NCBI RefSeq assembly: GCF_031769215.1
Contig: NW_026781957.1
Location: 496,001-560,000, forward strand
Source: Ylistrum balloti
Lineage: Eukaryota
Direction: 5' to 3'
Length of the DNA: 64,000 nucleotides
Numbering within the stretch: position 1 is the first letter of the stretch; each line of letters begins with the position of its first letter. A program made the translations under genes and the position numbers. Shown one piece after another: positions 1 through 64,000 of the stretch. Under the pieces are notes generated by a model, which saw only the letters and a list, made by a program, of their open reading frames with translations, ran no database searches and was not told where the DNA came from.

Positions 1-2
1 AT

Positions 3-1091
3 ACAAACCTTCTGGGTTTTATGATGAATCAGGATACATACGGCGAAACATTCAAAAACAATATATTGCTAACTAAATTGGATATGTCTATGAACAGAAT
101 AGATATGCTGTCACACAAAATATTTCACACACTGGTCAACATGAAATATTTAAATCTTAGTTTCAACTTGATGACGTCATTGGAGATAGACATAAGTCAC
201 ATGAGGAACCTTACGAATTTCGATCTATCTCACAACCAGTTGTCCGAACTGACCAATCAGAACAGGCAACACATTGACGCAATTACCAAGACGGGAAACC
301 TGATGGTAGATTTGAGTAACAACAGATTTGTGTGTTCCTGTCAGACTCTTCCATTTCTTCACTGGATTAACTTGAATCAAAAAATATTTAGAGGATTTCA
401 AACATACCGCTGTAGTCTTGATAATAAAACCAGTGTCTTGTTCTCAGAGCTGGATTCAGTACTTCAACAGCTTGAGAAAGACTGTACTAGTTACATAGGT
501 TTGATTGCTGGGCTCCTCTCCGCTATTGTGTTCTGTATAGCGATCGTGGTGCTTGGTCTGGTTTACAGGTATAGATGGAAACTCCGTTATTTATACTATA
601 TCACAAAAAATAAATACAGAGGATACGCCACGATCAGAGACGACCATAATCATGAGTACCGATATGACGCATTCATTTCGTATGCGGCAGAGGAGTCCGA
701 ATTTATCAAGAAGGATTTGATTAAAAACCTTGAGGAAAATCGTCCATTTCGACTATGTATTCATGAACGAGATTTTACACCTGGTATGGACATAGCTGCT
801 AACATTACAGACGCCATACATTCCAGTCGGAAGACGGTCGTGATTATGAGTGAAAACTTTGTCGAGTCATATTGGTGCATGTATGAATTAAACATGGCGC
901 GGATGGAGAGCATTTACTCACGAGAGGGGGCCTCTGTTTTGTTTCTGGTCATGTTCAGCCATGTGCCCATCGACGCCATTCCTTTACAGGTGATTGATGT
1001 CATCCGGTCCAAGACTTACATCGAGTATCCAAATGACCCCCAGGGAAACGTGGTATTCTGGGACAGAGTAGTAGAAGCCATATCTAAATAA
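3..1091 (+). CDS. Toll-like receptor, C-terminal part (LRRs, LRR-CT, TM, TIR); 5' end lies upstream of the window
   Basis: The frame is open from base 3. LRR motifs: LTKLDMSMNRI, KYLNLSFNLM, LTNFDLSHNQL. LRR-CT: DLSNNRFVCSC...W...C...C. TM: IGLIAGLLSAIVFCIAIVVLGLVY. TIR boxes: YDAFISY, LCIHERDFTPG (BB-loop Pro), SRKTVVIMSENFVESYWCMYE, FWDRV. No introns in this part. Confidence 0.96.
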   Translation, partial: TNLLGFMMNQDTYGETFKNNILLTKLDMSMNRIDMLSHKIFHTLVNMKYLNLSFNLMTSLEIDISHMRNLTNFDLSHNQLSELTNQNRQHIDAITKTGNLMVDLSNNRFVCSCQTLPFLHWINLNQKIFRGFQTYRCSLDNKTSVLFSELDSVLQQLEKDCTSYIGLIAGLLSAIVFCIAIVVLGLVYRYRWKLRYLYYITKNKYRGYATIRDDHNHEYRYDAFISYAAEESEFIKKDLIKNLEENRPFRLCIHERDFTPGMDIAANITDAIHSSRKTVVIMSENFVESYWCMYELNMARMESIYSREGASVLFLVMFSHVPIDAIPLQVIDVIRSKTYIEYPNDPQGNVVFWDRVVEAISK

Positions 1092-1639
1092 GACTTGGAC
1101 AACATATACTTGTCAGAAAATTCCGTTTGAACACGAGACTCATTTAGGTCAAGGTTTCTATAAATTAAAAATTACGTGGAGGAAATACTGTCAAATCATT
1201 AATTTTCATGGACTATTAATTTTAGCCTTAACCTACCAATTTATGTGTCCACGAACTCTTAAAATAAGTGTAAGTTGACTTAGTGAGCTATATCAATCAA
1301 AGCATGCAAATGAAAACGAAATAGTTTTTTTAGTAAATTATTTTACAGTGGCAGTTTCTAAAAACAAAATCATTTACGAAATCAATCTAAATTGGATTTT
1401 ATGAGCCAACTCCGTCGTCGTATTGATGTCAGAAAGTTTGTATATAAACTTTCGACGACAACAATTATGTAAAGATTCATATTGCCGTGAAAGTTGTAAA
1501 CAGTTATGAGCTTAAATAATACATGTTATGTACTTTTCCGTTGTCTATTTTTGACGTCCTCACGGTAACTACTTTTGTGTTGCTTTTCAATCGTTCAATG
1601 TTTCCTTCGATCGCCTTGTTGTTTGCGACGCTTCCTCTG

Positions 1640-2260
1640 CTTTTGTGTTGTTGTTTTTTCAATATGTCCTCCGCTTGTCCTGTTGTCTATTTTGATGGCG
1701 TCATGGTTCCTCTACTTTTGTGTTGGTTTTTTTTCAATATATCCTCCGCTTGTCCTGTTGTGATTTTTGTGGCGTCACGATCTCTCTACTTTTGTGTTGG
1801 TTTTATTTCAATATATCCTCCGCTTGTCCTGTTGTGATCTTTGTGGCGTCACGATCTCTCTACTTTTGTGTTGGTTTTATTTCAATATATCCTCCGCTTG
1901 TCCTGTTGTGATCTTTGTGGCGTCACGATCTCTCTACTTTTGTGTTGGTTTTATTTCAATATATCCTCCGCTTGTCCTGTTGTGATTTTTTAGGCGTCAA
2001 GATTCCTCTACTTTTTTGTTGGTTTTACTTCAATATGTCCTCCGCTCGTCCTGTTGTGATTTTTGTGGCGTCACGATTCCTCTATTTTTGTGTTGGTTTT
2101 ACTTCAATGTGTCCTGTTGTCTATTTTGACAGCGTCATGGTTCCTCTACTTTATTGTTGGTTTTTTTTTTCAATATGTCCTCTGCTCGTCCTGTTGTGAT
2201 TTTTGTGGCGTCACGATTCCTCTACTTTTGTGTTGGTGTCTCTTCAATGTGTCCTGTTGT
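1640..2260. repeat. 74-bp tandem repeat, ~8 degenerate copies
   Basis: GGCGTCACG recurs at 1771, 1845 and 1919 (period 74). It explains the overlapping Cys/Phe/Val-rich ORFs at 1523-2383. Confidence 0.9.
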
Positions 2261-3279
2261 CTATTCATAGCGACATCGAGGTCTCTCTACATTGTTGATT
2301 TCTCCTCAGTACCGACTCTGCACGTGCTGTTACTTCCGCAAAACACATCCCGTTTAATATGTTGTCTCTCCAGACCTTATTAAATATATAGCACATTAAC
2401 ATGTTCATCATGTTTTACGACATGTTGTATCGTGTCTATTTCATGATATGTGATGTGATTATCATGATTTGAAATACATTTCTTATAACACCCTCTTAAC
2501 CACCCTATAACTTTTTAAGAATTTGTCAAAATTTGTCTTAACATTTTATGTCGATCGTTGTTCAAATCTGAAAACAGTCTGTGTACCTGTAATTTGCTGT
2601 CTGTATATGGTAAAACTGTTGCCTGGATCATGTATCATAATTATGTATATATCTTCGTGTTTTATGTCACCTGTGATTTTAAGAAAATAAATGAGTGAAT
2701 AAATAAAAATCTGTTTTATTTGGAATCAGAATCTGACATATTACGGTTTCCTCTTTCTGTTTCGCAGAATCATTTCCCAACAACGAGGAAGTTCAATACG
2801 ATCATGTACAATAGGATAATTAAATGTGTTGAGGCGAAATGGGAGGGAAACATAGTGAAAGTCGGGAAATCTAAACCATGGGTGTCATGTATTACTGGGT
2901 GTGACTTTACAGTATTACGTGGATACGGTAATTGAGTTAACGATTTTTTCCTGACATCTGAACTAGTGCTGTCGATAAAAACATTATGTTATTATCGCAG
3001 TGTAGCAACTAAACAAAACATTTACAGATCGAATAAATAAATGTGAATTTTGATGCTGTTAGATGTACATTTGTCTCCTCGCTGATAGGCCTTGTTCGAA
3101 TCAAAACTTAAGGCAATACTACCAATACCTTAATAACTCAAGGACTGAACATAAACCTGTAATTTCTTACACAAATAAAAATGCAATTACTTACTTCTTA
3201 GATATTAAAGAGTTAGAGTTTTATCTTCAAATTTATTAAAAAATATCTAGATGGATACTTTCAAATTCGATCAAAAAAT

Positions 3280-3937
3280 GTAAATATCTTCTCAATCCCT
3301 ATTCTGTATGATGTATGACGCTATGTAAATATCTTCTCCATCCCTATTCTGTATGATGTATGACTCTATGTAAATATCTTCTCCATCCCTATTCTGTATG
3401 ATGTATGACATTGTAAATATCTTCTCAATCCCTATTCTGTATGATGTATGTAACTATGTAAACATCTTCTCCATCCCTATTCTGTATGATGTATGACTCT
3501 ATGTAAATATCTTCTCCATCCCTATTCTGTATGATGTATGAATCTATGTAAATATCTTCTCCATCCCTATTCTGTATGATGTATAACTCTATGTAAATAT
3601 CTTCTCCATCCCTATTCTGTATGATGTATGACTCTATGTAAATATCTTCTCCATCCCTATTCTGTATGATGTATGACTCTATGTAAATATCTTCTCCATC
3701 CCTATTCTGTATGATGTATGATTCTGTGTAAATATCTTCTCCATCCCTATTCTGTATGATGTATGACTCTATGTAAATATCTTCTCCATCCCCATTCTGT
3801 ATGATGTATGATTCTGTGTAAATATCTTCTCCATCCTTATTCTGTATGATGTATGAATCTATGTAAATATCTTCTCCATCCCTATTCTGTATGATGTATG
3901 AATCTATGTAAATATCTTCTCCATCCCTATTCTGTAT
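3280..3937. repeat. 45-bp tandem repeat, ~14 copies
   Basis: Unit ATGTAAATATCTTCTCCATCCCTATTCTGTATGATGTATGACTCT, e.g. copies at 3546 and 3591. Confidence 0.95.
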
Positions 3938-5789
3938 GATTTACCGCATTTCCGTTCTCTCTGTTGAGTTGATTATTTGTTTTGTTTTGTTGTTGGNNNN
4001 NNNNNNNNNNNNNNNNNNNNNNNNNNNNNNNNNNNNNNNNNNNNNNNNNNNNNNNNNNNNNNNNNNNNNNNNNNNNNNNNNNNNNNNNNNNNNNNNNNNN
4101 NNNNNNNNNNNNNNNNNNNNNNNNNNNNNNNNNNNNNNNNNNNNNNNNNNNNNNNNNNNNNNNNNNNNNNNNNNNNNNNNNNNNNNNNNNNNNNNNNNNN
4201 NNNNNNNNNNNNNNNNNNNNNNNNNNNNNNNNNNNNNNNNNNNNNNNNNNNNNNNNNNNNNNNNNNNNNNNNNNNNNNNNNNNNNNNNNNNNNNNNNNNN
4301 NNNNNNNNNNNNNNNNNNNNNNNNNNNNNNNNNNNNNNNNNNNNNNNNNNNNNNNNNNNNNNNNNNNNNNNNNNNNNNNNNNNNNNNNNNNNNNNNNNNN
4401 NNNNNNNNNNNNNNNNNNNNNNNNNNNNNNNNNNNNNNNNNNNNNNNNNNNNNNNNNNNNNNNNNNNNNNNNNNNNNNNNNNNNNNNNNNNNNNNNNNNN
4501 NNNNNNNNNNNNNNNNNNNNNNNNNNNNNNNNNNNNNNNNNNNNNNNNNNNNNNNNNNNNNNNNNNNNNNNNNNNNNNNNNNNNNNNNNNNNNNNNNNNN
4601 NNNNNNNNNNNNNNNNNNNNNNNNNNNNNNNNNNNNNNNNNNNNNNNNNNNNNNNNNNNNNNNNNNNNNNNNNNNNNNNNNNNNNNNNNNNNNNNNNNNN
4701 NNNNNNNNNNNNNNNNNNNNNNNNNNNNNNNNNNNNNNNNNNNNNNNNNNNNNNNNNNNNNNNNNNNNNNNNNNNNNNNNNNNNNNNNNNNNNNNNNNNN
4801 NNNNNNNNNNNNNNNNNNNNNNNNNNNNNNNNNNNNNNNNNNNNNNNNNNNNNNNNNNNNNNNNNNNNNNNNNNNNNNNNNNNNNNNNNNNNNNNNNNNN
4901 NNNNNNNNNNNNNNNNNNNNNNNNNNNNNNNNNNNNNNNNNNNNNNNNNNNNNNNNNNNNNCTTCTTCTTCTGGCGGACTTCTACTTCCGTTCTTTTTCT
5001 GTTCTCCAGTTTTCTATCTACCTTATATGTCTATATTTTTGTTGGTTGCAAAAACAAAGTGAACAACACAATATCTTGAAAACAGAAATAGATTTTAAAA
5101 AAATATCGATAACCTGATATTGTTAATAACTAGATTTTTTTGTTATCTTAACTGTTTATATAGTACAATATATCCCATCAAACTTTGGCTATAATAAACC
5201 TGTTATTTTATATTTACGAAATACAAGTAATTGCCTAAGGCAAAGTTACGTTTCCCATATGTATATTATACGTGTCGACCGTTGTGTTTTGTATCCTGCC
5301 TGAGGCCAGAGACAAGGTGATGTCTTACTTCTGTCTCAGCCTTGGGAACATCCATCACGTCCAAAACGACGTTTGTCCCATGTAGCTGTCAAAATACCAA
5401 CAATGGCGGCCACTGTCAAACTTGTGATACAACCTAACAAGACTGGATTAACACAGCCCTTGTAATATCTGATGGTCATCTGTTATCCCAGCTTCAGAAT
5501 CTACAGGTAAGTGTTTAACTTGTACATTTATTACTGTAGCCAAGGATATGTACTTTAGTCTGTAGGACGACAATTACGATATCTTTCATACAAATTTTGA
5601 CATTGGCGCAAAGACAGAAAGGGCGTGAGTCACAAAAACAGACAAAATGAAAATGATGATTGTTTCGATTGTTGTCGCTGACACTAACAAATATATTACA
5701 TACATCAATGAAAATGATATGAAAACTTCTAGTTCCTCTTGACTCGTAACCGTATCTAACGTTCCTGACCGAGGACATACAACTGTCCT

Positions 5790-7390
5790 TAAGACTAAAG
5801 TGTCAGGCCAATTTCATACCATGTTCTACCACTGTCCTTGTGACTAAAGTGTCATGTCACTATCATACCTTGTTCTACCACTGTCCTTGTAACTTAAGTG
5901 TCAGGTCACTATCATACCTTGTTCTACCACTGTCCTTGTGACTAAAGTGACAGGTCACTATCATACCTTGTTCTACCACTGTCCTTGTGACTAAAGTGAC
6001 AGGTCACTATCATACCTTGTTCTACCACTGTCCTTGTGACTAAAGTGTCAGGTCACTATCATACCTTGTCAGGTCACTATCATACCTTGTTCTACCAATG
6101 TCCTTGTGACTAAAATGTCAGTTCACTATCATACCTTGTACTACCACTGTCCTTGTGACTTAAGTGTCAGGTCACTATCATACCTTGTTCTACCACTGTC
6201 CTTGTGACTAAAGTGACAGGTCACTATCATACGTTGTTCTACCACTGTCCTTGTGACTAAAGTGACAGGACCTTGTCAGGTCACTATCATACCTTGTTCT
6301 ACCACTGTCCTTGTGACTGAAGTGTCAGGTCACTATCATACCTTGTTCTACCACTGTCCTTGTGACTAAAGTGTCAGGTCACTATCATACCTTGTTCTAC
6401 CACTGTCCTTGTGACTAAAGTGACAGGTCACTATCATACCTTGTCCTTGTGACTATCATACCCTGTTCTACCACTGTCCTTGTGACTAAAGTGTCAGGTC
6501 ACTATCATACCTTGTTCTACCACTGTCCTTGTGACTAAAGTGACAGGTCACTATCATACCTTGTCAGTTCACTATCATACCTTGTTCTACCACTGTCCTT
6601 GTGACTGAAGTGTCAGGTCACTATCATACCTTGTTCTACCACTGTCCTTGTGACTAAAGTGACAGGTCACTATCATACCTTGTTCTACCACTGTCCTTGT
6701 GACTAAAGTGACAGGTCACTATCATACCTTGTCAGTTCACTATCATACCTTGTTCTACCACTGTCCTTGTGACTGAAGTGTCAGGTCACTATCATACCTT
6801 GTTCTATCACTGTACTTGTGACTAAAGTGTCAGGTCACTATCATACCTTGTTCTACCAATGTCCTTGTGACTAAAGTGACAGGTCACTATCATACCTTGT
6901 CCTTGTGACTATCATACCTTGTTCTACCACTGCCCTTGTGACTAAAGTGACAGGTCACTATCATACCTTGTCAGGACACTATCATATCTTATTCTTTCAC
7001 TGTCCTTGTGACTAAAGTGACAGGTCACTATCATACCTTGTCAGGTCACTATCATACCTTATTCTACCACTTTCCTTGTGACTTAAGTGACAGATCGCTA
7101 TCATACCTTGTTCTAACACTGTCCTTGTGACTAAAGTGACAGGTCACTATCATACCTTGTTCTACCACTGTCCTTGTGACTAAAATGTCAGTTCACTATC
7201 ATACCTTGTCAGGTCACTATCATACCTTGTTCTACCACTTTCCTTGTGACTAAAGTAACAGGTCACTATCATACCTTGTTCCACTACTATCCTTGTGACT
7301 AAAGTGACAGGTCACTATCATACCTTGTTCTAACACTGCCCTTGTGACTTAAGTGTCAGGTAACTATCCTATCTTATTTTACCACTGTCG
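5790..7390. repeat. 49-bp tandem repeat with internal deletion variants, ~1.6 kb
   Basis: Unit GACTAAAGTGACAGGTCACTATCATACCTTGTTCTACCACTGTCCTTGT, with truncated copies (…ATACCTTGTCAGGTCACT…). Confidence 0.95.
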
Positions 7391-7764
7391 TTATGTCCTA
7401 CAGGTTGTATGACAGCTCTAGATCCATTTTCATCCCCTCCTGCTCTGCCGGTGTTTTGACAACCCTATGTTTATTTACCCTCTATCTGTCGCCTGCTGTT
7501 GTTCATCTTACTCTACTCTAATGTCTTGTTTTGAGTTAGATGTTAATAGTGGATGAAGACTTTAGGAATCTTGTATGGTAATTATCAGGATATCTCTTTA
7601 AGAAATTCTTTATGTGATATAAAGTTAGATGTGTCCGAGGTCCGATTGACTGACCAAGATTTGGATAATTTTCCTGTAACTTTCCAATGCTTTTCCAAAG
7701 GACTTTGTGGGTTCAGTTTTGTAAACTTTTCGGTTTTTTCTTAGTTCACCTGTAAATACTTGTT

Positions 7765-10560
7765 TTTGACCCTCACTCTCTCCTCCTCTCTTCTCCTCTC
7801 TCCTCCTTCTCCCCTCCCTCTTTCACCCTCATTCTCTCCTCCTCTTTCCCGCCTTATCCTCTCTCTCCCTCTCACCTCCCTCTTTCTCCTCATTCTCTCT
7901 CTCCTTCTCCCTCTTTCACTTTTCCTTCTCTCCCTTCTCTCACTCTCTCCTCCTCCTTCCTGCCTTATCCTCCTCCTCTCTTTTCCTTCTCACCTCCCTC
8001 TTTCATCCTCATTCTCTCCTCCTCCTTCTCCTCCTCCTTTCTCTCCTTCCCCCCTCCCTCTTTTACTCTCATTCTCTCCTCCTCCTCACTTTTCCTCCTC
8101 CTCATCTTTCTCTTCTCACCTCCCTCTTTCACTCTCTCTCTCCTCCTTCCTGCCTTATCCTCCTCCTCTCTCTTCTCCCCTCCCTCTTTCACCCTCCTCT
8201 CTCCTCCTCCATCCCGCCTCTCCTCCTCCTCTCTTTTCCTTCTCCCCTCCCTCTTTCATCCTCATTCTCTCCTCCTCTTTCCCGCCTTATCCTCCTCCTC
8301 TCTCTTCCTTCTCCCCTCCTTCTTTCACCTCCTCACTCTCTCCTCCTCCTTCCTGCCTTATCCTCCTCCCCTCTTTTCCGTCTCTCCCTCCCTCTTTCAC
8401 CTCTCCTCAATCTCTCCTCCTCCTTCCCGCCTCCTCCTCCCCCTCTCTCCTCCTTCTCACCTCCCTCTTTCACCCTCACTCTCTCCTCCTCCTTCCTGCC
8501 TTATCCTCCTCTCTTTCCCTTCTCACCTCCCTCTTTCATCCTCATTCTCTCCTCCTCCTTCCCGCCTTATCCTCCTCCTTTCTCTTCCTTCCCCCCTCCC
8601 TCTTTTACTCTCATTCTCTCCTCCTCCTTCCCGCCTTATCCTCCTCCTATCTTTCCTCTCTCCCTCTCTTTCACCCTCTCTCTCNNNNNNNNNNNNNNNN
8701 NNNNNNNNNNNNNNNNNNNNNNNNNNNNNNNNNNNNNNNNNNNNNNNNNNNNNNNNNNNNNNNNNNNNNNNNNNNNNNNNNNNNNNNNNNNNNNNNNNNN
8801 NNNNNNNNNNNNNNNNNNNNNNNNNNNNNNNNNNNNNNNNNNNNNNNNNNNNNNNNNNNNNNNNNNNNNNNNNNNNNNNNNNNNNNNNNNNNNNNNNNNN
8901 NNNNNNNNNNNNNNNNNNNNNNNNNNNNNNNNNNNNNNNNNNNNNNNNNNNNNNNNNNNNNNNNNNNNNNNNNNNNNNNNNNNNNNNNNNNNNNNNNNNN
9001 CTCTCTCCTCCTTNNNNNNNNNNNNNNNNNNNNNNNNNNNNNNNNNNNNNNNNNNNNNNNNNNNNNNNNNNNNNNNNNNNNNNNNNNNNNNNNNNNNNNN
9101 NNNNNNNNNNNNNNNNNNNNNNNNNNNNNNNNNNNNNNNNNNNNNNNNNNNNNNNNNNNNNNNNNNNNNNNNNNNNNNNNNNNNNNNNNNNNNNNNNNNN
9201 NNNNNNNNNNNNNNNNNNNNNNNNNNNNNNNNNNNNNNNNNNNNNNNNNNNNNNNNNNNNNNCTCTCCCTCCCTCTTTCATCCTCAATCTCTCCTCCTCC
9301 TTCCCACCTTATCCTCCTCCTCTCTTCTCCTCCTCCTTCTCCATTCTCACCTACTCACTCTCTCCTCCTCCTTCCCGCCTTATCCTCCTCCTCTCTTTTC
9401 CTTCTCACCTCCCTCTTTCACCCTCTCTCTCTCTCTCCCTCTATCNNNNNNNNNNNNNNNNNNNNNNNNNNNNNNNNNNNNNNNNNNNNNNNNNNNNNNN
9501 NNNNNNNNNNNNNNNNNNNNNNNNNNNNNNNNNNNNNNNNNNNNNNNNNNNNNNNNNNNNNNNNNNNNNNNNNNNNNNNNNNNNNNNNNNNNNNNNNNNN
9601 NNNNNNNNNNNNNNNNNNNNNNNNNNNNNNNNNNNNNNNNNNNNNNNNNNNNNNNNNNNNNNNNNTCTCCTCCTCCTTCCCACCTTATCCTCCTCCTCTC
9701 TTTCTCTCCCTCTCTCTCCCTCTCTCTCTCTCTCCTCTCTCTCTCTCCTCCTCCTTCCCGCCTTATCCTCCTCCTCTCTTTTCCTTCTCACCTCCCTCTT
9801 TCACCCTCACTCTCTCCTCCTCCTTCCCGCCTTATCCTCCTCCTCTCTTTTCCTTCTCCCCTCCCTCTTTCACCCTCACTCTCTCCTCCTCCTTCCCGCC
9901 TTATCCTCCTCCTCTCTTTTCCTTCTCACCTCCCTCTTTCACCCTCACTCTCTTCTCCCCCTTCCCGCCTTATCCTCCTCCTCTCTTTTCCGTCTCTCCC
10001 TCCCTCTTTCACCCTCACTCTCTCCTCCTCCTTCCTGCCTTATCCTCCTCCTCTCTTTTCCGTCCCTCCCTCCCTCTTCTACCCTCATTCTCTCCTCCTC
10101 CTTCCCGCCTTATCCTCCTCCTCTCTTTTCCGTCTCTCCCTCCCTCTTTCACCCTCACTCTCTCCTCCTCCTTCCCACCTTATCCTCCTCCTCTCTTTTC
10201 CGTCCCTCCCTCCCTCTTCTACCCTCATTCTCTCCTCCTCCTTCCCGCCTTATCCTCCCCCTCTCTCCTCCTTCTCACCTCCCTCTTTCACCCTCACTCT
10301 CTCCTCCTCCTTCCTGCCTTATCCTCCTCCTCTCTTTTCCTTCTCCCCTCCCTCTTTCACCCTCACTCTCTCCTCCTCCTTCCCGCCTTATCCTCCTCCT
10401 CTCTTTCCCTTCTCCCCTCCCTCTTTCACCCTCTCTCTCTCCTCCTCCTTCCTTCCTACTCCTCCTCCTTCTCCATTTTCACCTCCTCACTCTCTCCTCC
10501 TTTGTCTTTCCTCCCTCCCTTTTCCTCTCGTCCTTTTCTCTACCTTTTCCTTTCCTTCAT
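7765..10560. repeat. CT-rich polypyrimidine satellite (~69-bp unit), gapped
   Basis: Almost purely C/T on the + strand. CCCGCCTTATCC recurs at 9826 and 9895 (period 69). Three N gaps lie inside. Confidence 0.92.
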
Positions 10561-11429
10561 TGTCTTCGTCTTCCTTATTCTAAATACTATCATTAATGAT
10601 CAGCATCGTGAAGCTTTTATTTCATACAAAACTATTTGTGTATATTTAAGGAGTTGACCGTGACAGTAGGTAAAACATAAAAGCTAACGGAACAAACACA
10701 ATCTGTCATATACAAGTCATTGCTCACAGAGAATAAAACCAGACAGGTCTCCGAATTGATTGTTTTTATGATAACTTGTGAGGTAAGACATTCGTCAGGT
10801 ATCCTGGACACATACCACCATGCCTATATACTGTACACTCCCTGACAGTGGTGCTGTTATCTGATGGGAACTATTTATAACGGACTGTTGTCAGGTCGGT
10901 GGTAAGGGCGACAGCATTACAGCTGATCGATCGACGGACCTTGCGCCATGTCGTTATATCATTTCAAATTATCTTGTATGTTGAATTTTTTTTTTACTCG
11001 TGTTATGATGCTGTAAGACAAAATATCTACTTTCACTGTGTATCATAGAGCTTCTTAGTAGGGATATGAAATATACATATGATTATTTTAAAACATACCG
11101 ATTTTTTTCACTAATATTAATAACGGTAGATTTTTCCCCGCAAACATTGGTCATATCATAAAGCAATGAATATTCTAAATATACCGACATTATAAATTGC
11201 CTGTAATATGTCGAAAATACAAGACTGAAAATATTCCCGAAATTATACTATCGAATGTCAGCTAAAATAAATCCCCGAAGTCACAATACCGAGGTAATAA
11301 CACTATACCATTGGACGTATGTGGAAAACATTATCTGAGACCAAGCACTGACAGAATGAGTATATTACAAAAATATTAATATTTGACAACTGTTCACCTC
11401 TTAGGAACGAATAAATACTAAAATTACAT

Positions 11430-11670
11430 AACCAAAGGCCTACCACTAAAAGTATAATGTTTACCAAAGGCCTACCACTAAAATGTAATGTTTACCAAAG
11501 GCCTACCACTAAAAGCGTATTGTTTACCAAAGGCCTACCACTAAAATGTAATGTTTACCAAAGGCCTACCAATAAAATGTAATGTTTACCAAAGGCCTAC
11601 CACTAAAATGTAATGTTAACCAAAGGCCTACCAATAAAATGTAATGTTTACCAAAGGCCTACCACTAAAT
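11430..11670. repeat. ~31-bp tandem repeat, ~7 copies
   Basis: Unit ACCAAAGGCCTACCACTAAAATGTAATGTTT. Confidence 0.92.
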
Positions 11671-14600
11671 TTATAATTATTACCGAAGACATACCACTGA
11701 AAATCTAATTATACGAAGATTTACCGCTTACAGAATAAATAATGATATAATTTTAGTACCAAAGTCATACCATTATAGCATTCTGTTATATTTGGCAGGA
11801 CGATGTTATTAATAAAGCTGTATATTCTGCACAGAGCACACACCTGCTAAAATGATTCAACACGAGTATTCGTCAGTACATAACACGTCCCCCGTCATGG
11901 CTTAGCTTAAAGGCATACAAGTAGATACGAAATGTCGTTATTGCTCGTAAGATTACATAACTTCAGGTAAATTGTTATTATTTATATTTTACTCACTGTT
12001 TAAAATGACGGGATAATTATAAGTGAGCTTAAGAAATGTTCTGTATCAAAATAATGTAACAATCTTTAGCGAACAAATCATTTTCAACGAGAAATAATGG
12101 AGGGGAAAAGTTGTATGAGGAAACTGACTGGAAAGAAAACAAGAGAGTGGGGACCAGAATTCTTATACATTTCTCTTGTACCATGATAAATTGGCGCCTC
12201 TCATACAGAAATATTTATACAATTTCCATCAAATATTGAAGCTATATATAGAGTCATGAGATCGAGATTATCCATTCGAACTTTGGAAACAACCTGGTTA
12301 TAGATAGATTTAGACAAGGTGTAGAATTTTTACTTATATATTTTACAGTGTACTTGTACGGAACACAGTCGGGATTTTTTTTTTTTTTTTTTCATTTATT
12401 TTTTTCCGTGAGCCATCCGACTCAAAGGTTAAATAACAAACACATAATTACATAATGTGGTACAAACATGAAGGAATGTTATACAAATTAGGTTAAATGG
12501 AGAGTAAGCTTACAATGATACTGTAGTGTACAATTACTTCTATCAATCACTAAATTCTATGCATTTCCTTGAGGCACAATATAAATATTTCCCTAGATTA
12601 CATAATTCTTTTACATTATTGGTGCTCAGTAATATCGTTAACTTAAAACATTTGGACTTCTGTGATAAAATTGGTTGATATATTTACGTTTCAGATCGAT
12701 CGGGATGTGAAATCAAGTGATATTATACTCACCATAGGTTTACAAGCTTATTTAAACTTTGATTGGTGCAAAAGTAATGTGTTTATTGAACTTATCAGAA
12801 TCAAATCCAACGTCAGTCAATTATGTTTAAAAATACTTAAAGTATCATAAGGAATGGATATTCAATTACACAATCATCGTTTTGAATTATCTATGTACCA
12901 CATGTATTTCATTTACACATGTATTATTATATATATATTGTTGTTACGTATACTTGTAGGAACTGAAATAATATGTTTATATAATTATACTGCTACTCCA
13001 TTCATTTGTTAATTAATCAGTACACTGTATTAAGTTACACCTTGTCATCAGGTTCGTTCTTCGTCATTATTCTATTATTCTGTTTGTAAAGTTTTCTAAA
13101 AATAGTAACAATAATTATGAGAAGTTTGCAATTGAATTCTCAGAATTACAAGATATTATATTATACGTGTCCACTGGCCATTAATGATACACACGTCACG
13201 TGCTACTGGCCATTAATGATACACACGTCACGTGCTACTGGCCTGAAGTGACACAGGTTACGTTGCCTTTTGGCGGGATCGTCAGACCCGTCAGTTACAA
13301 CACACTTACCTGTACGGTAATTATGTCCAGGTAGTGTTTTAATGAGGTCAGACTCGTCACTTTTGTAAGTGGTAGGAAGCGTTCAGGAGATGTAATGTAC
13401 TACCATATATCGGTCAAATAGAGAGGAGTTTACAGTGTATATATAAGATATTCGTAAGAATGGGATATTCGTTTACTTGGAAGGATGTGTAAGGGATTTA
13501 CCCGTGTACGAGGTTTTGGTAGCAGTTATCATTTATATTCCGTGGTAATTCATACTTGGTTTTATTTTTATATTCTTAAAAAAAAGGTGTGTTGTACAAA
13601 AGTAGATTAGATTACATACCTGTAGCTATTTCTTATATCCTGGTTGAATAAGGGATACTTGTACAAATCCGTTACCAGGCAATACCAAGTATTTTTTGTG
13701 AAATTCTTGGAATAGTCTCCCTTCCCCTATATACACAATTCCTAGTATAAATTCCATTAGTTCAGACGTTATATTGATCATGCTCGCCTCATTATAAAGA
13801 TTTGTCTGTTTTTTATACAGTGTAACAAACGTTTCACCTTATTCACAGCACGAGAAAACTGCTGAGGCTCGCGGTAAATGTGTGAAGTTGTCTGAGAGGT
13901 CGACTCTGTCTCGTTGTCAATAATTAGTTGATAAGCGTGCTCGCAACTCTATATTGCAATGTTTTATAGTGGATAACTTGAATGTAACGCTAACCCTTCT
14001 GAAACACATGGTCTCATTCTCCTTATATTATTTAATTCATTTTGGCTCTGTCTTTTTAGGTCTAGATTTCCATCGAAATATTTCTGTATTTGTTTAAGAA
14101 TATTTTATTGTCATATTACGATGTGAGAAGAGTTGGTCAGTAAGTTTTACCAACTTAAAAGTGGCCTCTCCCTATATACAGATATACAAATATGAAATAA
14201 TACTAGTCACATGATCAAACATTAGAATGTGAAATATGAAGACATTACAGTCTAATTCGCTGGTGTGTTTTTGTAAAATAATTTTAATTCCATAACTGCA
14301 ATAGATGACCTTGTTCAGACATTGTGGTCAGGAAGATAAGTACATTCTCTCATCCATGATACATGGATAATCGATAATTCATTGGAGAGTATACGCCTAG
14401 GTTGATAAAGAGGTCCTAGTACCGATTTTGTTAACATCACTTGCTTACGTAATATAATGTATCTTCTTTGAAGATAGCAATTATTCAAAAATGAAATTGA
14501 TATGTTGTGTTGTGATGTTTTCGTAACCTGCATGTCACGGTTCAGAATATACCTATTAGATACACGTATTTTAAATAGATTTTTGAAATTGTGGGACTAA

Positions 14601-16972
14601 TAAATCTCACTATCTTGTTTCGACATTCGTTTCATTTTTTATTTCCCTCAATCGCCTCCAAGGTTTTTAAAAGTACTTGTTGTGAACTTTCCAAACTTAC
14701 CTTCAAAATACCTGTTGTGAACATTCCTAACTTACCTTCAAAGTACCTGTTGTGAACTTTTCAAACTTACCTTCAAAATACCTGTTGTGAACTTACCATT
14801 TCTATTAACATATGCATGCTTCTATGATATTAACATATCACAGTCAATTCGCCATTCTAAGATCACTTACAATAATATCTGTGGTAGATATATATATATA
14901 TGCAGATTGACTGATAATATTTTATGGAAGTTATCACTATTTCATCAAGAAACTTTGTATTATCTAGTGTAACGTGACCATAGGCGTGTCCAGTGCTTGT
15001 CAGTGTGTCTGATGGTGCGTTGTTACTACCCAGACACTCTACATATTGCTTTGACGCTGTTTACATATACTTCAAACAATATGTTGGTATTTCTCTTGTA
15101 TTCTCGGCACATTCAACTTCTTGTTCATATTTCTTCTTGTTAAATCATTAATACTACATTTTAAGTCATTATTTTCAAGTTGTCTCCTGAATGTATCAAA
15201 TATGTATTTGGAAGTCTTAGTGTCCCTCCATTTGTCTTTATAAAGATAAACCCGGAAGCTTTGTGACGCTACTATTACAGCACATTGTGATATATATATA
15301 TATATACGTACTACAGAGATCACGCAGCAATAATTAAGTAAGCAAATAAATAAACAACAAATGAAAAACTGTTAAAAAGTTTAATTCAATAACTTGGAAA
15401 TATCTCGCTATTACACATCAAGGACTGATGATAGTCAATAGACCAGAATAAACACATTGGGGTAACACAGCCTTGCGTAACGTCCCGTCGGGACTAACCA
15501 ATAGAAAACATTCTATCATAAGAATTAAACGGACTGATATGTTTCGAGCGTTTTTATTGGTTAAATTGTTGGTTGTTTAGTAGAATTTGACTTCTGATTG
15601 GAGGTAATGAGAAATCACAGAGAGGTAGTGATTGAAAACTAGACAATGTTTATTACATAGGATCAATTTGGTTACAGATGTGTTTTATAATGGGTGGAGA
15701 TTCTTGGTAGCCTGATATATCACTGATCTCGTTTATCATATTGACTTTATCATCAATAGTGTTGGCTCTGAACATTTTTATCCATTATAAGCAATAAAGT
15801 GTGGGTGGGAGGGGGAGGGGTAGTTACTAGGGGTTTAAACCCATTGCACACGAGATTCCATTTATATAATGTCAGAAAATTGGTCATCAAATAACATCGG
15901 TGATAAACATTAAGTAAAATAAAATGTATGTTTACACTTCGTCAATAAAAAATGTACGCTCAACTTTAGTCAAATCAGATAAATCATAAGCTGAAAAGTT
16001 CGCACACAATATGTTAAAAGGCCAGACTATGTATCGGCAAAATATACAGCTAAGTATCTGTTGACTACAACAATAGGCAGAAATATAGAAAAAATATATA
16101 TAGATATTGCATAATTAGAACTCTTTGTACTCAGTCATAACAACGGCTCCTAAATATCATACTTAACACAATCACTCAAAAAATTCCTTAATGCCACTCT
16201 AATTACGTCTAACAGAACCGAAGAACTAGCCAGATCACGACCTTCCCATGATGCTCCGCACGAAAAGGTTCACGATATACGTGTAACTAAATCGGACCAA
16301 TTCAATCCTTTGGTATTTCTAACAAATATTAAAATGCTTCATTCATAAAAATAATTCTGTAAGTAATGTCAACATTACACAGACTAGAAATTTAACAATT
16401 CTCGCTCGCCTTGATACCACGATAAAATTATGCACACAATAAAATGTCTGTCATCATATCCTTAATCTCGTATCATTAACAAGTATTATCAAAAACATGT
16501 CAGTTCCATGTGTGTGATAGCTTGATGGAAGGACGACAATACAAACCTAAATAAGCTTCGAAATTGTGGATTTCATCGTCTTTGTATGTACACACGTGTA
16601 TGTAAGGTACAAATGTATTGTCTATTATGTAATCGTGGTGATATGTTCTCAATGTTTTGAATTACATGTTCCATTTCTTTTGTACTCTTAGTTTTGGAGG
16701 TAATAAAGAGAATAATAATAATAAAAATAATTTAAAAAGTGAGACAGAGACTTGAATAGGTAAATATGGAATGTTCTTTATGATTAAACACAGAGGGCAC
16801 AGCTTAAAAAGTGGAAAACGAAAGCGTAATGTCAAATTGTAAACAGAGAAACATACTGATGAAGGGACAGAGTTTGTGAACTTATTTAAACTAGAAGCAG
16901 TTGAAGATAAATCCTCTTTAAACAAAGTAACTAACTATAATTACTGCGACAATACAAGTTTTCATACTTAAA

Positions 16973-17728
16973 TTTACAGTGTAACAGAAACCTCTCACTC
17001 ATTAACCCGGATGTAGCGTCCAGTCCTTAAAGTTACAGTGTAACAGAAACCTCTCACTCATTAACCCGGATGTAGCGTCCAGTCCTTAAAGTTACAGTGT
17101 AACAGAAACCTCTCACTCATTAACCCGGATGTAGCGTCCAGTCCTTAAAGTTACAGTGTAACAGAAACCTCTCACTCATTAACCCGGATGTAGCGTCCAG
17201 TCCTTAAAGTTACAGTGTAACAGAAACCTCTCACTCATTAACCCGGATGTAGCGTCCAGTCCTTAAAGTTACAGTGTAACAGAAAACCTTACACTGATTA
17301 ACCCGGACGTAGCGTCCAGTCCTTAAAGTTACAGTGTAACAGAAACCTCTCACTCATTAACCCGGATGTAGCGTCCAGTCCTTAAAGTTACAGTGTAACA
17401 GAAACCTCTCACTCATTAACCCGGATGTAGCGTCCAGTCCTTAAAGTTACAGTGTAACAGAAAACCTTACACTGATTAACCCGGACGTAGCGTCCAGTCC
17501 TTAAAGTTACAGTGTAACAGAAACCTCTCACTCATTAACCCGGATGTAGCGTCCAGTCCTTAAAGTTACAGTGTAACAGAAACCTCTCACTCATTAACCC
17601 GGATGTAGCGTCCAGTCCTTAAAGTTACAGTGTAACAGAAACCTTACACTGATTAACCCGGATGTAGCGTCCAGTCCTTAAAGTTACAGTGTAACAGAAA
17701 CCTTACACTGATTAACCCGGATGTAGTG
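16973..17728. repeat. 59-bp tandem repeat, ~12-13 highly homogeneous copies
   Basis: Unit TTACAGTGTAACAGAAACCTCTCACTCATTAACCCGGATGTAGCGTCCAGTCCTTAAAG, plus a minor variant (CCTTACACTGATT). Confidence 0.96.
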
Positions 17729-18300
17729 TCCATTACTTCAAACGACAACTAACGAGGGGTAACGATTAGAAGGGAACGTAACAAAATGCAACATCAACAT
17801 CATTATAGATTTATCAAAACGTAATTAATACAGATTTAAACATCGGGATCACAAGTGGAGTGTAATATAAGAACAATGAATATCTCTCCGATAATAGCAT
17901 CGCCATTTAGTCATCACGGGTTGCCATGCTGTAAGTAGACGGGCACCTGACAACGGGTATCACCACGCGATCGATACGGAAGGATTCGAGGACAACACAA
18001 TCTATCGTCTCCGGTCCGTTAATAACCGAGTCAGCATACAGATCTGATCATATCATAGAATCTTTGTAGTTGTTGACACAGTGCATACATTGATGAATTC
18101 ATTGTATCCTTAACAGATAACAAAAATATTTGGCACATTCTATGAGCAGTCAAATAAATAACAAATATTTACATCTCAACAATAACTTACACTAGAACGT
18201 GTACAAACGCTTGTTATGACGTATCTCTAAATTCCCTTAATTTCATAGATTACAAGGGAGGATTTCCGCGTCATCTTGAACTATCCTTGGATTGGTGATG

Positions 18301-18494
18301 TCAGTATTTCCTAGCATTCTCTTTACTTTTGCCGTCAGCGACCTTCCGCTTCCGGATGCGCATGATCTGTCGTCTGTTGAGATAAACTGCTATCACTATG
18401 GGGATGGTGATGACGGGAAAGGCGACCAGAATAATACCAGCTGCCAAAACATCGTACTGGTTGTTATTTGTAGCATATATCGACAGTAGAATAC
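18301..18494 (-). CDS. Small two-TM protein, terminal coding exon 3 of 3
   Basis: Acceptor gtctgtttcag| (phase 1), then (G)ILLSIYATNNNQYDVLAAGIILVAFPVITIPIVIAVYLNRRQIMRIRKRKVADGKSKENARKY*: a hydrophobic helix followed by a basic stop-transfer segment. Confidence 0.75.
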
Positions 18495-19109
18495 CTGAAA
18501 CAGACAAATTTCATATTAAGTCCAAAATTTACATTGTTTCCTTTGCTACTTAATCTGAAGTAGTCTCGTGCTGCGGTGTGTCCTCGTGACATACACAATT
18601 CGCAGATATATCTCTTGTCTTACGCTTAGTTTTGAATAGTTACCCGGTTCAATTTATTTGCCTTTTATCGTGACCGTGAACTAAATCACTGCTAAAGTAC
18701 ATAGTTAGACCAGGGCTGATAAAACAGTGTATATGCTTGGGACAATAATATTGATTATATCATACAAGTCGGTGGTGATTTACCGAACATTATCGAACCC
18801 CTGATGTTTATTAGAATTGTAGACATCACTGAAAAGACTACAGCCTACTGACTTGCAGTCTGAGTTTAGTCTGTACCATTCTGCTTCCCAAGCGTGTTGG
18901 TTACATTGATCCAGTAATGACGGATAGTAATGAATGTAATATCCATAATATAAGGAACTCTATCAATTCTCAGAATATGTATATAACGATCGATGAGTTG
19001 ATAAATAAACACAAATAGTGTAGCTGATATAGCCGCCCACTGTCGGTATGGAAATAGAGGAATCAGTTTATATCAACGACCATCAAACAATCAGGACTAA
19101 ACTCGTAGA

Positions 19110-19640
19110 ATAATGGTTTATAGCACCGGCATCAGTTAATAACACGTCGAACAAAACTTATACATTAACCAGTTACATCGGTCTGTGTAATTAAACATAA
19201 CCTAGTACTTAGTAAAACAATGGTTTATAACACCGGCATCGGTTAATAACACATGGAACAAAACTTATACTTTAACCAGTTATCATCGGTCTGTGTAATT
19301 AAACATAACCTAGTACTTAGTAAAACAATGGTTTATAACACCGGCATCGGTCAATAACACATGGAACCAAACTTTATACTTTAACCAGTTATCATCGGTC
19401 TGTGTAATTAAACATAACCTAGTACTTAGTAAAACAATGGTTTATAACACCGGCATCGGTTAATAACACATGGAACAAAACTTATACTTTAACCAGTTAT
19501 CATCGGTCTGTGTTATTAAACATAACCTAGTACTTAGTAAAACAATGGTTTATAACACCGGCATCGGTTAATAACACATGGTACCAAACTTATACTTTAA
19601 CCAGTTATCATCGGTCTGTATAATAAAAAATAATCTAAAA
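19110..19640. repeat. ~108-bp tandem repeat, ~5 copies
   Basis: AAAACAATGGTTTATAACACCGGCATCGG at 19214, 19322, 19431 and 19539. Confidence 0.92.
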
Positions 19641-19764
19641 TTCAGTAAAAACAATGGTTCGTAACACATTTAACACAAATTACACATAAAGGTTCATAAA
19701 TGTAAATTGGAAAGCGAGGGCTGTAGTGCGCTTGATATTCAAAGACTACATATTAACTGAAATA

Positions 19765-20030
19765 TCGGTTTATAACATCTGATTTTCACAAATAATATGT
19801 AAAATATCGGTTTATAACATCTAATTGTGACATATTACATGTAAAATATTGGTTTATAACATCTAATTGTGACATATAATATGTAAATATTGGTTTATAA
19901 CATCTAATTGTGACATATAATATGTAAATATTGGTTTATAACATCTAATTGTGACATATAATATGTAAATATTGGTTTATAACATCTAATTGTGAAATAA
20001 AACATGTTAAATATCGATTTATAATATCCA
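19765..20030. repeat. 41-bp tandem repeat, ~6 copies
   Basis: Unit ATGTAAATATTGGTTTATAACATCTAATTGTGACATATAAT. Confidence 0.9.
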
Positions 20031-20239
20031 TAAAATATTGCAAATTAACCAGATTAACATCGATTTATAACATCTTGATAAACACGGCTTCTTAACCAAA
20101 GAGATCTATTACATCTACATACAACACATTAACCATTAAACCATAAACACCAAAGAAACACACTAATGTATTGGTCAATAAACAAACTATATATTGTCAA
20201 GGAAGATCCCGATAATATTATAAACACGAACTATAACCT

Positions 20240-20710
20240 AGTAAAACTATATTGCTCACAGAACTTCCGGTTTATAGCTTTAACATGATATACTGCCCAG
20301 TAAAACTGTATTGCTCAGTGAACTTCCGGTTTATAGTTTTAACACGATATAGTGCCCAGTGAAACTGTATTGCTCAGTGAACGTCCGGTTTATAGCTTTA
20401 ACACGATATAATGCCCAGTAAACTTCCGGTTTATAGCTTTAACACGATATACTGCCCAGTAAAACTGTATTGCTCAGTGAACTTCCGGTTTATAGCTTTA
20501 ACACGACAACTGCCCAGTAAAACTGTTTTGCTCAGTGAACTTCCGGTTTATAGCTTTAACACGATATACTGCCCAGTAAAACTGTATTGCTCAGTGAACT
20601 TCCGGTGTATAGCTTTAACACGATATACTGCCCAGTAAAACTATATTGCTCAGTGAACTTCCGGTTTATAGCTTTAACACGATATACTGCCCAGTAAAAC
20701 TATATTGCCC
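20240..20710. repeat. 59-bp tandem repeat, ~7-8 copies
   Basis: Unit AACTTCCGGTTTATAGCTTTAACACGATATACTGCCCAGTAAAACTGTATTGCTCAGTG. Confidence 0.93.
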
Positions 20711-22179
20711 TTTAAAACTCACATTAAATATCGTTATAATGACATATTGCCAAGGACAAACTACATTGGCCTGTAAAATTCCGGTTTATAACATAAACAA
20801 GACGTATTGATCATCATAGCTTTATAACATCTGGAGATGTAACATATTGAATATTAAATCATCTTTTAATATCACATGAGCACGACATATCATGTCGATT
20901 AGACAACAGGAAGAAATCCCTTTCGGTTATCTTTGTTTTATTAGTCATTCTGAAATTATTTCCGTCAAATCTACTTATGTACCCCAGTTTATCACGTGAC
21001 GAATTCCCATGATGACAATTACAATGATCGTATCACTGAGTTTGTGTCGTGTTTGATGAATAAATCAATTTTGTTACCTACTAGTAATCTAGTTCCCAAG
21101 CCATCTCTGGCTGTGAATATTTTGATTTGGTCGCCATATGCCGTACCCAGCGACGCGAAGTTTTATGGTCTGCCTATTGTTACAAACGCATGTTAAAGGG
21201 TAGATCAATTTGAAGTTATACAGAACACCGTACATGTAGGCTTCCACTGTGCGTGCATGTATTTTTTTTAAAAAGCTGAAAGCTTTCATTGCCACTAAAA
21301 TGAAAGTTTTCATCACAAATGGTTCCTTCCGTGTCTATTTAAAATAACAACATATATTGGTTAAAATTATTAAACAGTCTTGTGTTTGTATCAACTGAAT
21401 CTCCTGTTCATAAAACATAGGTCGGTATCGGTAAAATTGGCCCTATAACTAGTAACTCGCATAGTGTGCTTCAGTCATTTTCACCAATATAAAATTAAAT
21501 AATTTGACGCAAACCAAAGGCAATTAGGCTAATCATTTACAAAATAAATAGACGCGGAGTTCAGAATATAGAAAGGCAATCTCAAAGGTCTTTGTGTTAG
21601 GTTTAAACTTCTTTTCCGATCCCAAATATAGTGTGTTTGTTGATTAATTTACATAAGTCGTTAAAAATAGTCCCCGTGATGGTCGGTAGACAAGATGGTT
21701 TAGACGTGGCACCAAGATCACACCAAACATCAGATACTGCGAAATACATCCGCACGACGTAAAACACAACAGACACACAAGACCATAAATCTATAAACTG
21801 TTATACACCAAGTATCTATAATGGCCGCTCTTTCATGTCTTTATAAGTTGTTAAATATTACAGGACCAGCTGTGACAGCTAACACAGCTGTGAAGCTATT
21901 TCTGAACGCAAATATACTTTGAATACACATAAACGGCTTTAGTTTTCGCATTGTACAGGGTATGCTTAAGTTATATATACTGTGTAATTCCGAGCTTGGG
22001 TGTAAATTATAGGACATTTTTCTTAGCTTATCATAATCATATGATTACTTTGAGAGTCAAACGGTCATTCATTATGACCCTATCGGTTCTGTGACTTTGG
22101 AACCACGCAACATCTGGTAAAGGTCCTGGGTCGGTTTGTTAATCCCGCTGGGTCAGGTCGATTTGTAGACACCAAGGAT

Positions 22180-22700
22180 TCAGGTTAAATCCCTCTCTGG
22201 GACGGTTTGTAGATCCTGAGGTGTGAGGTCCGAACCCTACCTGGATCGGTTTGTAGATCCCAAGGTGTAAGGTACGATCCCTACCTGGGACGGTTTGTAG
22301 ATTCCGAGGTGTGAGGTCCAAACCCTACTTGGGATGGTTTGTAGATCCCGAGGTGTGAGGTTCAAACCCTACTTGGGATGGTTTGTAGATCCGGAGGTGT
22401 GAGGTCCAAACCCTGCTTTGGATGGTTTGTAGATCCCGAGGTGTGAGGTTCAAACCCTACTTGGGATGGTTTGTAGATCCCGAGGTGTGAGGTTCAAACC
22501 CTACCTGGGACGGTTTGTAGATCCCGAGGTGTGAGATCCAAACCCTACTTGGGATGGTTTGTAGATCCCGAGGTGTAAGGTACGATCCCTACCTGGGACG
22601 GTTTGTAGATTCCGAGGTGTGAGGTCCAAACCCTACCTGGGACGGTTTGTAGATTACGAGGTGTGAGGTCCAAACCCTACTTGGGACGGTTTGTAGATCA
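22180..22700. repeat. 44-bp tandem repeat, ~12 copies
   Basis: Unit GGTTTGTAGATCCCGAGGTGTGAGGTTCAAACCCTACTTGGGAT, e.g. copies at 22336 and 22380. Confidence 0.93.
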
Positions 22701-22856
22701 TAAGGAGGTGTTTCACAAGAAGTAGAGATCGCAGAACGTACGAGATGTTGCCCAAACTACGGTACCTGATATATGACGTCATATATATATATATTTATGT
22801 TACCATTCAGACAGAATAGAACATATACGGATGACATACAGTTTAGAGACACCTAC

Positions 22857-22943
22857 CGGCAGGAAATATGATAACCAGAAGAAGGCAAAGAGAAGTTCCG
22901 GTCAGACATCCTCCCAAACAGCATAATCCGGCCTGTGGCTCAA
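22857..22943 (-). CDS. Small two-TM protein, coding exon 2 of 3
   Basis: Acceptor ttttatttcag| and donor |gtaggt. 87 nt, phase 1 to phase 1, encoding (V)EPQAGLCCLGGCLTGTSLCLLLVIIFPA(G). Joins exons 1 and 3 in frame. Confidence 0.72.
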
Positions 22944-23239
22944 CTGAAATAAAACAATTAAACACGAAAATAGTAACTGATAATTACACGAAATGTAAAA
23001 ATTGCACTTGTATGTAAGGGTAGTGGAGCGTGGGACGACAAACGCCCTTAGATAGGTTATAAGTTACCAGATGTAGGTGTCACTAGGTATCTCGCCATGA
23101 AACATAAATTATATATTTGAACTTTCACCTATGAATATTTAATGTGATGACAAGGAAACCATGTAGCTTTATGTATGTTTGAAATTGAACGAATATAGGT
23201 GCATTCTTAATAAATAATGAGACAGGTGTAATATAAGTT

Positions 23240-23745
23240 AACGGTGTGGGTATAATATAAGTTAACGGTGTGGGTATAATATAAGTTAGTGATGTGGGTA
23301 TAATATAAGTTAGTGATGTGGGTATAATATAAGTTAGTGGTGTGGGTATAATATAAGTTGATGGTGTGGGTATAATATAAGTTAGTGGTGTGGGTATAAT
23401 ATGAGTTAGTGATGTGGGTATAGTATAAGTTAGTGATGTGGGTATAGTATAAGTTACTGGTGTGGGTATAATATAAGTTAGTGGTGTGGGTATAATATAA
23501 GTTAATGGTGTGGGTATAATATAAGTTAGTGATGTGGGTATAATATAAGTTAGTGGTGTGGATATAATATAAGTTAGTGATGTGGGTTAATATAAGTTAG
23601 TGATGTGGGTATAATATAGGTTAGTGATGTGGGTATAATACAAGTTACTGGTGTGGGTATAATATAAGTTAATGGTGTGGGTATAATATAAGTTACTGGT
23701 GTGGGTATAATATAAATTAGTGGTGTGGGTATAATATAAGTTAGT
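23240..23745. repeat. 24-bp tandem repeat, ~21 copies
   Basis: Unit GTGTGGGTATAATATAAGTTAGTG. Confidence 0.94.
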
Positions 23746-24234
23746 GAACGCATTATATCATCGTTATTATTATATGCCAGTATTGACATATATTTCCACA
23801 TCATCTTAATCTCGATCAAGTGAGCTCGACGGATGTTTGTTAACAGACTAAATCGCTGAATTCGGATCGATACTTGTCTGAAATATTAATGGTTACTTAT
23901 CCAACGGTGTGCATATAACTGTCTGTGAGGTTGTGATTGACTCCGGTGTATGCCAGGTATATGTTATGTGTATATACCGGGGAAAGTACTCTCCGACTGG
24001 TCCTTAACACGAATTTATGATGAAACCCTAATCTTCAAGTCGTGCTGAAATCGTTTTCTATTACAATTTATTGCCCGGTGTCTTTGAATTGAAGAATTCA
24101 GCATTGTTTGCTGTAGGTCAATTGTTGTCGTTTATCAGATAATGTCCGAACACTCAGCCAAAGGTCAGTATGACGACGCAGTCACAGTGGTGTTCATTTT
24201 GTAAACTTTGAATAAAATTTCATTTCGGGAGAAA

Positions 24235-25770
24235 AAGAAGAATAAGTAGGGAGGGTAACAGCAGAGAAATAAGTGAGGAGGATGAGAGCAGAGAAATAAG
24301 CGGGGAGGATGAGAGCAGAGAAATAAGTGAGGAGGATGAGAGCAGAGAAATAAGTGAGGAGGATGAGAGCAGAGAAATAAGCGGGGAGGATGAGAGCAGA
24401 GAAATAAGTGAGGAGGATGAGAGCAGAGAAATAAGTGAGGAGGATGAGAGCAGAGAAATAAGTGAGGAGGATGAGAGCAGAGAAATAAGTGAGGAGGATG
24501 AGAGCAGAGAAATAAGTGAGGAGGATGAGAGCAGAGAAATAAGCGGGGAGGATGAGAGCAGAAAATTAAGTGAGGAGGACGAGAGCAGAGAAATAAGTGA
24601 GGAGGATGAGAGCAGAGAAATAAGTGAGGAGGATGAGAGCAGAGAAATAAGTGAGGAGAATGAGAGGAATGAGTCGGGAGAGCACGAGAAATAAGTCGAG
24701 AGAACACGAATGAATCGAGAAGGTACGAATGAGCCGAGAAGGTACGAATGAGTCGAGAAAGTACGAATGAGTCGAGAAGGTACGACTGAGTCGAGAAGGT
24801 ACGAATGAGTCGAGAAGGTACGAACGAGTCGAGAAGGTGAGAAGGTACGAATGAGTCGAGAAGGTACGAACGAGTCGAGAAAGTACGAACGAGTCGAGAA
24901 GGTGAGAAGGTACGAATGAGTCGAGAAAGTACGAACGAGTCGAGAAGGTGAGAAGGTACGAAAGAGTCGAGAAGGTACGAATGAGTCGAGAAGGTGAGAA
25001 GGTACGAATGAGTCGAGAATATACGAATGAGTCGAGAAGGTACGAACGAGTCGAGAAGGTGAGAAGGTATGAATGAGTCGAGAAAGAACGAACGAGTCGA
25101 GAAGGTGAGAAGGTACGAATGAGTCGAGAAGGTACGAATGAGTCGAGAAGGTGAGAAGGTACGAATGAGTCGAGAATATACGAATGAGTCGAGAAGGTAC
25201 GAACGAGTCGAGAAGATACAAATGAGTCCAGAAGATACGAATGCGTTGGCAGAACAAGAGAACGGAGTAGGAAGGGGGAGAGAAATGAGTCAAGAAGACA
25301 AGAGAAATGAATCGGCAAAACAAGAGAAATGAGTCGGGAGGTAAAGAGAGATGAGTCGGGAGGTAAAGAGAGATGAGTCGGGAGGTAAAGTGAGAAGAGT
25401 CGGAAGGTCAAGAGAAATGAGATGGAAGGTTAAGAGAAATTAGTAGGAAAGGTGAGAGAAATGAGTCGAGAAGGTAAGGGAAATGAATCGGGAAAAAGAG
25501 GAATGAGTCGGGAGGGTACAAGGAGCGAGTCGTGAGAACACGAATGAAGGGGGAAAGCAAGAAGAATGAGTTGGGAGGGTAAGAGAAATAGGTCTGGAGG
25601 GTAAGAGGAATGGGTCAAGAGAACACGAATGAGTCAGGAGGATGATATGAATGAGTCGGCAGAACAAGAGGACCGAGTTTTGAGGTTAAGAGAGTCGGTA
25701 GAGCAAGCAAACGGAGTGAGTTGCGGGGGGGGGGTGGAGGTATTGTAATGAAGAACGAGTTAGGAGAACA
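24235..25770. repeat. GA-rich compound minisatellite (27-bp array, then 19-bp array, then degenerate purine-rich repeats)
   Basis: GAGGAGGATGAGAGCAGAGAAATAAGT x~15 (24260-24660), GAGTCGAGAAGGTACGAAT arrays (24700-25210), then diverged GAGTCGGGAGG units. Confidence 0.92.
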
Positions 25771-26316
25771 GAAATGATTCGACAGGGCAAAAGGATCGCT
25801 CCGTCTTTATACGGTACACACTTCCATTCAAACCATTTCGTTTTTATAGAAAACATTTTCTGTTCCGTNNNNNNNNNNNNNNNNNNNNNNNNNNNNNNNN
25901 NNNNNNNNNNNNNNNNNNNNNNNNNNNNNNNNNNNNNNNNNNNNNNNNNNNNNNNNNNNNNNNNNNNNNNNNNNNNNNNNNNNNNNNNNNNNNNNNNNNN
26001 NNNNNNNNNNNNNNNNNNNNNNNNNNNNNNNAGAGAATGTTAATTAAGTGTAGTGTACATGCGATCCATCATGTCTTTATGGAGGTTATAGTCCCTTTGT
26101 TACACAGCTATAAATAAACTCATTCAGAATAAGTCTTCGCCATAAGTAACGCATGATAATACGGGTCGCCCTTTGACACTTTTATCCTGGTTCTACATCG
26201 TGACATAAAAGTCGATTTACTAGTCTAAGATAAAAACCGCTCCCTCACTCAAAAACAAAAACGCAGTGTAGACCCCACCAAGATCGTCTACAATATAATT
26301 AAAGTAATTGTCATAC

Positions 26317-26422
26317 CATCGTCGTCGTCGTCGTCATCGAAGTGATGTTGAGGGGATCCTCCTCGCTTCTGTACCTCCGTTGAATCATCGTATATCGATA
26401 AGTTGTAGCCGGCGTGTACCAT
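26317..26422 (-). CDS. Small two-TM protein, coding exon 1 of 3 (start codon tentative)
   Basis: ATG at 26422, encoding MVHAGYNLSIYDDSTEVQKRGGSPQHHFDDDDDDD, then donor G|gtatga (phase 1). The same acidic frame stays open ~20 codons further upstream (…DEEDQTGQDPLE), so the true start may be earlier. Confidence 0.6.
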
Positions 26423-26499
26423 TTCCAGCGGGTCCTGTCCTGTCTGGTCCTCCTCATCAGGCGGAGACCCGTCACAATGGCTACTTTAAAGCCCTAAAA

Positions 26500-26720
26500 C
26501 ACACGGGTATTTCCAAATCCAATGTGTCCTGCTTTCGTTTTATGACCTATTTCGTCAACTTCACAGAAATTTCCTATCCCGTAACTGAATCCGACATCGT
26601 GACAGGCCCGTGTGTATTGATCTAATTCTATAACACAACACACTTTAAAATCAACTCTCGGGCTCTATCTACCTGTATCTACACACAGGTAAAATTCAAT
26701 AGTCTTCCGGAACCTCTCGG
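26500..26720. promoter_or_regulatory. Candidate bidirectional promoter between the small TM gene (-) and the GH31 gene (+)
   Basis: The genes are head-to-head. A + strand donor ACAG|GTAAAA at 26688/26689 could end a non-coding first exon that splices to the acceptor ttttag| at 28197 just before the GH31 ATG. ETS-like TTCCGG near 26705. Inference. Confidence 0.3.
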
Positions 26721-28238
26721 CTATGTATATAGCTTTGCACCTTGACAACGCACAAACAAGCTTAGTCGGTGATTTGTAAGGTTTACAAGTTCCTTTTAAA
26801 TTCACTCGACGATAAAGCTGCCCGAGGCTAGATACGTAATAGTGTAATAAACACCCAATGTATTGTTTTCATTGTGAGATGACAGTCGTTACTCCAATTA
26901 GACTGGCGATGATGTCATATGATTAAACAAAATGTAAGAGACCAACATAAGTATTGTGTAAAATAAAAATATCCCACGGGCGTGTACAGATTCAGTGAAG
27001 TCTCGGAAAATTCTCCTTAATGACGATCTCCTTTCACTCAAATTTTCCTTAAATTGATCGCGCAAACACTACCACTCGACCGAAACGGGTAGCGGAGTGC
27101 TGCAAGCACAAACCAATCATATGCTCCAATTTCAGTGAAATTGTTAGTCGCACCTGGTGTCGCAATCATAACTTGAATTACCTATAATGACAATGCTAAC
27201 CAGTAATGACGTACAACTTATCACAGTTTGTTCTTGTCGTTTGAATCCAGTTATTAAAAAATCGAGCCTCACACAAAACAAGCAGATATATACTTACTCC
27301 GAATACGGATTAAGAAAGACATAAGACATCTTTATGACTTTACACCACATGCATTATTATGGTTAATTTCTAGACTGACACGAGTGAAATTGATAACAAT
27401 TTTTTATGTGAAAAGTAGCGAAAATTCTTCGATCATTTTTCCTTGTAACTAAGACGAATTTCATTTTTACACTACTGAGACAATCATATCACAAAAATGT
27501 GCTACCCTTGATGAGAAGTATCTAGTGATAAACACCCTTGGCTAGGTAACTATATATATTTAGTGTAAATCCTTGTATTCACAGCAACAATTATGACCTA
27601 GTCGATCCTTTATTAAAAAGAACAACGAATCGACTGTGTACACATTAACACACACCAACAGCAGGACCGGAACCTCTAAATCATATCACCAAATTACTGA
27701 CGCAGATTGACACAAGGGGAGATCACTTTCCCTACACATGACGGTTTTCTCACATTATCTGTTATCATAGATACATACACGTATGTAACAGTATTATCGA
27801 AGTGTTTAAATTGCTTTATAGAGTAAATTATCGAAATCAATTCACCCATACAGTTATTTGTACATACACAATATAATAAGACAAGATTATTAAATTGAAA
27901 AAGAAATGCACATCTGTAGCATACAGAAATTTGAGTTTTATATGATAGCTACGTCACAAATCACGTGTAACAACCTTGAAATATAACATAAACTTTCGAC
28001 ATACAAATATTAAGGAAAGGAAATGTGCTTGCCAATAACATGCACTTTCTTCTTAAACATAGCGCAATTGATATACCCTGCAATGAAGATCTTATGTCAA
28101 AATTCTTAATGGAAATTCTAACTCGTTATTCCAAATCATTTTATCTCATACAGACTCAATCACTCTGATATAATTGTATGCTTTTTGCTATTTTTAGATA
28201 CATCGTTGACATGAAACTCATCTGAGTCTGCATGCGGT

Positions 28239-29537
28239 ATGGAGAACGACACAGCCGGAAACGCGGTGTCTGTAAAAGACGAAATTTCTTATGAAAACGA
28301 ATCAATTTCAAACGTTAAACCGCGAAAACGAGAGACAGCAAGTTCACAAGAAGGAATCGGTTATGAACATCACGGTCCAAGATATCAGAGAAGAATTTCT
28401 CAGCCAGAACGTAAAGTCAGCTTCCAACTGGATATAAACAACATTCCATCACACGCTGACCTGTATGATGACACCTGTCCAACCCGTAGTCCAAGGGTGA
28501 GTTTCTCAGGAAGAGAAGGTGATGGTAACCATATTCCGAATGAAAGAAAAGCGAAAGAGAGTCGGTCACCCCAGAGAAGTCCGAAAGTCAGTTTTTCACT
28601 GGGATCCGGCGAAGGAAACCCAATACCAAACAGTCGCACAGGAAAGAAAACAAACGACAGTAAATCTCCAAGAGTAAGTTTTTCTCTTGGACCTGGCGAG
28701 GGAAACCCCATCCCAAACGAACGTACAAATAAAAATTCTACAAAAGAAAGCAAACCATCACAGAGAAGTCCTAAAGCCAACCTTACTATCAACACAAGCC
28801 TAGCTCCAGATGAACAAAATGCATCCTCTCCGTCTTCTTCTTCTTCGGAAGAAACAGATAGACCCCGTCGGCCCAGTCGTCAAAGACGATCAGGAGTAGT
28901 CAATAGTCCGGATATAGGTCGGGTGTCGTCAGCTGTATTCTTGGATAACCTTCCTTCCACCCAACCGAAAGAACAAGACGACCAGTCATCATCAACAATA
29001 TCAGACAGTGTGAATACAGACATCACCTCGACAACGAGAGCGAACTGCGAGGAAGATCTCGGTCAGGTAAACTGTGGGTATGAAAGCGATGAAATCCTGG
29101 ATAACATCGCCCTCAAAGTCGAGAGCATCATACAAGATGCCCAGACTAGCGAAATGAAGAATGGTTATTATCATGGCGGCGTCGATAGCAAGGACGGCGG
29201 ACCCGAAGGCGACAACTACGAAGATGAAGACGATGAAGACGACCAGGGTTTGACATTTGACCTCCCACCAAAGGACACACTAGAAAACACCAAATATGAG
29301 ACACCGGTGAAAAAAGAAAGCAAAAATATAGATTTTGGTACACCGCTCTCAATAATGAAACATAAAAAATCGTCATTTGCTGATAGTAATTACTCCGACG
29401 ATTCTACCTCCCCAGGAAGGAGTTCCCTCGCGCGTCACTTAAGGAAAGACTCTATAGCTTTGACAAGTGAGAAGATGGGTCAGATTCGAGATTTACAGAG
29501 ACACTATAAGATGATGAAGAAGAACAATATGCCCAGT
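28239..29537 (+). CDS. MYORG-like: MYORG-family GH31 type II membrane protein, coding exon 1 (433-aa disordered cytosolic N-terminus)
   Basis: An in-frame TGA at 28212 fixes the ATG at 28239. Ser/Arg/acidic low-complexity sequence. Donor AGT|gtaagt at 29537/29538 (phase 0) matches the phase-0 acceptor at 29811/29812. Confidence 0.8.
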
Positions 29538-29811
29538 GTAAGTATTTTTCAACTCCACTACAACGTTGATATATATCAACATGCTTGCATTCACGAGACA
29601 ATTAACCGTATTGTTACCGTTAATTAATTACTGATACTTCAAAACTTGGTTTAGAAAATTCAAAAGAATATTATTCGGGGAAAACTTAAAATTTCGACGT
29701 ACATGTATTGGATCTAACAATATTCTAAATGATTACATTGATACAAATAAACAATTATTAAAAACTGATAATCTTATCAAATGAATGATAAAGAATTCTA
29801 TAACTTTCCAG

Positions 29812-31833
29812 TTTTGGAAGAGGAAGACGGCGTCCCTTAAGAAGTACCAGTTACATGTCGCAGTGGCCACCATGTTCATGTTTGTCGTGACCATCGTCGC
29901 TATAGGCTGGCACTTCCATGATCAGTTCCATGAAATATGGAATGCCAACCAGCGAGTCTTCTTCCAGCCGTCTAGTCGAGTTCTTACTCTGAGAGACCCT
30001 GATGATAACAAAATAATGGCGAATCTCGGTGTCAGCATACCCATCTGGCTTCTGCCTTCACACTGCGCAAATGAAAAAGAAACAGGATCGTTCACCTGTC
30101 TAAAATGGAAGAATAATGCGGTATTAAGGATCCGCCACTTCGGATCCAAAAATGTAAATTGTTATAATATAACCTGGGAAGTCCTTCGCGAGGATCTTTT
30201 TCCAGAGGACTGTTTTGTTATAGGTACCAATGTATGGTTCGGACCGTCTAACACATCAAATGCTCTGTGGTCGTTGGACAAAGTTAACTTCACATTTACA
30301 GCTGCAGAGACAGATTTTTATCCAGCCGGGACGTTTAGTTCGGCAATGGAACGGTACTGGATATCCTCGGGAGGAGGTTCCATCTATGTGCATAATGAAG
30401 ATCCGGTGTCTGTCAAATGGAATCTCAAGAATGACAACAAAATATGCTTGGTTGGGAATAACAATGGCAGCTTTTACGGACAGAAGAGAACTAGGGGAAC
30501 AGATCTGAACTATACCGTTTGTCACGGCACAAATCCGGTCACTACACATAAATTCGTACGAAAGTTGTTACCCAAAGGACCAAACAACCTGCCATCCTGG
30601 CGTAGCTTAAAATATCCGGTTTGGTCCACGTTCGGCGTAGCACAATCTTACGACATCACTGACAATGATATTTATGGTTTAGCAAAAGAAATTAACGAAA
30701 GAAACTTGAATTGCAGTTTTATTGAAATTGATGGAAAATGGGAACAACATTTCGGGGATTTAGACTTTGATTCAAAAAGATTTCCTAACATAACAGCTGT
30801 TGTAAAATATGTGAAATCATTAGGTTATTCCCTCTCAGTTGAGGTCAGTCCGTATTTTGGCTATAAATCTATCAATTTTGACGAAGGGATAGATGACGGG
30901 AACTTCATCCTTGATGCAGGAAGAAAAGTTCCAGCGTTCCTTCCCATGCAGAACAGTATTTATGCAATGCTGGACATCACCAACCCATCAGCAGAATCAT
31001 GGATGAAAATGAAAATGATAAGACTTTCTTCTACATACAAGATCACAGCATTCCACATATTTTACCGCAATCGATCATGGATGCCATTTAGTCCATCTTT
31101 CCATGCAGCGGAAGTAACACCAAGTATGATCAGAAACCTTTTTGCAGAACTTGTGACGTCATTTAATGAAGTGGATGCAGATATTGTCGAAGGAACATCG
31201 GGATCACAAAATCAAGTTTCTTTTATAAATATCCCAACCAAGGTAAGCATTCAGTCCGAGGGCGAGTGTATTACTGGTGTCATAGAAACGGCCTTGACTC
31301 TGGGAATTATGGGATATCCATTTGTGATCGTTGACGGAATGTTTGTACAGGAGCCAAATGCAGGTCTTGAAGAGTTCGACTTGCCCAATCGACAGCTGTA
31401 CATTCGATGGATGCAAATGGCGTCCTTCTTTCCGGCAATGAAATTCGCAGTGCCGCCATGGTCTTTTGATGACGAGTGTGTAGAATTAGCGCGGAACGCA
31501 TCAGCACTACACCAGGAATACACTGTCAAAATCATTAACGAAATTCAAAAGGAAATAAAAAATGGAGACCCAATCATTCGACCAATATGGTGGACTGCTC
31601 CATCTGATGAAGAAGCACACAGGGCCAAGAACGAGTTCATGATCGGCGATTCCCTCTTGGTTGCCCCAGTGGTATGTGATCACGTCACGGAACGCCATAT
31701 CTACCTTCCGGAGGGCTTCTGGACCGATATGTTAACGGGAGATTTTATCTACGGGGAGAGATGGCTACTTAACTATGAAGTAAAGATAAACCAAATACCA
31801 CACTTTAAAAGGAAAACTGTCATAGGACACTAG
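29812..31833 (+). CDS. MYORG-like: MYORG-family GH31 type II membrane protein, coding exon 2 (TM plus GH31 domains); apparently catalytically inactive
   Basis: Acceptor ttccag|. TM LHVAVATMFMFVVTIVAIGW. GH31/MYORG motifs: WFGP, ERYWISSGG, PVWSTF, IEIDGKW..FGDLDFD..RFP, LGIMGYPF, YIRWMQMASFFPAMKF..PPW, PIIRPIWW, EFMIGD.LLVAPV, IYLP.G.W. Whole protein ~1106 aa. Confidence 0.93.
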   Translation, partial: FWKRKTASLKKYQLHVAVATMFMFVVTIVAIGWHFHDQFHEIWNANQRVFFQPSSRVLTLRDPDDNKIMANLGVSIPIWLLPSHCANEKETGSFTCLKWKNNAVLRIRHFGSKNVNCYNITWEVLREDLFPEDCFVIGTNVWFGPSNTSNALWSLDKVNFTFTAAETDFYPAGTFSSAMERYWISSGGGSIYVHNEDPVSVKWNLKNDNKICLVGNNNGSFYGQKRTRGTDLNYTVCHGTNPVTTHKFVRKLLPKGPNNLPSWRSLKYPVWSTFGVAQSYDITDNDIYGLAKEINERNLNCSFIEIDGKWEQHFGDLDFDSKRFPNITAVVKYVKSLGYSLSVEVSPYFGYKSINFDEGIDDGNFILDAGRKVPAFLPMQNSIYAMLDITNPSAESWMKMKMIRLSSTYKITAFHIFYRNRSWMPFSPSFHAAEVTPSMIRNLFAELVTSFNEVDADIVEGTSGSQNQVSFINIPTKVSIQSEGECITGVIETALTLGIMGYPFVIVDGMFVQEPNAGLEEFDLPNRQLYIRWMQMASFFPAMKFAVPPWSFDDECVELARNASALHQEYTVKIINEIQKEIKNGDPIIRPIWWTAPSDEEAHRAKNEFMIGDSLLVAPVVCDHVTERHIYLPEGFWTDMLTGDFIYGERWLLNYEVKINQIPHFKRKTVIGH

Positions 31834-32086
31834 TAAGATCAAACATACCTTGTCAGTGTTTTGACTTCAGGATAATTTCAGACCTTGATTATTCATCACT
31901 GCATTCGTTGTTTGGAGATTTGTCAGCCTTTACGAGTAGGAAGTCACGTAGTGGGCATGGGTGATAAATCTTACTGTGAAACGAACTGGTGTTGGTGTGT
32001 TTGCAACAAGGAGTAAACCACACCCTTATCACATACATGCAATGAAAGTTGAACGTTGAATAATGTATTGTTCTCTTATATAATGT

Positions 32087-32158
32087 ACCCCCGCTATGGT
32101 TCGAACCAAGGACCTCTGATTTACTGGTCTTACATTTAACTACTAGAACTAAATAGAA
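32087..32158 (-). mobile_element. tRNA-derived SINE head or tRNA pseudogene remnant
   Basis: Minus strand reads TAGTTCTAGTAGTTAA (A-box-like) … AGAGGTCCTTGGTTCGAACC (B box/T-arm, 32098-32107). No intact acceptor stem seen. Confidence 0.5.
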
Positions 32159-33454
32159 GTTTTATGTATTTGTGACTAGTATTTACCCGATCTATATTCT
32201 CCCACTCCAGAAAAGACCTCTTTCCCAAGTTTTCCAGGAGTTTCAGCGTGTGCTTGTGAAAGTAATGCTTCAGGAGTACTGACTGGGTTTCTGGTTTCAC
32301 GCTCATCACATCCAGCAGGAAGCGATATCATGTAGGCAGTGAAAATTTTGATCATTTCTTGAAGTCGCTCCAAAACGCCACTTCCAAACAGAAACCCTCA
32401 AGGAGCAGGGTTGAAAACCTAAGAACATGTACATTGTTTGTTATATCTTTTTACAAGGACAAATTTCATGATGTATGTTTGAAAAAATGACATTTCTAAA
32501 CTGCTTAGTGTGCCACACGTTCGCAGAAGAACGGAGGGACTTGTCAAGTCACTGAAATGTATCTTGTGTAAGGTTTTTGTTATAAGCAAGTCATTCTTAA
32601 TGAATTGAATATTTTGTTAAACCGGACTTTTGACGGAAAACAGTTGTTGTAAGTGCTATTAAAGTTTTCGAGATTTAAAACGTCACTACATTGTAGTTAA
32701 GTTCTGGTTACTGCGTGCGAGTCTGAGCGATTGTACGAACACGTGGTCGATGTAGAACAAAACAGATTCTTCGCCTAATATGATCCGTTTATTTCATACT
32801 GTATTCGGATATTTCCTTACAGAGCAAAGTATCAAAGATGTATTGAGATTTTACAGATAGTTATATTAACATGACTTACCAACCCTACAGCTCCTGTATC
32901 AACATGGACGCCCACACAGCTATTGTAATAAAACCACACAAGTTATCTCCCTTTCAATGTAAGCCAACACCTTCGTCATCAACCAACTATCGATGTAAAC
33001 GTCAAGTTGTTATATTTGATCATACTCTTGTTTAGACGTTTATGAAAGTGTTTAAACATCTTCAAATGTGTTTTTAGTTGTGTTGATATCATTGGTTTTT
33101 TCTGTATCAATGACTTAGCATTTCAATGATTGGAAAAATTCACATTGATATAAGTATAAAACCATATTTCCAATTAAATGTCCGGAAATGGGACACGTAG
33201 AGGTTAACTATAATTGAGGGCATGGCATGTAGCATGGTCTGAACCACTTATTAAACATCGAGTTCACCTTTTTCTAAGTACATTTCTCATCTTAAAGTCA
33301 TCATCTGTCATTTGTATGATTTTATCAATTTTCATTTGTTGATATTTACCCTAAAATTCAAAGTGAAGAAATTGAATAAAAATTCAACTACAGAAATAAA
33401 TTGTGTTTGAAGTGTTTATCTGATTTCTAATGGTTATCGGAGTATTGGAAAATG

Positions 33455-34000
33455 AGACCATTTCTGATAACGTTTACGAGAAAGAGTGGCTCTTAGTGAG
33501 AAAATAACCTTGTTATCTAACTAGTTATATAACCTGTTTATTTGGCTTCATTTCTGATAACGTTTACGAGAAAGAGTGTCTCTTAGTGAGAAAATAACCC
33601 TGTTATCTAACTAGTTATATAACCTGTTTATTTGGCTTCATTTCTGATAACGTTTACGAGAAAGAGTGGCTCTGAAAATAACCCTGTTATCTAACTAGTT
33701 ATATAACCTGTTTATTTGGCTTCATTTCTGATAACGTTTACGAGAAAGAGTGGCTCTTAGTGAGAAAATAACCCTGTTATCTAACTAGTTATATAACCTG
33801 TTTATTTGGCTTCATTTCTGATAACGTTTACGAGAAAGAGTGGCTCTTAGTGAGAAAATAACCCTGTTATCTAACTAGTTATATAACCTGTTTATTTGGC
33901 TTCATTTCTGATAACGTTTACGAGAAAGAGTGGCTCTTAGTGAGAAAATAACCCTGTTATCTAACTAGTTATATAACCTGTTTATCTGGCTTCAGATAAC
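33455..34000. repeat. 90-bp tandem repeat, ~6 copies
   Basis: TTTCTGATAACGTTTACGAG at 33461 and 33551. Contains palindromic TAACTAGTTA. One copy has a ~10-bp deletion. Confidence 0.94.
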
Positions 34001-34764
34001 TGTTTTCTCTAACACTAATTAGTGAATGTTTATATCCTCAATATCACACCCTCTACCGTGTGATGTTTAGAAAGAACTTTGATGTACGGTTGCAAAAATC
34101 ATTGCAAGCTACCAAACATATACAATCAAGATAGAGAGACAAAGTTAATGCACTTGATCAACTGACCCTCGGCATTAGTGACCAAACAAGTATGTTGATC
34201 AACTGACCCTCGGCATTAGTGGCCAAACAAGTATGCATTCCCATGAGGAGCCTGCAAATATTATATTAACTTGTGTGTCTTTTGAACCATCGCTGGATTG
34301 AAATCCTGACATACTTTTTTTTATATTTTAATGGTACAAGTTCATTATATTAAACTACTACAAATTACAAAACACTTGTCTAACAATAATATTTTTACTT
34401 GCATAAAATGTATACACAATAGTATGGTATATATATAAGTCATAGGTAATAAAATATACATGATTGACTGCACATGGCACTTTGTGCTGTTCAGTGTCTA
34501 CATCACAGACAGATTTAATATCAACTCTCGTTGAGACTATTATTTACACAAGAAAATACAAGTGTGAGTATTGAATGTTAACTGTTTACCAGCTATTTGC
34601 TATCTTTAAATCTTGTGCTCTAAGTAATCCGACAAAATAAACACATGTTTGATTTTTAGTGGTTAAAGGGAAAAGGTGGATTGGATATATAGGCCATGTT
34701 TGATAAAGCAATACACACATGTATAAGGTTAGTGAACTACTATGTATAGATTCCAGTGTATAAT

Positions 34765-36220
34765 TCAACACGTTATGGTTCAGTGAACACAACATAGCAT
34801 ACTCAAATATAACATAACATACACAATTATAACGTTACACTCTGCAGATCAACACATTATGGTTCAGTGAACACAACCTAACATACTCAAATTATGACGT
34901 TTCACTCTACAGATCAACACATTATGGTTCAGTGAACACAACCTAACATACTCAATTATAACGTTTCACTCTACAGATTAACACATTATGGTTCAGTGAA
35001 CACAACCTAACATACTCAATTATAACGTTTCACTCTACAGATCAACACATCATGGTTCAATGAACACAACATAACATACTCAAACATAACCTTACATACT
35101 CAAACACAACCTTACATACTCAGACACAACCTAACATACTCAAACACAACCTTACACACTCAAATATAACCTTACACACTCAAATATAACCTTACATACC
35201 CAGACACAACCTAACATACTCAAACACAACCTTACACACTCAAATATAACCTTACACACTCAAATATAACCTAACATACTCAAACACAACCTTACACACT
35301 CAAATATAACCTTACACACTCAAATATAACCTTACACACTCAAAAATAACCTTACATACTCAAACACAACCTTACACACTCAAATATAACCTTACACACT
35401 CAAATATAACCTTACATACTCAAACACAACCTAACATACTCAAACACAACCTTACACACTCAAATATAACCTTACATACTCAGACACAACCTAACATACT
35501 CAAACACAACCTAACATACTCAAACACAACCTTACACACTCAAATATAACCTTACATACTCAAACACAACCTTACACACTCAAATATAACCTTACATACT
35601 CAAACACAACCTTACACACTCAAATATAACCTTACACACTCAAATATAACCTTACATACTCAAACACAACCTTATATACTCAAACACAACCTAACATACT
35701 CAAACACAACCTAACATACTCAAACATAACCTAACACACTCAGACACAACCTTACATACCCAGACATAACCTTACACACTCAAATACAACCTTACATACT
35801 CAAACACAACCTACCATACTCAAACACAACCTTATATACTCAAACACAACCTACCATACTCAAACACAACCTTATATACTCAAACACAACCTAACATACT
35901 CAAACACAACCTAACATACTCAAACACAACCTAACATACTCAAACATAACCTTATATACTCAAACACAACCTTATATACTCAAACACAACCTACCATACT
36001 CAAACACAACCTTATATACTCAAACACAACCTAACATACTCAAACACAACCTTATATACTCAAACATAACCTTATATACTCAAACATAACCTTATATACT
36101 CAAATATAACCTTACATACCCAGACACAACCTAACATACTCAAACATAACCTTATATACTCAAACATAACCTTATATACTCAAAATTAAGTTTTGTTCTG
36201 CAGATTGACACATTATGGTT
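34765..36220. repeat. Compound array: ~62-bp units flanking a 20-bp minisatellite (~55 copies)
   Basis: AACACATTATGGTTCAGTGAACACAACCTAACATACTCAA… units (34765-35070), then CAAACACAACCTTACATACT x~55 (35070-36180), then a remnant of the long unit. Confidence 0.93.
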
Positions 36221-38416
36221 ACATAAACATCTACCAACTTATGAGCACTCCAGATAACAAGTTGTAATCTACATATTAGCACATTATAGTTGAATGAATC
36301 TCTACCTACTTACATACCTATTTTATCTGAAAACAATAAGTGATTATTTTACTAGTCTACCTAATTAGGTACATCCTTATAAGGTGAATTTCCATTACTT
36401 TAGTCGTTTCCATATTTTACTGACTTCGATGTTACCGCTACAGACAAAATATCTGTATTTACGCCTAAATTAGACTTAATAATTACAATAGCTCTCGCAG
36501 TATAGATGTACAGTGGTCATGGTTATTTATTGTTGTCATGGTAATATGTGTACTTCTTAAACATATATAAAAATACAAACACTCTCATCAAATTTGTGAC
36601 GATACATATATGTATGAACTGTATTCAAATTTATCAAAAAGTTTTTTAAATACATATTGAATACTGCACAAATGGTTTAAAGCCCTCTTCTCTATTGAAG
36701 TTTCATACATCATGTATATAAAATAACCCAGAACTATCTATTTCTCAGAATCTGCAAATATATACCAAGTGTCTAGAATAATTAATATACAAACTTTGTT
36801 CTCATTCAGTGTACATCCTCTGTGATAGTTATACAGTATCAATTCAGTCTATGAAGTTCAAGAACAACAATTAAAGGGTATATCCTACACATATGCTCTC
36901 TTTTCGGTCTAAATGACCTTTACCAATACCAAGTAATTAAAAAGATATTGGTGAATATATAAGTAAAGGTAATTCAAAAATATATACGACATGTCGTAAA
37001 TTGATCTAGTTCAAATGACCCCACCCCCTTTAAAGATATTAAACTCTAACTCCTTTTTTTCGATAAAAAAAATTCCAAAATACATCTTCGACTAAATAAT
37101 ATCCCTCCTTACATGTTTAGTATCTTTTAAAGTAATCAATCTGTCTTTTCTACATAAATATAACTATATACAACATTTTTTTAATAAATCAGTTTCCACT
37201 TAACACGATTGTGCGTGCAATAACGTTCCTCTCTTCATTCGTCCTAACTAAAAACTCACATCATTATTCACACACGACCAAACAGGATTTAAACACTGGC
37301 CTTGTGGGAAATCTTGTACTCCTATACTATACTAAGTACTCGTTAACATTACAATAATAACGGTAGAACTGCTATCTGCTGTAATTGTTTCATTGCTGTA
37401 GAGTGGTTGAACACATCTTTAAGCGAAATTACTAATTTGGTAGAATTTAATGTTTAACAAAGCCCCCAATGATTATTGTTTCTATTCAGCACTAAATCAA
37501 TATCTTGTATCGGACAGACATAGATCAAAGAGAATGGCACCCTTTCTTGTATGACAAACATTAAGGATTGAAATGAAAATGGTATTGTATATTTGACAGA
37601 AATAGAAGTATAAAAGCGAACTCGTAAACACTATTCCTACCGAACTGATGTTTCTGTCTTCTACTTTAATACCACACTCCCGTGTGCATTTGTTTTTATA
37701 TCTCCATTTTACATTAAAAACATCTTATTATCATCGTGTAATTTGCAAAAGAAGCGAAAAAACCTATTGTCTGGTAGAAAAATATAGCTTACATTACAGA
37801 ACATCAAACTTTCAGGGAAACTATCAGGGTTATTCCCCTTGAATACGAAATAAATAAACTAAACATATTTTATACGGCGGTACATTATCTAGAAAAGTGG
37901 AGAAAACTCCTTTGACGTAGATTTATAAAACTGCTATTTGTTCAAGGTTGGAAGACATCTTACATGAAATACAATAGGGATGATATGATGGAACGTTTCA
38001 ATTGTTATTAAAAATGAAGTATGCCAAGAAAACAGGAGGAACAAAGTTCTCAATCTGCTTGATCGTAGATCACATGTAACAGTATAACGAAGACACAATG
38101 TTTACAAAATATAACTGTTTGTATATATCAGATCTGATAATGTATTCACTTCTTTAAAACGCTTTCCTGCATGGCCATTGAAGTTCTGACGTCTGAAGCA
38201 GACTCTGATTATTTTAGGTACGTTATAGGCACCGTTATAAAGCTTAAGTATGGACCCTAACTTGCATAATCATATGGATTCAGAGCTACCTGTTTTAACG
38301 GTAGTGATGGCCTGGTTAAAATCATGCACTTTCACACAAGATCAAGCGGTTAAGGTCGTAGAGCTATTATGCTATGCTACAAACATATTTGGATGAAACT
38401 TTCATGTTGTTCTGTG

Positions 38417-39195
38417 TTACACACGAGATATCTTCTCAACTGACTGTGTCGCCTCCATGGCTGTTTGGTTATACAAACGTTTTTGTTTTTTCTTAAGCGA
38501 CGCAAATTGCGACTTCCGGTCCCGTTCTTGCATTTCCCCGAATGGTGATCCCGGATCTGACATACTGAACACTGGGGAGTCATCATTTAGAGTCACATTG
38601 TTTTCGCACGCTAAAAGATTAAGAAGAGCGTGGTCAGAACCTGTTGGAGAGTTACCAACAGGCGGAGAACCATTTGTCACGTGACTCGTTCCCATTCTTG
38701 GGTAGCCATTTGGCAATTGATATTGTTTTAAATTAGGGATGCCCTCGTCTCTTGGTGGTAACTGTGGACGGTAGTCAGAGGTACTGGATTCCTGCCTCGG
38801 AGACGGCGTATTTGCTACAGTCTCTCTGTTTCTGTACCTAACAGGAGACACATTTCTTCTTTGGTCATTTCGGTTCTGATCGTATCCCTCAGACATTGGA
38901 GTCTGCTGTCTGTACAGCTGTTCACTACTGTTAGACCCTGTAGCCGGGTGTAAGTAGGGGTCAGAGAAAGCTCTGTTCACCTGACCCTTTTGTCCATTAG
39001 AAATAACACCCTTCGATTCACCATTATGTTTTGACACCGGTCCCATATATTTGATGTCAGTATTCATCCCCTGCGGATTGACGAATTGAATGTCAGAAGG
39101 CGGCTTAGTAACGTGACTGACGCCTCCTCCAGAGGGTTCACTGGGCGTGTTGTAGTACCGTTTGAACGGTTTTGATGGACTTGGGCCATCCGATT
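38417..39195 (-). CDS. Tandem-VFT single-pass receptor, exon 7 of 7 (cytoplasmic tail and stop)
   Basis: Acceptor ttttcag| (phase 1), then (E)SDGPSPSKPF…VEKISRV*. Ser/Pro/Asn-rich and disordered, with no further TM segments. Confidence 0.82.
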
Positions 39196-39609
39196 CTGAA
39201 AATGCAAAGAAAATAGTAACCCCAAGTTGGTATGTCACATTAAAACTTCACTTATTGTAAAATGACATTATAATTCACAACTTGTTGAGTTCCTTAAATT
39301 GACGTCCAATTAAAGTGGAACAATTCACCGATGTTTTACTAAATTTGAAAAGTATACACTCTCAATATTTTTATATTTAGCTTTGAAACTTTGATAAAAT
39401 GTCAAGATAAAGTTATCTATACAACATGCACACATGTATACAAAGTTAATATCTAAACTGATAAGCTAACAAAGAAGGGCTGGTATTTCATGTCTCTATG
39501 CAAACATTAAAATCTTAGACTTATACACCTTTTCGTCTCGTTTTAATTGGTTTTGCAACACTATAAACTAACATCATATTTACACATGTAAATATTCCAT
39601 GTAACGTAC

Positions 39610-39898
39610 CTCGTCGTAATTTGCAGAAACAGACAATGACGATGAGTAGGAGGATGATAAGGAGGAGACACGACGATGAAACGACAGCGATGATGATGAT
39701 GGTTGATGTCTGATACTCGGTTACAGGTTGAACTTTTGGCGCTGGTGTCGTCACTTCCGTTGTGGGAGACGTGCTCGACATAAAACATGCACAAGATGAG
39801 ACACATGGAGCAGTTACTTCTTTCTCTGAACCGTCATTGTTGTAAAACTTCATTAAGTTCTTGTTGAGTTCTAGTCGTCCAGGTTTGTAAGTCCCAAC
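39610..39898 (-). CDS. Tandem-VFT single-pass receptor, exon 6 (Cys remnant, Thr-rich stalk, TM)
   Basis: Acceptor gacag| (phase 0), VGTYKPGRLELNK…PCVSSCAC…TSPTTEVTTPAP…TIIIIAVVSSSCLLLIILLLIVIVCFCKLRR, donor G|gtacgt. 289 nt. Confidence 0.87.
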
Positions 39899-40550
39899 CT
39901 GTCAATACATTATCACCCATAATTACGTTACTTAGTGTAACGGCATGAAGACAATGTATACAACATTACTGACTAGATAAAAACATCAACGTGACAACAG
40001 AATCATAATACAAAATATTAAAAAGTCATACGGAACCTCATGAAAAAAGTACAAGGAGAATAAGACCAGCGTTTCGGATGAGTTAGCGTCTTCTGTTCTG
40101 TCGACAAAATGAAGCTAAACCAAAAATTATAACGCTTGTCTTTATAACTTGATATCTGTAAATATATTTTCCAATAGAAACTCTATGTAAATGTTCTGTA
40201 TCGTAACAAATAGACTGAAAAAATGGACCTTGACACAATATCCGAAGGATAAATATCACAAAAATCAGGAATTCGTCAATAAAGGACCTGTGTTGTCTGA
40301 AAAATGGACTCCATTATGTTTAAAGTGCATTTACTGGTGTTATTTTGTGAAAGTAAAATATACAAATAGAGCCCACATTTTCTCACTCTACAAATTGTGG
40401 AAGAGTCCTGTGCTGTTTTGTGGTTTTTAAATTCAAGCTGAAAATGACCGAACAGAAGTAACTTTAGGTGAGGAACATAATTCGACACCTTCATACGAGG
40501 CTGAATTTAGCATATTGATACAAACCATATAAGATTCTAGTAATTCTCAC

Positions 40551-42002
40551 CTCTATATAATCGTATACATCCGGACCAACTGCCTGAAGGTTAAGGATTG
40601 TGAATCCCATATTTCCATTGCGTTCATCGTCAAAGACGGAGAATATTTCGCTCTCCGATCGTAGTACAGCGCCGTTGATTTTTTCCACGATACCCTTTGG
40701 GTGTTCCTTGAGGTAATTACAGCCCCGTAGGTTGTCCTGTGGACATCGGTCCTTCACTCCGTTAAGTCCTAGTCCCAGGGCGTACACTGCATTCATCGTG
40801 TGTATCACTCGTTGGTCATCTACGAAGTTAGATATGTCCTGTTCAGAGAATTGTACGTCCTTGTCACATGTTTTCCCGATCCTTTTATCGAAGTTTCCCT
40901 CGGGATCACACTTAAAATACTCTCTCCAGTATTCTCGATACCATGTATTTGTATCCTCCAAATCCGGCGTTCTATTTTTAAGATAGGTTTCGAATCCGAT
41001 GTCAGCGGATTTTATTTCAAACTTGAAGCTGATAGCCCCTTTAGCGACACTTCCGAGGTTCGACATAATGTTGATACTATCCCCCCAGTCCTCGCTGGCT
41101 AGGAACACAAAATCATACTTTAACGAATTCTGTTTCACTCGTCTTTTCATTTCCGTCAACAGATCGACAATTCTGCCCTCTGTTCCAAAGTATACGATAA
41201 CTTCTTCGCCGTTTTTCTTTATATCTAAAGATATTTGATAGAGCTCGCCCTGATTTCCCGACTCTGAGAGCTCTATAGGATCTGTCACACATATTCCGCT
41301 GGAATTTGCCTTCTCTATGAACAGAGACTTACCTTTGCTCCCATAGTTATTGTTAACGTATATCATACCTACTCGTTTCCAACCCATATGCTCTATAATT
41401 TTAACCATGGCTCCTACTTGTGTGACGTCGCTCGGAACTGTCCTTAAAAAGTAAGGATAATTGATGACGTCATCAAGATCTGGAGACGAAGAAGCGTAAG
41501 ATACGGATGGCAGTTTCAAACGAGTGAAAAGAAGTGTCAATGGGACAGTTACACCACTCGGATAAGGTCCAATCACTCCCAACACCTTTGTAGGGTCGAT
41601 AGTTTCTCCAGCGGGGCCAAACGTTAGTCTACTGCTACCAGACAGAAACTGAGTGACTATCAGACTGCCCACTGTGGAACTGTAACAGTCATCGAAAGCC
41701 AGACCGCCAAATTTGATGCCAGTCATATTCCGAAGTCGGTGTATGGCGTGGAAAAACGATTCCTGAACTATCACATCTACGGAGTAATTTCTAAATTTTC
41801 CACATGAAAATGCATGTTCGTCGTCCAATGGATCATGCATAGAAAACATTCCCAACAACAGCACATCACCATCGACGTATCTGTAAGGTATGGGTGGTAG
41901 GGAAGTACAATTGGAGCAGTTACTAGCACAGGACGAAAGCTGCTGGTGACTGGCGATGAGTGACGAATTTAGTGACAGACTGTTGTTCTTGTAGGTTCCC
42001 AC
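40551..42002 (-). CDS. Tandem-VFT single-pass receptor, exon 5 (linker and entire second Venus flytrap domain)
   Basis: Acceptor ttctccag| and donor GAG|gtgaga, 1452 nt, phase 0/0. mGluR-like motifs: GDVLLLGMFSMH, FDDC, VIGPYPS, VSYASSSPDL.D..YPYFLRTVPSD, MGW..VGMIY..NNYG, ASEDWG, WYREYW..YF.C, AVYALG.GL. Confidence 0.93.
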
Positions 42003-42410
42003 CTGGAGAAGTGAAGAAAGAGTCTGTTAGTCATACATTAGAAAGCAGCCAGCTTACAATAAATATTTTGGTATACATAGAATAACAAACTATCTTATTG
42101 AATGTAATTTACGTTGCTATCACAATTTTTTGGTTATTGGTGGTCAGTATACAAGCTAGAACTTAAATACCGTATAACGGATTTTTTTTCGAGAGGATGC
42201 TATTTTCGCTATTTTGGTGTACATTAAAGTGATTGCGAAAATCGCAGTCCTTGAAATTATGAAACCCTTGTGTATCAGATATCCTTTTACAACTAGATCG
42301 CGAAAGTTTGATTTGTTTGATTCGTTAAAACATAATTCAATCATTGTTTTTAAAAATATCGCGAAAATTCTGACTCGTGTAAATTACCATCAATACAGTA
42401 TATTCGTTGT

Positions 42411-43835
42411 CATCAAACAGCTTGCCTATCATGTCCGCCGAACTAGCACTCAAGCTAGGCAGTATTTAGTCATCATCAAACAGCTTGCCTATCATGTCCG
42501 CCGAACTAGCACTCAAGCTAGGCAGTATTTAGTCATCATCAAACAGCTTGCCTATCACGTCCGCCGAACTAGCACTCAAGCTAGGCAGTATTTAGTTGTC
42601 ATCAAACAACTTGTCTATCATATCCGCCGAACTAGCACTCAAACTAGGCAGTATTTAGTCATCATCAAACAACTTGCCTATCACGTCCGCCGAACTAGCA
42701 CTCAAGCTAGGCAGTATTTAGTCATCATCAAACAACTTGCCCATCATATCCGCCGAAATAGCACTCAAGCTAGGCAGTATTTAGTTGTCATCAAACAACT
42801 TGCCCATCATATCCGCCGAACTACCACTCAAGCTAGTCAGTATTTAGTCATCATCAAACAACTTGCCCATCATATCCGCCGAACTACCACTCAAGCTAGG
42901 CAGTATTTAGTCATCATCAAACAGCTTGCCTATCACGTCCGCCGAACTAGCACTCAAGCTAGGCAGTATTTAGTTGTCATCAAACAACTTGTCTATCATA
43001 TCCGCCGAACTAGCACTCAAACTAGGCAGTATTTAGTCATCATCAAACAACTTGCCTATCACGTCCGCCGAACTAGCACTCAAGCTAGGCAGTATTTAGT
43101 CATCATCAAACAACTTGCCCATCATATCCGCCGAAATAGCACTCAAGCTAGGCAGTATTTAGTTGTCATCAAACAACTTGCCCATCATATCCGCCGAACT
43201 ACCACTCAAGCTAGTCAGTATTTAGTCATCATCAAACAACTTGCCCATCATATCCGCCGAACTACCACTCAAGCTAGGCAGTATTTAGTCATCATCAAAC
43301 AACTTGCCCATCATATCCGCCGAACTAGCACTCAATCTAGGCAGTATTTAGTTGTCATCAAACAACTTGCCCATCATATCCGCCGAACTAGCACTCAAGC
43401 TAGGCAGTATTTAGTTGTCATCAAACAACTTGCCCATCATGACCGCCGAACTAGCACTCAAGCTAGGCAGTATTTAGTTGTCATCAAACAACTTGCCCAT
43501 CATGACCGCCGAACTAGCACTCAAGCTAGGCTGTTTCTAGTCATCATCAAACAACTTGCCTATCACGTCCGTCGAACTACCACTCAAGCTAGGCAGTATT
43601 TAGTTGTCATTAAACAACTTGCCCATCATATCCGCCGAACTACCACTCAAGCTAGGCAGTATTTAGTTGTCATCAAACAACTTGTCTATCATATCCGCCG
43701 AACTACCACTCAAGCTAGGCAGTATTTAGTTGTCATCAAACAACTTGCCCATCATGACCGCCGAACTAGCACTCAAGCTAGGCTGTTTCTAGTCATCATC
43801 AAACAACTTGCCCATCATTACCGCCGAACTAGTAC
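42411..43835. repeat. 63-bp intronic tandem repeat, ~22 copies, with a 378-bp higher-order duplication
   Basis: Unit CATCAAACAGCTTGCCTATCATGTCCGCCGAACTAGCACTCAAGCTAGGCAGTATTTAGTCAT. The same variant block recurs at 42598 and 42976. Lies in intron 4 of the receptor gene. Confidence 0.95.
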
Positions 43836-44230
43836 TAATAGTTGTCATTAAATGTAGGTAAGCGATCACAAGTGTATTTGTGCTGCTAACGAATTTGTGA
43901 CAGCAAAGCTTTTGTTCTGCTGATATTATCTGGACCAGAATAGGCAACAGGTTTCTAACACAGACAAAATATGCACTTTTTCACGTTTTTAGTCTGAGTT
44001 GAGAAATAAATACATCGTTACCTACTGAAGTGTTTAATGTTCGTGGTTTTCCCGTTCATTTCGTGGGTATACTATCAACGAATTGATCACGAACTGTTAA
44101 TTAATATCAGCAGATTAACTGAGTCGTAAAGTCAAGTATCCATAAAATTATTTAAAAAATGATCCCCACAAAATTTTCTGATTCAAAAGTACCTACTGAT
44201 AGTATTTAAACACCATTTTCCAGAACTTAC

Positions 44231-45109
44231 CTTTACAAATGACTTCCTGGTAACATTATACATATTTATATCATAAAGTGGACTTGACCTGTCGGGGAGT
44301 ATGTTACCATGGGAATCGAATCGAACCTGTCGCCCTAAGTCAATAAGTTCCTTAGGTCCGGCAGTGTAGCTTAAATTACTGTAATCCACGCTAGTATTCT
44401 TCATAATGTTAAGGAACTCACTGTCCAAATAACCTTCAAATTTGTCACAAATAACAGTGTAATTTCTACATTTCTTGAACATGGCTTGTTTCAGAGCTGT
44501 CGCGATGACATACACAGCGTCAACGATTGGCATGATAAAGTCGTTTCTCCACTCAATCTTTGTAGTCGGGTTATGCGTCCTGTATTCAGCGATCAGTCTA
44601 TCCACAGAAGATGATGTGTTAGTAACGGTCGACGATGCATCCCACTTCTCCTCAAAAAATTGTCGTGCTTCTTGTATTAACACCGATGACGTCGACACCG
44701 TTATGGTACCGTCAGACACGTGATCAGCGTCATTAAACACCTCAACGCTAGTACCCACAAAGTCAGACATTATCCAGTGAAAGTCTCTATACATTTCATT
44801 GTTATTGAAAAGCTGGTTCAGTCTTATCAACAAAATTTCAATGACGTTCTTTTGACCGAAGTACACGATGCCGAGTTTTCGATCCTTTGCCAAACTCTTC
44901 TGATGTAAGAGAGCTTGAAAAAAGTTCTCGAGTTTGACGATTTCAGCGAAGTTCTCAGTTGCATTTATTGCCTGAACCACGTCAACACATATGCCGTTTT
45001 CTCTAGCCAGTTGTAGTATCTTCTCCATGCCACTTAACCCGTAGTTGTCATTGGTGTGAAGGGCAGCAATGTACGTCCATTTCAAATCCTTTAACAACTG
45101 TATCACCAC
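44231..45109 (-). CDS. Tandem-VFT single-pass receptor, exon 4 (first VFT, main part)
   Basis: Acceptor cctaacag| and donor AAG|gtaagt, 879 nt, phase 0/0. LKWTYIAALHTNDNYG, ICV, WIMSDFVG, VDAVYVIA.AL, RFDSHGN, YDI. Confidence 0.92.
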
Positions 45110-45314
45110 CTGTTAGGAGACAAAGGATATTTCATTATTATCGAGACATTTTCAGCAGGTTAAAATCTCAGATGTTTCTTTACATGCCTTGGCATGTAAT
45201 ATTTTTTAATTCTGTTTAAGTACCATTACAAAAAAAACCACTGACATTGTTTATAACATATCCTTGTTGAAGTGAAATGGATATTTTAGGCAATTGATTG
45301 ATGTCTCTAATTAC

Positions 45315-45469
45315 CTGAACCTGGTCATTGTCAGCTGGGGTTGTTCGGAGAAAGTTCGGAAACTCAGCAAGTTCAGGAAGTGTTGCGAATGGGCTTATCA
45401 CTGGAATGTTACTTCCCAACATTTTTAGCACGTTGTATGTGGTATGACTACGAGATGTTCCGAGAACAC
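45315..45469 (-). CDS. Tandem-VFT single-pass receptor, exon 3
   Basis: Acceptor ttgcag| (phase 1), (G)VLGTSRSHTTYNVLKMLGSNIPVISPFATLPELAEFPNFLRTTPADNDQVQ, donor |gtaatt (phase 0). 155 nt. Confidence 0.9.
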
Positions 45470-45794
45470 CTGCAACAAATATATGTCATTAAATAATATG
45501 TTTACAATTAGTGTTCCGAATGTTGACCCAACAAATTAAGATTAGATATAGCAGAGCCAAATAACAAAGAAGACTGCATCTTACAACTGTTTCTAACCCA
45601 GAAGGCGGAAAATCCAAAGTGATCGAAAGAAATATCAAAATGTAGGTGGAGAGAAAGTCTAAGATAGACTGATATAACTAGACGTTTGATATCATTAAAC
45701 AACCTTCTCATTGAAACAAAAATGACAGTTGGCGTGACACAAGCAAGGAACTTCACAGAGGTAACGTAATGATGGTGTCAATTTAACAACTTAC

Positions 45795-45923
45795 CAAGGA
45801 ACAGTTCGGAATCCCCGTCACCGTAACATTCACGGATATCTTCAGGGAATTTTGTACTCACAGCATCGAGGGCACCAAATGCACTGTATCGTTCTATACC
45901 GCAATCATCATACATATCAAACC
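45795..45923 (-). CDS. Tandem-VFT single-pass receptor, exon 2
   Basis: Acceptor ttttcag| and donor G|gtaagt, 129 nt, phase 1/1, (G)FDMYDDCGIERYSAFGALDAV…ELFL(G). Completes the NINIG-FDMYDDC motif, equivalent to mGluR NITLG.EIRDSC. Confidence 0.88.
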
Positions 45924-46909
45924 CTGAAAAAGAAAAACGTTTGTCAGATTGATCTAATGATTTACGGCACTAAATCCCCTAACCAAGAAAATCGTCAACT
46001 GCCTAACCAACTAGAACACCCAGACACCAGATAGTGATAACACACATCTCTGACCACGTTTATTTACTTCGATGATGTAAAGACTCGTAACAACTGACGA
46101 ACTGCTATGTTCATTAACAAAAAAAAAGGTTGGTTCGCCCTGATTTTTTTTCTTACGTAGATATTTTTGAAAGTTTTATAGGAAAATGATGCCTGGTTCC
46201 AATTCGTGTATATGATTTGGACAATGACATTGCTCTAGCGGTCACTTTTACCAACGACGCCGTTTTGTTTGTTTTGATGTTTATGTCCCCACAACAGGAA
46301 ATGTAATATGAAGACCCAGATGAAAAGTTTACACACGAACACTTCTAAAGTGTCATTACAATGGATTTCATAACCTGGACACAGCCGATAAGCAAGGAGC
46401 ACAAAATACCTCAATGGTTAATGTATGTCACGAGACGTACCCAAAAATCTTCAGCATAGTGACGGACGCTGAACTGACTTTGGGAAAGAGGTCGTTAAGA
46501 AGAGAAAATAAAAAGGTGCCAGGTCCAGACACCGTTAACGATCATACAATCAGGCTAGCGGTGTCTGTTGTTCTGTTGTTTTCGTTCGGGGGTTGGGGGG
46601 GGACACGTGATGAGTGCGATCTGCTCTATCTATTACGTAAGGGATACTAGCTATTTATCCTTTATAGAAAGAAGGTCCTAAATGTGCTCGGACAGAGGGA
46701 TATCTTGTGTTTGACGACCAGTGTGATAAACCAAATCGTCGGACATCACTGTAATGGTACGTAAATAGCAGTTTCTTTTTTATTTTCCTCTGAGTCATAA
46801 TCCTCACAATCACATCATGCGCTGTGTCTGAGCGTGGTAACATTATAGCCTTAGTTACGTAAGTATGTATCTTATGTGCTAATTGATAAACGTGCCACTG
46901 ATTCAACTC

Positions 46910-48880
46910 AGGTATACCAACACACGGGAGAGGTTATACCAACACACGGGACAGGGTATACCAACACACAAAGGAAGGGTATACTAACACACGGGAGAGG
47001 GTATACCAACACACGGGAGAGGGTATACCAACACACGGGAGAGGGTATACCAACACACAAAGGAAGGGTATACCAACACACGGGAGAGGGTAACCAAAAC
47101 TCGGGACAGGGTATACAAACACACGGGACAGGGTATACCAACACACGGGAGAGGGTATACCAACACACAAAGGAAGGGTATACCAACACACGGGAGAGGG
47201 TATACCAACACACAAAGGAAGGGTATACCAACACACAAAGGAAGGGTATACCAACACACGGGAGAGGGTAACCAAAACTCGGGACAGGGTATACAAACAC
47301 ACGGGACAGGGTATACCAACACACGGGAGAGGGTATACCAACACACAAAGGAAGGGTATACCAACACACGGGAGAGGGTATACCAACACACGGGAGAGGG
47401 TATACAAACACACGGGAGAGGGTATACCAACACACGGGAGAGGGTATACCAACACACAAAGGAAGGGTATACCAATACACGGGAGAGGGTATACCAACAC
47501 ACGGGACAGGGTATACCAACACACAAAGGAAAGGGTATACCAACACACGGGAGAGGGTAACCAGCACACGGGACAGGGTATACCAACACACGGGACAGGG
47601 TATACCAACACACGGGTGAGGGTATACAAACACACGGGAGAGGGTATACCAACACACGGGAGAGGGTATACATACACACGAGACAGGGTATACCAACACA
47701 CGGGACAGGGTATACCAACACACGGGTGAGGGTATACCAACACACGGGATAGGGTATACCAACACACGGGAGAGGGTATACCAACACACGGGACAGGGTA
47801 TACCAACACACGGGACAGGGTATACCAACACACGGGAGAGGGTAACCAACACACGGGACAGGGTATATCAACACACGAGACAGGGTATACCAACACACAA
47901 AGGAAAGGGTATACCAACACACGGGAGAGGGTATACCAACACACAAAGGAAAGGGTATACCAACACACGGGAGAGGGTAACCAGCACACGGGACAGGGTA
48001 TACCAACACACGGGACAGGGTATACCAACACACGGGTGAGGGTATACAAACACACGGGATAGGGTATACCAACACACGGGAGAGGGTATACCAACACGGG
48101 ACAGGGTATACCAACACACGGGACAGGGTATACCAACACACGGGTGAGGGTATACCAACACACGGGATAGGGTATACCAACACACGGGAGAGGGTATACC
48201 AACACACGGGACAGGGTATACCAACACACGGGAGAGGGTATACCAACACACGGGACAGGGTATATCAACACACGAGACAGGGTATACCAACACACAAAGG
48301 AAAGGGTATACAACACACGGGAGAGGGTAACCAAAACTCGGGACAGGGTATACAAACACACGGGACAGGGTATACCAACACACAAAGGAAAGGGTATACC
48401 AACACACGAGAGAGGGTATACCAACACACGGGACAGGGTATACCAACACACGGGAGAGGGTATACCAACACACGGGACAGGGTATATCAACACACGAGAC
48501 AGGGTATACCAACACACAAAGGAAAGGGTATACAACACACGGGAGAGGGTAACCAAAACTCGGGACAGGGTATACAAACACACGGGACAGGGTATACCAA
48601 CACACAAAGGAAAGGGTATACCAACACACGAGAGAGGGTATACAAACACACGGGACAGGGTATACAAACACACGGGATAGGGTATACCAACACACGGGAG
48701 AGGGTATACAAACACACGGGATAGGGTATACTAACACACGGGAGAGGGTATACCAACACACGGGATAGGGTATACCAACACACGGGAGAGGGTATACAAA
48801 CACACGGGATAGGGTATACCAACACACGGGAGAGGGTAAACAAACACACGGGATAGGGTATACCAACACACGGGAGAGTT
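46910..48880. repeat. 22-bp minisatellite, ~2 kb (~90 units), intron 1 of the receptor gene
   Basis: Unit GGGTATACCAACACACGGGAGA, with ACA/ATA/TGA and AAAGGAA variants. Source of the VLVYP/CVGIP ORFs. Confidence 0.96.
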
Positions 48881-49754
48881 GTAGGTACCTTAATCCATAC
48901 TGAGCCTCAACAGGCAGTGTTGATAGGTTATACCTTTCTGTATGTATTTTAGTCTATAGAACATTTATTTTCAATTCTAGTAAGTATGAAGTTTATATCA
49001 TTGACATGGATGTCGGTCTAGACATAGAACATCTGTGACAATGATATGTATTCGACCGACTACATCACGGTATAGGTGCGGACGTCCACTTTAACCTTCA
49101 GAATACGAAAGTCACAGTAAGGAATTGAATTAGGGGTATTGTCGTGTGAACATAAAACACGCACAATTTGAGTAAACAATCACGAAGAAATTTCGTGAGT
49201 GGCAGTTTATCATTATTGTATGGTTGTAAAACATTTTAAAGTTACGGTAATGTAGATATTTTAAATACTCTTTGATCTGAAGCGCTGATTGATGTTTTTC
49301 ACTTGTCGGTCATTAAATTTCGCAGTACCCGTAAAAAGTACAATGACCTTTTTCTTTGTTGTGTCGACCTGTGCTGTAAGGGACTCGTGAAAAGAAGTGA
49401 CAACATTTCCGAAGAACTTATGAACCTGATTGAATAGTCAATGGAAGTATTATCCGTCTCGTGTATAGGTCCAAATTGTCCTCTTAATCCACTAGTGAGT
49501 GTCACTGCGGTAGTGTGTATATCTATCAGTCCTGGTAATAATGGAAAAGATAAACACTTAGACAACTATAAATAGAAATAGCAGTGTAGAGATACGTGTG
49601 GTGATTAATTTAACGTTACCCTACCGGAAAATTGATTTTAATCGTTAATGAAATGCACGTGTTTAAACCTCATTTCATGTAATTAGATATATATTTCACC
49701 GCCATCATATAACATCCTATCAAACCGAAACCGATGATGTATGACAAATTATAG

Positions 49755-50530
49755 TCCTGTATGTCGATGTAGTGACAGAACTGAAGTCTTGTTTGTTGAT
49801 GAAGTGACAGAACTGAAGTCTTGTTTGTTGATGTAGTGACAGAACTGAAGTCTTGTTTGTTGATGTAGTGACAGAACTGAAGTCTTAGAGACATAACTGA
49901 AGTCTTGTTTGTCGATGTAGTGACAGAACTGAAGTCTTGTATGTCGTTGTAGTAACAGAACTGAAGTCTTGTATGTCGGTGTAGTGACAGAACTGAAGTC
50001 TTGTTTGTTGACGTAGTGACAGAACTGAAGTCTTGTTTGTTGATGTAGAGACAGAACTGAAGTCTTGTAGAGACAGAACTGAAGTCTTGTTGTAGTGACA
50101 GAACTGAAGTCTTGTTTGTTGATGTAGTGACAGAACTGAAGTCTTGTATGTTGACATAGTGACAGAACTGAAGTCTTGTTTGTTGATGTAGAGACAGAAC
50201 TGAAGTCTTGTTTGTTGATGTAGTGACAGAACTGAAGTCTTGTTTGTTGATGTAGAGACAGAACTGAAGTCTTGTTTGTTGATGTAGTGACAGAACTGAA
50301 GTCTTGTTTGTTGATGTAGAGACAGAACTGAAGTCTTGTATGTGACAGAACTGAAGTCTTGTATGTCGATGTAGTGACAGAACTGAAGTCTTGTTTGTTG
50401 ATGTAGAGACAGAACTGAAGTCTTGTATGTCGATGTAGTGACAGAACTGAAGTCTTGTATGTCGATGTAGTGACAGAACTGAAGTCTTGTTTGTTGATGT
50501 AGAGACAGAACTTAAGTCTTGTTTGTTGAT
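49755..50530. repeat. 32-bp minisatellite, ~24 copies
   Basis: Unit GATGTAGTGACAGAACTGAAGTCTTGTTTGTT, e.g. GTGACAG at 49804 and 49836. Confidence 0.95.
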
Positions 50531-50747
50531 GAGAAGCAGTAGACATGGCGTCATTCTCTTTTTTTCCTATCATAAAAGGTTTTTGTTAAAATTTTCGTTT
50601 ATTCATTTTTGTCATCACTTCATTGATTTTTGAGTGTATGAATTTGTGAACATGTCGGTATTTTCTTTTTCTTAATATTTCGTGTAACAGAGTGTGACAC
50701 CCCAAAGTCTCAATAAATATTACTTATGAATCAATGTTTGCTCATCC

Positions 50748-51490
50748 AGGAAAGACTTCCCAAGGGTCCGACTGTGGAAATAGGAAAGACTTCCCAAGGG
50801 TCCGACTGTGGAAATAGGAAAGACTTCCCAAGGGTCCGACTGTGGAAATAGGAAAGACTTTCCAAGAGTCCGACTGTGGAAATAGGAAAGACTTCCCAAG
50901 GGTCCGACTGTGGAAATAGGAAAGACTTCCCAAGGGTCCAACTGTGGAAATAGGAAAGACTTCCCAAGAGTCCGACTGTGGAAATAGGAAAGACTTCCCA
51001 AGGGTCCGACTGTGGAAATAGGAAAGACTTCCCAAGGGTCCGACTGTGGAAATAGGAAAGACTTCCCAAGGGTCCAACTGTGGAAATAGGAAAGACCTCC
51101 CAAGGGTCCAACTGTGGAAATAGGAAAGACTTCCAGGAAAGACTTCCCAAGGGTCCAACTGTGGAAATAGGAAAGACTTCCAGGAAAGACTTCCCAAGGG
51201 TCCAACTATGGAAAAAGGAAAGACTTCCCAAGGGTCCAACTGTGGAAATAGGAAAGACTTCCAGGAAAAACTTCCCAAGGGTCCAACTGTGGAAATAGGA
51301 AAGACTTCCCAAGGGTTCAACTGTGGAAACGGGAAAGACTTCCCAAGGGTCCGATTGTGGAAATGGGAAAGACTTCTTAAGGGTTCAACTGTGGAAATGA
51401 GAAAGACTTCCAGGAAAGACTTCCCAAGGGTCCAACTGTGGAAATGAGAAAGACTTCTTAAGGGTTCAACTGTGGAAATGAGAAAGACTC
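50748..51490. repeat. 34-bp minisatellite, ~21 copies
   Basis: Unit GGAAAGACTTCCCAAGGGTCCGACTGTGGAAATA, e.g. CAAGGG at 50761 and 50795. Confidence 0.95.
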
Positions 51491-51827
51491 CTTCCAAATC
51501 AATATTATTGAATGAAACGGACAAGTTGGACTAGTTTTTTTTGACTATTTTCTTTGTGTTTAAAATTAAAACACAAATATCCGTCATCCAAGAAGAAGAG
51601 AGGGGGAATGGGGTCGTACAATTGTCTGAAACTCGTTCCCATGTTGATGAAAGGTACCGGTAAAGGGAACTTGTTAGTGCCAATGACAGATACCTTTTCT
51701 TGTCACCACTGGGAGATATAACGTTCGGACACTTATTGATGAGAGGATTAGTGTAGTCGCTGATAAGATACGTGTAATTTACCGTAAAGGGCATTAATTC
51801 GTGTTAATAAGAGAAACAAGAACTTAC

Positions 51828-52098
51828 CAATGTTGATGTTAGGAACATATTTGGCAGCGTTAATTTTGTTGACAGCCCACTGTATTGTTGACATGGTGTG
51901 GAGGGCTCCACTAGAGATTTTGCCACACTCGCCCGTACCCATACTCTGTCGGGTACTCATTATCACAGCGAATATGGCGTTAGCTCCGGTGTTGATCTCG
52001 TAAGGACTTGCCCTGCACTGCTCATGACCTCCGACCATGTACCACAACAAGGTCAGTTGCGAAATCAAGAGAAGTAATTTGATGTATCCTGATGTCAT
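51828..52098 (-). CDS. Tandem-VFT single-pass receptor, exon 1 (signal peptide and start of first VFT)
   Basis: ATG at 52098. Signal-peptide-like MTSGYIKLLLLISQLTLLWYMVGG, then AIFAVIMS…CG…WAVNKINA.KYVPNINIG, donor G|gtaagt (phase 1). 271 nt. The seven exons total 3954 nt = 1317 aa + stop. Confidence 0.88.
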
Positions 52099-53754
52099 TT
52101 TGTCGGAATCGCTTATTATGTCGATATTTACGCCCGGGATCTACATCGGGTACGTGTATACATAAATACCATATTTACTGTCCCACATGATGTATGATTT
52201 CAACCTGTTGTTCTACATGGTTGTTTCGTGTCAACTACCTCCAAAGTGTGGGTTGTTGATATCCGTGTCTTTTCTCTCTCGGTGATAAACACAAGCGTGG
52301 TCCCATCACTGATTACTCCACACTGTCACGCTCGCCTTCTCTCACGTCGTTCAGAACCGTCCTTTAAAAGTTTAAAATCTTATGTTTCACACCAATAAAC
52401 ACAGATGTAGTGTAATAACTCCCTTAGATCGACAACGATTGCCCTGGTCGTCTACCGCTGGCCAAGCAGTGACCACTGGACGAATATGTAAACATACCTA
52501 GATCACTGTTTCAATATTGTTGAATTTCGTTTAAATACAAACATGGCAGACGATGTATCCTGAAACGCTTCTACCTTACTGGTTCCGGTTTGACCCAATG
52601 AGGGTCATGTGGGAGGGATGCGTCATGACCTTGTCTGAGTTGTAGTTTTGTGTCCATACCTGTCTGACCAGCACACGTGGGGTAGGACTCTTAATCTTAT
52701 CACAAAGCAAAGAAGGCTACTGCACAGTGATACGATTTTTATTGATTTTACAAAGTCAGGGGTGAATCGATAAAAACCCTTGGTGGACTCTACCTGCGCT
52801 ACATTCCACAGTACAAAACAGACGTACCTGTAGTGTTGTCACAATTCACTCGAGCGAAACGGGGCCCCAGCATAACACAAAAACTCGGTTTTCGTACAAT
52901 TTATGCTTCATTGAAGGAAGATCTCTATTAACTAAATTGAAATAAATTGGCAGGTATCTGTAGCATTTCACAAAGCCACGGGCCTTTTTTGTTCCAAAGT
53001 GGTACAGGTACGTGTAAATAAATGTGTTTTTATGTGTCGGTTATATGTAAGTGTCTTCTCCGATATAGATAAGGTAGGGGAATATTCACACAGGTAATCA
53101 CAGGTGTGCCCAACTACCGTTAATACACAATCTAATACACACCGATACACCTGTATTTACCTGTAGATTAGATACAAGTTTCTCTTTGATAGGTAATCAC
53201 TCTTGTCCACATTCCAATCATAATGGAATATTGATAATTTGGAGCCATGATCATCCGCTCTGTCGGGGCGTGGTCCCAGGGGCGTGGTCCCAGGGGCTTG
53301 AATTCCTGATTATCAAGTCCAAGATACTTTATTTCGTTCAGGTGACTGCCTTGATTCTACATACATACACAGGTAGAGCAGAACATCATCAGTATTAATA
53401 CACAATTTACACACAGAAAAAAACGCAATAAAATAATTCATTAAGCTGATAACGATTAAAACAGAAACATGATCAGATCAAGGACTTAGACATAGTCGAT
53501 ATCTAAGTCATTATTAAGATCTTTCACGCTTTTACATAATTTTATTGATTTGAAAACTCTATTGTTCTTCAGGTTGTAAAGCTTTATTCGTTCATCTATA
53601 CCCATATTAATTATAAATGATTATTTCAGGATGAATAGGTACTCATCTTCAACTTCACTTGTTTTCAAAAATTACACAGGTAATTTCTTTTTATCTTCTT
53701 ACCTGTATGTACTCCGTATAAAATAGATGATAGTCGGGGTAAAGATATGAAAGG

Positions 53755-54830
53755 ACAAACAGACACTAGATAAACCAGACACTAGATAAACCAGACCGTA
53801 GACAAACGGACACCGGATAAACCAGACTCTAGACAAACAGACACTGGATAAACCAGACTCTAGACAAACAGACACTGGATAAACCAGACTCTAGACAAAC
53901 AAACACTAGAGTCTAGACAAACAAACACTAGATAAACCAGACCCTAGACAAACAGACGCTAGATAAACCAGATCCCAGACAAATTGACACTGGATAAACC
54001 AGATCCCAGACAAATTGAGAGTGGATAAACCAGACCCTAGACAAACAGACACCGGAGAAACCAGACCCAAGACAAACAGACACTAGATAAACCAGACCCT
54101 AGACAAACAGACACTGGATAAACCAGACCTTAGACAAACGGACACTGGATAAACCAGACTCTAGATAAACAGACACTAGATAAACCAGACTCTAGACAAA
54201 CAAACACTAGATAAACCAGACCCTAGACAAATAGACACTGGATAAACCAGACCTTAGACAAACGGACACTGGATAAACCAGGCTCTAGACAAACAGACAC
54301 TGGATAAACCAGACTCTAGACAAACAAACACTAGACCCTAGACAAACAGACACTGGATAAACCAGACTCTAGACAAGCAGACACTAGACTCTAGACAAAC
54401 AAACACTAGATAAACCAGACCTTAGACAAACAGACACTGGATAAACCAGACTCTAGACAAGCAGACACTAGATAAACCAGAACCTAGACAAACAGACACT
54501 GGATAAACCAGAACCTAGACAAACAGACACTAGACCCTAGACAAACAGACACTGGATAAACCAGACTCTAGACAAGCAGACACTAGACTCTAGACAAACA
54601 AACACTAGATAAACCAGACCTTAGACAAACAGACACTGGATAAACCAGACTCTAGACAAGCAGACACTAGATAAACCAGAACCTAGACAAACAGACACTG
54701 GATAAACCAGAACCTAGACAAACAGACACTAGATAAACCAGACTTTAGACAAGTAGACACTAAATAAACAAGACCCTAGACAATAGACACTGGATAAACC
54801 AGAACCTAGACAGACACTGGATAAACCAAA
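53755..54830. repeat. 31-bp dimeric minisatellite, ~1.1 kb
   Basis: Unit TCTAGACAAACAGACACTGGATAAACCAGAC, made of two related 15/16-bp halves. Confidence 0.93.
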
Positions 54831-54914
54831 TCTTAAATAATTTCAGACCCTGATGAGTTTACGGTATTAATAACGATTTACTTTGTCTATTGGCGTGCCT
54901 TCACAGATGTTATA

Positions 54915-55250
54915 GAGACAGGTGAACTAAGACAGGTGATACAAAGACATGTGGACTAAGACAGATGATACAAAGACAAGTGGACTAAGACAGATGATAT
55001 AGAGACATGTGCACTAAGACAGATGATATAGAGACAAGTGCACTAAGACAGATGATATAGAGACAGGTGCACTAAGATAGATGATATAGAGACAGGTGCA
55101 CTTAGATGATACAGAGACAGGTGCACTACGACTGGTGATATAGGGACAGGTGCACTAAGACATGTGATATAGAGACAGATGCACTAAGACTGATGATATA
55201 GAGACAGGTGCACTAAGACAGATGTTATGGGGACAGGTGCACTAAGACAA
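54915..55250. repeat. 29-bp tandem repeat, ~11 copies
   Basis: Unit GATATAGAGACAGGTGCACTAAGACAGAT, e.g. copies at 55021 and 55050. Confidence 0.9.
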
Positions 55251-55871
55251 AACGTCATATCACGTTTGTAAACCCGAAACTTTAGGGCCTGGCGCCATCT
55301 TGGGATGTGTGTGGTCATCACATTGACTACAGCGGCTACTGAAGGCTCACATTTGGTATACATTACACAATAATCCTAGTTAACGCATTGACAAATCGGA
55401 AACATTTAGCTATGAAACCAGATGACAAAAAACCGGACAACAGGAAATAATTTTATCTTTACGTCAATGCAATACAAATGGATAGTGTACTAAACTTCAA
55501 TCTGTTATTCTATCTAACATACCAATCCTTTTATTGTAAGAAAGAAACGCTGCAGACGTTGTTCAAAACCGCAGGCGAACATTTAACACGTGTTTTGCTA
55601 CGTGAGATATATATCAAATGTACTTAAAATATTTCAGTGTAGTATTCGTTACTAATTTCATATCTCATGAGTAATCGTTGACCTTTGTTAATACTTTTAT
55701 CCAACTGTGACCTTGAGTGTTGTTTACCTTTAAGGAACACTCCAGTATGTCGTGTGTCTATTAAATAAACAGACTGATCCACGTCTTACTTTTTACAGAC
55801 AGTTAGAAATATGTGAGACACCTTTCTGAAATGAAAGGAAAACGCAGGTACCCGAAATAGCTCATGTCGGT

Positions 55872-56080
55872 CTAATCACACTAAATACACAATCAGGTCA
55901 GTTTAATCACACCAAATACACAATCAGGGCAGATTAATCACACCAAATACACAATCAGGGCAGTTTCATCACACCAAATACACAATCAAGGCAGTTTGAT
56001 CACACCAAATACACAATCAGGGCAGTCTGATCACACCAAATACACAATCAGGGCAGTCTTATCACACCAAAACACAATCG
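55872..56080. repeat. 31-bp tandem repeat, ~6 copies
   Basis: AATCACACCAAATACACAATCAGGGCAG at 55874, 55905 and onward. Confidence 0.9.
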
Positions 56081-56182
56081 GTAGGTCATTTCACTGTACC
56101 TACGATTTTTTTTTATTCGGAAGCTTGTGAAGTAGATGATGAATGTCATGTATATTTCCCTAACAGTGTAACCAGAAACCGT

Positions 56183-56595
56183 TTTACCTGATAACGCGAA
56201 CAATAGATGGCAATCACAGAATATCGGAGGCGGAAGTCGGGCATTGAATTCTGTCACAATGATGACGTCAACAAATCGTCAGCTGTTATTTAACGAGTCC
56301 AATGGAACTTGTTTAGCAGTTTGTCGTCTTAGACAAGTCATCGGCCAGTAAACGTTTCTACATCAAAGAACAGACCCTATGATCAATCATGTTCGAAAGA
56401 AAGACAAAGCCTCCGTACGCTAAATAATAACTGAAACTATTACATGTACAATGGTCATTGTGTCTCCTAGTTTAAATACAAGGTCTACCAGACGCCTCTT
56501 CGCCACTTTCTCGTCGTCTCAACCGACTTTTAATCTCGTCTCTGTACTCCTCTCTCCTCCGTATTAAATCGCACTTTCCTCGATGCTGAAAGGTA
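56183..56595. promoter_or_regulatory. Possible promoter region (ETS site, CRE, flanking splice donors on both strands)
   Basis: GCGGAAGT at 56230-56237, TGACGTCA at 56263-56270, a minus-strand donor-like CAG|GTAAAA near 56187 and a plus-strand AAG|GTAAGA near 56592. It could drive a non-coding first exon of the receptor gene. Inference only. Confidence 0.25.
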
Positions 56596-57433
56596 AGAAA
56601 TATTGCATGAACAAGGATTGTCAAAAGACGTATGTGGATAGCACTAATGTTTTACATACATTGTTGAGTGAGAAACCATCAACGGGTGTGTTGTTTTTCT
56701 ATAATTGCGCGAGACAGTAGTCTATATATAAACATGATAAACAATATCTCCTTGTTTTCCTTTGTATTCGTGAGCTTTTGTAAATTTACAGATTTTTTTT
56801 AATGTATACAATGTATATGAGCGATACATTCTTCATTTTGTCACGAGTGTACCGGATGATTTTATAATCTTTAGTTTGTTGAACCGTCCTTATTTTATTA
56901 TATATATGTATATATATATATATATATATATTTACTTTTGTTATCTTTGTGTCCATTGTCTCGACATCGTTGTTAGCTGATTCAAAATACTATTAACATT
57001 TCGCGCAAAAATTGTTTTAACGAGATTTGAGACAGTTTAGGGTTGACGCCTCCACTACCTAACTGGAATGACGTTTCAGTGGTCCAACTTCTACTGTTCA
57101 AGTATTTCCTGTTGTGAAGGTTGATCAGGATTTGGTATGGAGGTGGTAAACAACATGTCATTATCTAGTATACCTAACTTATCTGTATCTTTGAAAGTTT
57201 ATTTCATGTTACTCCTTGATCTCTTATTTCAGGCATGTCAAGTAATTTCTGAACATCATGACTTTCTTATATAATCGACTTTATATCATATCTTATGTAC
57301 CGATACAAAAAGTTCATTCTGGCCTGTTGGTTACATGTATTTAACAACATCAGGAATGGATATTTGATTTACACTGCTTTCAGATTACTCTTAAACTTCT
57401 ACCTGTTAATTTTCAATTTTCATTCTCCCTATT

Positions 57434-58420
57434 TTAAGAACTTCTCCGTAGACGGGTTTGTAAGAAGCTAGATCTAGCTTCGCATTTTATCAGGGTTACA
57501 TTATAATTTGTCTTATTACCAGGAGAGGTAGCCCCGCTCATACTGGACATGGCTCGACATGGAATTTTCTCAAATCCCGGTGGGGTCGGGACGTATTGCG
57601 CTTCCTCTGGGACTGCTGAATCAGGGTCCATGGAAACTCTCAATCTGGTTTGCCGGAGCAAAGGAAGATCCTCAAACTTGTGTCCTGACAATTCTATATT
57701 ATTCTTTTTGTCCTTTCCTTTTTTACAAATTCCTTTCTCTGATCTCTTCCCTGTCCTTGATTTCAGATCTCTGCAGATTTCTGACTCAGTCGGGCTCATC
57801 ATTTGCTCAAGCAATGTCTGCTGGTAATGCATCAATTCTAATTCTTTGTGACTCATCTTTGATGATACGGAATGCCTGTACTCGTCATCTTCAGTGTTCA
57901 ATCCAGGCAGATTGCTTTGTCGATGCCCGTTTGAACGAGTTTGATCTGTTAAATACTGTCGGTAAAATTCGTCTTCGTCGCTACTGGGCATTGCGTCCTT
58001 TGCCAGGTTGTGTGCAATGGATCCAAATACACCAGAACATTTTTCAGGTGTCTGTCTTCTGTCATATTGTGTTCGTCCTAACAAAGACTTACTCGCAACT
58101 TTCGATCGTTTAGACAATTGTGTTTCGGTAGGAAAATCACTATTATCATGAACTGGTGGTCGACTTAAAGACGTCCTTCCACAAATATTCGAATGTCTCT
58201 GATGATGCATGTCAACTCCAGATAGTTTGGGTGTGCAACCTGCCGCAGGTCTGTTGACGGGAGTGCAAATTGGTGCCAAAGTTTGGCGACGTACGGGTTT
58301 ACTTCCATCAGCTTTCGGTAATTTTTCGCGTTTCCCTGTAATCACACAAGACTTTGGGGACACATCTGGCGACTGTCGTCCGGCGCGACCCCGTGGCTGT
58401 CCAACGGCAGGGAACTGCAT
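57434..58420 (-). CDS. Uncharacterised ~328-aa basic, Ser/Arg-rich disordered protein (single exon or terminal exon)
   Basis: Non-repetitive 987-nt stop-free frame from the ATG at 58420 (MQFPAVGQPRG…LRRSS*) in AT-rich surroundings. The ATG CAG also resembles a splice acceptor. No recognisable domain. Confidence 0.6.
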   Translation of the reverse strand: MQFPAVGQPRGRAGRQSPDVSPKSCVITGKREKLPKADGSKPVRRQTLAPICTPVNRPAAGCTPKLSGVDMHHQRHSNICGRTSLSRPPVHDNSDFPTETQLSKRSKVASKSLLGRTQYDRRQTPEKCSGVFGSIAHNLAKDAMPSSDEDEFYRQYLTDQTRSNGHRQSNLPGLNTEDDEYRHSVSSKMSHKELELMHYQQTLLEQMMSPTESEICRDLKSRTGKRSEKGICKKGKDKKNNIELSGHKFEDLPLLRQTRLRVSMDPDSAVPEEAQYVPTPPGFEKIPCRAMSSMSGATSPGNKTNYNVTLIKCEARSSFLQTRLRRSS

Positions 58421-58506
58421 AATTGTAAGAATAAGGAGGAGGGGTGCCACATAAACTACGGTGCAGTATGCGTTGCAATGCAGAAATTGGCACACCTAGA
58501 ATATTA

Positions 58507-58548
58507 TGACGTCATGTACAATGTTTGACGTCATATACTTGTCACGTG
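58507..58548. promoter_or_regulatory. Two full CRE palindromes plus an E-box
   Basis: TGACGTCA at 58507-58514 and 58526-58533, CACGTG at 58543-58548, ~90 bp upstream of the ATG at 58420. Confidence 0.5.
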
Positions 58549-59284
58549 GAATGCAATGCATCATGAGCGAGAGCGTATTTTTGCGAGCCAAAGCAACCAT
58601 GACGGACTTAATGTCAGTTTGGTTTGTGATATATTAGGTCTTGTATATTGTATAAAACCAAATCAGTGGCATGCAACAATCATCAGAATGACACGTGGTG
58701 TTTAATATAGATATAGACTCCACGTATATTTCAAAATATCTATAGTTACTTAGAAGCATTTTGTAACAAGTTCATAATAATTTTGTATGGTGAGATTTAT
58801 ACATCAAGATTCCTTATGTATCTATGTTACCCAATATATATTTATAAATCTTGTGTGTGAATATGTGAACAGTTTACATGGCATTTACGCAAAATGTATG
58901 TTTCTGTTTTCTTTTTTTCTCCTCGACATTTTGGCAAAAATAATTTTTAAAAAATACTCTAAAATCTCCGTGTATATTTTGTTGATGTTTAGTTGCTGGT
59001 GGTCCCCGAAAATACCAGTGCCCTAAGGCAAATTCATTCAAACGTTTTGCATTTTTTACATATATACCGATATCACAAAGTACATGTGACATTAAATCAG
59101 TTTATTCCTTATTATTTTTGGTGTAAAAAAATAAAGTAATTTGTGAATTATTAACTTATGTGCAATGTTTCTTGAGACTGATTCAATATCTCCGTAAATC
59201 CTTACTGGGTAGAAACTATGATTAAAAAAAATTGGAAGACTAAAACCAAGTTTGTGTATTTGCCTATTAGGCTGTTTTTGTCTC

Positions 59285-62150
59285 TGTTTTATTGTCAAGA
59301 AAATGACAATAGCATTGGGCACAAGTTAATACAACATTATTGACGCCCTCTCCTGTGATACATATTTAAACTACAAAGTAATGGCCTTGCTGGGTAAGAT
59401 AAATCTCGAATTTCGTACAACCAAAAAACAAGAAGGTAAGGGTGAGATATATATATATAAGGATTTCACAAATGTACAAGTAATATGATTTTTTTGTGAA
59501 TCAATCCTTCCGTTGATCTTTATAAATCTCTGCACACTTCGAAAAACATCAAGATTGCATTGTTTTGTCAATTTAGGAATATCTGATAATAGATTATCTG
59601 GGTTAATTTCATGGTCTATATTCAAACCGTGGAACAACTCTTATATCTGGTTTTTATAATTAGAATATTCGAAGATATGATAGGGCATTTTCATAATGAA
59701 ATCCGCGGATATAGGCAGGGTTATCAAAAATGTTAACTCTAAATAAACCATAATTAACCGAACTACAGTTATACCTTAATTTTGTATGAATAATGTTTTG
59801 CTTTAGTTAACCATATTCAACAGAACTGGGAGAAGATGTATTTTGATTTCGTGAGATGGAGTTTTTGCTGTCAGTTGTTGACGATCTGACAGCAACATCG
59901 AGATTATTCCAATAACGAAGAGGAGAAGAAAGAGAGGATGAATTAGTAGAGGAAAGTCTGAAATTGGGTAAGATAAAATCGTTAACATTTCTTAAGGGAT
60001 ATCTCGCATCTTGGTTAATTGTGTTAGGATGAATTATATTAAAAAAATTGGAGTAATACCGTTTTTTTTTTTTTTTTATTTTATACAGTAATTGAAGTTA
60101 CTTTCTTTCCCTTCTCTCACAAAGTCTTTCTAATCCTGTTTCGAAATAAAGAGAATCGTTAAGAGCATAGAATGGGAGACCGGTGATGATGCGAGCTACC
60201 TCACGCGCGTGTTTTCCCTCAAATTTCACTTTCATTAACTGTACAACCGTCCCATGATTCACTGCACTAATAAAAAATCAGCAAGATGAAAGACGTATAC
60301 ATTTTCAACAGGGTTTCTCTTTACAACATGTACTTAAGACTCACAAGAACATTTATTTTCTTCATGACAGACGTATGAATAGATGCTATGTGATCTCCCA
60401 ATTTACTTTCTGCGCTGAGAACTTCTCCCAAATGTCTATGGCTGTCACTTAAATTAGAAGTTCTTCATTGAAAGATAATTCAAAATTTCAGTCAAGATTT
60501 ACAGCGTTGGTAATAAATAAAACACTAGTTTTGTTAACAAAATGTTTGCCGATTACTTATTGAATCAAGATCTGTGTTGAGAGTATTTTCTAATCCATGA
60601 CAGGAAGATGACACGCGAAGAAATGTCTGCGAAAAGCCTCGAGTTGACAAGCAGATATATTATCAATATAAACAAGGAATAAAAACGGTCCATTTTATTA
60701 GAAATAGAACTCTGAGACACCCATGCTTTTATAGGGCCAGTACGAGAAACAGAATTTAAAATAAATACTTTCTGCTACCGATCTGATAAATAGTTAGTGA
60801 ACCAACTTACCAACTCACCAGATATTCCGTAAGACTTTAATTTAATGATGAACTCTTCGTGTCAAACACGGTCAAAAATCTTAGAAATGTCATAGAACAC
60901 TAAACAAGAATGTTTCCTTTCTTCTAGAGCTATACATCAGGCTACATTTCTACTGACTAATTAAGTGTGGAATGATTTGGCATAAAACCTGACTACTGTT
61001 AATAAAAAAATGAGTTTTTCCCCCAAAAAAGTTATAAATATACATGTATTTGAAAACAATTATTTCAAAAACTTTACCAACTGAGGATAACAAAGGGATT
61101 AGTCGATTATTAGACGGTTGATGTGTATCACCCTTTTTAATAGAGGCATTACTTTTGCTAGTTTTCAAGCTNNNNNNNNNNNNNNNNNNNNNNNNNNNNN
61201 NNNNNNNNNNNNNNNNNNNNNNNNNNNNNNNNNNNNNNNNNNNNNNNNNNNNNNNNNNNNNNNNNNNNNNNNNNNNNNNNNNNNNNNNNNNNNNNNNNNN
61301 NNNNNNNNNNNNNNNNNNNNNNNNNNNNNNNNNNNNNNNNNNNNNNNNNNNNNNNNNNNNNNNNNNNNNNNNNNNNNNNNNNNNNNNNNNNNNNNNNNNN
61401 NNNNNNNNNNNNNNNNNNNNNNNNNNNNNNNNNNNNNNNNNNNNNNNNNNNNNNNNNNNNNNNNNNNNNNNNNNNNNNGATAGCATACAGTACTGGTAGT
61501 AGATTTTAACATTTAATTGATAATACCATCAACACCAGATGATTTACCTAACTTCAAAACTTGAAAGATGTCGGTAATTTCTTGGGCATTAATTCATAAG
61601 GAGTTCATATTTTGTTCAGTCCTGTTCTGAACTACAAGTAACTCAACAGACAGAAGCATCATCAATGTTAGATATGGAACAAGTCGTTTAACATGTTTGC
61701 CTTTACCACATCGTCTGTAACAGTTTCATCATCATCAATGTTAGATATGGAACAAGTCGTTTAACATGTTTGCCTTTACCACATCGTCTGTAACAGTTTC
61801 ATTAGATATTGGGTCTAAAAGAGTTAGACTTGACCTGACCAGTGCTCGGTGGGATCACGCTGCTGAACACTCATTTCATTTTCGGTTCTTATTTTACAAG
61901 ACTTTAAAATGATAATTAAATGTCAATTAAGAGACAAACATGTTGGGTCTAATATGGGTATAACCCATTCTATAAACGATATACTGTACTTTCGAAATCA
62001 GTGTCGATCCACTGACCCTAATATTTTTCAGCAGAAACCAGAAACACTGATATTTTTCCTTACACCGTACAAGATCGTCCATTTCCTTCAGATTACCCTC
62101 ACCTTTTGCCCAAACTTTCACAAAAATTACATCATTTTTATCAAACGCCG
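59285..62150 (-). mobile_element. Decayed, 5'-truncated CR1/L2-type LINE (RT region and 3' end)
   Basis: Minus-strand fragments with stops and frameshifts: LKLGKSSGVDGI, IKKGD..PSN.RLIPLLSSVGKVFE.IVFK, VFYDISKIFDRV*HE…KLKSYGISG.L.SWFTNYLSDR, GVSQ.S..GPFLFLVYI, RLFADI, HLGEVL, ARIITG, IIHTKLRYNCS, VFRSVQRFIK. AATAAA near 59290. Confidence 0.88.
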
Positions 62151-62970
62151 CTGAACTTTTTTTCTACATTATTTGAATTTCGATATATATCTGTAAAACC
62201 CGACATTTTGTCATGCTTCCTATTTCTTTTGTATTATAAAAAAAACAGGTTATAGACATCAAATAGTCATCTCGACAGGACTGAAATCAACAATGACAAA
62301 TACAAATTATACACATCATATAGAGCCATTATGTAATTTCGATTTTAACGTATTCGCCTCTTTAAGACATTGATGGAACTCTTCATTCTGGAGGGACAAA
62401 AGAGAGCTAAATAATTTGACAGGTAGCCGCCACGTGCAGTGCTTTCCGTTGTACAGGTAAGTCAACAGTATATGCATAATTTAAGTAACACCGGGGTCCC
62501 TTGTTTGACCAATCTCCTCTGACAATTGGTCACCATATGGACAAGTTTTTACGAGTATCAGTGTCAAGCCGTACTGAGCACACGACATGAAGACGGCGTT
62601 AATACTTAAAATCAACACTCGGACGGGGGAGTTGTCCCCTCAACATTCTCATTGATAAAAGAATAGTAATATTTGTGTCCTTCGTGATTTTAATGTCTGG
62701 CGTGAATTTGAGAAATCCACAGAAAGCAGTTCGATCCCCACGCGATATGCGGGACTTCTCCAGAACATCGAACAGTTACCTCCCGCTTTTGGCAACCTCT
62801 CCCGCTTCTTACTCCCGATTTCAACCAATCGGAATAGACGATTTTGGCCCAATCAAAACAACAGTTGACCGTTTCTCCAAGTAGGTTGACCATCTGCCAT
62901 ATCTTTAAGCTGAAGGCCTTAAAGTTGTATTTAGTCTAGTCTATAAGTCAAAGATTCAGCACGTGTTTCC

Positions 62971-63099
62971 ATGGCACTGACACCTCCGAAATCCAATCCG
63001 AAACGTCAGAGATATCCAACGAAATACCAGGTTCACTGGGAAAAAGAATTTCCATGGATCGGAAAACATTCGACGAGCAAAACAACTGCTTTTTGTAAG
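62971..63099 (+). CDS. Probable first coding exon of a TTF/hAT-type zinc-finger protein; continues beyond the window
   Basis: MALTPPKSNPKRQRYPTKYQVHWEKEFPWIGKHSTSKTTAFCK, then a strong donor AAG|gtaagc (phase 0). The W..EFPW…AFC pattern is typical of the start of TTF/hAT-associated zinc fingers. Acceptor ttcag| 11 nt upstream. Confidence 0.55.
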
Positions 63100-64000
63100 G
63101 TAAGCTTGTTTATATCTTTTCACGTGTTTTATTATCTCATTTATACTTGAAAACCTGAAACAAATATTGTTGCAGAGGAATGTTAATAAACATCATGATG
63201 TCAAGACATCAACGTGAAGTGTCCACTTTTTAATCGTAACAGTCTTTACCATGCCTTTGATTGTCTGAATTTCATTAAAAAAAGTGAAAATGCAGAATTG
63301 CAAAAAAAACTTGATACTAAACCTTTCCTGCTTTTATCAACATTCCTTTGCAGTATATGGTCACATGCCCGCTGGACAACATTGGTTTCCCATGCAGTTT
63401 TATTTCAAATAAAAAAAAAAGAAAAAAAAACACTCTTGTCTCATTTGTTAAGTTCATGTAGTTTATCATTTTCATAACTGCTGCAAAATAAATGATATGT
63501 TGTTGGTAAATTTATAAAACTCAAGACCTAATCACAATCTGAATGATAAGTTTGCAAATTGGTTTTTCTATTACACATTTTGATAGGAATATCTGTAATG
63601 TATCCTTGATTTCAAAAATGAGAAACATTTAAAGGGAGGATTGTTTTTTAAGAAATCACTACACACAACAGCTCGTGTGAGGTGACATTAATTTATACTA
63701 CTTTGTCATTTGAAATTTATTCACAAGTGGGCCTGTCACTTTCTAAATGAAAATGAGTAGTAACAAATTGATGAATGAGACTTTGGTCCAATGGATATGT
63801 TCTGATAATTTAGTCTTAAGTGAGTAGCCAGTGATGACTGGAGTGACAAGTGGTTTGTTTACATTCTCTGTCAGCAGTATGAAAACAGCAGTAACACATG
63901 TGTCAGCGCATGGTAGTTAATTAGTTCACAGGAATTCCATTAAGTAAAAAACAGGAGTCCCTACACCACAGAGCAACATGCATGTTGCCATCGCCTCCAA

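Follow-up and report, generated by a model that had tools for sequence, protein, structure and literature searches.

Whether a glycosidase fold without its catalytic residues is a relic or a working protein is the question raised by a gene of the scallop Ylistrum balloti. The gene lies in the window, i.e. the whole analysed stretch of 64,000 nucleotides from contig NW_026781957.1. Its product of 1106 aa, encoded in two exons, has the NCBI name "SITS-binding protein-like" (protein P0001). This name presumably goes back to the Torpedo 'SITS-binding protein', which we take to be a MYORG-family GH31 membrane protein. The literature search gave no match for 'SITS-binding protein', and broader searches returned nothing relevant.

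Gene structure and predicted membrane topology

The joint translation of exon 1 (433 codons) and exon 2 (673 codons and the stop) reproduces the annotated protein exactly. The second exon, which had earlier been described as intact over 674 codons, lies in an open reading frame without interruption (29785-31833). The intron is bounded by the donor AGT/GTAAGT at 29537/29538 and the acceptor ttccag/TTT at 29811/29812 (Table 1). Contig P0003, considered as a transcript, was rejected as such: it is genomic and shows this acceptor site as well. In Dreissena, an intron is found near the equivalent junction of the tail and the helix; a single-intron model for this gene was rejected since it has at least two introns. 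In 4-kb Logan contigs of a related bivalve, the tail and the fold stand on one frame, in 1213-aa ORFs without breaks (the Dreissena gene has introns there). The RNA-run search for Ylistrum balloti retrieved a single run, which is genomic DNA because its contigs span the intron and its flanks.

Judged from its sequence, the scallop protein is a type II single-pass membrane glycoprotein, in which a cytoplasmic tail of 445 aa is followed by one helix and a GH31 fold of 640 aa that faces the lumen or the outside of the cell. The orientation follows from the flanks of the predicted helix, with K/R on the N-terminal side and no K/R on the C-terminal side. No N-terminal signal peptide was read in the sequence, and all nine N-glycosylation sequons are conserved (9/9). 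The exon 1 tail has no domain match in Pfam. The ectodomain is matched by the GH31 TIM-barrel PF01055 (73.1 bits, cut-off 23.5) and the C-terminal beta-sandwich PF21365 (72.9 bits, cut-off 24.4). The AlphaFold (AF2) model had a pLDDT of 91.3 and a pTM of 0.91, and human MYORG (KIAA1161/NET37; PDB 7QQF/7QQG/7QQH) was its best Foldseek match (TM 0.83/0.87) as well as the best match of the sequence. The Pfam domains, the Foldseek match and the single hydrophobic helix thus bear out the initial assignment to MYORG-family GH31 proteins with one transmembrane segment.

Table 1. Features of the gene and its product, in window positions
Feature	Position	Strand	Basis or remark
Coding exon 1	28239..29537	+	433-aa cytoplasmic N-terminal tail, rich in Ser, Pro and charged residues; ORF, donor, exact translation
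KVSF motif 1, aa 59-62	28413..28424	+	context RKVSF; the copy matching R[RK]VSF...PLND of other bivalves
RVSF motif 2, aa 86-89	28494..28505	+	in the repeated module SP[RK]VSFS..GEGN.IPN
KVSF motif 3, aa 116-119	28584..28595	+	
RVSF motif 4, aa 145-148	28671..28682	+	
RKDSIAL, aa 402-408	29442..29462	+	common to 6/6 named bivalve tails aligned; ~45 aa before the membrane helix
Intron, GT..AG, between codons	29538..29811	+	same position in Pecten maximus and the source species of contig P0003
Coding exon 2	29812..31833	+	juxtamembrane segment, membrane helix, GH31-fold ectodomain; 673 codons and stop
Single membrane helix, ~aa 449-466	29857..29910	+	hydropathy scan; N-terminal flank K/R-rich (FWKRKTASLKK), C-terminal flank without K/R
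EIDG: Asp740 (D353) kept, D354 to Gly741	30724..30735	+	Gly in 21/24 clade A sequences
Phe850 at MYORG nucleophile Asp463	31060..31062	+	three alignments; motif FHIFYRN at 31051-31071
Glu893 at substrate-binding Arg504	31189..31191	+	acidic in 18/24 clade A sequences; conserved charge reversal in the former pocket
Thr909 at MYORG acid/base Asp520	31237..31239	+	Thr/Ser in 18/24 clade A sequences; motif FINIPTKVS at 31222-31248
Cys919, first half of the clade Cys pair	31267..31269	+	Gly in 99% of canonical relatives
Cys1055, second half of the clade Cys pair	31675..31677	+	mostly Glu in canonical relatives

Loss of the active site and selection on the gene

The equivalence of the Ylistrum positions to D463, D520 and D354 of MYORG was obtained in three independent alignments, namely phmmer against PDB 7qqf/7qqh (E 4e-88), a profile alignment of 313 family members, and hhalign of the clade and canonical alignments built separately. 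The acid/base column was verified by the 7qqh chain, since this chain is the D520N mutant and its Asn lands there. The absence of both catalytic Asp, claimed by the sequence-only reading, was obtained in the same way from all three alignments, and its motifs and codons (FHIFYRN with Asp to Phe, Thr at the acid/base position, EIDG) all agree with those found here.

The loss extends beyond the catalytic pair. With 113 canonical relatives as the reference, only one of nine near-invariant active-site residues is kept in Ylistrum, namely Asp353. Six of the seven non-catalytic contacts to galactose and the +1 subsite are replaced as compared to MYORG (W321 to F, D354 to G, W426 to Q, K461 to H, R504 to E and R517 to N), each of these positions being retained in 106-113 of the 113 canonical relatives. 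The R504 counterpart is Glu893 by the profile alignment and hhalign, the phmmer alignment being offset by one residue (Val892). The clade itself shows free variation at W321, W426 and R517. The nucleophile position, which in active GH31 enzymes carries Asp at the end of beta-strand 4, is occupied by T, S, A, F, H, I, K, L and others, and Asp is present in the acid/base column of 0/70 clade members. Asp740 is kept in 19/24 clade A sequences and Tyr851 in 88%. For D213, which canonical relatives do not conserve, the counterpart may be either Thr600 or its neighbour Asp601. Because both Asp and six more sugar-contact residues are replaced, the GH31 double-displacement mechanism and galactose binding of the MYORG type are unavailable to this protein. 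No GH31 enzyme is known to function when this Asp pair is missing.

Against Pecten maximus, the GH31 exon had an omega of about 0.05 and the tail one of 0.11-0.14, both values being approximate because dS (~1.1-1.3) is near saturation. A second individual showed one synonymous change in exon 2 and no protein-altering changes there. The low ratio is purifying and not neutral, in line with the selection on the fold that had been suggested from the exon itself. The protein is very probably a conserved dead enzyme.

A molluscan clade beside the canonical paralogue

Family members were gathered by an exhaustive profile search; word-indexed searches with the protein and with the clade profile gave 7-8 matches. 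The FastTree tree contains a clade of 38 rows with a support of 100; the IQ-TREE support was 94 for lineage A, 99 for lineage B and 99 for the rest. The named members of this clade are molluscs only and belong to three classes, i.e. bivalves, gastropods (snails) and cephalopods (octopuses). The clade consists of two old paralogue lineages, A, to which the Ylistrum gene belongs, and B. Its members are also marked by the pair Cys919/Cys1055: among 291 sequences, 70 have both residues, 221 have neither, and none has a single one. The Ylistrum protein has this pair and a non-Asp acid/base residue, and the trees place it in the clade.

Separate canonical paralogues with the full signature are present in the scallops Pecten, Mizuhopecten and Argopecten. 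In two trees, these proteins fall in the set holding the vertebrate MYORG rows, and the Ylistrum protein falls in the separate clade; it is not the orthologue of vertebrate MYORG. Sequence comparison across the family indicates that the catalytic loss is ancestral to the mollusc-named clade, which strong purifying selection maintains while an intact canonical paralogue persists alongside. This mollusc-wide old paralogue clade next to a canonical MYORG-like enzyme, which is not a scallop peculiarity, was not mentioned in the sequence-only reading. Literature searches for these proteins as pseudoenzymes, for GH31 with pseudoenzyme, and for MYORG with invertebrate and catalytic residues found no publications.

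Possible functions of the ectodomain and the tail

Since the catalytic loss is shared across bivalves, snails and octopuses under strong selection, the fold appears to serve a non-enzymatic job. The reading that we favour, and regard as rather likely, is that of a non-catalytic conserved paralogue of the MYORG-type GH31 alpha-galactosidase, with the ectodomain acting as a binding or scaffolding module and the tail as a docking platform. Such an ectodomain could belong to a receptor, a co-receptor or an ancillary subunit, and it may dimerise through the MYORG insert interface, the hydrophobic residues of which are kept. The chances are about even that it is a scaffold for partners or ligands, with no use made of the ancestral sugar site. 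A ligand, not necessarily a sugar, might be bound at the remodelled pocket (Asp740, Gly741, Arg/His848, Tyr851, Glu/Asp893, Thr/Ser909) or at another surface.

The long cytoplasmic tail with RVxF motifs, recognised from the start, contains four [RK]VSF copies versus 0.11 expected from shuffles. The first R[RK]VSF copy is common to Dreissena, Sinanodonta and two further bivalves. RVSF/RVxF is absent from the tails of Tegillarca, gastropods and Octopus, so PP1 docking is not the general mechanism of the clade. This long disordered tail, specific to lineage A, may be a phospho-regulated docking platform, in which R[RK]VSF, amplified to four copies in scallops, would be a candidate PP1 site and RKDSIAL a putative basophilic kinase-type site. 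As a motif prediction, docking of PP1 by the tail is put forward tentatively and as less likely than not. Docking motifs of the RVxF type follow the pattern [RK]-[VI]-x-[FW], a known case being RRVSF of KNL1. The tail resembles it in having R[RK]VSF in a disordered region, with an inner Ser that could switch binding off when phosphorylated, and this is found in several bivalve orders. It differs in that docking is here a prediction from the motif text, and in that the motif is absent in gastropods, cephalopods and the ark shell. Taken to its furthest extent, the scheme would describe a molluscan family of dead MYORG-like receptors about half a billion years old, in which the remodelled ex-active site, putatively braced by a disulfide, holds either a ligand other than a sugar or a partner in the membrane, and the bivalve tail recruits PP1 via a phospho-switchable R[RK]VSF; as a whole, this is a long shot.

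The sequence-only reading had proposed a lectin or sensor domain coupled by one transmembrane segment to the RVxF tail, a model in which ligand binding would be relayed to PP1 docked there. Conservation in clade A of Gly741, Tyr851, the acidic residue 893 and Thr/Ser909, together with the kept Asp740 (D353), would suit such a sensor, and some binding of a small ligand or glycan at the remodelled site is conceivable on these grounds; the shared first motif copy and the excess of [RK]VSF point the same way. Dead glycosidase folds that bind glycans also exist, such as the chitinase-like lectins. However, the aromatic platforms W321 and W426 are replaced along with K461, R504, R517 and D354, and several of these positions vary within the clade, which weakens the idea, and retention of a sugar site in the manner of chi-lectins is rejected since the ancestral sugar-binding residues are replaced. 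The motif is also missing from gastropod, Octopus and Tegillarca orthologues, and there is no known mechanism by which one helix could transmit a signal to a phosphatase docked on its tail. The lectin-sensor proposal is therefore considered unlikely.

The dead paralogue could instead be regulatory, forming a heterodimer with the canonical MYORG-like alpha-galactosidase via the insert interface and controlling the activity, stability or location of that enzyme; the long tail would provide the regulation. MYORG dimerises by way of a hydrophobic insert interface (PMC9491548), and PMC5201418 is an example of the established pattern of dead paralogues regulating active ones. The seven positions of this interface are hydrophobic or conservative in clade A, and scallop genomes contain canonical paralogues. 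However, these residues are hydrophobic across the family in general, so their retention may be purely structural, and the long persistence of both dead lineages (A and B) suggests that they have separate functions from the enzyme; the heterodimer is a decidedly unlikely explanation. An enzyme with unconventional catalytic residues is highly improbable. The frequencies of Asp740, Tyr851 and the acidic residue at the Arg504 position would allow for a pair such as Glu893 and Asp740, or for Tyr851, but the nucleophile position is highly varied, no clade member has Asp in the acid/base column, and residue 851, which follows the nucleophile on the beta-strand, should point out of the pocket. A decaying pseudogene, or an annotation artefact fusing two unrelated exons, would agree with the only Ylistrum run being genomic but can practically be dismissed given the low dN/dS and deep conservation, the open 1106-codon frame, the conserved intron position and sequons, the AlphaFold match to MYORG, the orthologues in three mollusc classes and the full-length unbroken ORFs on the Logan contigs of the related bivalve.

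Relation to known dead glycosidases

Among known systems, human MYORG itself is close. Both are type II proteins whose N-terminus is cytoplasmic, with a single helix, an N-glycosylated GH31 ectodomain and conservative dimer-interface residues; the Ylistrum protein differs in D463 to F, D520 to T, the six replaced contacts, the new Cys pair and the 445-aa tail. The published MYORG construct starts at residue 80, past the tail and the helix (PMC9491548).

In humans, MYORG is the gene of a disease, primary familial brain calcification. CD98hc/SLC3A2 and rBAT/SLC3A1 are GH13-like heavy chains of amino-acid transporters; both are glycoproteins of the type II single-pass kind. The extracellular glycosidase fold of CD98hc takes no part in catalysis and acts as an ancillary, trafficking or partner-binding subunit, and the N-terminal cytoplasmic tail is used for interactions. 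The Ylistrum protein is likewise a type II single-pass glycoprotein with a non-catalytic glycosidase fold. Unlike these chains, it belongs to GH31, and it lacks a membrane-proximal Cys for a light-chain disulfide, its first ectodomain Cys lying about 50 residues past the helix. Alpha- and beta-Klotho are vertebrate-specific co-receptors with dead GH1-like domains, and in beta-Klotho the former pocket is reused for a peptide ligand. They share with the Ylistrum protein a membrane-anchored dead glycosidase fold under selection, and beta-Klotho sets a precedent for a pocket that is remodelled and in part conserved; however, they are type I proteins with tandem GH1 domains and a short tail, whereas the scallop protein is a type II GH31 protein with a long one. 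The chitinase-like lectins (GH18, YKL-40) have also lost a catalytic residue but retain the aromatic residues for sugar binding and can still hold glycans, whereas these residues are lost in the Ylistrum protein. The molluscan branch is a GH31 counterpart to the dead-glycosidase membrane proteins of GH13 (CD98hc) and GH1 (Klotho).

In the structural paper on MYORG, the metazoan relatives were assumed to be alpha-galactosidases too (PMC9491548). The Ylistrum gene contradicts this assumption: it represents a large, old, selected branch without catalysis or the ancestral sugar site, which kept the fold and the topology and, it appears, the dimer interface as well, and which gained a new Cys pair and a long, putatively regulated tail. 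If the receptor and PP1 reading were true, it would reveal a previously unknown link between a glycosidase fold outside the cell or in the lumen and a phosphatase in the cytoplasm and might hint at non-catalytic roles of the MYORG family in other animals. The result is solid but not startling, since pseudoenzymes are common in enzyme families. The database names 'myogenesis-regulating glycosidase' and 'alpha-glucosidase' for these proteins need correction. The canonical enzyme and the dead paralogues, occurring in the same genomes, make a natural separation-of-function set.

Many further MYORG-family lineages without the catalytic pair are found in other animals.

Gene model and catalytic positions

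The 1106-aa Ylistrum balloti protein P0001 is well supported as a conserved dead enzyme and not as a product of decay. The upstream ORF of its gene closes at the donor AGT/GTAAGT, and the GH31 exon opens at a canonical acceptor (ttccag/TTT) and remains in open frame. The exact translation of the joined exons (433 + 673 codons) is P0001, the model named 'SITS-binding protein-like' by NCBI, so the intact exon proposed in the sequence-only reading is borne out. The GH31 TIM-barrel and C-terminal domains both exceed the curated Pfam cut-offs, the barrel match ending at ORF residue 423, immediately ahead of the nucleophile motif. P0002, the orthologue in Pecten maximus, shares 89% identity in the fold, and the intron of its gene falls at the identical codon boundary.

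The top PDB match is human MYORG (7qqf/7qqh, phmmer E 4e-88), in which D463 is the nucleophile, D520 is the acid/base, and W321, D353, D354, W426, K461, R504, R517 and also D213 contact the substrate (PMC9491548). The position of D520 is fixed because 7qqh, the D520N mutant chain, has N at that phmmer column. The motifs FHIFYRN, FINIPTKVS and EIDG read earlier were confirmed on re-reading the window. The MYORG residues correspond in P0001 to F707 (W321), D740 (D353), G741 (D354), Q813 (W426), H848 (K461), F850 (D463), E893 (R504), N906 (R517) and T909 (D520). Replacement of both catalytic Asp, as first noticed by eye, was found by phmmer, and the mapping agrees in a profile alignment that takes in every family member retrieved and in hhalign of the clade versus canonical alignments, made separately with MAFFT. 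Each of the nine positions is conserved in 106 to 113 of the 113 canonical proteins retrieved with the canonical Lingula protein, a set covering vertebrates, lamprey, amphioxus, hemichordates, echinoderms, annelids, brachiopods, molluscs and insects. P0001 itself retains one of the nine.

Positions of the P0001 gene and of other features in the window
Positions	Strand	Feature
21-1091	+	ORF with leucine-rich repeats, then TIR domain (Pfam LRR_8, TIR)
4001-6000		GC fraction down to 0.19
7760-10657		965-codon ORF without Pfam match; GC skew -0.95, AT skew -0.78 at 8-10 kb
24000-26000		Second strong skew (GC +0.55, AT +0.39); minus-strand ORFs overlap
27300-28238		5' flank; 9 substitutions and a 26-base deletion versus second DNA data set
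28239-29537		Upstream ORF, to donor at 29537/29538
29812-31833		GH31 exon
31060-31062		Phe of FHIFYRN, aligned with MYORG FKFDAGE
31237-31239		Thr of FINIPTKVS (INIPTKVS aligned with MYORG FRLVDRDS)
31834-32800		3' flank; 8 differences versus second DNA data set
40491-45109	-	Two ORFs with ANF_receptor (Venus-flytrap) domains, part of a double-flytrap receptor gene

Dead relatives among molluscs

A word-indexed search gave only eight relatives, and both Asp were absent in every one spanning the catalytic positions. An exhaustive search with a profile produced 12,024 matches, and the analysis covered the best 150 cluster representatives. FastTree, run on 145 of these, places the scallop protein inside a 38-row clade (support 100), with both Asp missing in 36 rows. 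All source-named members are molluscs; judged by these members, named for NCBI-sourced representatives only, the dead clade is mollusc-only. Database names within it are 'myogenesis-regulating glycosidase' or 'alpha-glucosidase'. For 53 named rows, IQ-TREE under a site-heterogeneous model gave supports of 94 for lineage A, which includes the scallop gene, 99 for the dead lineage B and 99 for the remaining sequences. Lineage A comprises bivalves (scallops, Tegillarca, Pinctada, Dreissena, Sinanodonta) together with Lottia, Nucella, Lymnaea, Bulinus, Aplysia and Octopus; lineage B comprises Mizuhopecten, Solemya, Gigantopelta, Plakobranchus and Octopus. Within A, each of the three classes (cephalopods, bivalves, gastropods) groups by itself, the pattern that orthologues would give.

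Independently of any tree, Cys919 and Cys1055 behave as a pair: 70 sequences have both, 221 lack both and in no sequence does one stand alone; the corresponding canonical residues are Gly (99%) and, for the most part, Glu, respectively. All 70 sequences with the pair belong to rows of A or B or to the clusters of those rows. Asp is absent from the acid/base column in all of them; at the nucleophile column it is present in six, from two clusters (P0011 with P0158-P0161 from a heterodont bivalve, and P0142), probably as a secondary change. On a root placed among the canonical enzymes, the most economical scenario would be a single loss of catalysis with gain of the Cys pair, followed by duplication into A and B, with every step preceding the split of cephalopods, gastropods and bivalves. 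That divergence was Cambrian.

Many MYORG-like lineages beyond the molluscan clade also lack the catalytic pair, for example P0030 of Lingula and P0056 of Rhodnius. Among the 145 nearest cluster representatives (P0025-P0154 set), with divergent rows taken as aligned, neither Asp is present in 79, and 26 more keep the nucleophile alone, such as an insect lineage with GANEKYDVST. Judging from these sequences, catalysis seems to have been lost repeatedly across the family. Metazoan MYORG orthologues are expected to be alpha-galactosidases (PMC9491548), and a literature search found no paper on MYORG-family pseudoenzymes.

Tail, former pocket and possible role

The favoured reading is that the ectodomain may act as a binding or scaffolding module of the co-receptor or ancillary-subunit type, joined to a tail that would serve for docking under the control of phosphorylation. 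CD98hc and the Klothos exemplify this type on other glycosidase folds; the likeness concerns the non-enzymatic role, whereas their folds differ from GH31. A membrane helix lies at about aa 449-466, with a K/R-rich N-terminal flank and an opposite flank free of K/R, and P0001 has no N-terminal signal peptide. Together these features suggest a type II orientation, as in MYORG, in keeping with the single transmembrane link between fold and tail suggested before. Tails of 240-580 aa are found in many N-terminally complete lineage A members, with shorter ones in Aplysia (~90 aa) and Octopus (~170 aa). Four [RK]VSF motifs stand in the scallop tail, where shuffled sequences predict 0.11, and three fall within a repeated SP[RK]VSFS..GEGN.IPN module. 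The first, RKVSF, matches R[RK]VSF...PLND in Dreissena, Sinanodonta and two further bivalves; the tails of Tegillarca, gastropods and Octopus carry no such motif. In the alignment of six named bivalve tails, each one has RKDSIAL on the N-terminal side of the helix. Introns interrupt the Dreissena gene, one of them near the tail/helix junction, and a related bivalve has uninterrupted 1213-aa ORFs on ~4-kb Logan contigs, like spliced mRNA; the tail-fold link is therefore real.

Among 24 clade A sequences, 19 keep Asp740, 21 have Gly741 and 88% have Tyr851; position 893 is Glu/Asp in 18 (charge reversal of Arg504), 909 is Thr/Ser in 18 and 848 is Arg/His in 19. The more variable columns include the aromatic platforms W321 and W426, R517 and the nucleophile. 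Chitinase-like lectins retain sugar-binding residues, whereas the scallop protein has lost them, and such replaced, variable residues speak against survival of the galactose site of the ancestor. The earlier proposal of a lectin acting on PP1 is accordingly weakened and is now unlikely, though room is left for a remodelled pocket with a different ligand.

It is rather improbable that P0001 is a regulatory heterodimer partner of a canonical paralogue. Full-signature canonical copies exist in scallops (Pecten maximus P0218, Mizuhopecten P0221, Argopecten P0235), with a total length of only ~660 aa. At the seven MYORG dimer-interface positions the scallop protein has identical or conservative residues (Y, F, I, D, V, F, I); hydrophobic character is retained throughout clade A at the six that are non-polar, and the E407 position is not conserved. 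Residual unconventional catalysis is very improbable.

Selection, fold retention and surrounding sequence

Between Ylistrum and Pecten, dN/dS is 0.047-0.055 in the GH31 exon, far below the neutral value named as a refutation at the outset, and 0.11-0.14 in the tail, the ratios being approximate because dS is ~1.1-1.3. Contigs of a second DNA data set show six coding differences from the window, four synonymous and two non-synonymous. The non-synonymous pair lies in the tail, and the only change in the 2022 bases of the GH31 exon is synonymous; no RNA run was found for the species. All nine ectodomain N-X-S/T sequons are conserved between the two scallops. The AlphaFold2 model of residues 465-1106, built from a 61-sequence alignment, has pLDDT 91.3 and pTM 0.91, and its best Foldseek matches in the PDB are MYORG crystal structures (TM 0.83 by query, 0.87 by target). 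Pseudogene decay, even taken jointly with an annotation artefact, can practically be dismissed, with the shared intron position, low dN/dS, kept sequons and confident MYORG-like model all against decay.

Differences from the second data set are denser in both flanks than in the GH31 exon. Elsewhere, the ORF with the TIR domain resembles the C-terminal portion of a Toll-like receptor gene running past the window start. The low GC fraction may be due to N or masked sequence or to AT-rich repeats. The 965-codon ORF is most likely a pyrimidine-rich simple repeat rather than a gene, and the second skewed stretch probably consists of repeats.

What the first reader, a model, noticed from the sequence alone, without database searches (positions are those of the whole stretch)
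38417..52098. Receptor with two tandem mGluR-type Venus flytraps, ONE TM helix and no 7TM or cyclase domain
Seen: seven phase-compatible exons give signal peptide, VFT1, a short Cys linker (CASNCSNC), VFT2, a Cys remnant (PCVSSCAC), a Thr-rich stalk, a single TM and a ~260-aa disordered tail ending at a stop. No multi-TM exon is visible between 38.4 kb and the GH31 gene. Known: class C GPCR VFTs are normally followed by a nine-Cys domain and a 7TM, and other VFT receptors carry a channel (iGluR) or a kinase-homology/guanylyl cyclase domain. This protein fits none of these. Inference: a G-protein-independent amino-acid sensor, co-receptor/decoy for class C GPCRs, or adhesion-type receptor. Best candidate for an undescribed system in this window.
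Basis: partly seen in the sequence, partly recalled or inferred. Interest (0 to 1): 0.86.

Follow-up and report, generated by a model that had tools for sequence, protein, structure and literature searches.

The report
Single-pass receptor with two flytraps
This scallop gene encodes a membrane protein with two glutamate-receptor-type "flytrap" ligand-binding domains in a row, one membrane helix and a docking tail, but no G-protein-coupling or enzyme part. It belongs to a conserved, unstudied family in molluscs, brachiopods and bryozoans that split off from giant multi-flytrap class C receptors.

Summary
Seven GT-AG exons on the minus strand (52098-38417) give a 1317-aa type I membrane protein. 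It is identical to NCBI's model "uncharacterized protein LOC132543434" of Ylistrum balloti. It has a signal peptide, two ANF_receptor/VFT domains (nearest solved structures: mGluR5/1/7), two short three-Cys linkers, one TM helix and a 263-aa disordered tail. No 7tm_3, NCD3G, kinase, cyclase or channel domain is found, and nothing 7TM-like is encoded anywhere in the 64 kb.

It is not a one-off. About 50 cluster representatives from bivalves, gastropods, a brachiopod and a bryozoan share the architecture, all uncharacterised or auto-named "mGluR5".

A domain tree and shared intron positions show that the family is a paralogue of equally undescribed poly-VFT class C GPCRs (3-5 VFTs plus 7TM). It has kept their VFT1 and one middle-VFT cassette exon.

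Both pockets keep the α-amino-acid recognition residues, and VFT1 keeps the inter-protomer disulfide Cys. The tail is as conserved as the VFTs and ends in an invariant -ISRV PDZ ligand.

Best reading: a dimeric amino-acid-binding receptor that works without G proteins, through adaptor and scaffold docking. That function is inferred, not shown. No RNA data for this species were available.

The parts
51828..52098 (-). Exon 1: start codon, signal peptide (aa 1-24, 52027-52098) and the start of VFT1
   Evidence: ATG at 52098 and a GTAAGT donor after 51828. Hydrophobic N-terminus; the AF2 model shows a helix at 2-25 followed by a low-pLDDT break.
45795..45923 (-). Exon 2: VFT1 lobe-1 segment with the loop cysteine C123 (IRECYG, 45820-45837)
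   Evidence: AG/GT sites, phase 1-1. C123 aligns with the inter-protomer disulfide Cys loop of mGluR7 and of an mGluR-like receptor, and with V1 of the poly-VFT GPCRs. It is conserved in 33 of 46 family members.
45315..45469 (-). Exon 3: VFT1 segment holding S141 and T163 (equivalents of mGluR1 S165 and T188) and D180 (D208)
   Evidence: Pfam ANF_receptor hit on this ORF; alignment to mGluR7; family conservation 34-36 of 46.
44231..45109 (-). Exon 4: the rest of VFT1 (to aa 478), with Y208, D301 and F376
   Evidence: Pfam ANF_receptor E 9.8e-20.
40551..42002 (-). Exon 5: a phase 0-0 cassette exon encoding linker 1 (CASNCSNC, 41907-41930) plus the whole of VFT2 (aa 516-962, 40551-41891)
   Evidence: Pfam ANF_receptor E 1.2e-40; mGluR5 is the best solved relative at 1.8e-42. 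The equivalent exon boundaries occur in the Argopecten 5xVFT-7TM gene.
39610..39898 (-). Exon 6: post-VFT2 beta segment, PCVSSCAC (39785-39808), Thr/Pro stalk (39704-39778), TM helix aa 1029-1054 (39623-39700) and KLRR stop-transfer
   Evidence: AF2 gives a helix at 1026-1059 and pLDDT below 50 for 1001-1024.
38417..39195 (-). Exon 7: cytoplasmic tail with conserved short motifs YYN (39143-39163 region), IQFVN (39074-39091), GQVNRAF (38966-38986) and RPQLPPR (38750-38770), the C-terminal -ISRV (38420-38431) and the stop codon (38417-38419)
   Evidence: Tail alignment A1 of 12 orthologues, motif scan across the family, region-wise identity, coordinates.

Best explanation
The locus encodes a genuine type I, single-pass receptor that carries class C-type ligand-binding domains but has no 7TM. 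It belongs to a conserved lophotrochozoan family that arose from a poly-VFT class C GPCR gene. The new gene kept the N-terminal VFT (V1) and one 'middle' VFT cassette exon, and the remaining VFTs and the 7TM were replaced by a stalk/TM exon and a tail exon. The proposed mechanism is inferred. The protein dimerises through VFT1, which keeps the class C inter-protomer disulfide cysteine. Each VFT binds an alpha-amino acid or close derivative. VFT2 of this orthologue group has an Arg at the position of the mGluR side-chain-carboxylate Lys, which suggests an acidic ligand, while VFT1 has an aromatic residue there. Flytrap closure then re-orients the two TM helices and tails, as in natriuretic-peptide receptors and Venus kinase receptors. 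Output does not go through G proteins or a built-in enzyme. It goes through proteins docked on the disordered tail: a class I PDZ scaffold on the invariant C-terminal -ISRV, an SH3 protein on RPxLPPR, and possibly SH2/PTB adaptors on YxN and the two Asn-centred motifs.
For: Shown by tool results:
- The gene model has seven GT-AG exons and is identical to NCBI's prediction.
- Pfam gives 2x ANF_receptor only, and nothing 7tm_3-like is encoded in the window.
- Contigs from relatives (4.9 and 6.0 kb) carry uninterrupted 1317-aa ORFs with in-frame upstream stops and 3' UTRs, so the messages end after the tail.
- About 50 representatives share the 2 VFT + 1 TM layout. Named members come from bivalves, gastropods, Lingula and Watersipora.
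- In the careful domain tree, family VFT1 is one clade (90/85), sister to V1 of lophotrochozoan 5xVFT-7TM receptors (99/93) and then to deuterostome V1 (99/93). Family VFT2 is one clade (91/73), sister to V2-V4 (93/91) and then V5 (93/84).
- The exon ends at aa 90, 133, 185, 478 and 962 map onto exon ends at about 93, 130, 188, 478 and 955 of the Argopecten 5xVFT-7TM gene.
- The same three-Cys linker follows every VFT in the poly-VFT receptors.
- Pocket residues, named from mGluR1 per PMC2680970: VFT1 has S141, T163, D180, Y208, D301; VFT2 has S627, S650, D670, Y698, E782. VFT2 residues are conserved in 41-46 of 46 members (counting S/T at 650 and E/D at 782); VFT1 residues in 34-36 of 46, and D/E at 301 in 38 of 46.
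- The AF2 model has pLDDT 86.4 with both VFTs well folded. TM-score normalised to the target is 0.88 against the glutamate-bound mGluR5 LBD.
- Among scallop genera the tail is 86-87% identical, the same as the VFTs (82-87%), while the stalk is 56%.
- -ISRV is invariant from the protobranch Solemya to Haliotis, and RPxLPPR, YxN, FxN and GxVNxAF recur.
From established knowledge: X-S/T-X-V-COOH is a class I PDZ ligand, PxxPxR is a class II SH3 ligand, and pYxN is the Grb2 SH2 consensus.
Against: - No ligand, partner, expression site or dimer has been observed for any member.
- No RNA reads of this species were available.
- Short linear motifs in disordered tails are easy to over-read, and only -ISRV and FxN extend beyond the closest orthologue group.
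- Several family members have very short tails (20-100 aa) without these motifs. Tail-based signalling therefore cannot be the family-wide mechanism.
- The relative orientation of the two VFTs is not robustly predicted. pTM is 0.66, and AFDB tandem-VFT models superpose with rmsd 9-25 Å.
- In VFT1 the recognition residues are replaced in about a quarter of members.
Confidence: 0.55

Rival explanations
1. Auxiliary subunit or decoy. The protein has no output of its own. It heterodimerises through VFT1 with the poly-VFT class C GPCR of the same animal, adding or competing for ligand-binding sites and tethering the complex to PDZ scaffolds. This would be a GABA-B1/B2-like division of labour taken to the point where one partner has lost its 7TM.
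For: VFT1 is the orthologue of V1 of the poly-VFT GPCRs, and both keep the loop cysteine used for inter-protomer disulfides in class C receptors. Genera or close relatives that have the 1TM protein also have a 5xVFT-7TM receptor, for example Argopecten, Sinanodonta and Bulinus. Family members with very short tails fit a passive partner better than a signalling receptor.
Against: VFT1 of the two families has diverged deeply (about 20-25% identity, long branches). The long tail is under constraint as strong as the VFTs in this orthologue group, which is more than a tether needs. No interaction data exist.
Confidence: 0.2
2. Adhesion or synaptic-organiser protein. The VFTs act as protein-protein interaction modules, like the amino-terminal domains of ionotropic glutamate receptors, and the PDZ-binding tail anchors the protein at junctions or synapses. 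Small-molecule binding would be vestigial.
For: The layout is a single pass, a glycosylated ectodomain (14 N-x-S/T sites), a mucin-like stalk, and a C-terminal S-x-V PDZ ligand resembling those of neuroligin-type adhesion proteins (own knowledge). No enzymatic or G-protein module is present.
Against: The five alpha-amino-acid recognition residues are kept in both pockets across three phyla. In VFT2 they are nearly invariant, for example Y698 in 46/46 and S627 in 44/46. That is hard to explain if the pockets were unused.
Confidence: 0.12
3. Clearance or buffering receptor. Like NPR-C for natriuretic peptides, it binds extracellular amino acids or transmitters and internalises them, shaping local concentrations rather than signalling.
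For: The overall plan (VFT ectodomain + 1 TM + non-enzymatic tail) matches NPR-C, and the Atlas feature search lists NPR3-type clusters among its look-alikes. The Asn-centred FxN(P) motif is loosely similar to FxNPxY endocytosis signals (own knowledge).
Against: The VFTs are mGluR-type, not NPR-type. The FxNP motif lacks the tyrosine in most members. Transporters already clear amino acids far more efficiently. The PDZ and SH3 ligands point to scaffolding.
Confidence: 0.08
4. Annotation artefact. The gene would be a normal class C GPCR whose 7TM exons were missed, or a decaying truncated pseudogene.
For: No RNA reads for this species could be laid.
Against: - No 7TM coding potential exists in the window, and the downstream neighbour is a convergent gene.
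- Contigs from relatives have uninterrupted ORFs ending at the same -ISRV stop.
- The stop position and C-terminus are conserved across bivalves and gastropods.
- The ORF is intact in a second individual's DNA, where all four indels lie in introns.
- The tail is as conserved as the VFTs.
Confidence: 0.03

Closest known systems
Metabotropic glutamate receptors (class C GPCRs, mGluR1/5/7)
   Same: Both VFTs are mGluR-type by sequence (mGluR5 1.8e-42 for VFT2, mGluR7 2.7e-23 for VFT1) and by fold (TM-score normalised to the target 0.88 against 3lmk). The five alpha-amino-acid recognition residues and, in VFT1, the inter-protomer Cys loop are kept.
   Different: There are two VFTs in one chain, no nine-Cys NCD3G domain and no 7tm_3. 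One TM helix and a long adaptor-motif tail take their place.
Poly-VFT class C GPCRs (3-5 ANF_receptor domains + 7tm_3; uncharacterised predictions in Argopecten, Sinanodonta, Physella, Tubulanus, Octopus, Saccoglossus, Anneissia, Branchiostoma)
   Same: These are the nearest relatives. V1 is orthologous. VFT2 is sister to their middle VFTs. The three-Cys linker after each VFT is the same, and so are the intron positions through V1 and the V2 cassette exon.
   Different: They carry three to five VFTs and a 7tm_3 domain. This family stops after two VFTs and has a single TM and its own tail.
NPR-C / NPR3 (natriuretic peptide clearance receptor)
   Same: An ANF_receptor-fold ectodomain, a single TM, a non-enzymatic cytoplasmic tail and a disulfide-linked dimer (own knowledge). 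It is the precedent for a VFT receptor without a catalytic or 7TM module.
   Different: NPR-C has one VFT of the NPR subtype that binds a peptide at the dimer interface, and a 37-aa tail. Here there are two mGluR-type VFTs with amino-acid-type pockets and a 263-aa tail with PDZ and SH3 ligands.
Venus kinase receptors (VKR) of insects and flatworms
   Same: A VFT linked through a single TM to the cytoplasm. They form dimers and are activated by amino acids such as L-Arg (PMC2680970).
   Different: VKRs have one GABA-B-like VFT and an insulin-receptor-like tyrosine kinase domain. No kinase domain is present here.
BvgS/EvgS bacterial sensor kinases
   Same: Two VFT domains in tandem on the extracytoplasmic side, followed by one TM helix (PMC4352136, seen).
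   Different: These are bacterial and their VFTs are of a different periplasmic-binding-protein type. They have a cytoplasmic PAS-histidine kinase. The resemblance is by analogy, not shown homology of the arrangement.

Membership tests
Class C (family 3) GPCR | Extracellular ANF_receptor/VFT domain | tested here: met
   Two ANF_receptor domains, E 2.9e-76. mGluR structures are the top sequence and fold matches.
Class C (family 3) GPCR | 7tm_3 heptahelical domain | tested here: not met
   No 7tm_3 hit in Pfam. One hydrophobic helix only. No 7TM-like coding sequence in the 64 kb by tblastn.
Class C (family 3) GPCR | Nine-cysteine NCD3G domain between the VFT and the membrane (mGluR/CaSR/T1R branch) | tested here: not met
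   No NCD3G hit. Only three conserved Cys (C994, C998, C1000) follow VFT2.
Lophotrochozoan 2xVFT single-pass family (defined here) | Signal peptide, VFT1, three-Cys linker, VFT2, three-Cys motif, stalk and one TM at about aa 980-1090 | tested here: met
   The layout is shared by 54 proteins (about 50 distinct cluster representatives). The Cys at positions 503/507/510 and 994/998/1000 are conserved in 44-45 of 46. VFT1 and VFT2 each form one clade.
Lophotrochozoan 2xVFT single-pass family (defined here) | C-terminal -ISRV of the orthologue group | tested here: met
   The protein ends in EKISRV, as in Pecten, Argopecten, unionids, Solemya, Saccostrea and Haliotis.
Poly-VFT class C GPCR lineage | Orthologous N-terminal VFT and shared exon-intron structure | tested here: met
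   The V1 clade has support 99/93. Five exon boundaries coincide with the Argopecten 5xVFT-7TM gene.
Poly-VFT class C GPCR lineage | Three or more VFTs followed by 7tm_3 | tested here: not met
   Two VFTs and no 7tm_3.
Natriuretic peptide receptor family (NPR-A/B/C) | NPR-type VFT. For NPR-A/B also a kinase-homology and a guanylyl cyclase domain | tested here: not met
   The top 60 solved relatives of each VFT are mGluR, CaSR or T1R, with no NPR chains among them. No Pkinase or Guanylate_cyc hit.
Venus kinase receptor | Intracellular tyrosine kinase domain | tested here: not met
   No Pfam domain in aa 1055-1317. The tail is rich in S, P, N and G and contains no Pfam domain, which fits disorder; the AF2 model ended at residue 1060, so its structure was not predicted.
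Ionotropic glutamate receptor | Lig_chan / SBP_bac_3 ligand-binding core and pore | tested here: not met
   No such Pfam hits.
Amino-acid-binding VFT (8-residue motif of Acher and Bertrand, as cited in PMC2680970) | Equivalents of mGluR1 S165, T188, D208, Y236 and D318 | tested here: met
   VFT1 has S141, T163, D180, Y208, D301. VFT2 has S627, S650, D670, Y698, E782, with conservative T-to-S and D-to-E changes. Actual binding is not testable with these tools.

The most novel reading that the evidence does not exclude
The 2xVFT single-pass proteins are a new class of metazoan neurotransmitter or nutrient receptor. They would be covalent dimers that read two different amino-acid-type ligands (one per flytrap) and transmit across the membrane without a G protein, channel or enzyme, by ligand-controlled assembly of PDZ, SH3 and SH2 adaptor complexes on a disordered tail. 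Together with the parental poly-VFT GPCRs, they would show that class C flytraps can work as chained, combinatorial sensors and not only as one-per-protomer dimers.
Probability: 0.25. Interest if true: 0.85.

Novelty: new variant of a known kind. Interest (0 to 1): 0.6.

Why it matters
Class C receptor biology is built on one flytrap per protomer coupled to a 7TM bundle. A recent survey of class C ectodomains lists no tandem-ANF architecture (PMC12716839).

This locus shows that a conserved branch of the family has dropped the 7TM altogether while keeping two ligand pockets under selection. Its parent lineage of 3-5-flytrap GPCRs is widespread in bilaterians, including hemichordates, crinoids and amphioxus, and is also unstudied.

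If the pockets bind amino acids, these proteins would be a G-protein-independent route for glutamate or amino-acid sensing in molluscan nervous or chemosensory tissue. Aplysia has a member. They would also be a natural experiment on how flytrap closure is transmitted through a single helix.

On the practical side, several members are mis-annotated as "metabotropic glutamate receptor 5" or "GRM4". This can mislead transcriptome studies in shellfish.

Tried and rejected
- RNA evidence. The look-up of sequencing runs returned a single run, which read laying showed to be genomic DNA: its contigs are colinear across introns at depth about 10. The exon 6-7 junction therefore could not be checked with reads. 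The run did show that the ORF is intact in another individual.
- Missing 7TM exons. Hydropathy of all minus- and plus-strand ORFs between 26 and 38.4 kb, and tblastn of six 7TM domains against the whole window, found nothing.
- Multi-domain giants P0004 and P0005 (8-10 VFT stretches). These are fused gene models of tandem CASR-like genes in Polypterus, not real architectures.
- Literature. Six full-text searches for tandem, double or multiple VFT/ANF receptors found only the bacterial BvgS/EvgS and canonical class C work. An oyster 'mGluR5' paper gives no domain description.
- Profile-based search for homologous proteins with alignment A2. It added almost no new named taxa because of the word prefilter. 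I could not ask about annelids, nemerteans or phoronids directly.
- Intramolecular pseudo-dimer of VFT1 and VFT2. AFDB tandem-VFT models disagree on the inter-domain arrangement.
- Homology of the single TM helix with TM1 of the poly-VFT GPCRs. The sequences are only generically hydrophobic, so this stays undecided.
- The search of earlier findings by words found nothing on VFT receptors elsewhere in this genome.

Full report
**1. What is in the sequence**

The region holds a minus-strand gene. I read the open frames and the junction sequences, then assembled seven exons: 52098-51828, 45923-45795, 45469-45315, 45109-44231, 42002-40551, 39898-39610 and 39195-38417. Every exon is bounded by AG...GT, and the phases fit.

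The product is 1317 aa. It is identical, residue for residue, to P0152, NCBI's "uncharacterized protein LOC132543434 [Ylistrum balloti]". The window therefore comes from Ballot's saucer scallop, and an independent pipeline reached the same model.

Pfam finds two ANF_receptor domains (and the overlapping Peripla_BP_6) and nothing else. Hydropathy gives one helix at 1029-1054, followed by KLRR. The stalk (1003-1027) is Thr/Pro-rich. The 263-aa tail is rich in S, P, N and G.

**2. Is a 7TM hiding somewhere?**

On the minus strand between the stop codon and the convergent plus-strand ORF at 28.2-31.8 kb there is no ORF with more than one hydrophobic segment. tblastn of six class C 7TM domains, including that of the Argopecten poly-VFT receptor, against all 64 kb gave nothing better than E 0.9. 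A VFT control from the same Argopecten receptor found exon 5 at 6e-47.

The one sequencing run offered was genomic DNA. No RNA evidence exists here for this species. In that second individual, all four indels in the 6 kb examined fall in introns, and the five exonic differences are two synonymous and three missense changes.

In relatives, Logan contigs L001 (4917 nt) and L002 (5994 nt) carry uninterrupted 1317-aa ORFs. Each has an in-frame stop upstream and 204-455 nt of 3' UTR. Since the scallop gene has six introns, these are most simply transcript assemblies, and they end after the tail. The run type itself I could not check.

**3. It is a family**

An exhaustive HMMER scan with exon 5 found 4659 relatives. 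Among the best 150, plus hits of later searches, 54 proteins (about 50 distinct cluster representatives) have two VFT matches and exactly one late hydrophobic helix at aa 980-1090.

Named members are:
- Scallops: Pecten, Argopecten, and Mizuhopecten (the last labelled "Metabotropic glutamate receptor 5").
- Oysters, Pinctada, unionids and the protobranch Solemya.
- Gastropods: Haliotis, Patella, Littorina, Batillaria, Bulinus, Nucella, Aplysia and Plakobranchus.
- The brachiopod Lingula and the bryozoan Watersipora.

The ESM Atlas has a 105-member mollusc cluster with ANF_receptor only. AFDB fold clusters hold tandem-VFT models with automatic names only.

**4. Where it came from**

The same scan turned up proteins of 1800-2900 aa with three to five VFTs followed by a 7tm_3 domain. 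Pfam on P0002 gives 5x ANF_receptor + 7tm_3 and no NCD3G. They occur in a nemertean, bivalves (including Argopecten), gastropods, Octopus, Saccoglossus, a crinoid and amphioxus, and all are uncharacterised.

A maximum-likelihood tree of 76 individual VFTs (quick; careful, LG+G4, ultrafast bootstrap / SH-aLRT) gives these placements:
- Family VFT1 is one clade (90/85). It is sister to the first VFT of the lophotrochozoan 5xVFT receptors (99/93), and then to the first VFT of the deuterostome ones (99/93).
- Family VFT2 is one clade (91/73). It is sister to their VFT2-4 (93/91), and then to VFT5 (93/84).

Gene structure agrees. The scallop exon ends at aa 90, 133, 185, 478 and 962 align to exon ends at about 93, 130, 188, 478 and 955 in the Argopecten 5xVFT-7TM gene (L003). 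In both genes V1 is split by the same introns, and the next VFT, with its preceding linker, is one phase 0-0 exon of about 1.45 kb.

Every VFT of the poly-VFT receptors is followed by the same "VGxY...L.L...C-x3-5-C-x2-C" module.

V1-bearing 7TM receptors exist in deuterostomes, while the 1TM form was seen only in lophotrochozoans. The simplest history is loss of the distal VFTs and the 7TM in a duplicated gene. The direction of that change is an inference.

**5. Clues to mechanism**

*Ligand pockets.* PMC2680970 names the mGluR1 residues that hold the alpha-amino-acid moiety (S165, T188, D208, Y236, D318) and K409, which holds glutamate's side-chain carboxylate. HMMER alignments to mGluR5 and mGluR7 place these equivalents:

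| mGluR1 | VFT1 | VFT2 |
|---|---|---|
| S165 | S141 | S627 |
| T188 | T163 | S650 |
| D208 | D180 | D670 |
| Y236 | Y208 | Y698 |
| D318 | D301 | E782 |
| K409 | F376 | R876 |

Across 46 family ectodomains (alignment A2), the VFT2 positions are nearly fixed: S 44, S/T 44, D 41, Y 46, E/D 45. The VFT1 positions are kept in about three quarters of members. The K409 position is aromatic in VFT1 (Y/F 34) and R/K (23) or W (11) in VFT2. Both pockets therefore look functional, and they look different from each other.

*Dimerisation.* VFT1 has a Cys (C123) in the disordered lobe-1 loop, next to the position of the mGluR inter-protomer disulfide Cys. It is shared with V1 of the poly-VFT receptors. 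VFT2 has none.

*Fold.* AlphaFold2 with A2 gives pLDDT 86.4 and pTM 0.66, two complete flytraps, a structured linker, a disordered stalk and a TM helix. Foldseek's best solved matches are mGluR5/1/3 ligand-binding domains (TM-score normalised to the target up to 0.88).

*Tail.* Among scallop genera the tail is 86-87% identical, the same as the VFTs, against 56% for the stalk. Twelve orthologues from Solemya to Haliotis share:
- Y-x-N.
- Φ-x-F-x-N(P).
- G-x-V-N-x-A-F.
- R-P-x-L-P-P-R.
- An invariant C-terminal I-S-R-V, with one I-S-Q-V.

Other paralogue groups also mostly end in S/T-x-Φ or Φ-x-Φ. By established consensus rules these are a class I PDZ ligand, a class II SH3 ligand and a potential Grb2-type SH2 site. 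None of this was tested.

**6. Reading**

The shown facts are the architecture, the family, its origin and the conservation pattern. The inferred mechanism is a VFT1-linked dimer whose two kinds of pocket bind amino-acid-type ligands. It would transmit closure through the single helix to a scaffold- and adaptor-docking tail. NPR-C and the Venus kinase receptors are precedents for VFT-to-single-helix coupling.

Three rivals cannot be excluded without experiments: an auxiliary or decoy partner of the poly-VFT GPCR, an adhesion or organiser protein, and a clearance receptor. An annotation artefact is very unlikely.

**7. Novelty**

Six full-text searches found no description of eukaryotic tandem-VFT receptors. 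A 2025 survey lists only ANF+NCD3G, ANF alone and Cache+EGF for metazoan class C receptors. The proteins themselves are already in public databases as unnamed predictions.

I therefore class this as a new variant of a known kind (VFT receptors). It is of solid but not exceptional interest until a ligand or partner is found.

Noticed in passing
P0002, P0003, P0006, P0007, P0010, P0011, P0013, P0014, P0016, P0020, P0028; L003:1001-22599: These are class C GPCRs with three to five tandem VFT domains before a 7tm_3 domain (1800-2900 aa). They lack NCD3G. They occur in nemertean, bivalve, gastropod, cephalopod, hemichordate, crinoid and amphioxus genomes, all uncharacterised. In Argopecten the middle and last VFTs are mostly single cassette exons. 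I found no paper describing this architecture.
   Followed up: partly
window 42410-43836, 46911-48878, 49735-50532, 50748-51489: Large minisatellite arrays fill introns 1 and 4 of the gene: 63 nt x 22.7 copies, 22 nt x 89 copies, 32/64 nt x about 21 copies and 34 nt x about 11 copies. They produce long spurious ORFs on both strands.
   Followed up: no
window 28215-31830 (+): The downstream neighbour is a convergent plus-strand gene with long ORFs at 28215-29624 and 29785-31830. Earlier notes of this scan call it a MYORG-like GH31 pseudo-glycosidase with PP1-docking repeats. I used it only as the boundary for the 7TM search.
   Followed up: no
P0153 (Mizuhopecten), P0056 (Plakobranchus), AFDB K1RH28 and A0A6J8APV8: Members of this 7TM-less family are labelled 'Metabotropic glutamate receptor 5' or 'GRM4' in public records. 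This is an annotation error that could contaminate mGluR expression studies in shellfish.
   Followed up: partly
P0004, P0005 (Polypterus senegalus): These 3171-aa and 3927-aa 'CASR protein, partial' entries have 8-10 VFT matches and scattered TM clusters. They are fused gene models of tandem CaSR/OlfC-like genes, not true multi-VFT proteins.
   Followed up: partly
window 38300-42463: A second individual's DNA contigs (run X1) differ by about 25 SNPs and 4 intronic indels over 4.2 kb. One indel is a 9-nt insertion 14 nt upstream of the exon 7 acceptor (after 39209). The exonic changes are V1122G, G922D, Q862R and two synonymous ones.
   Followed up: partly
P0026 / P0168 (Haliotis rubra isoforms X1/X2): The abalone orthologue has two predicted isoforms, of 1424 and 1346 aa. 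Both end in -SRISRV, which suggests alternative splicing within the protein.
   Followed up: no
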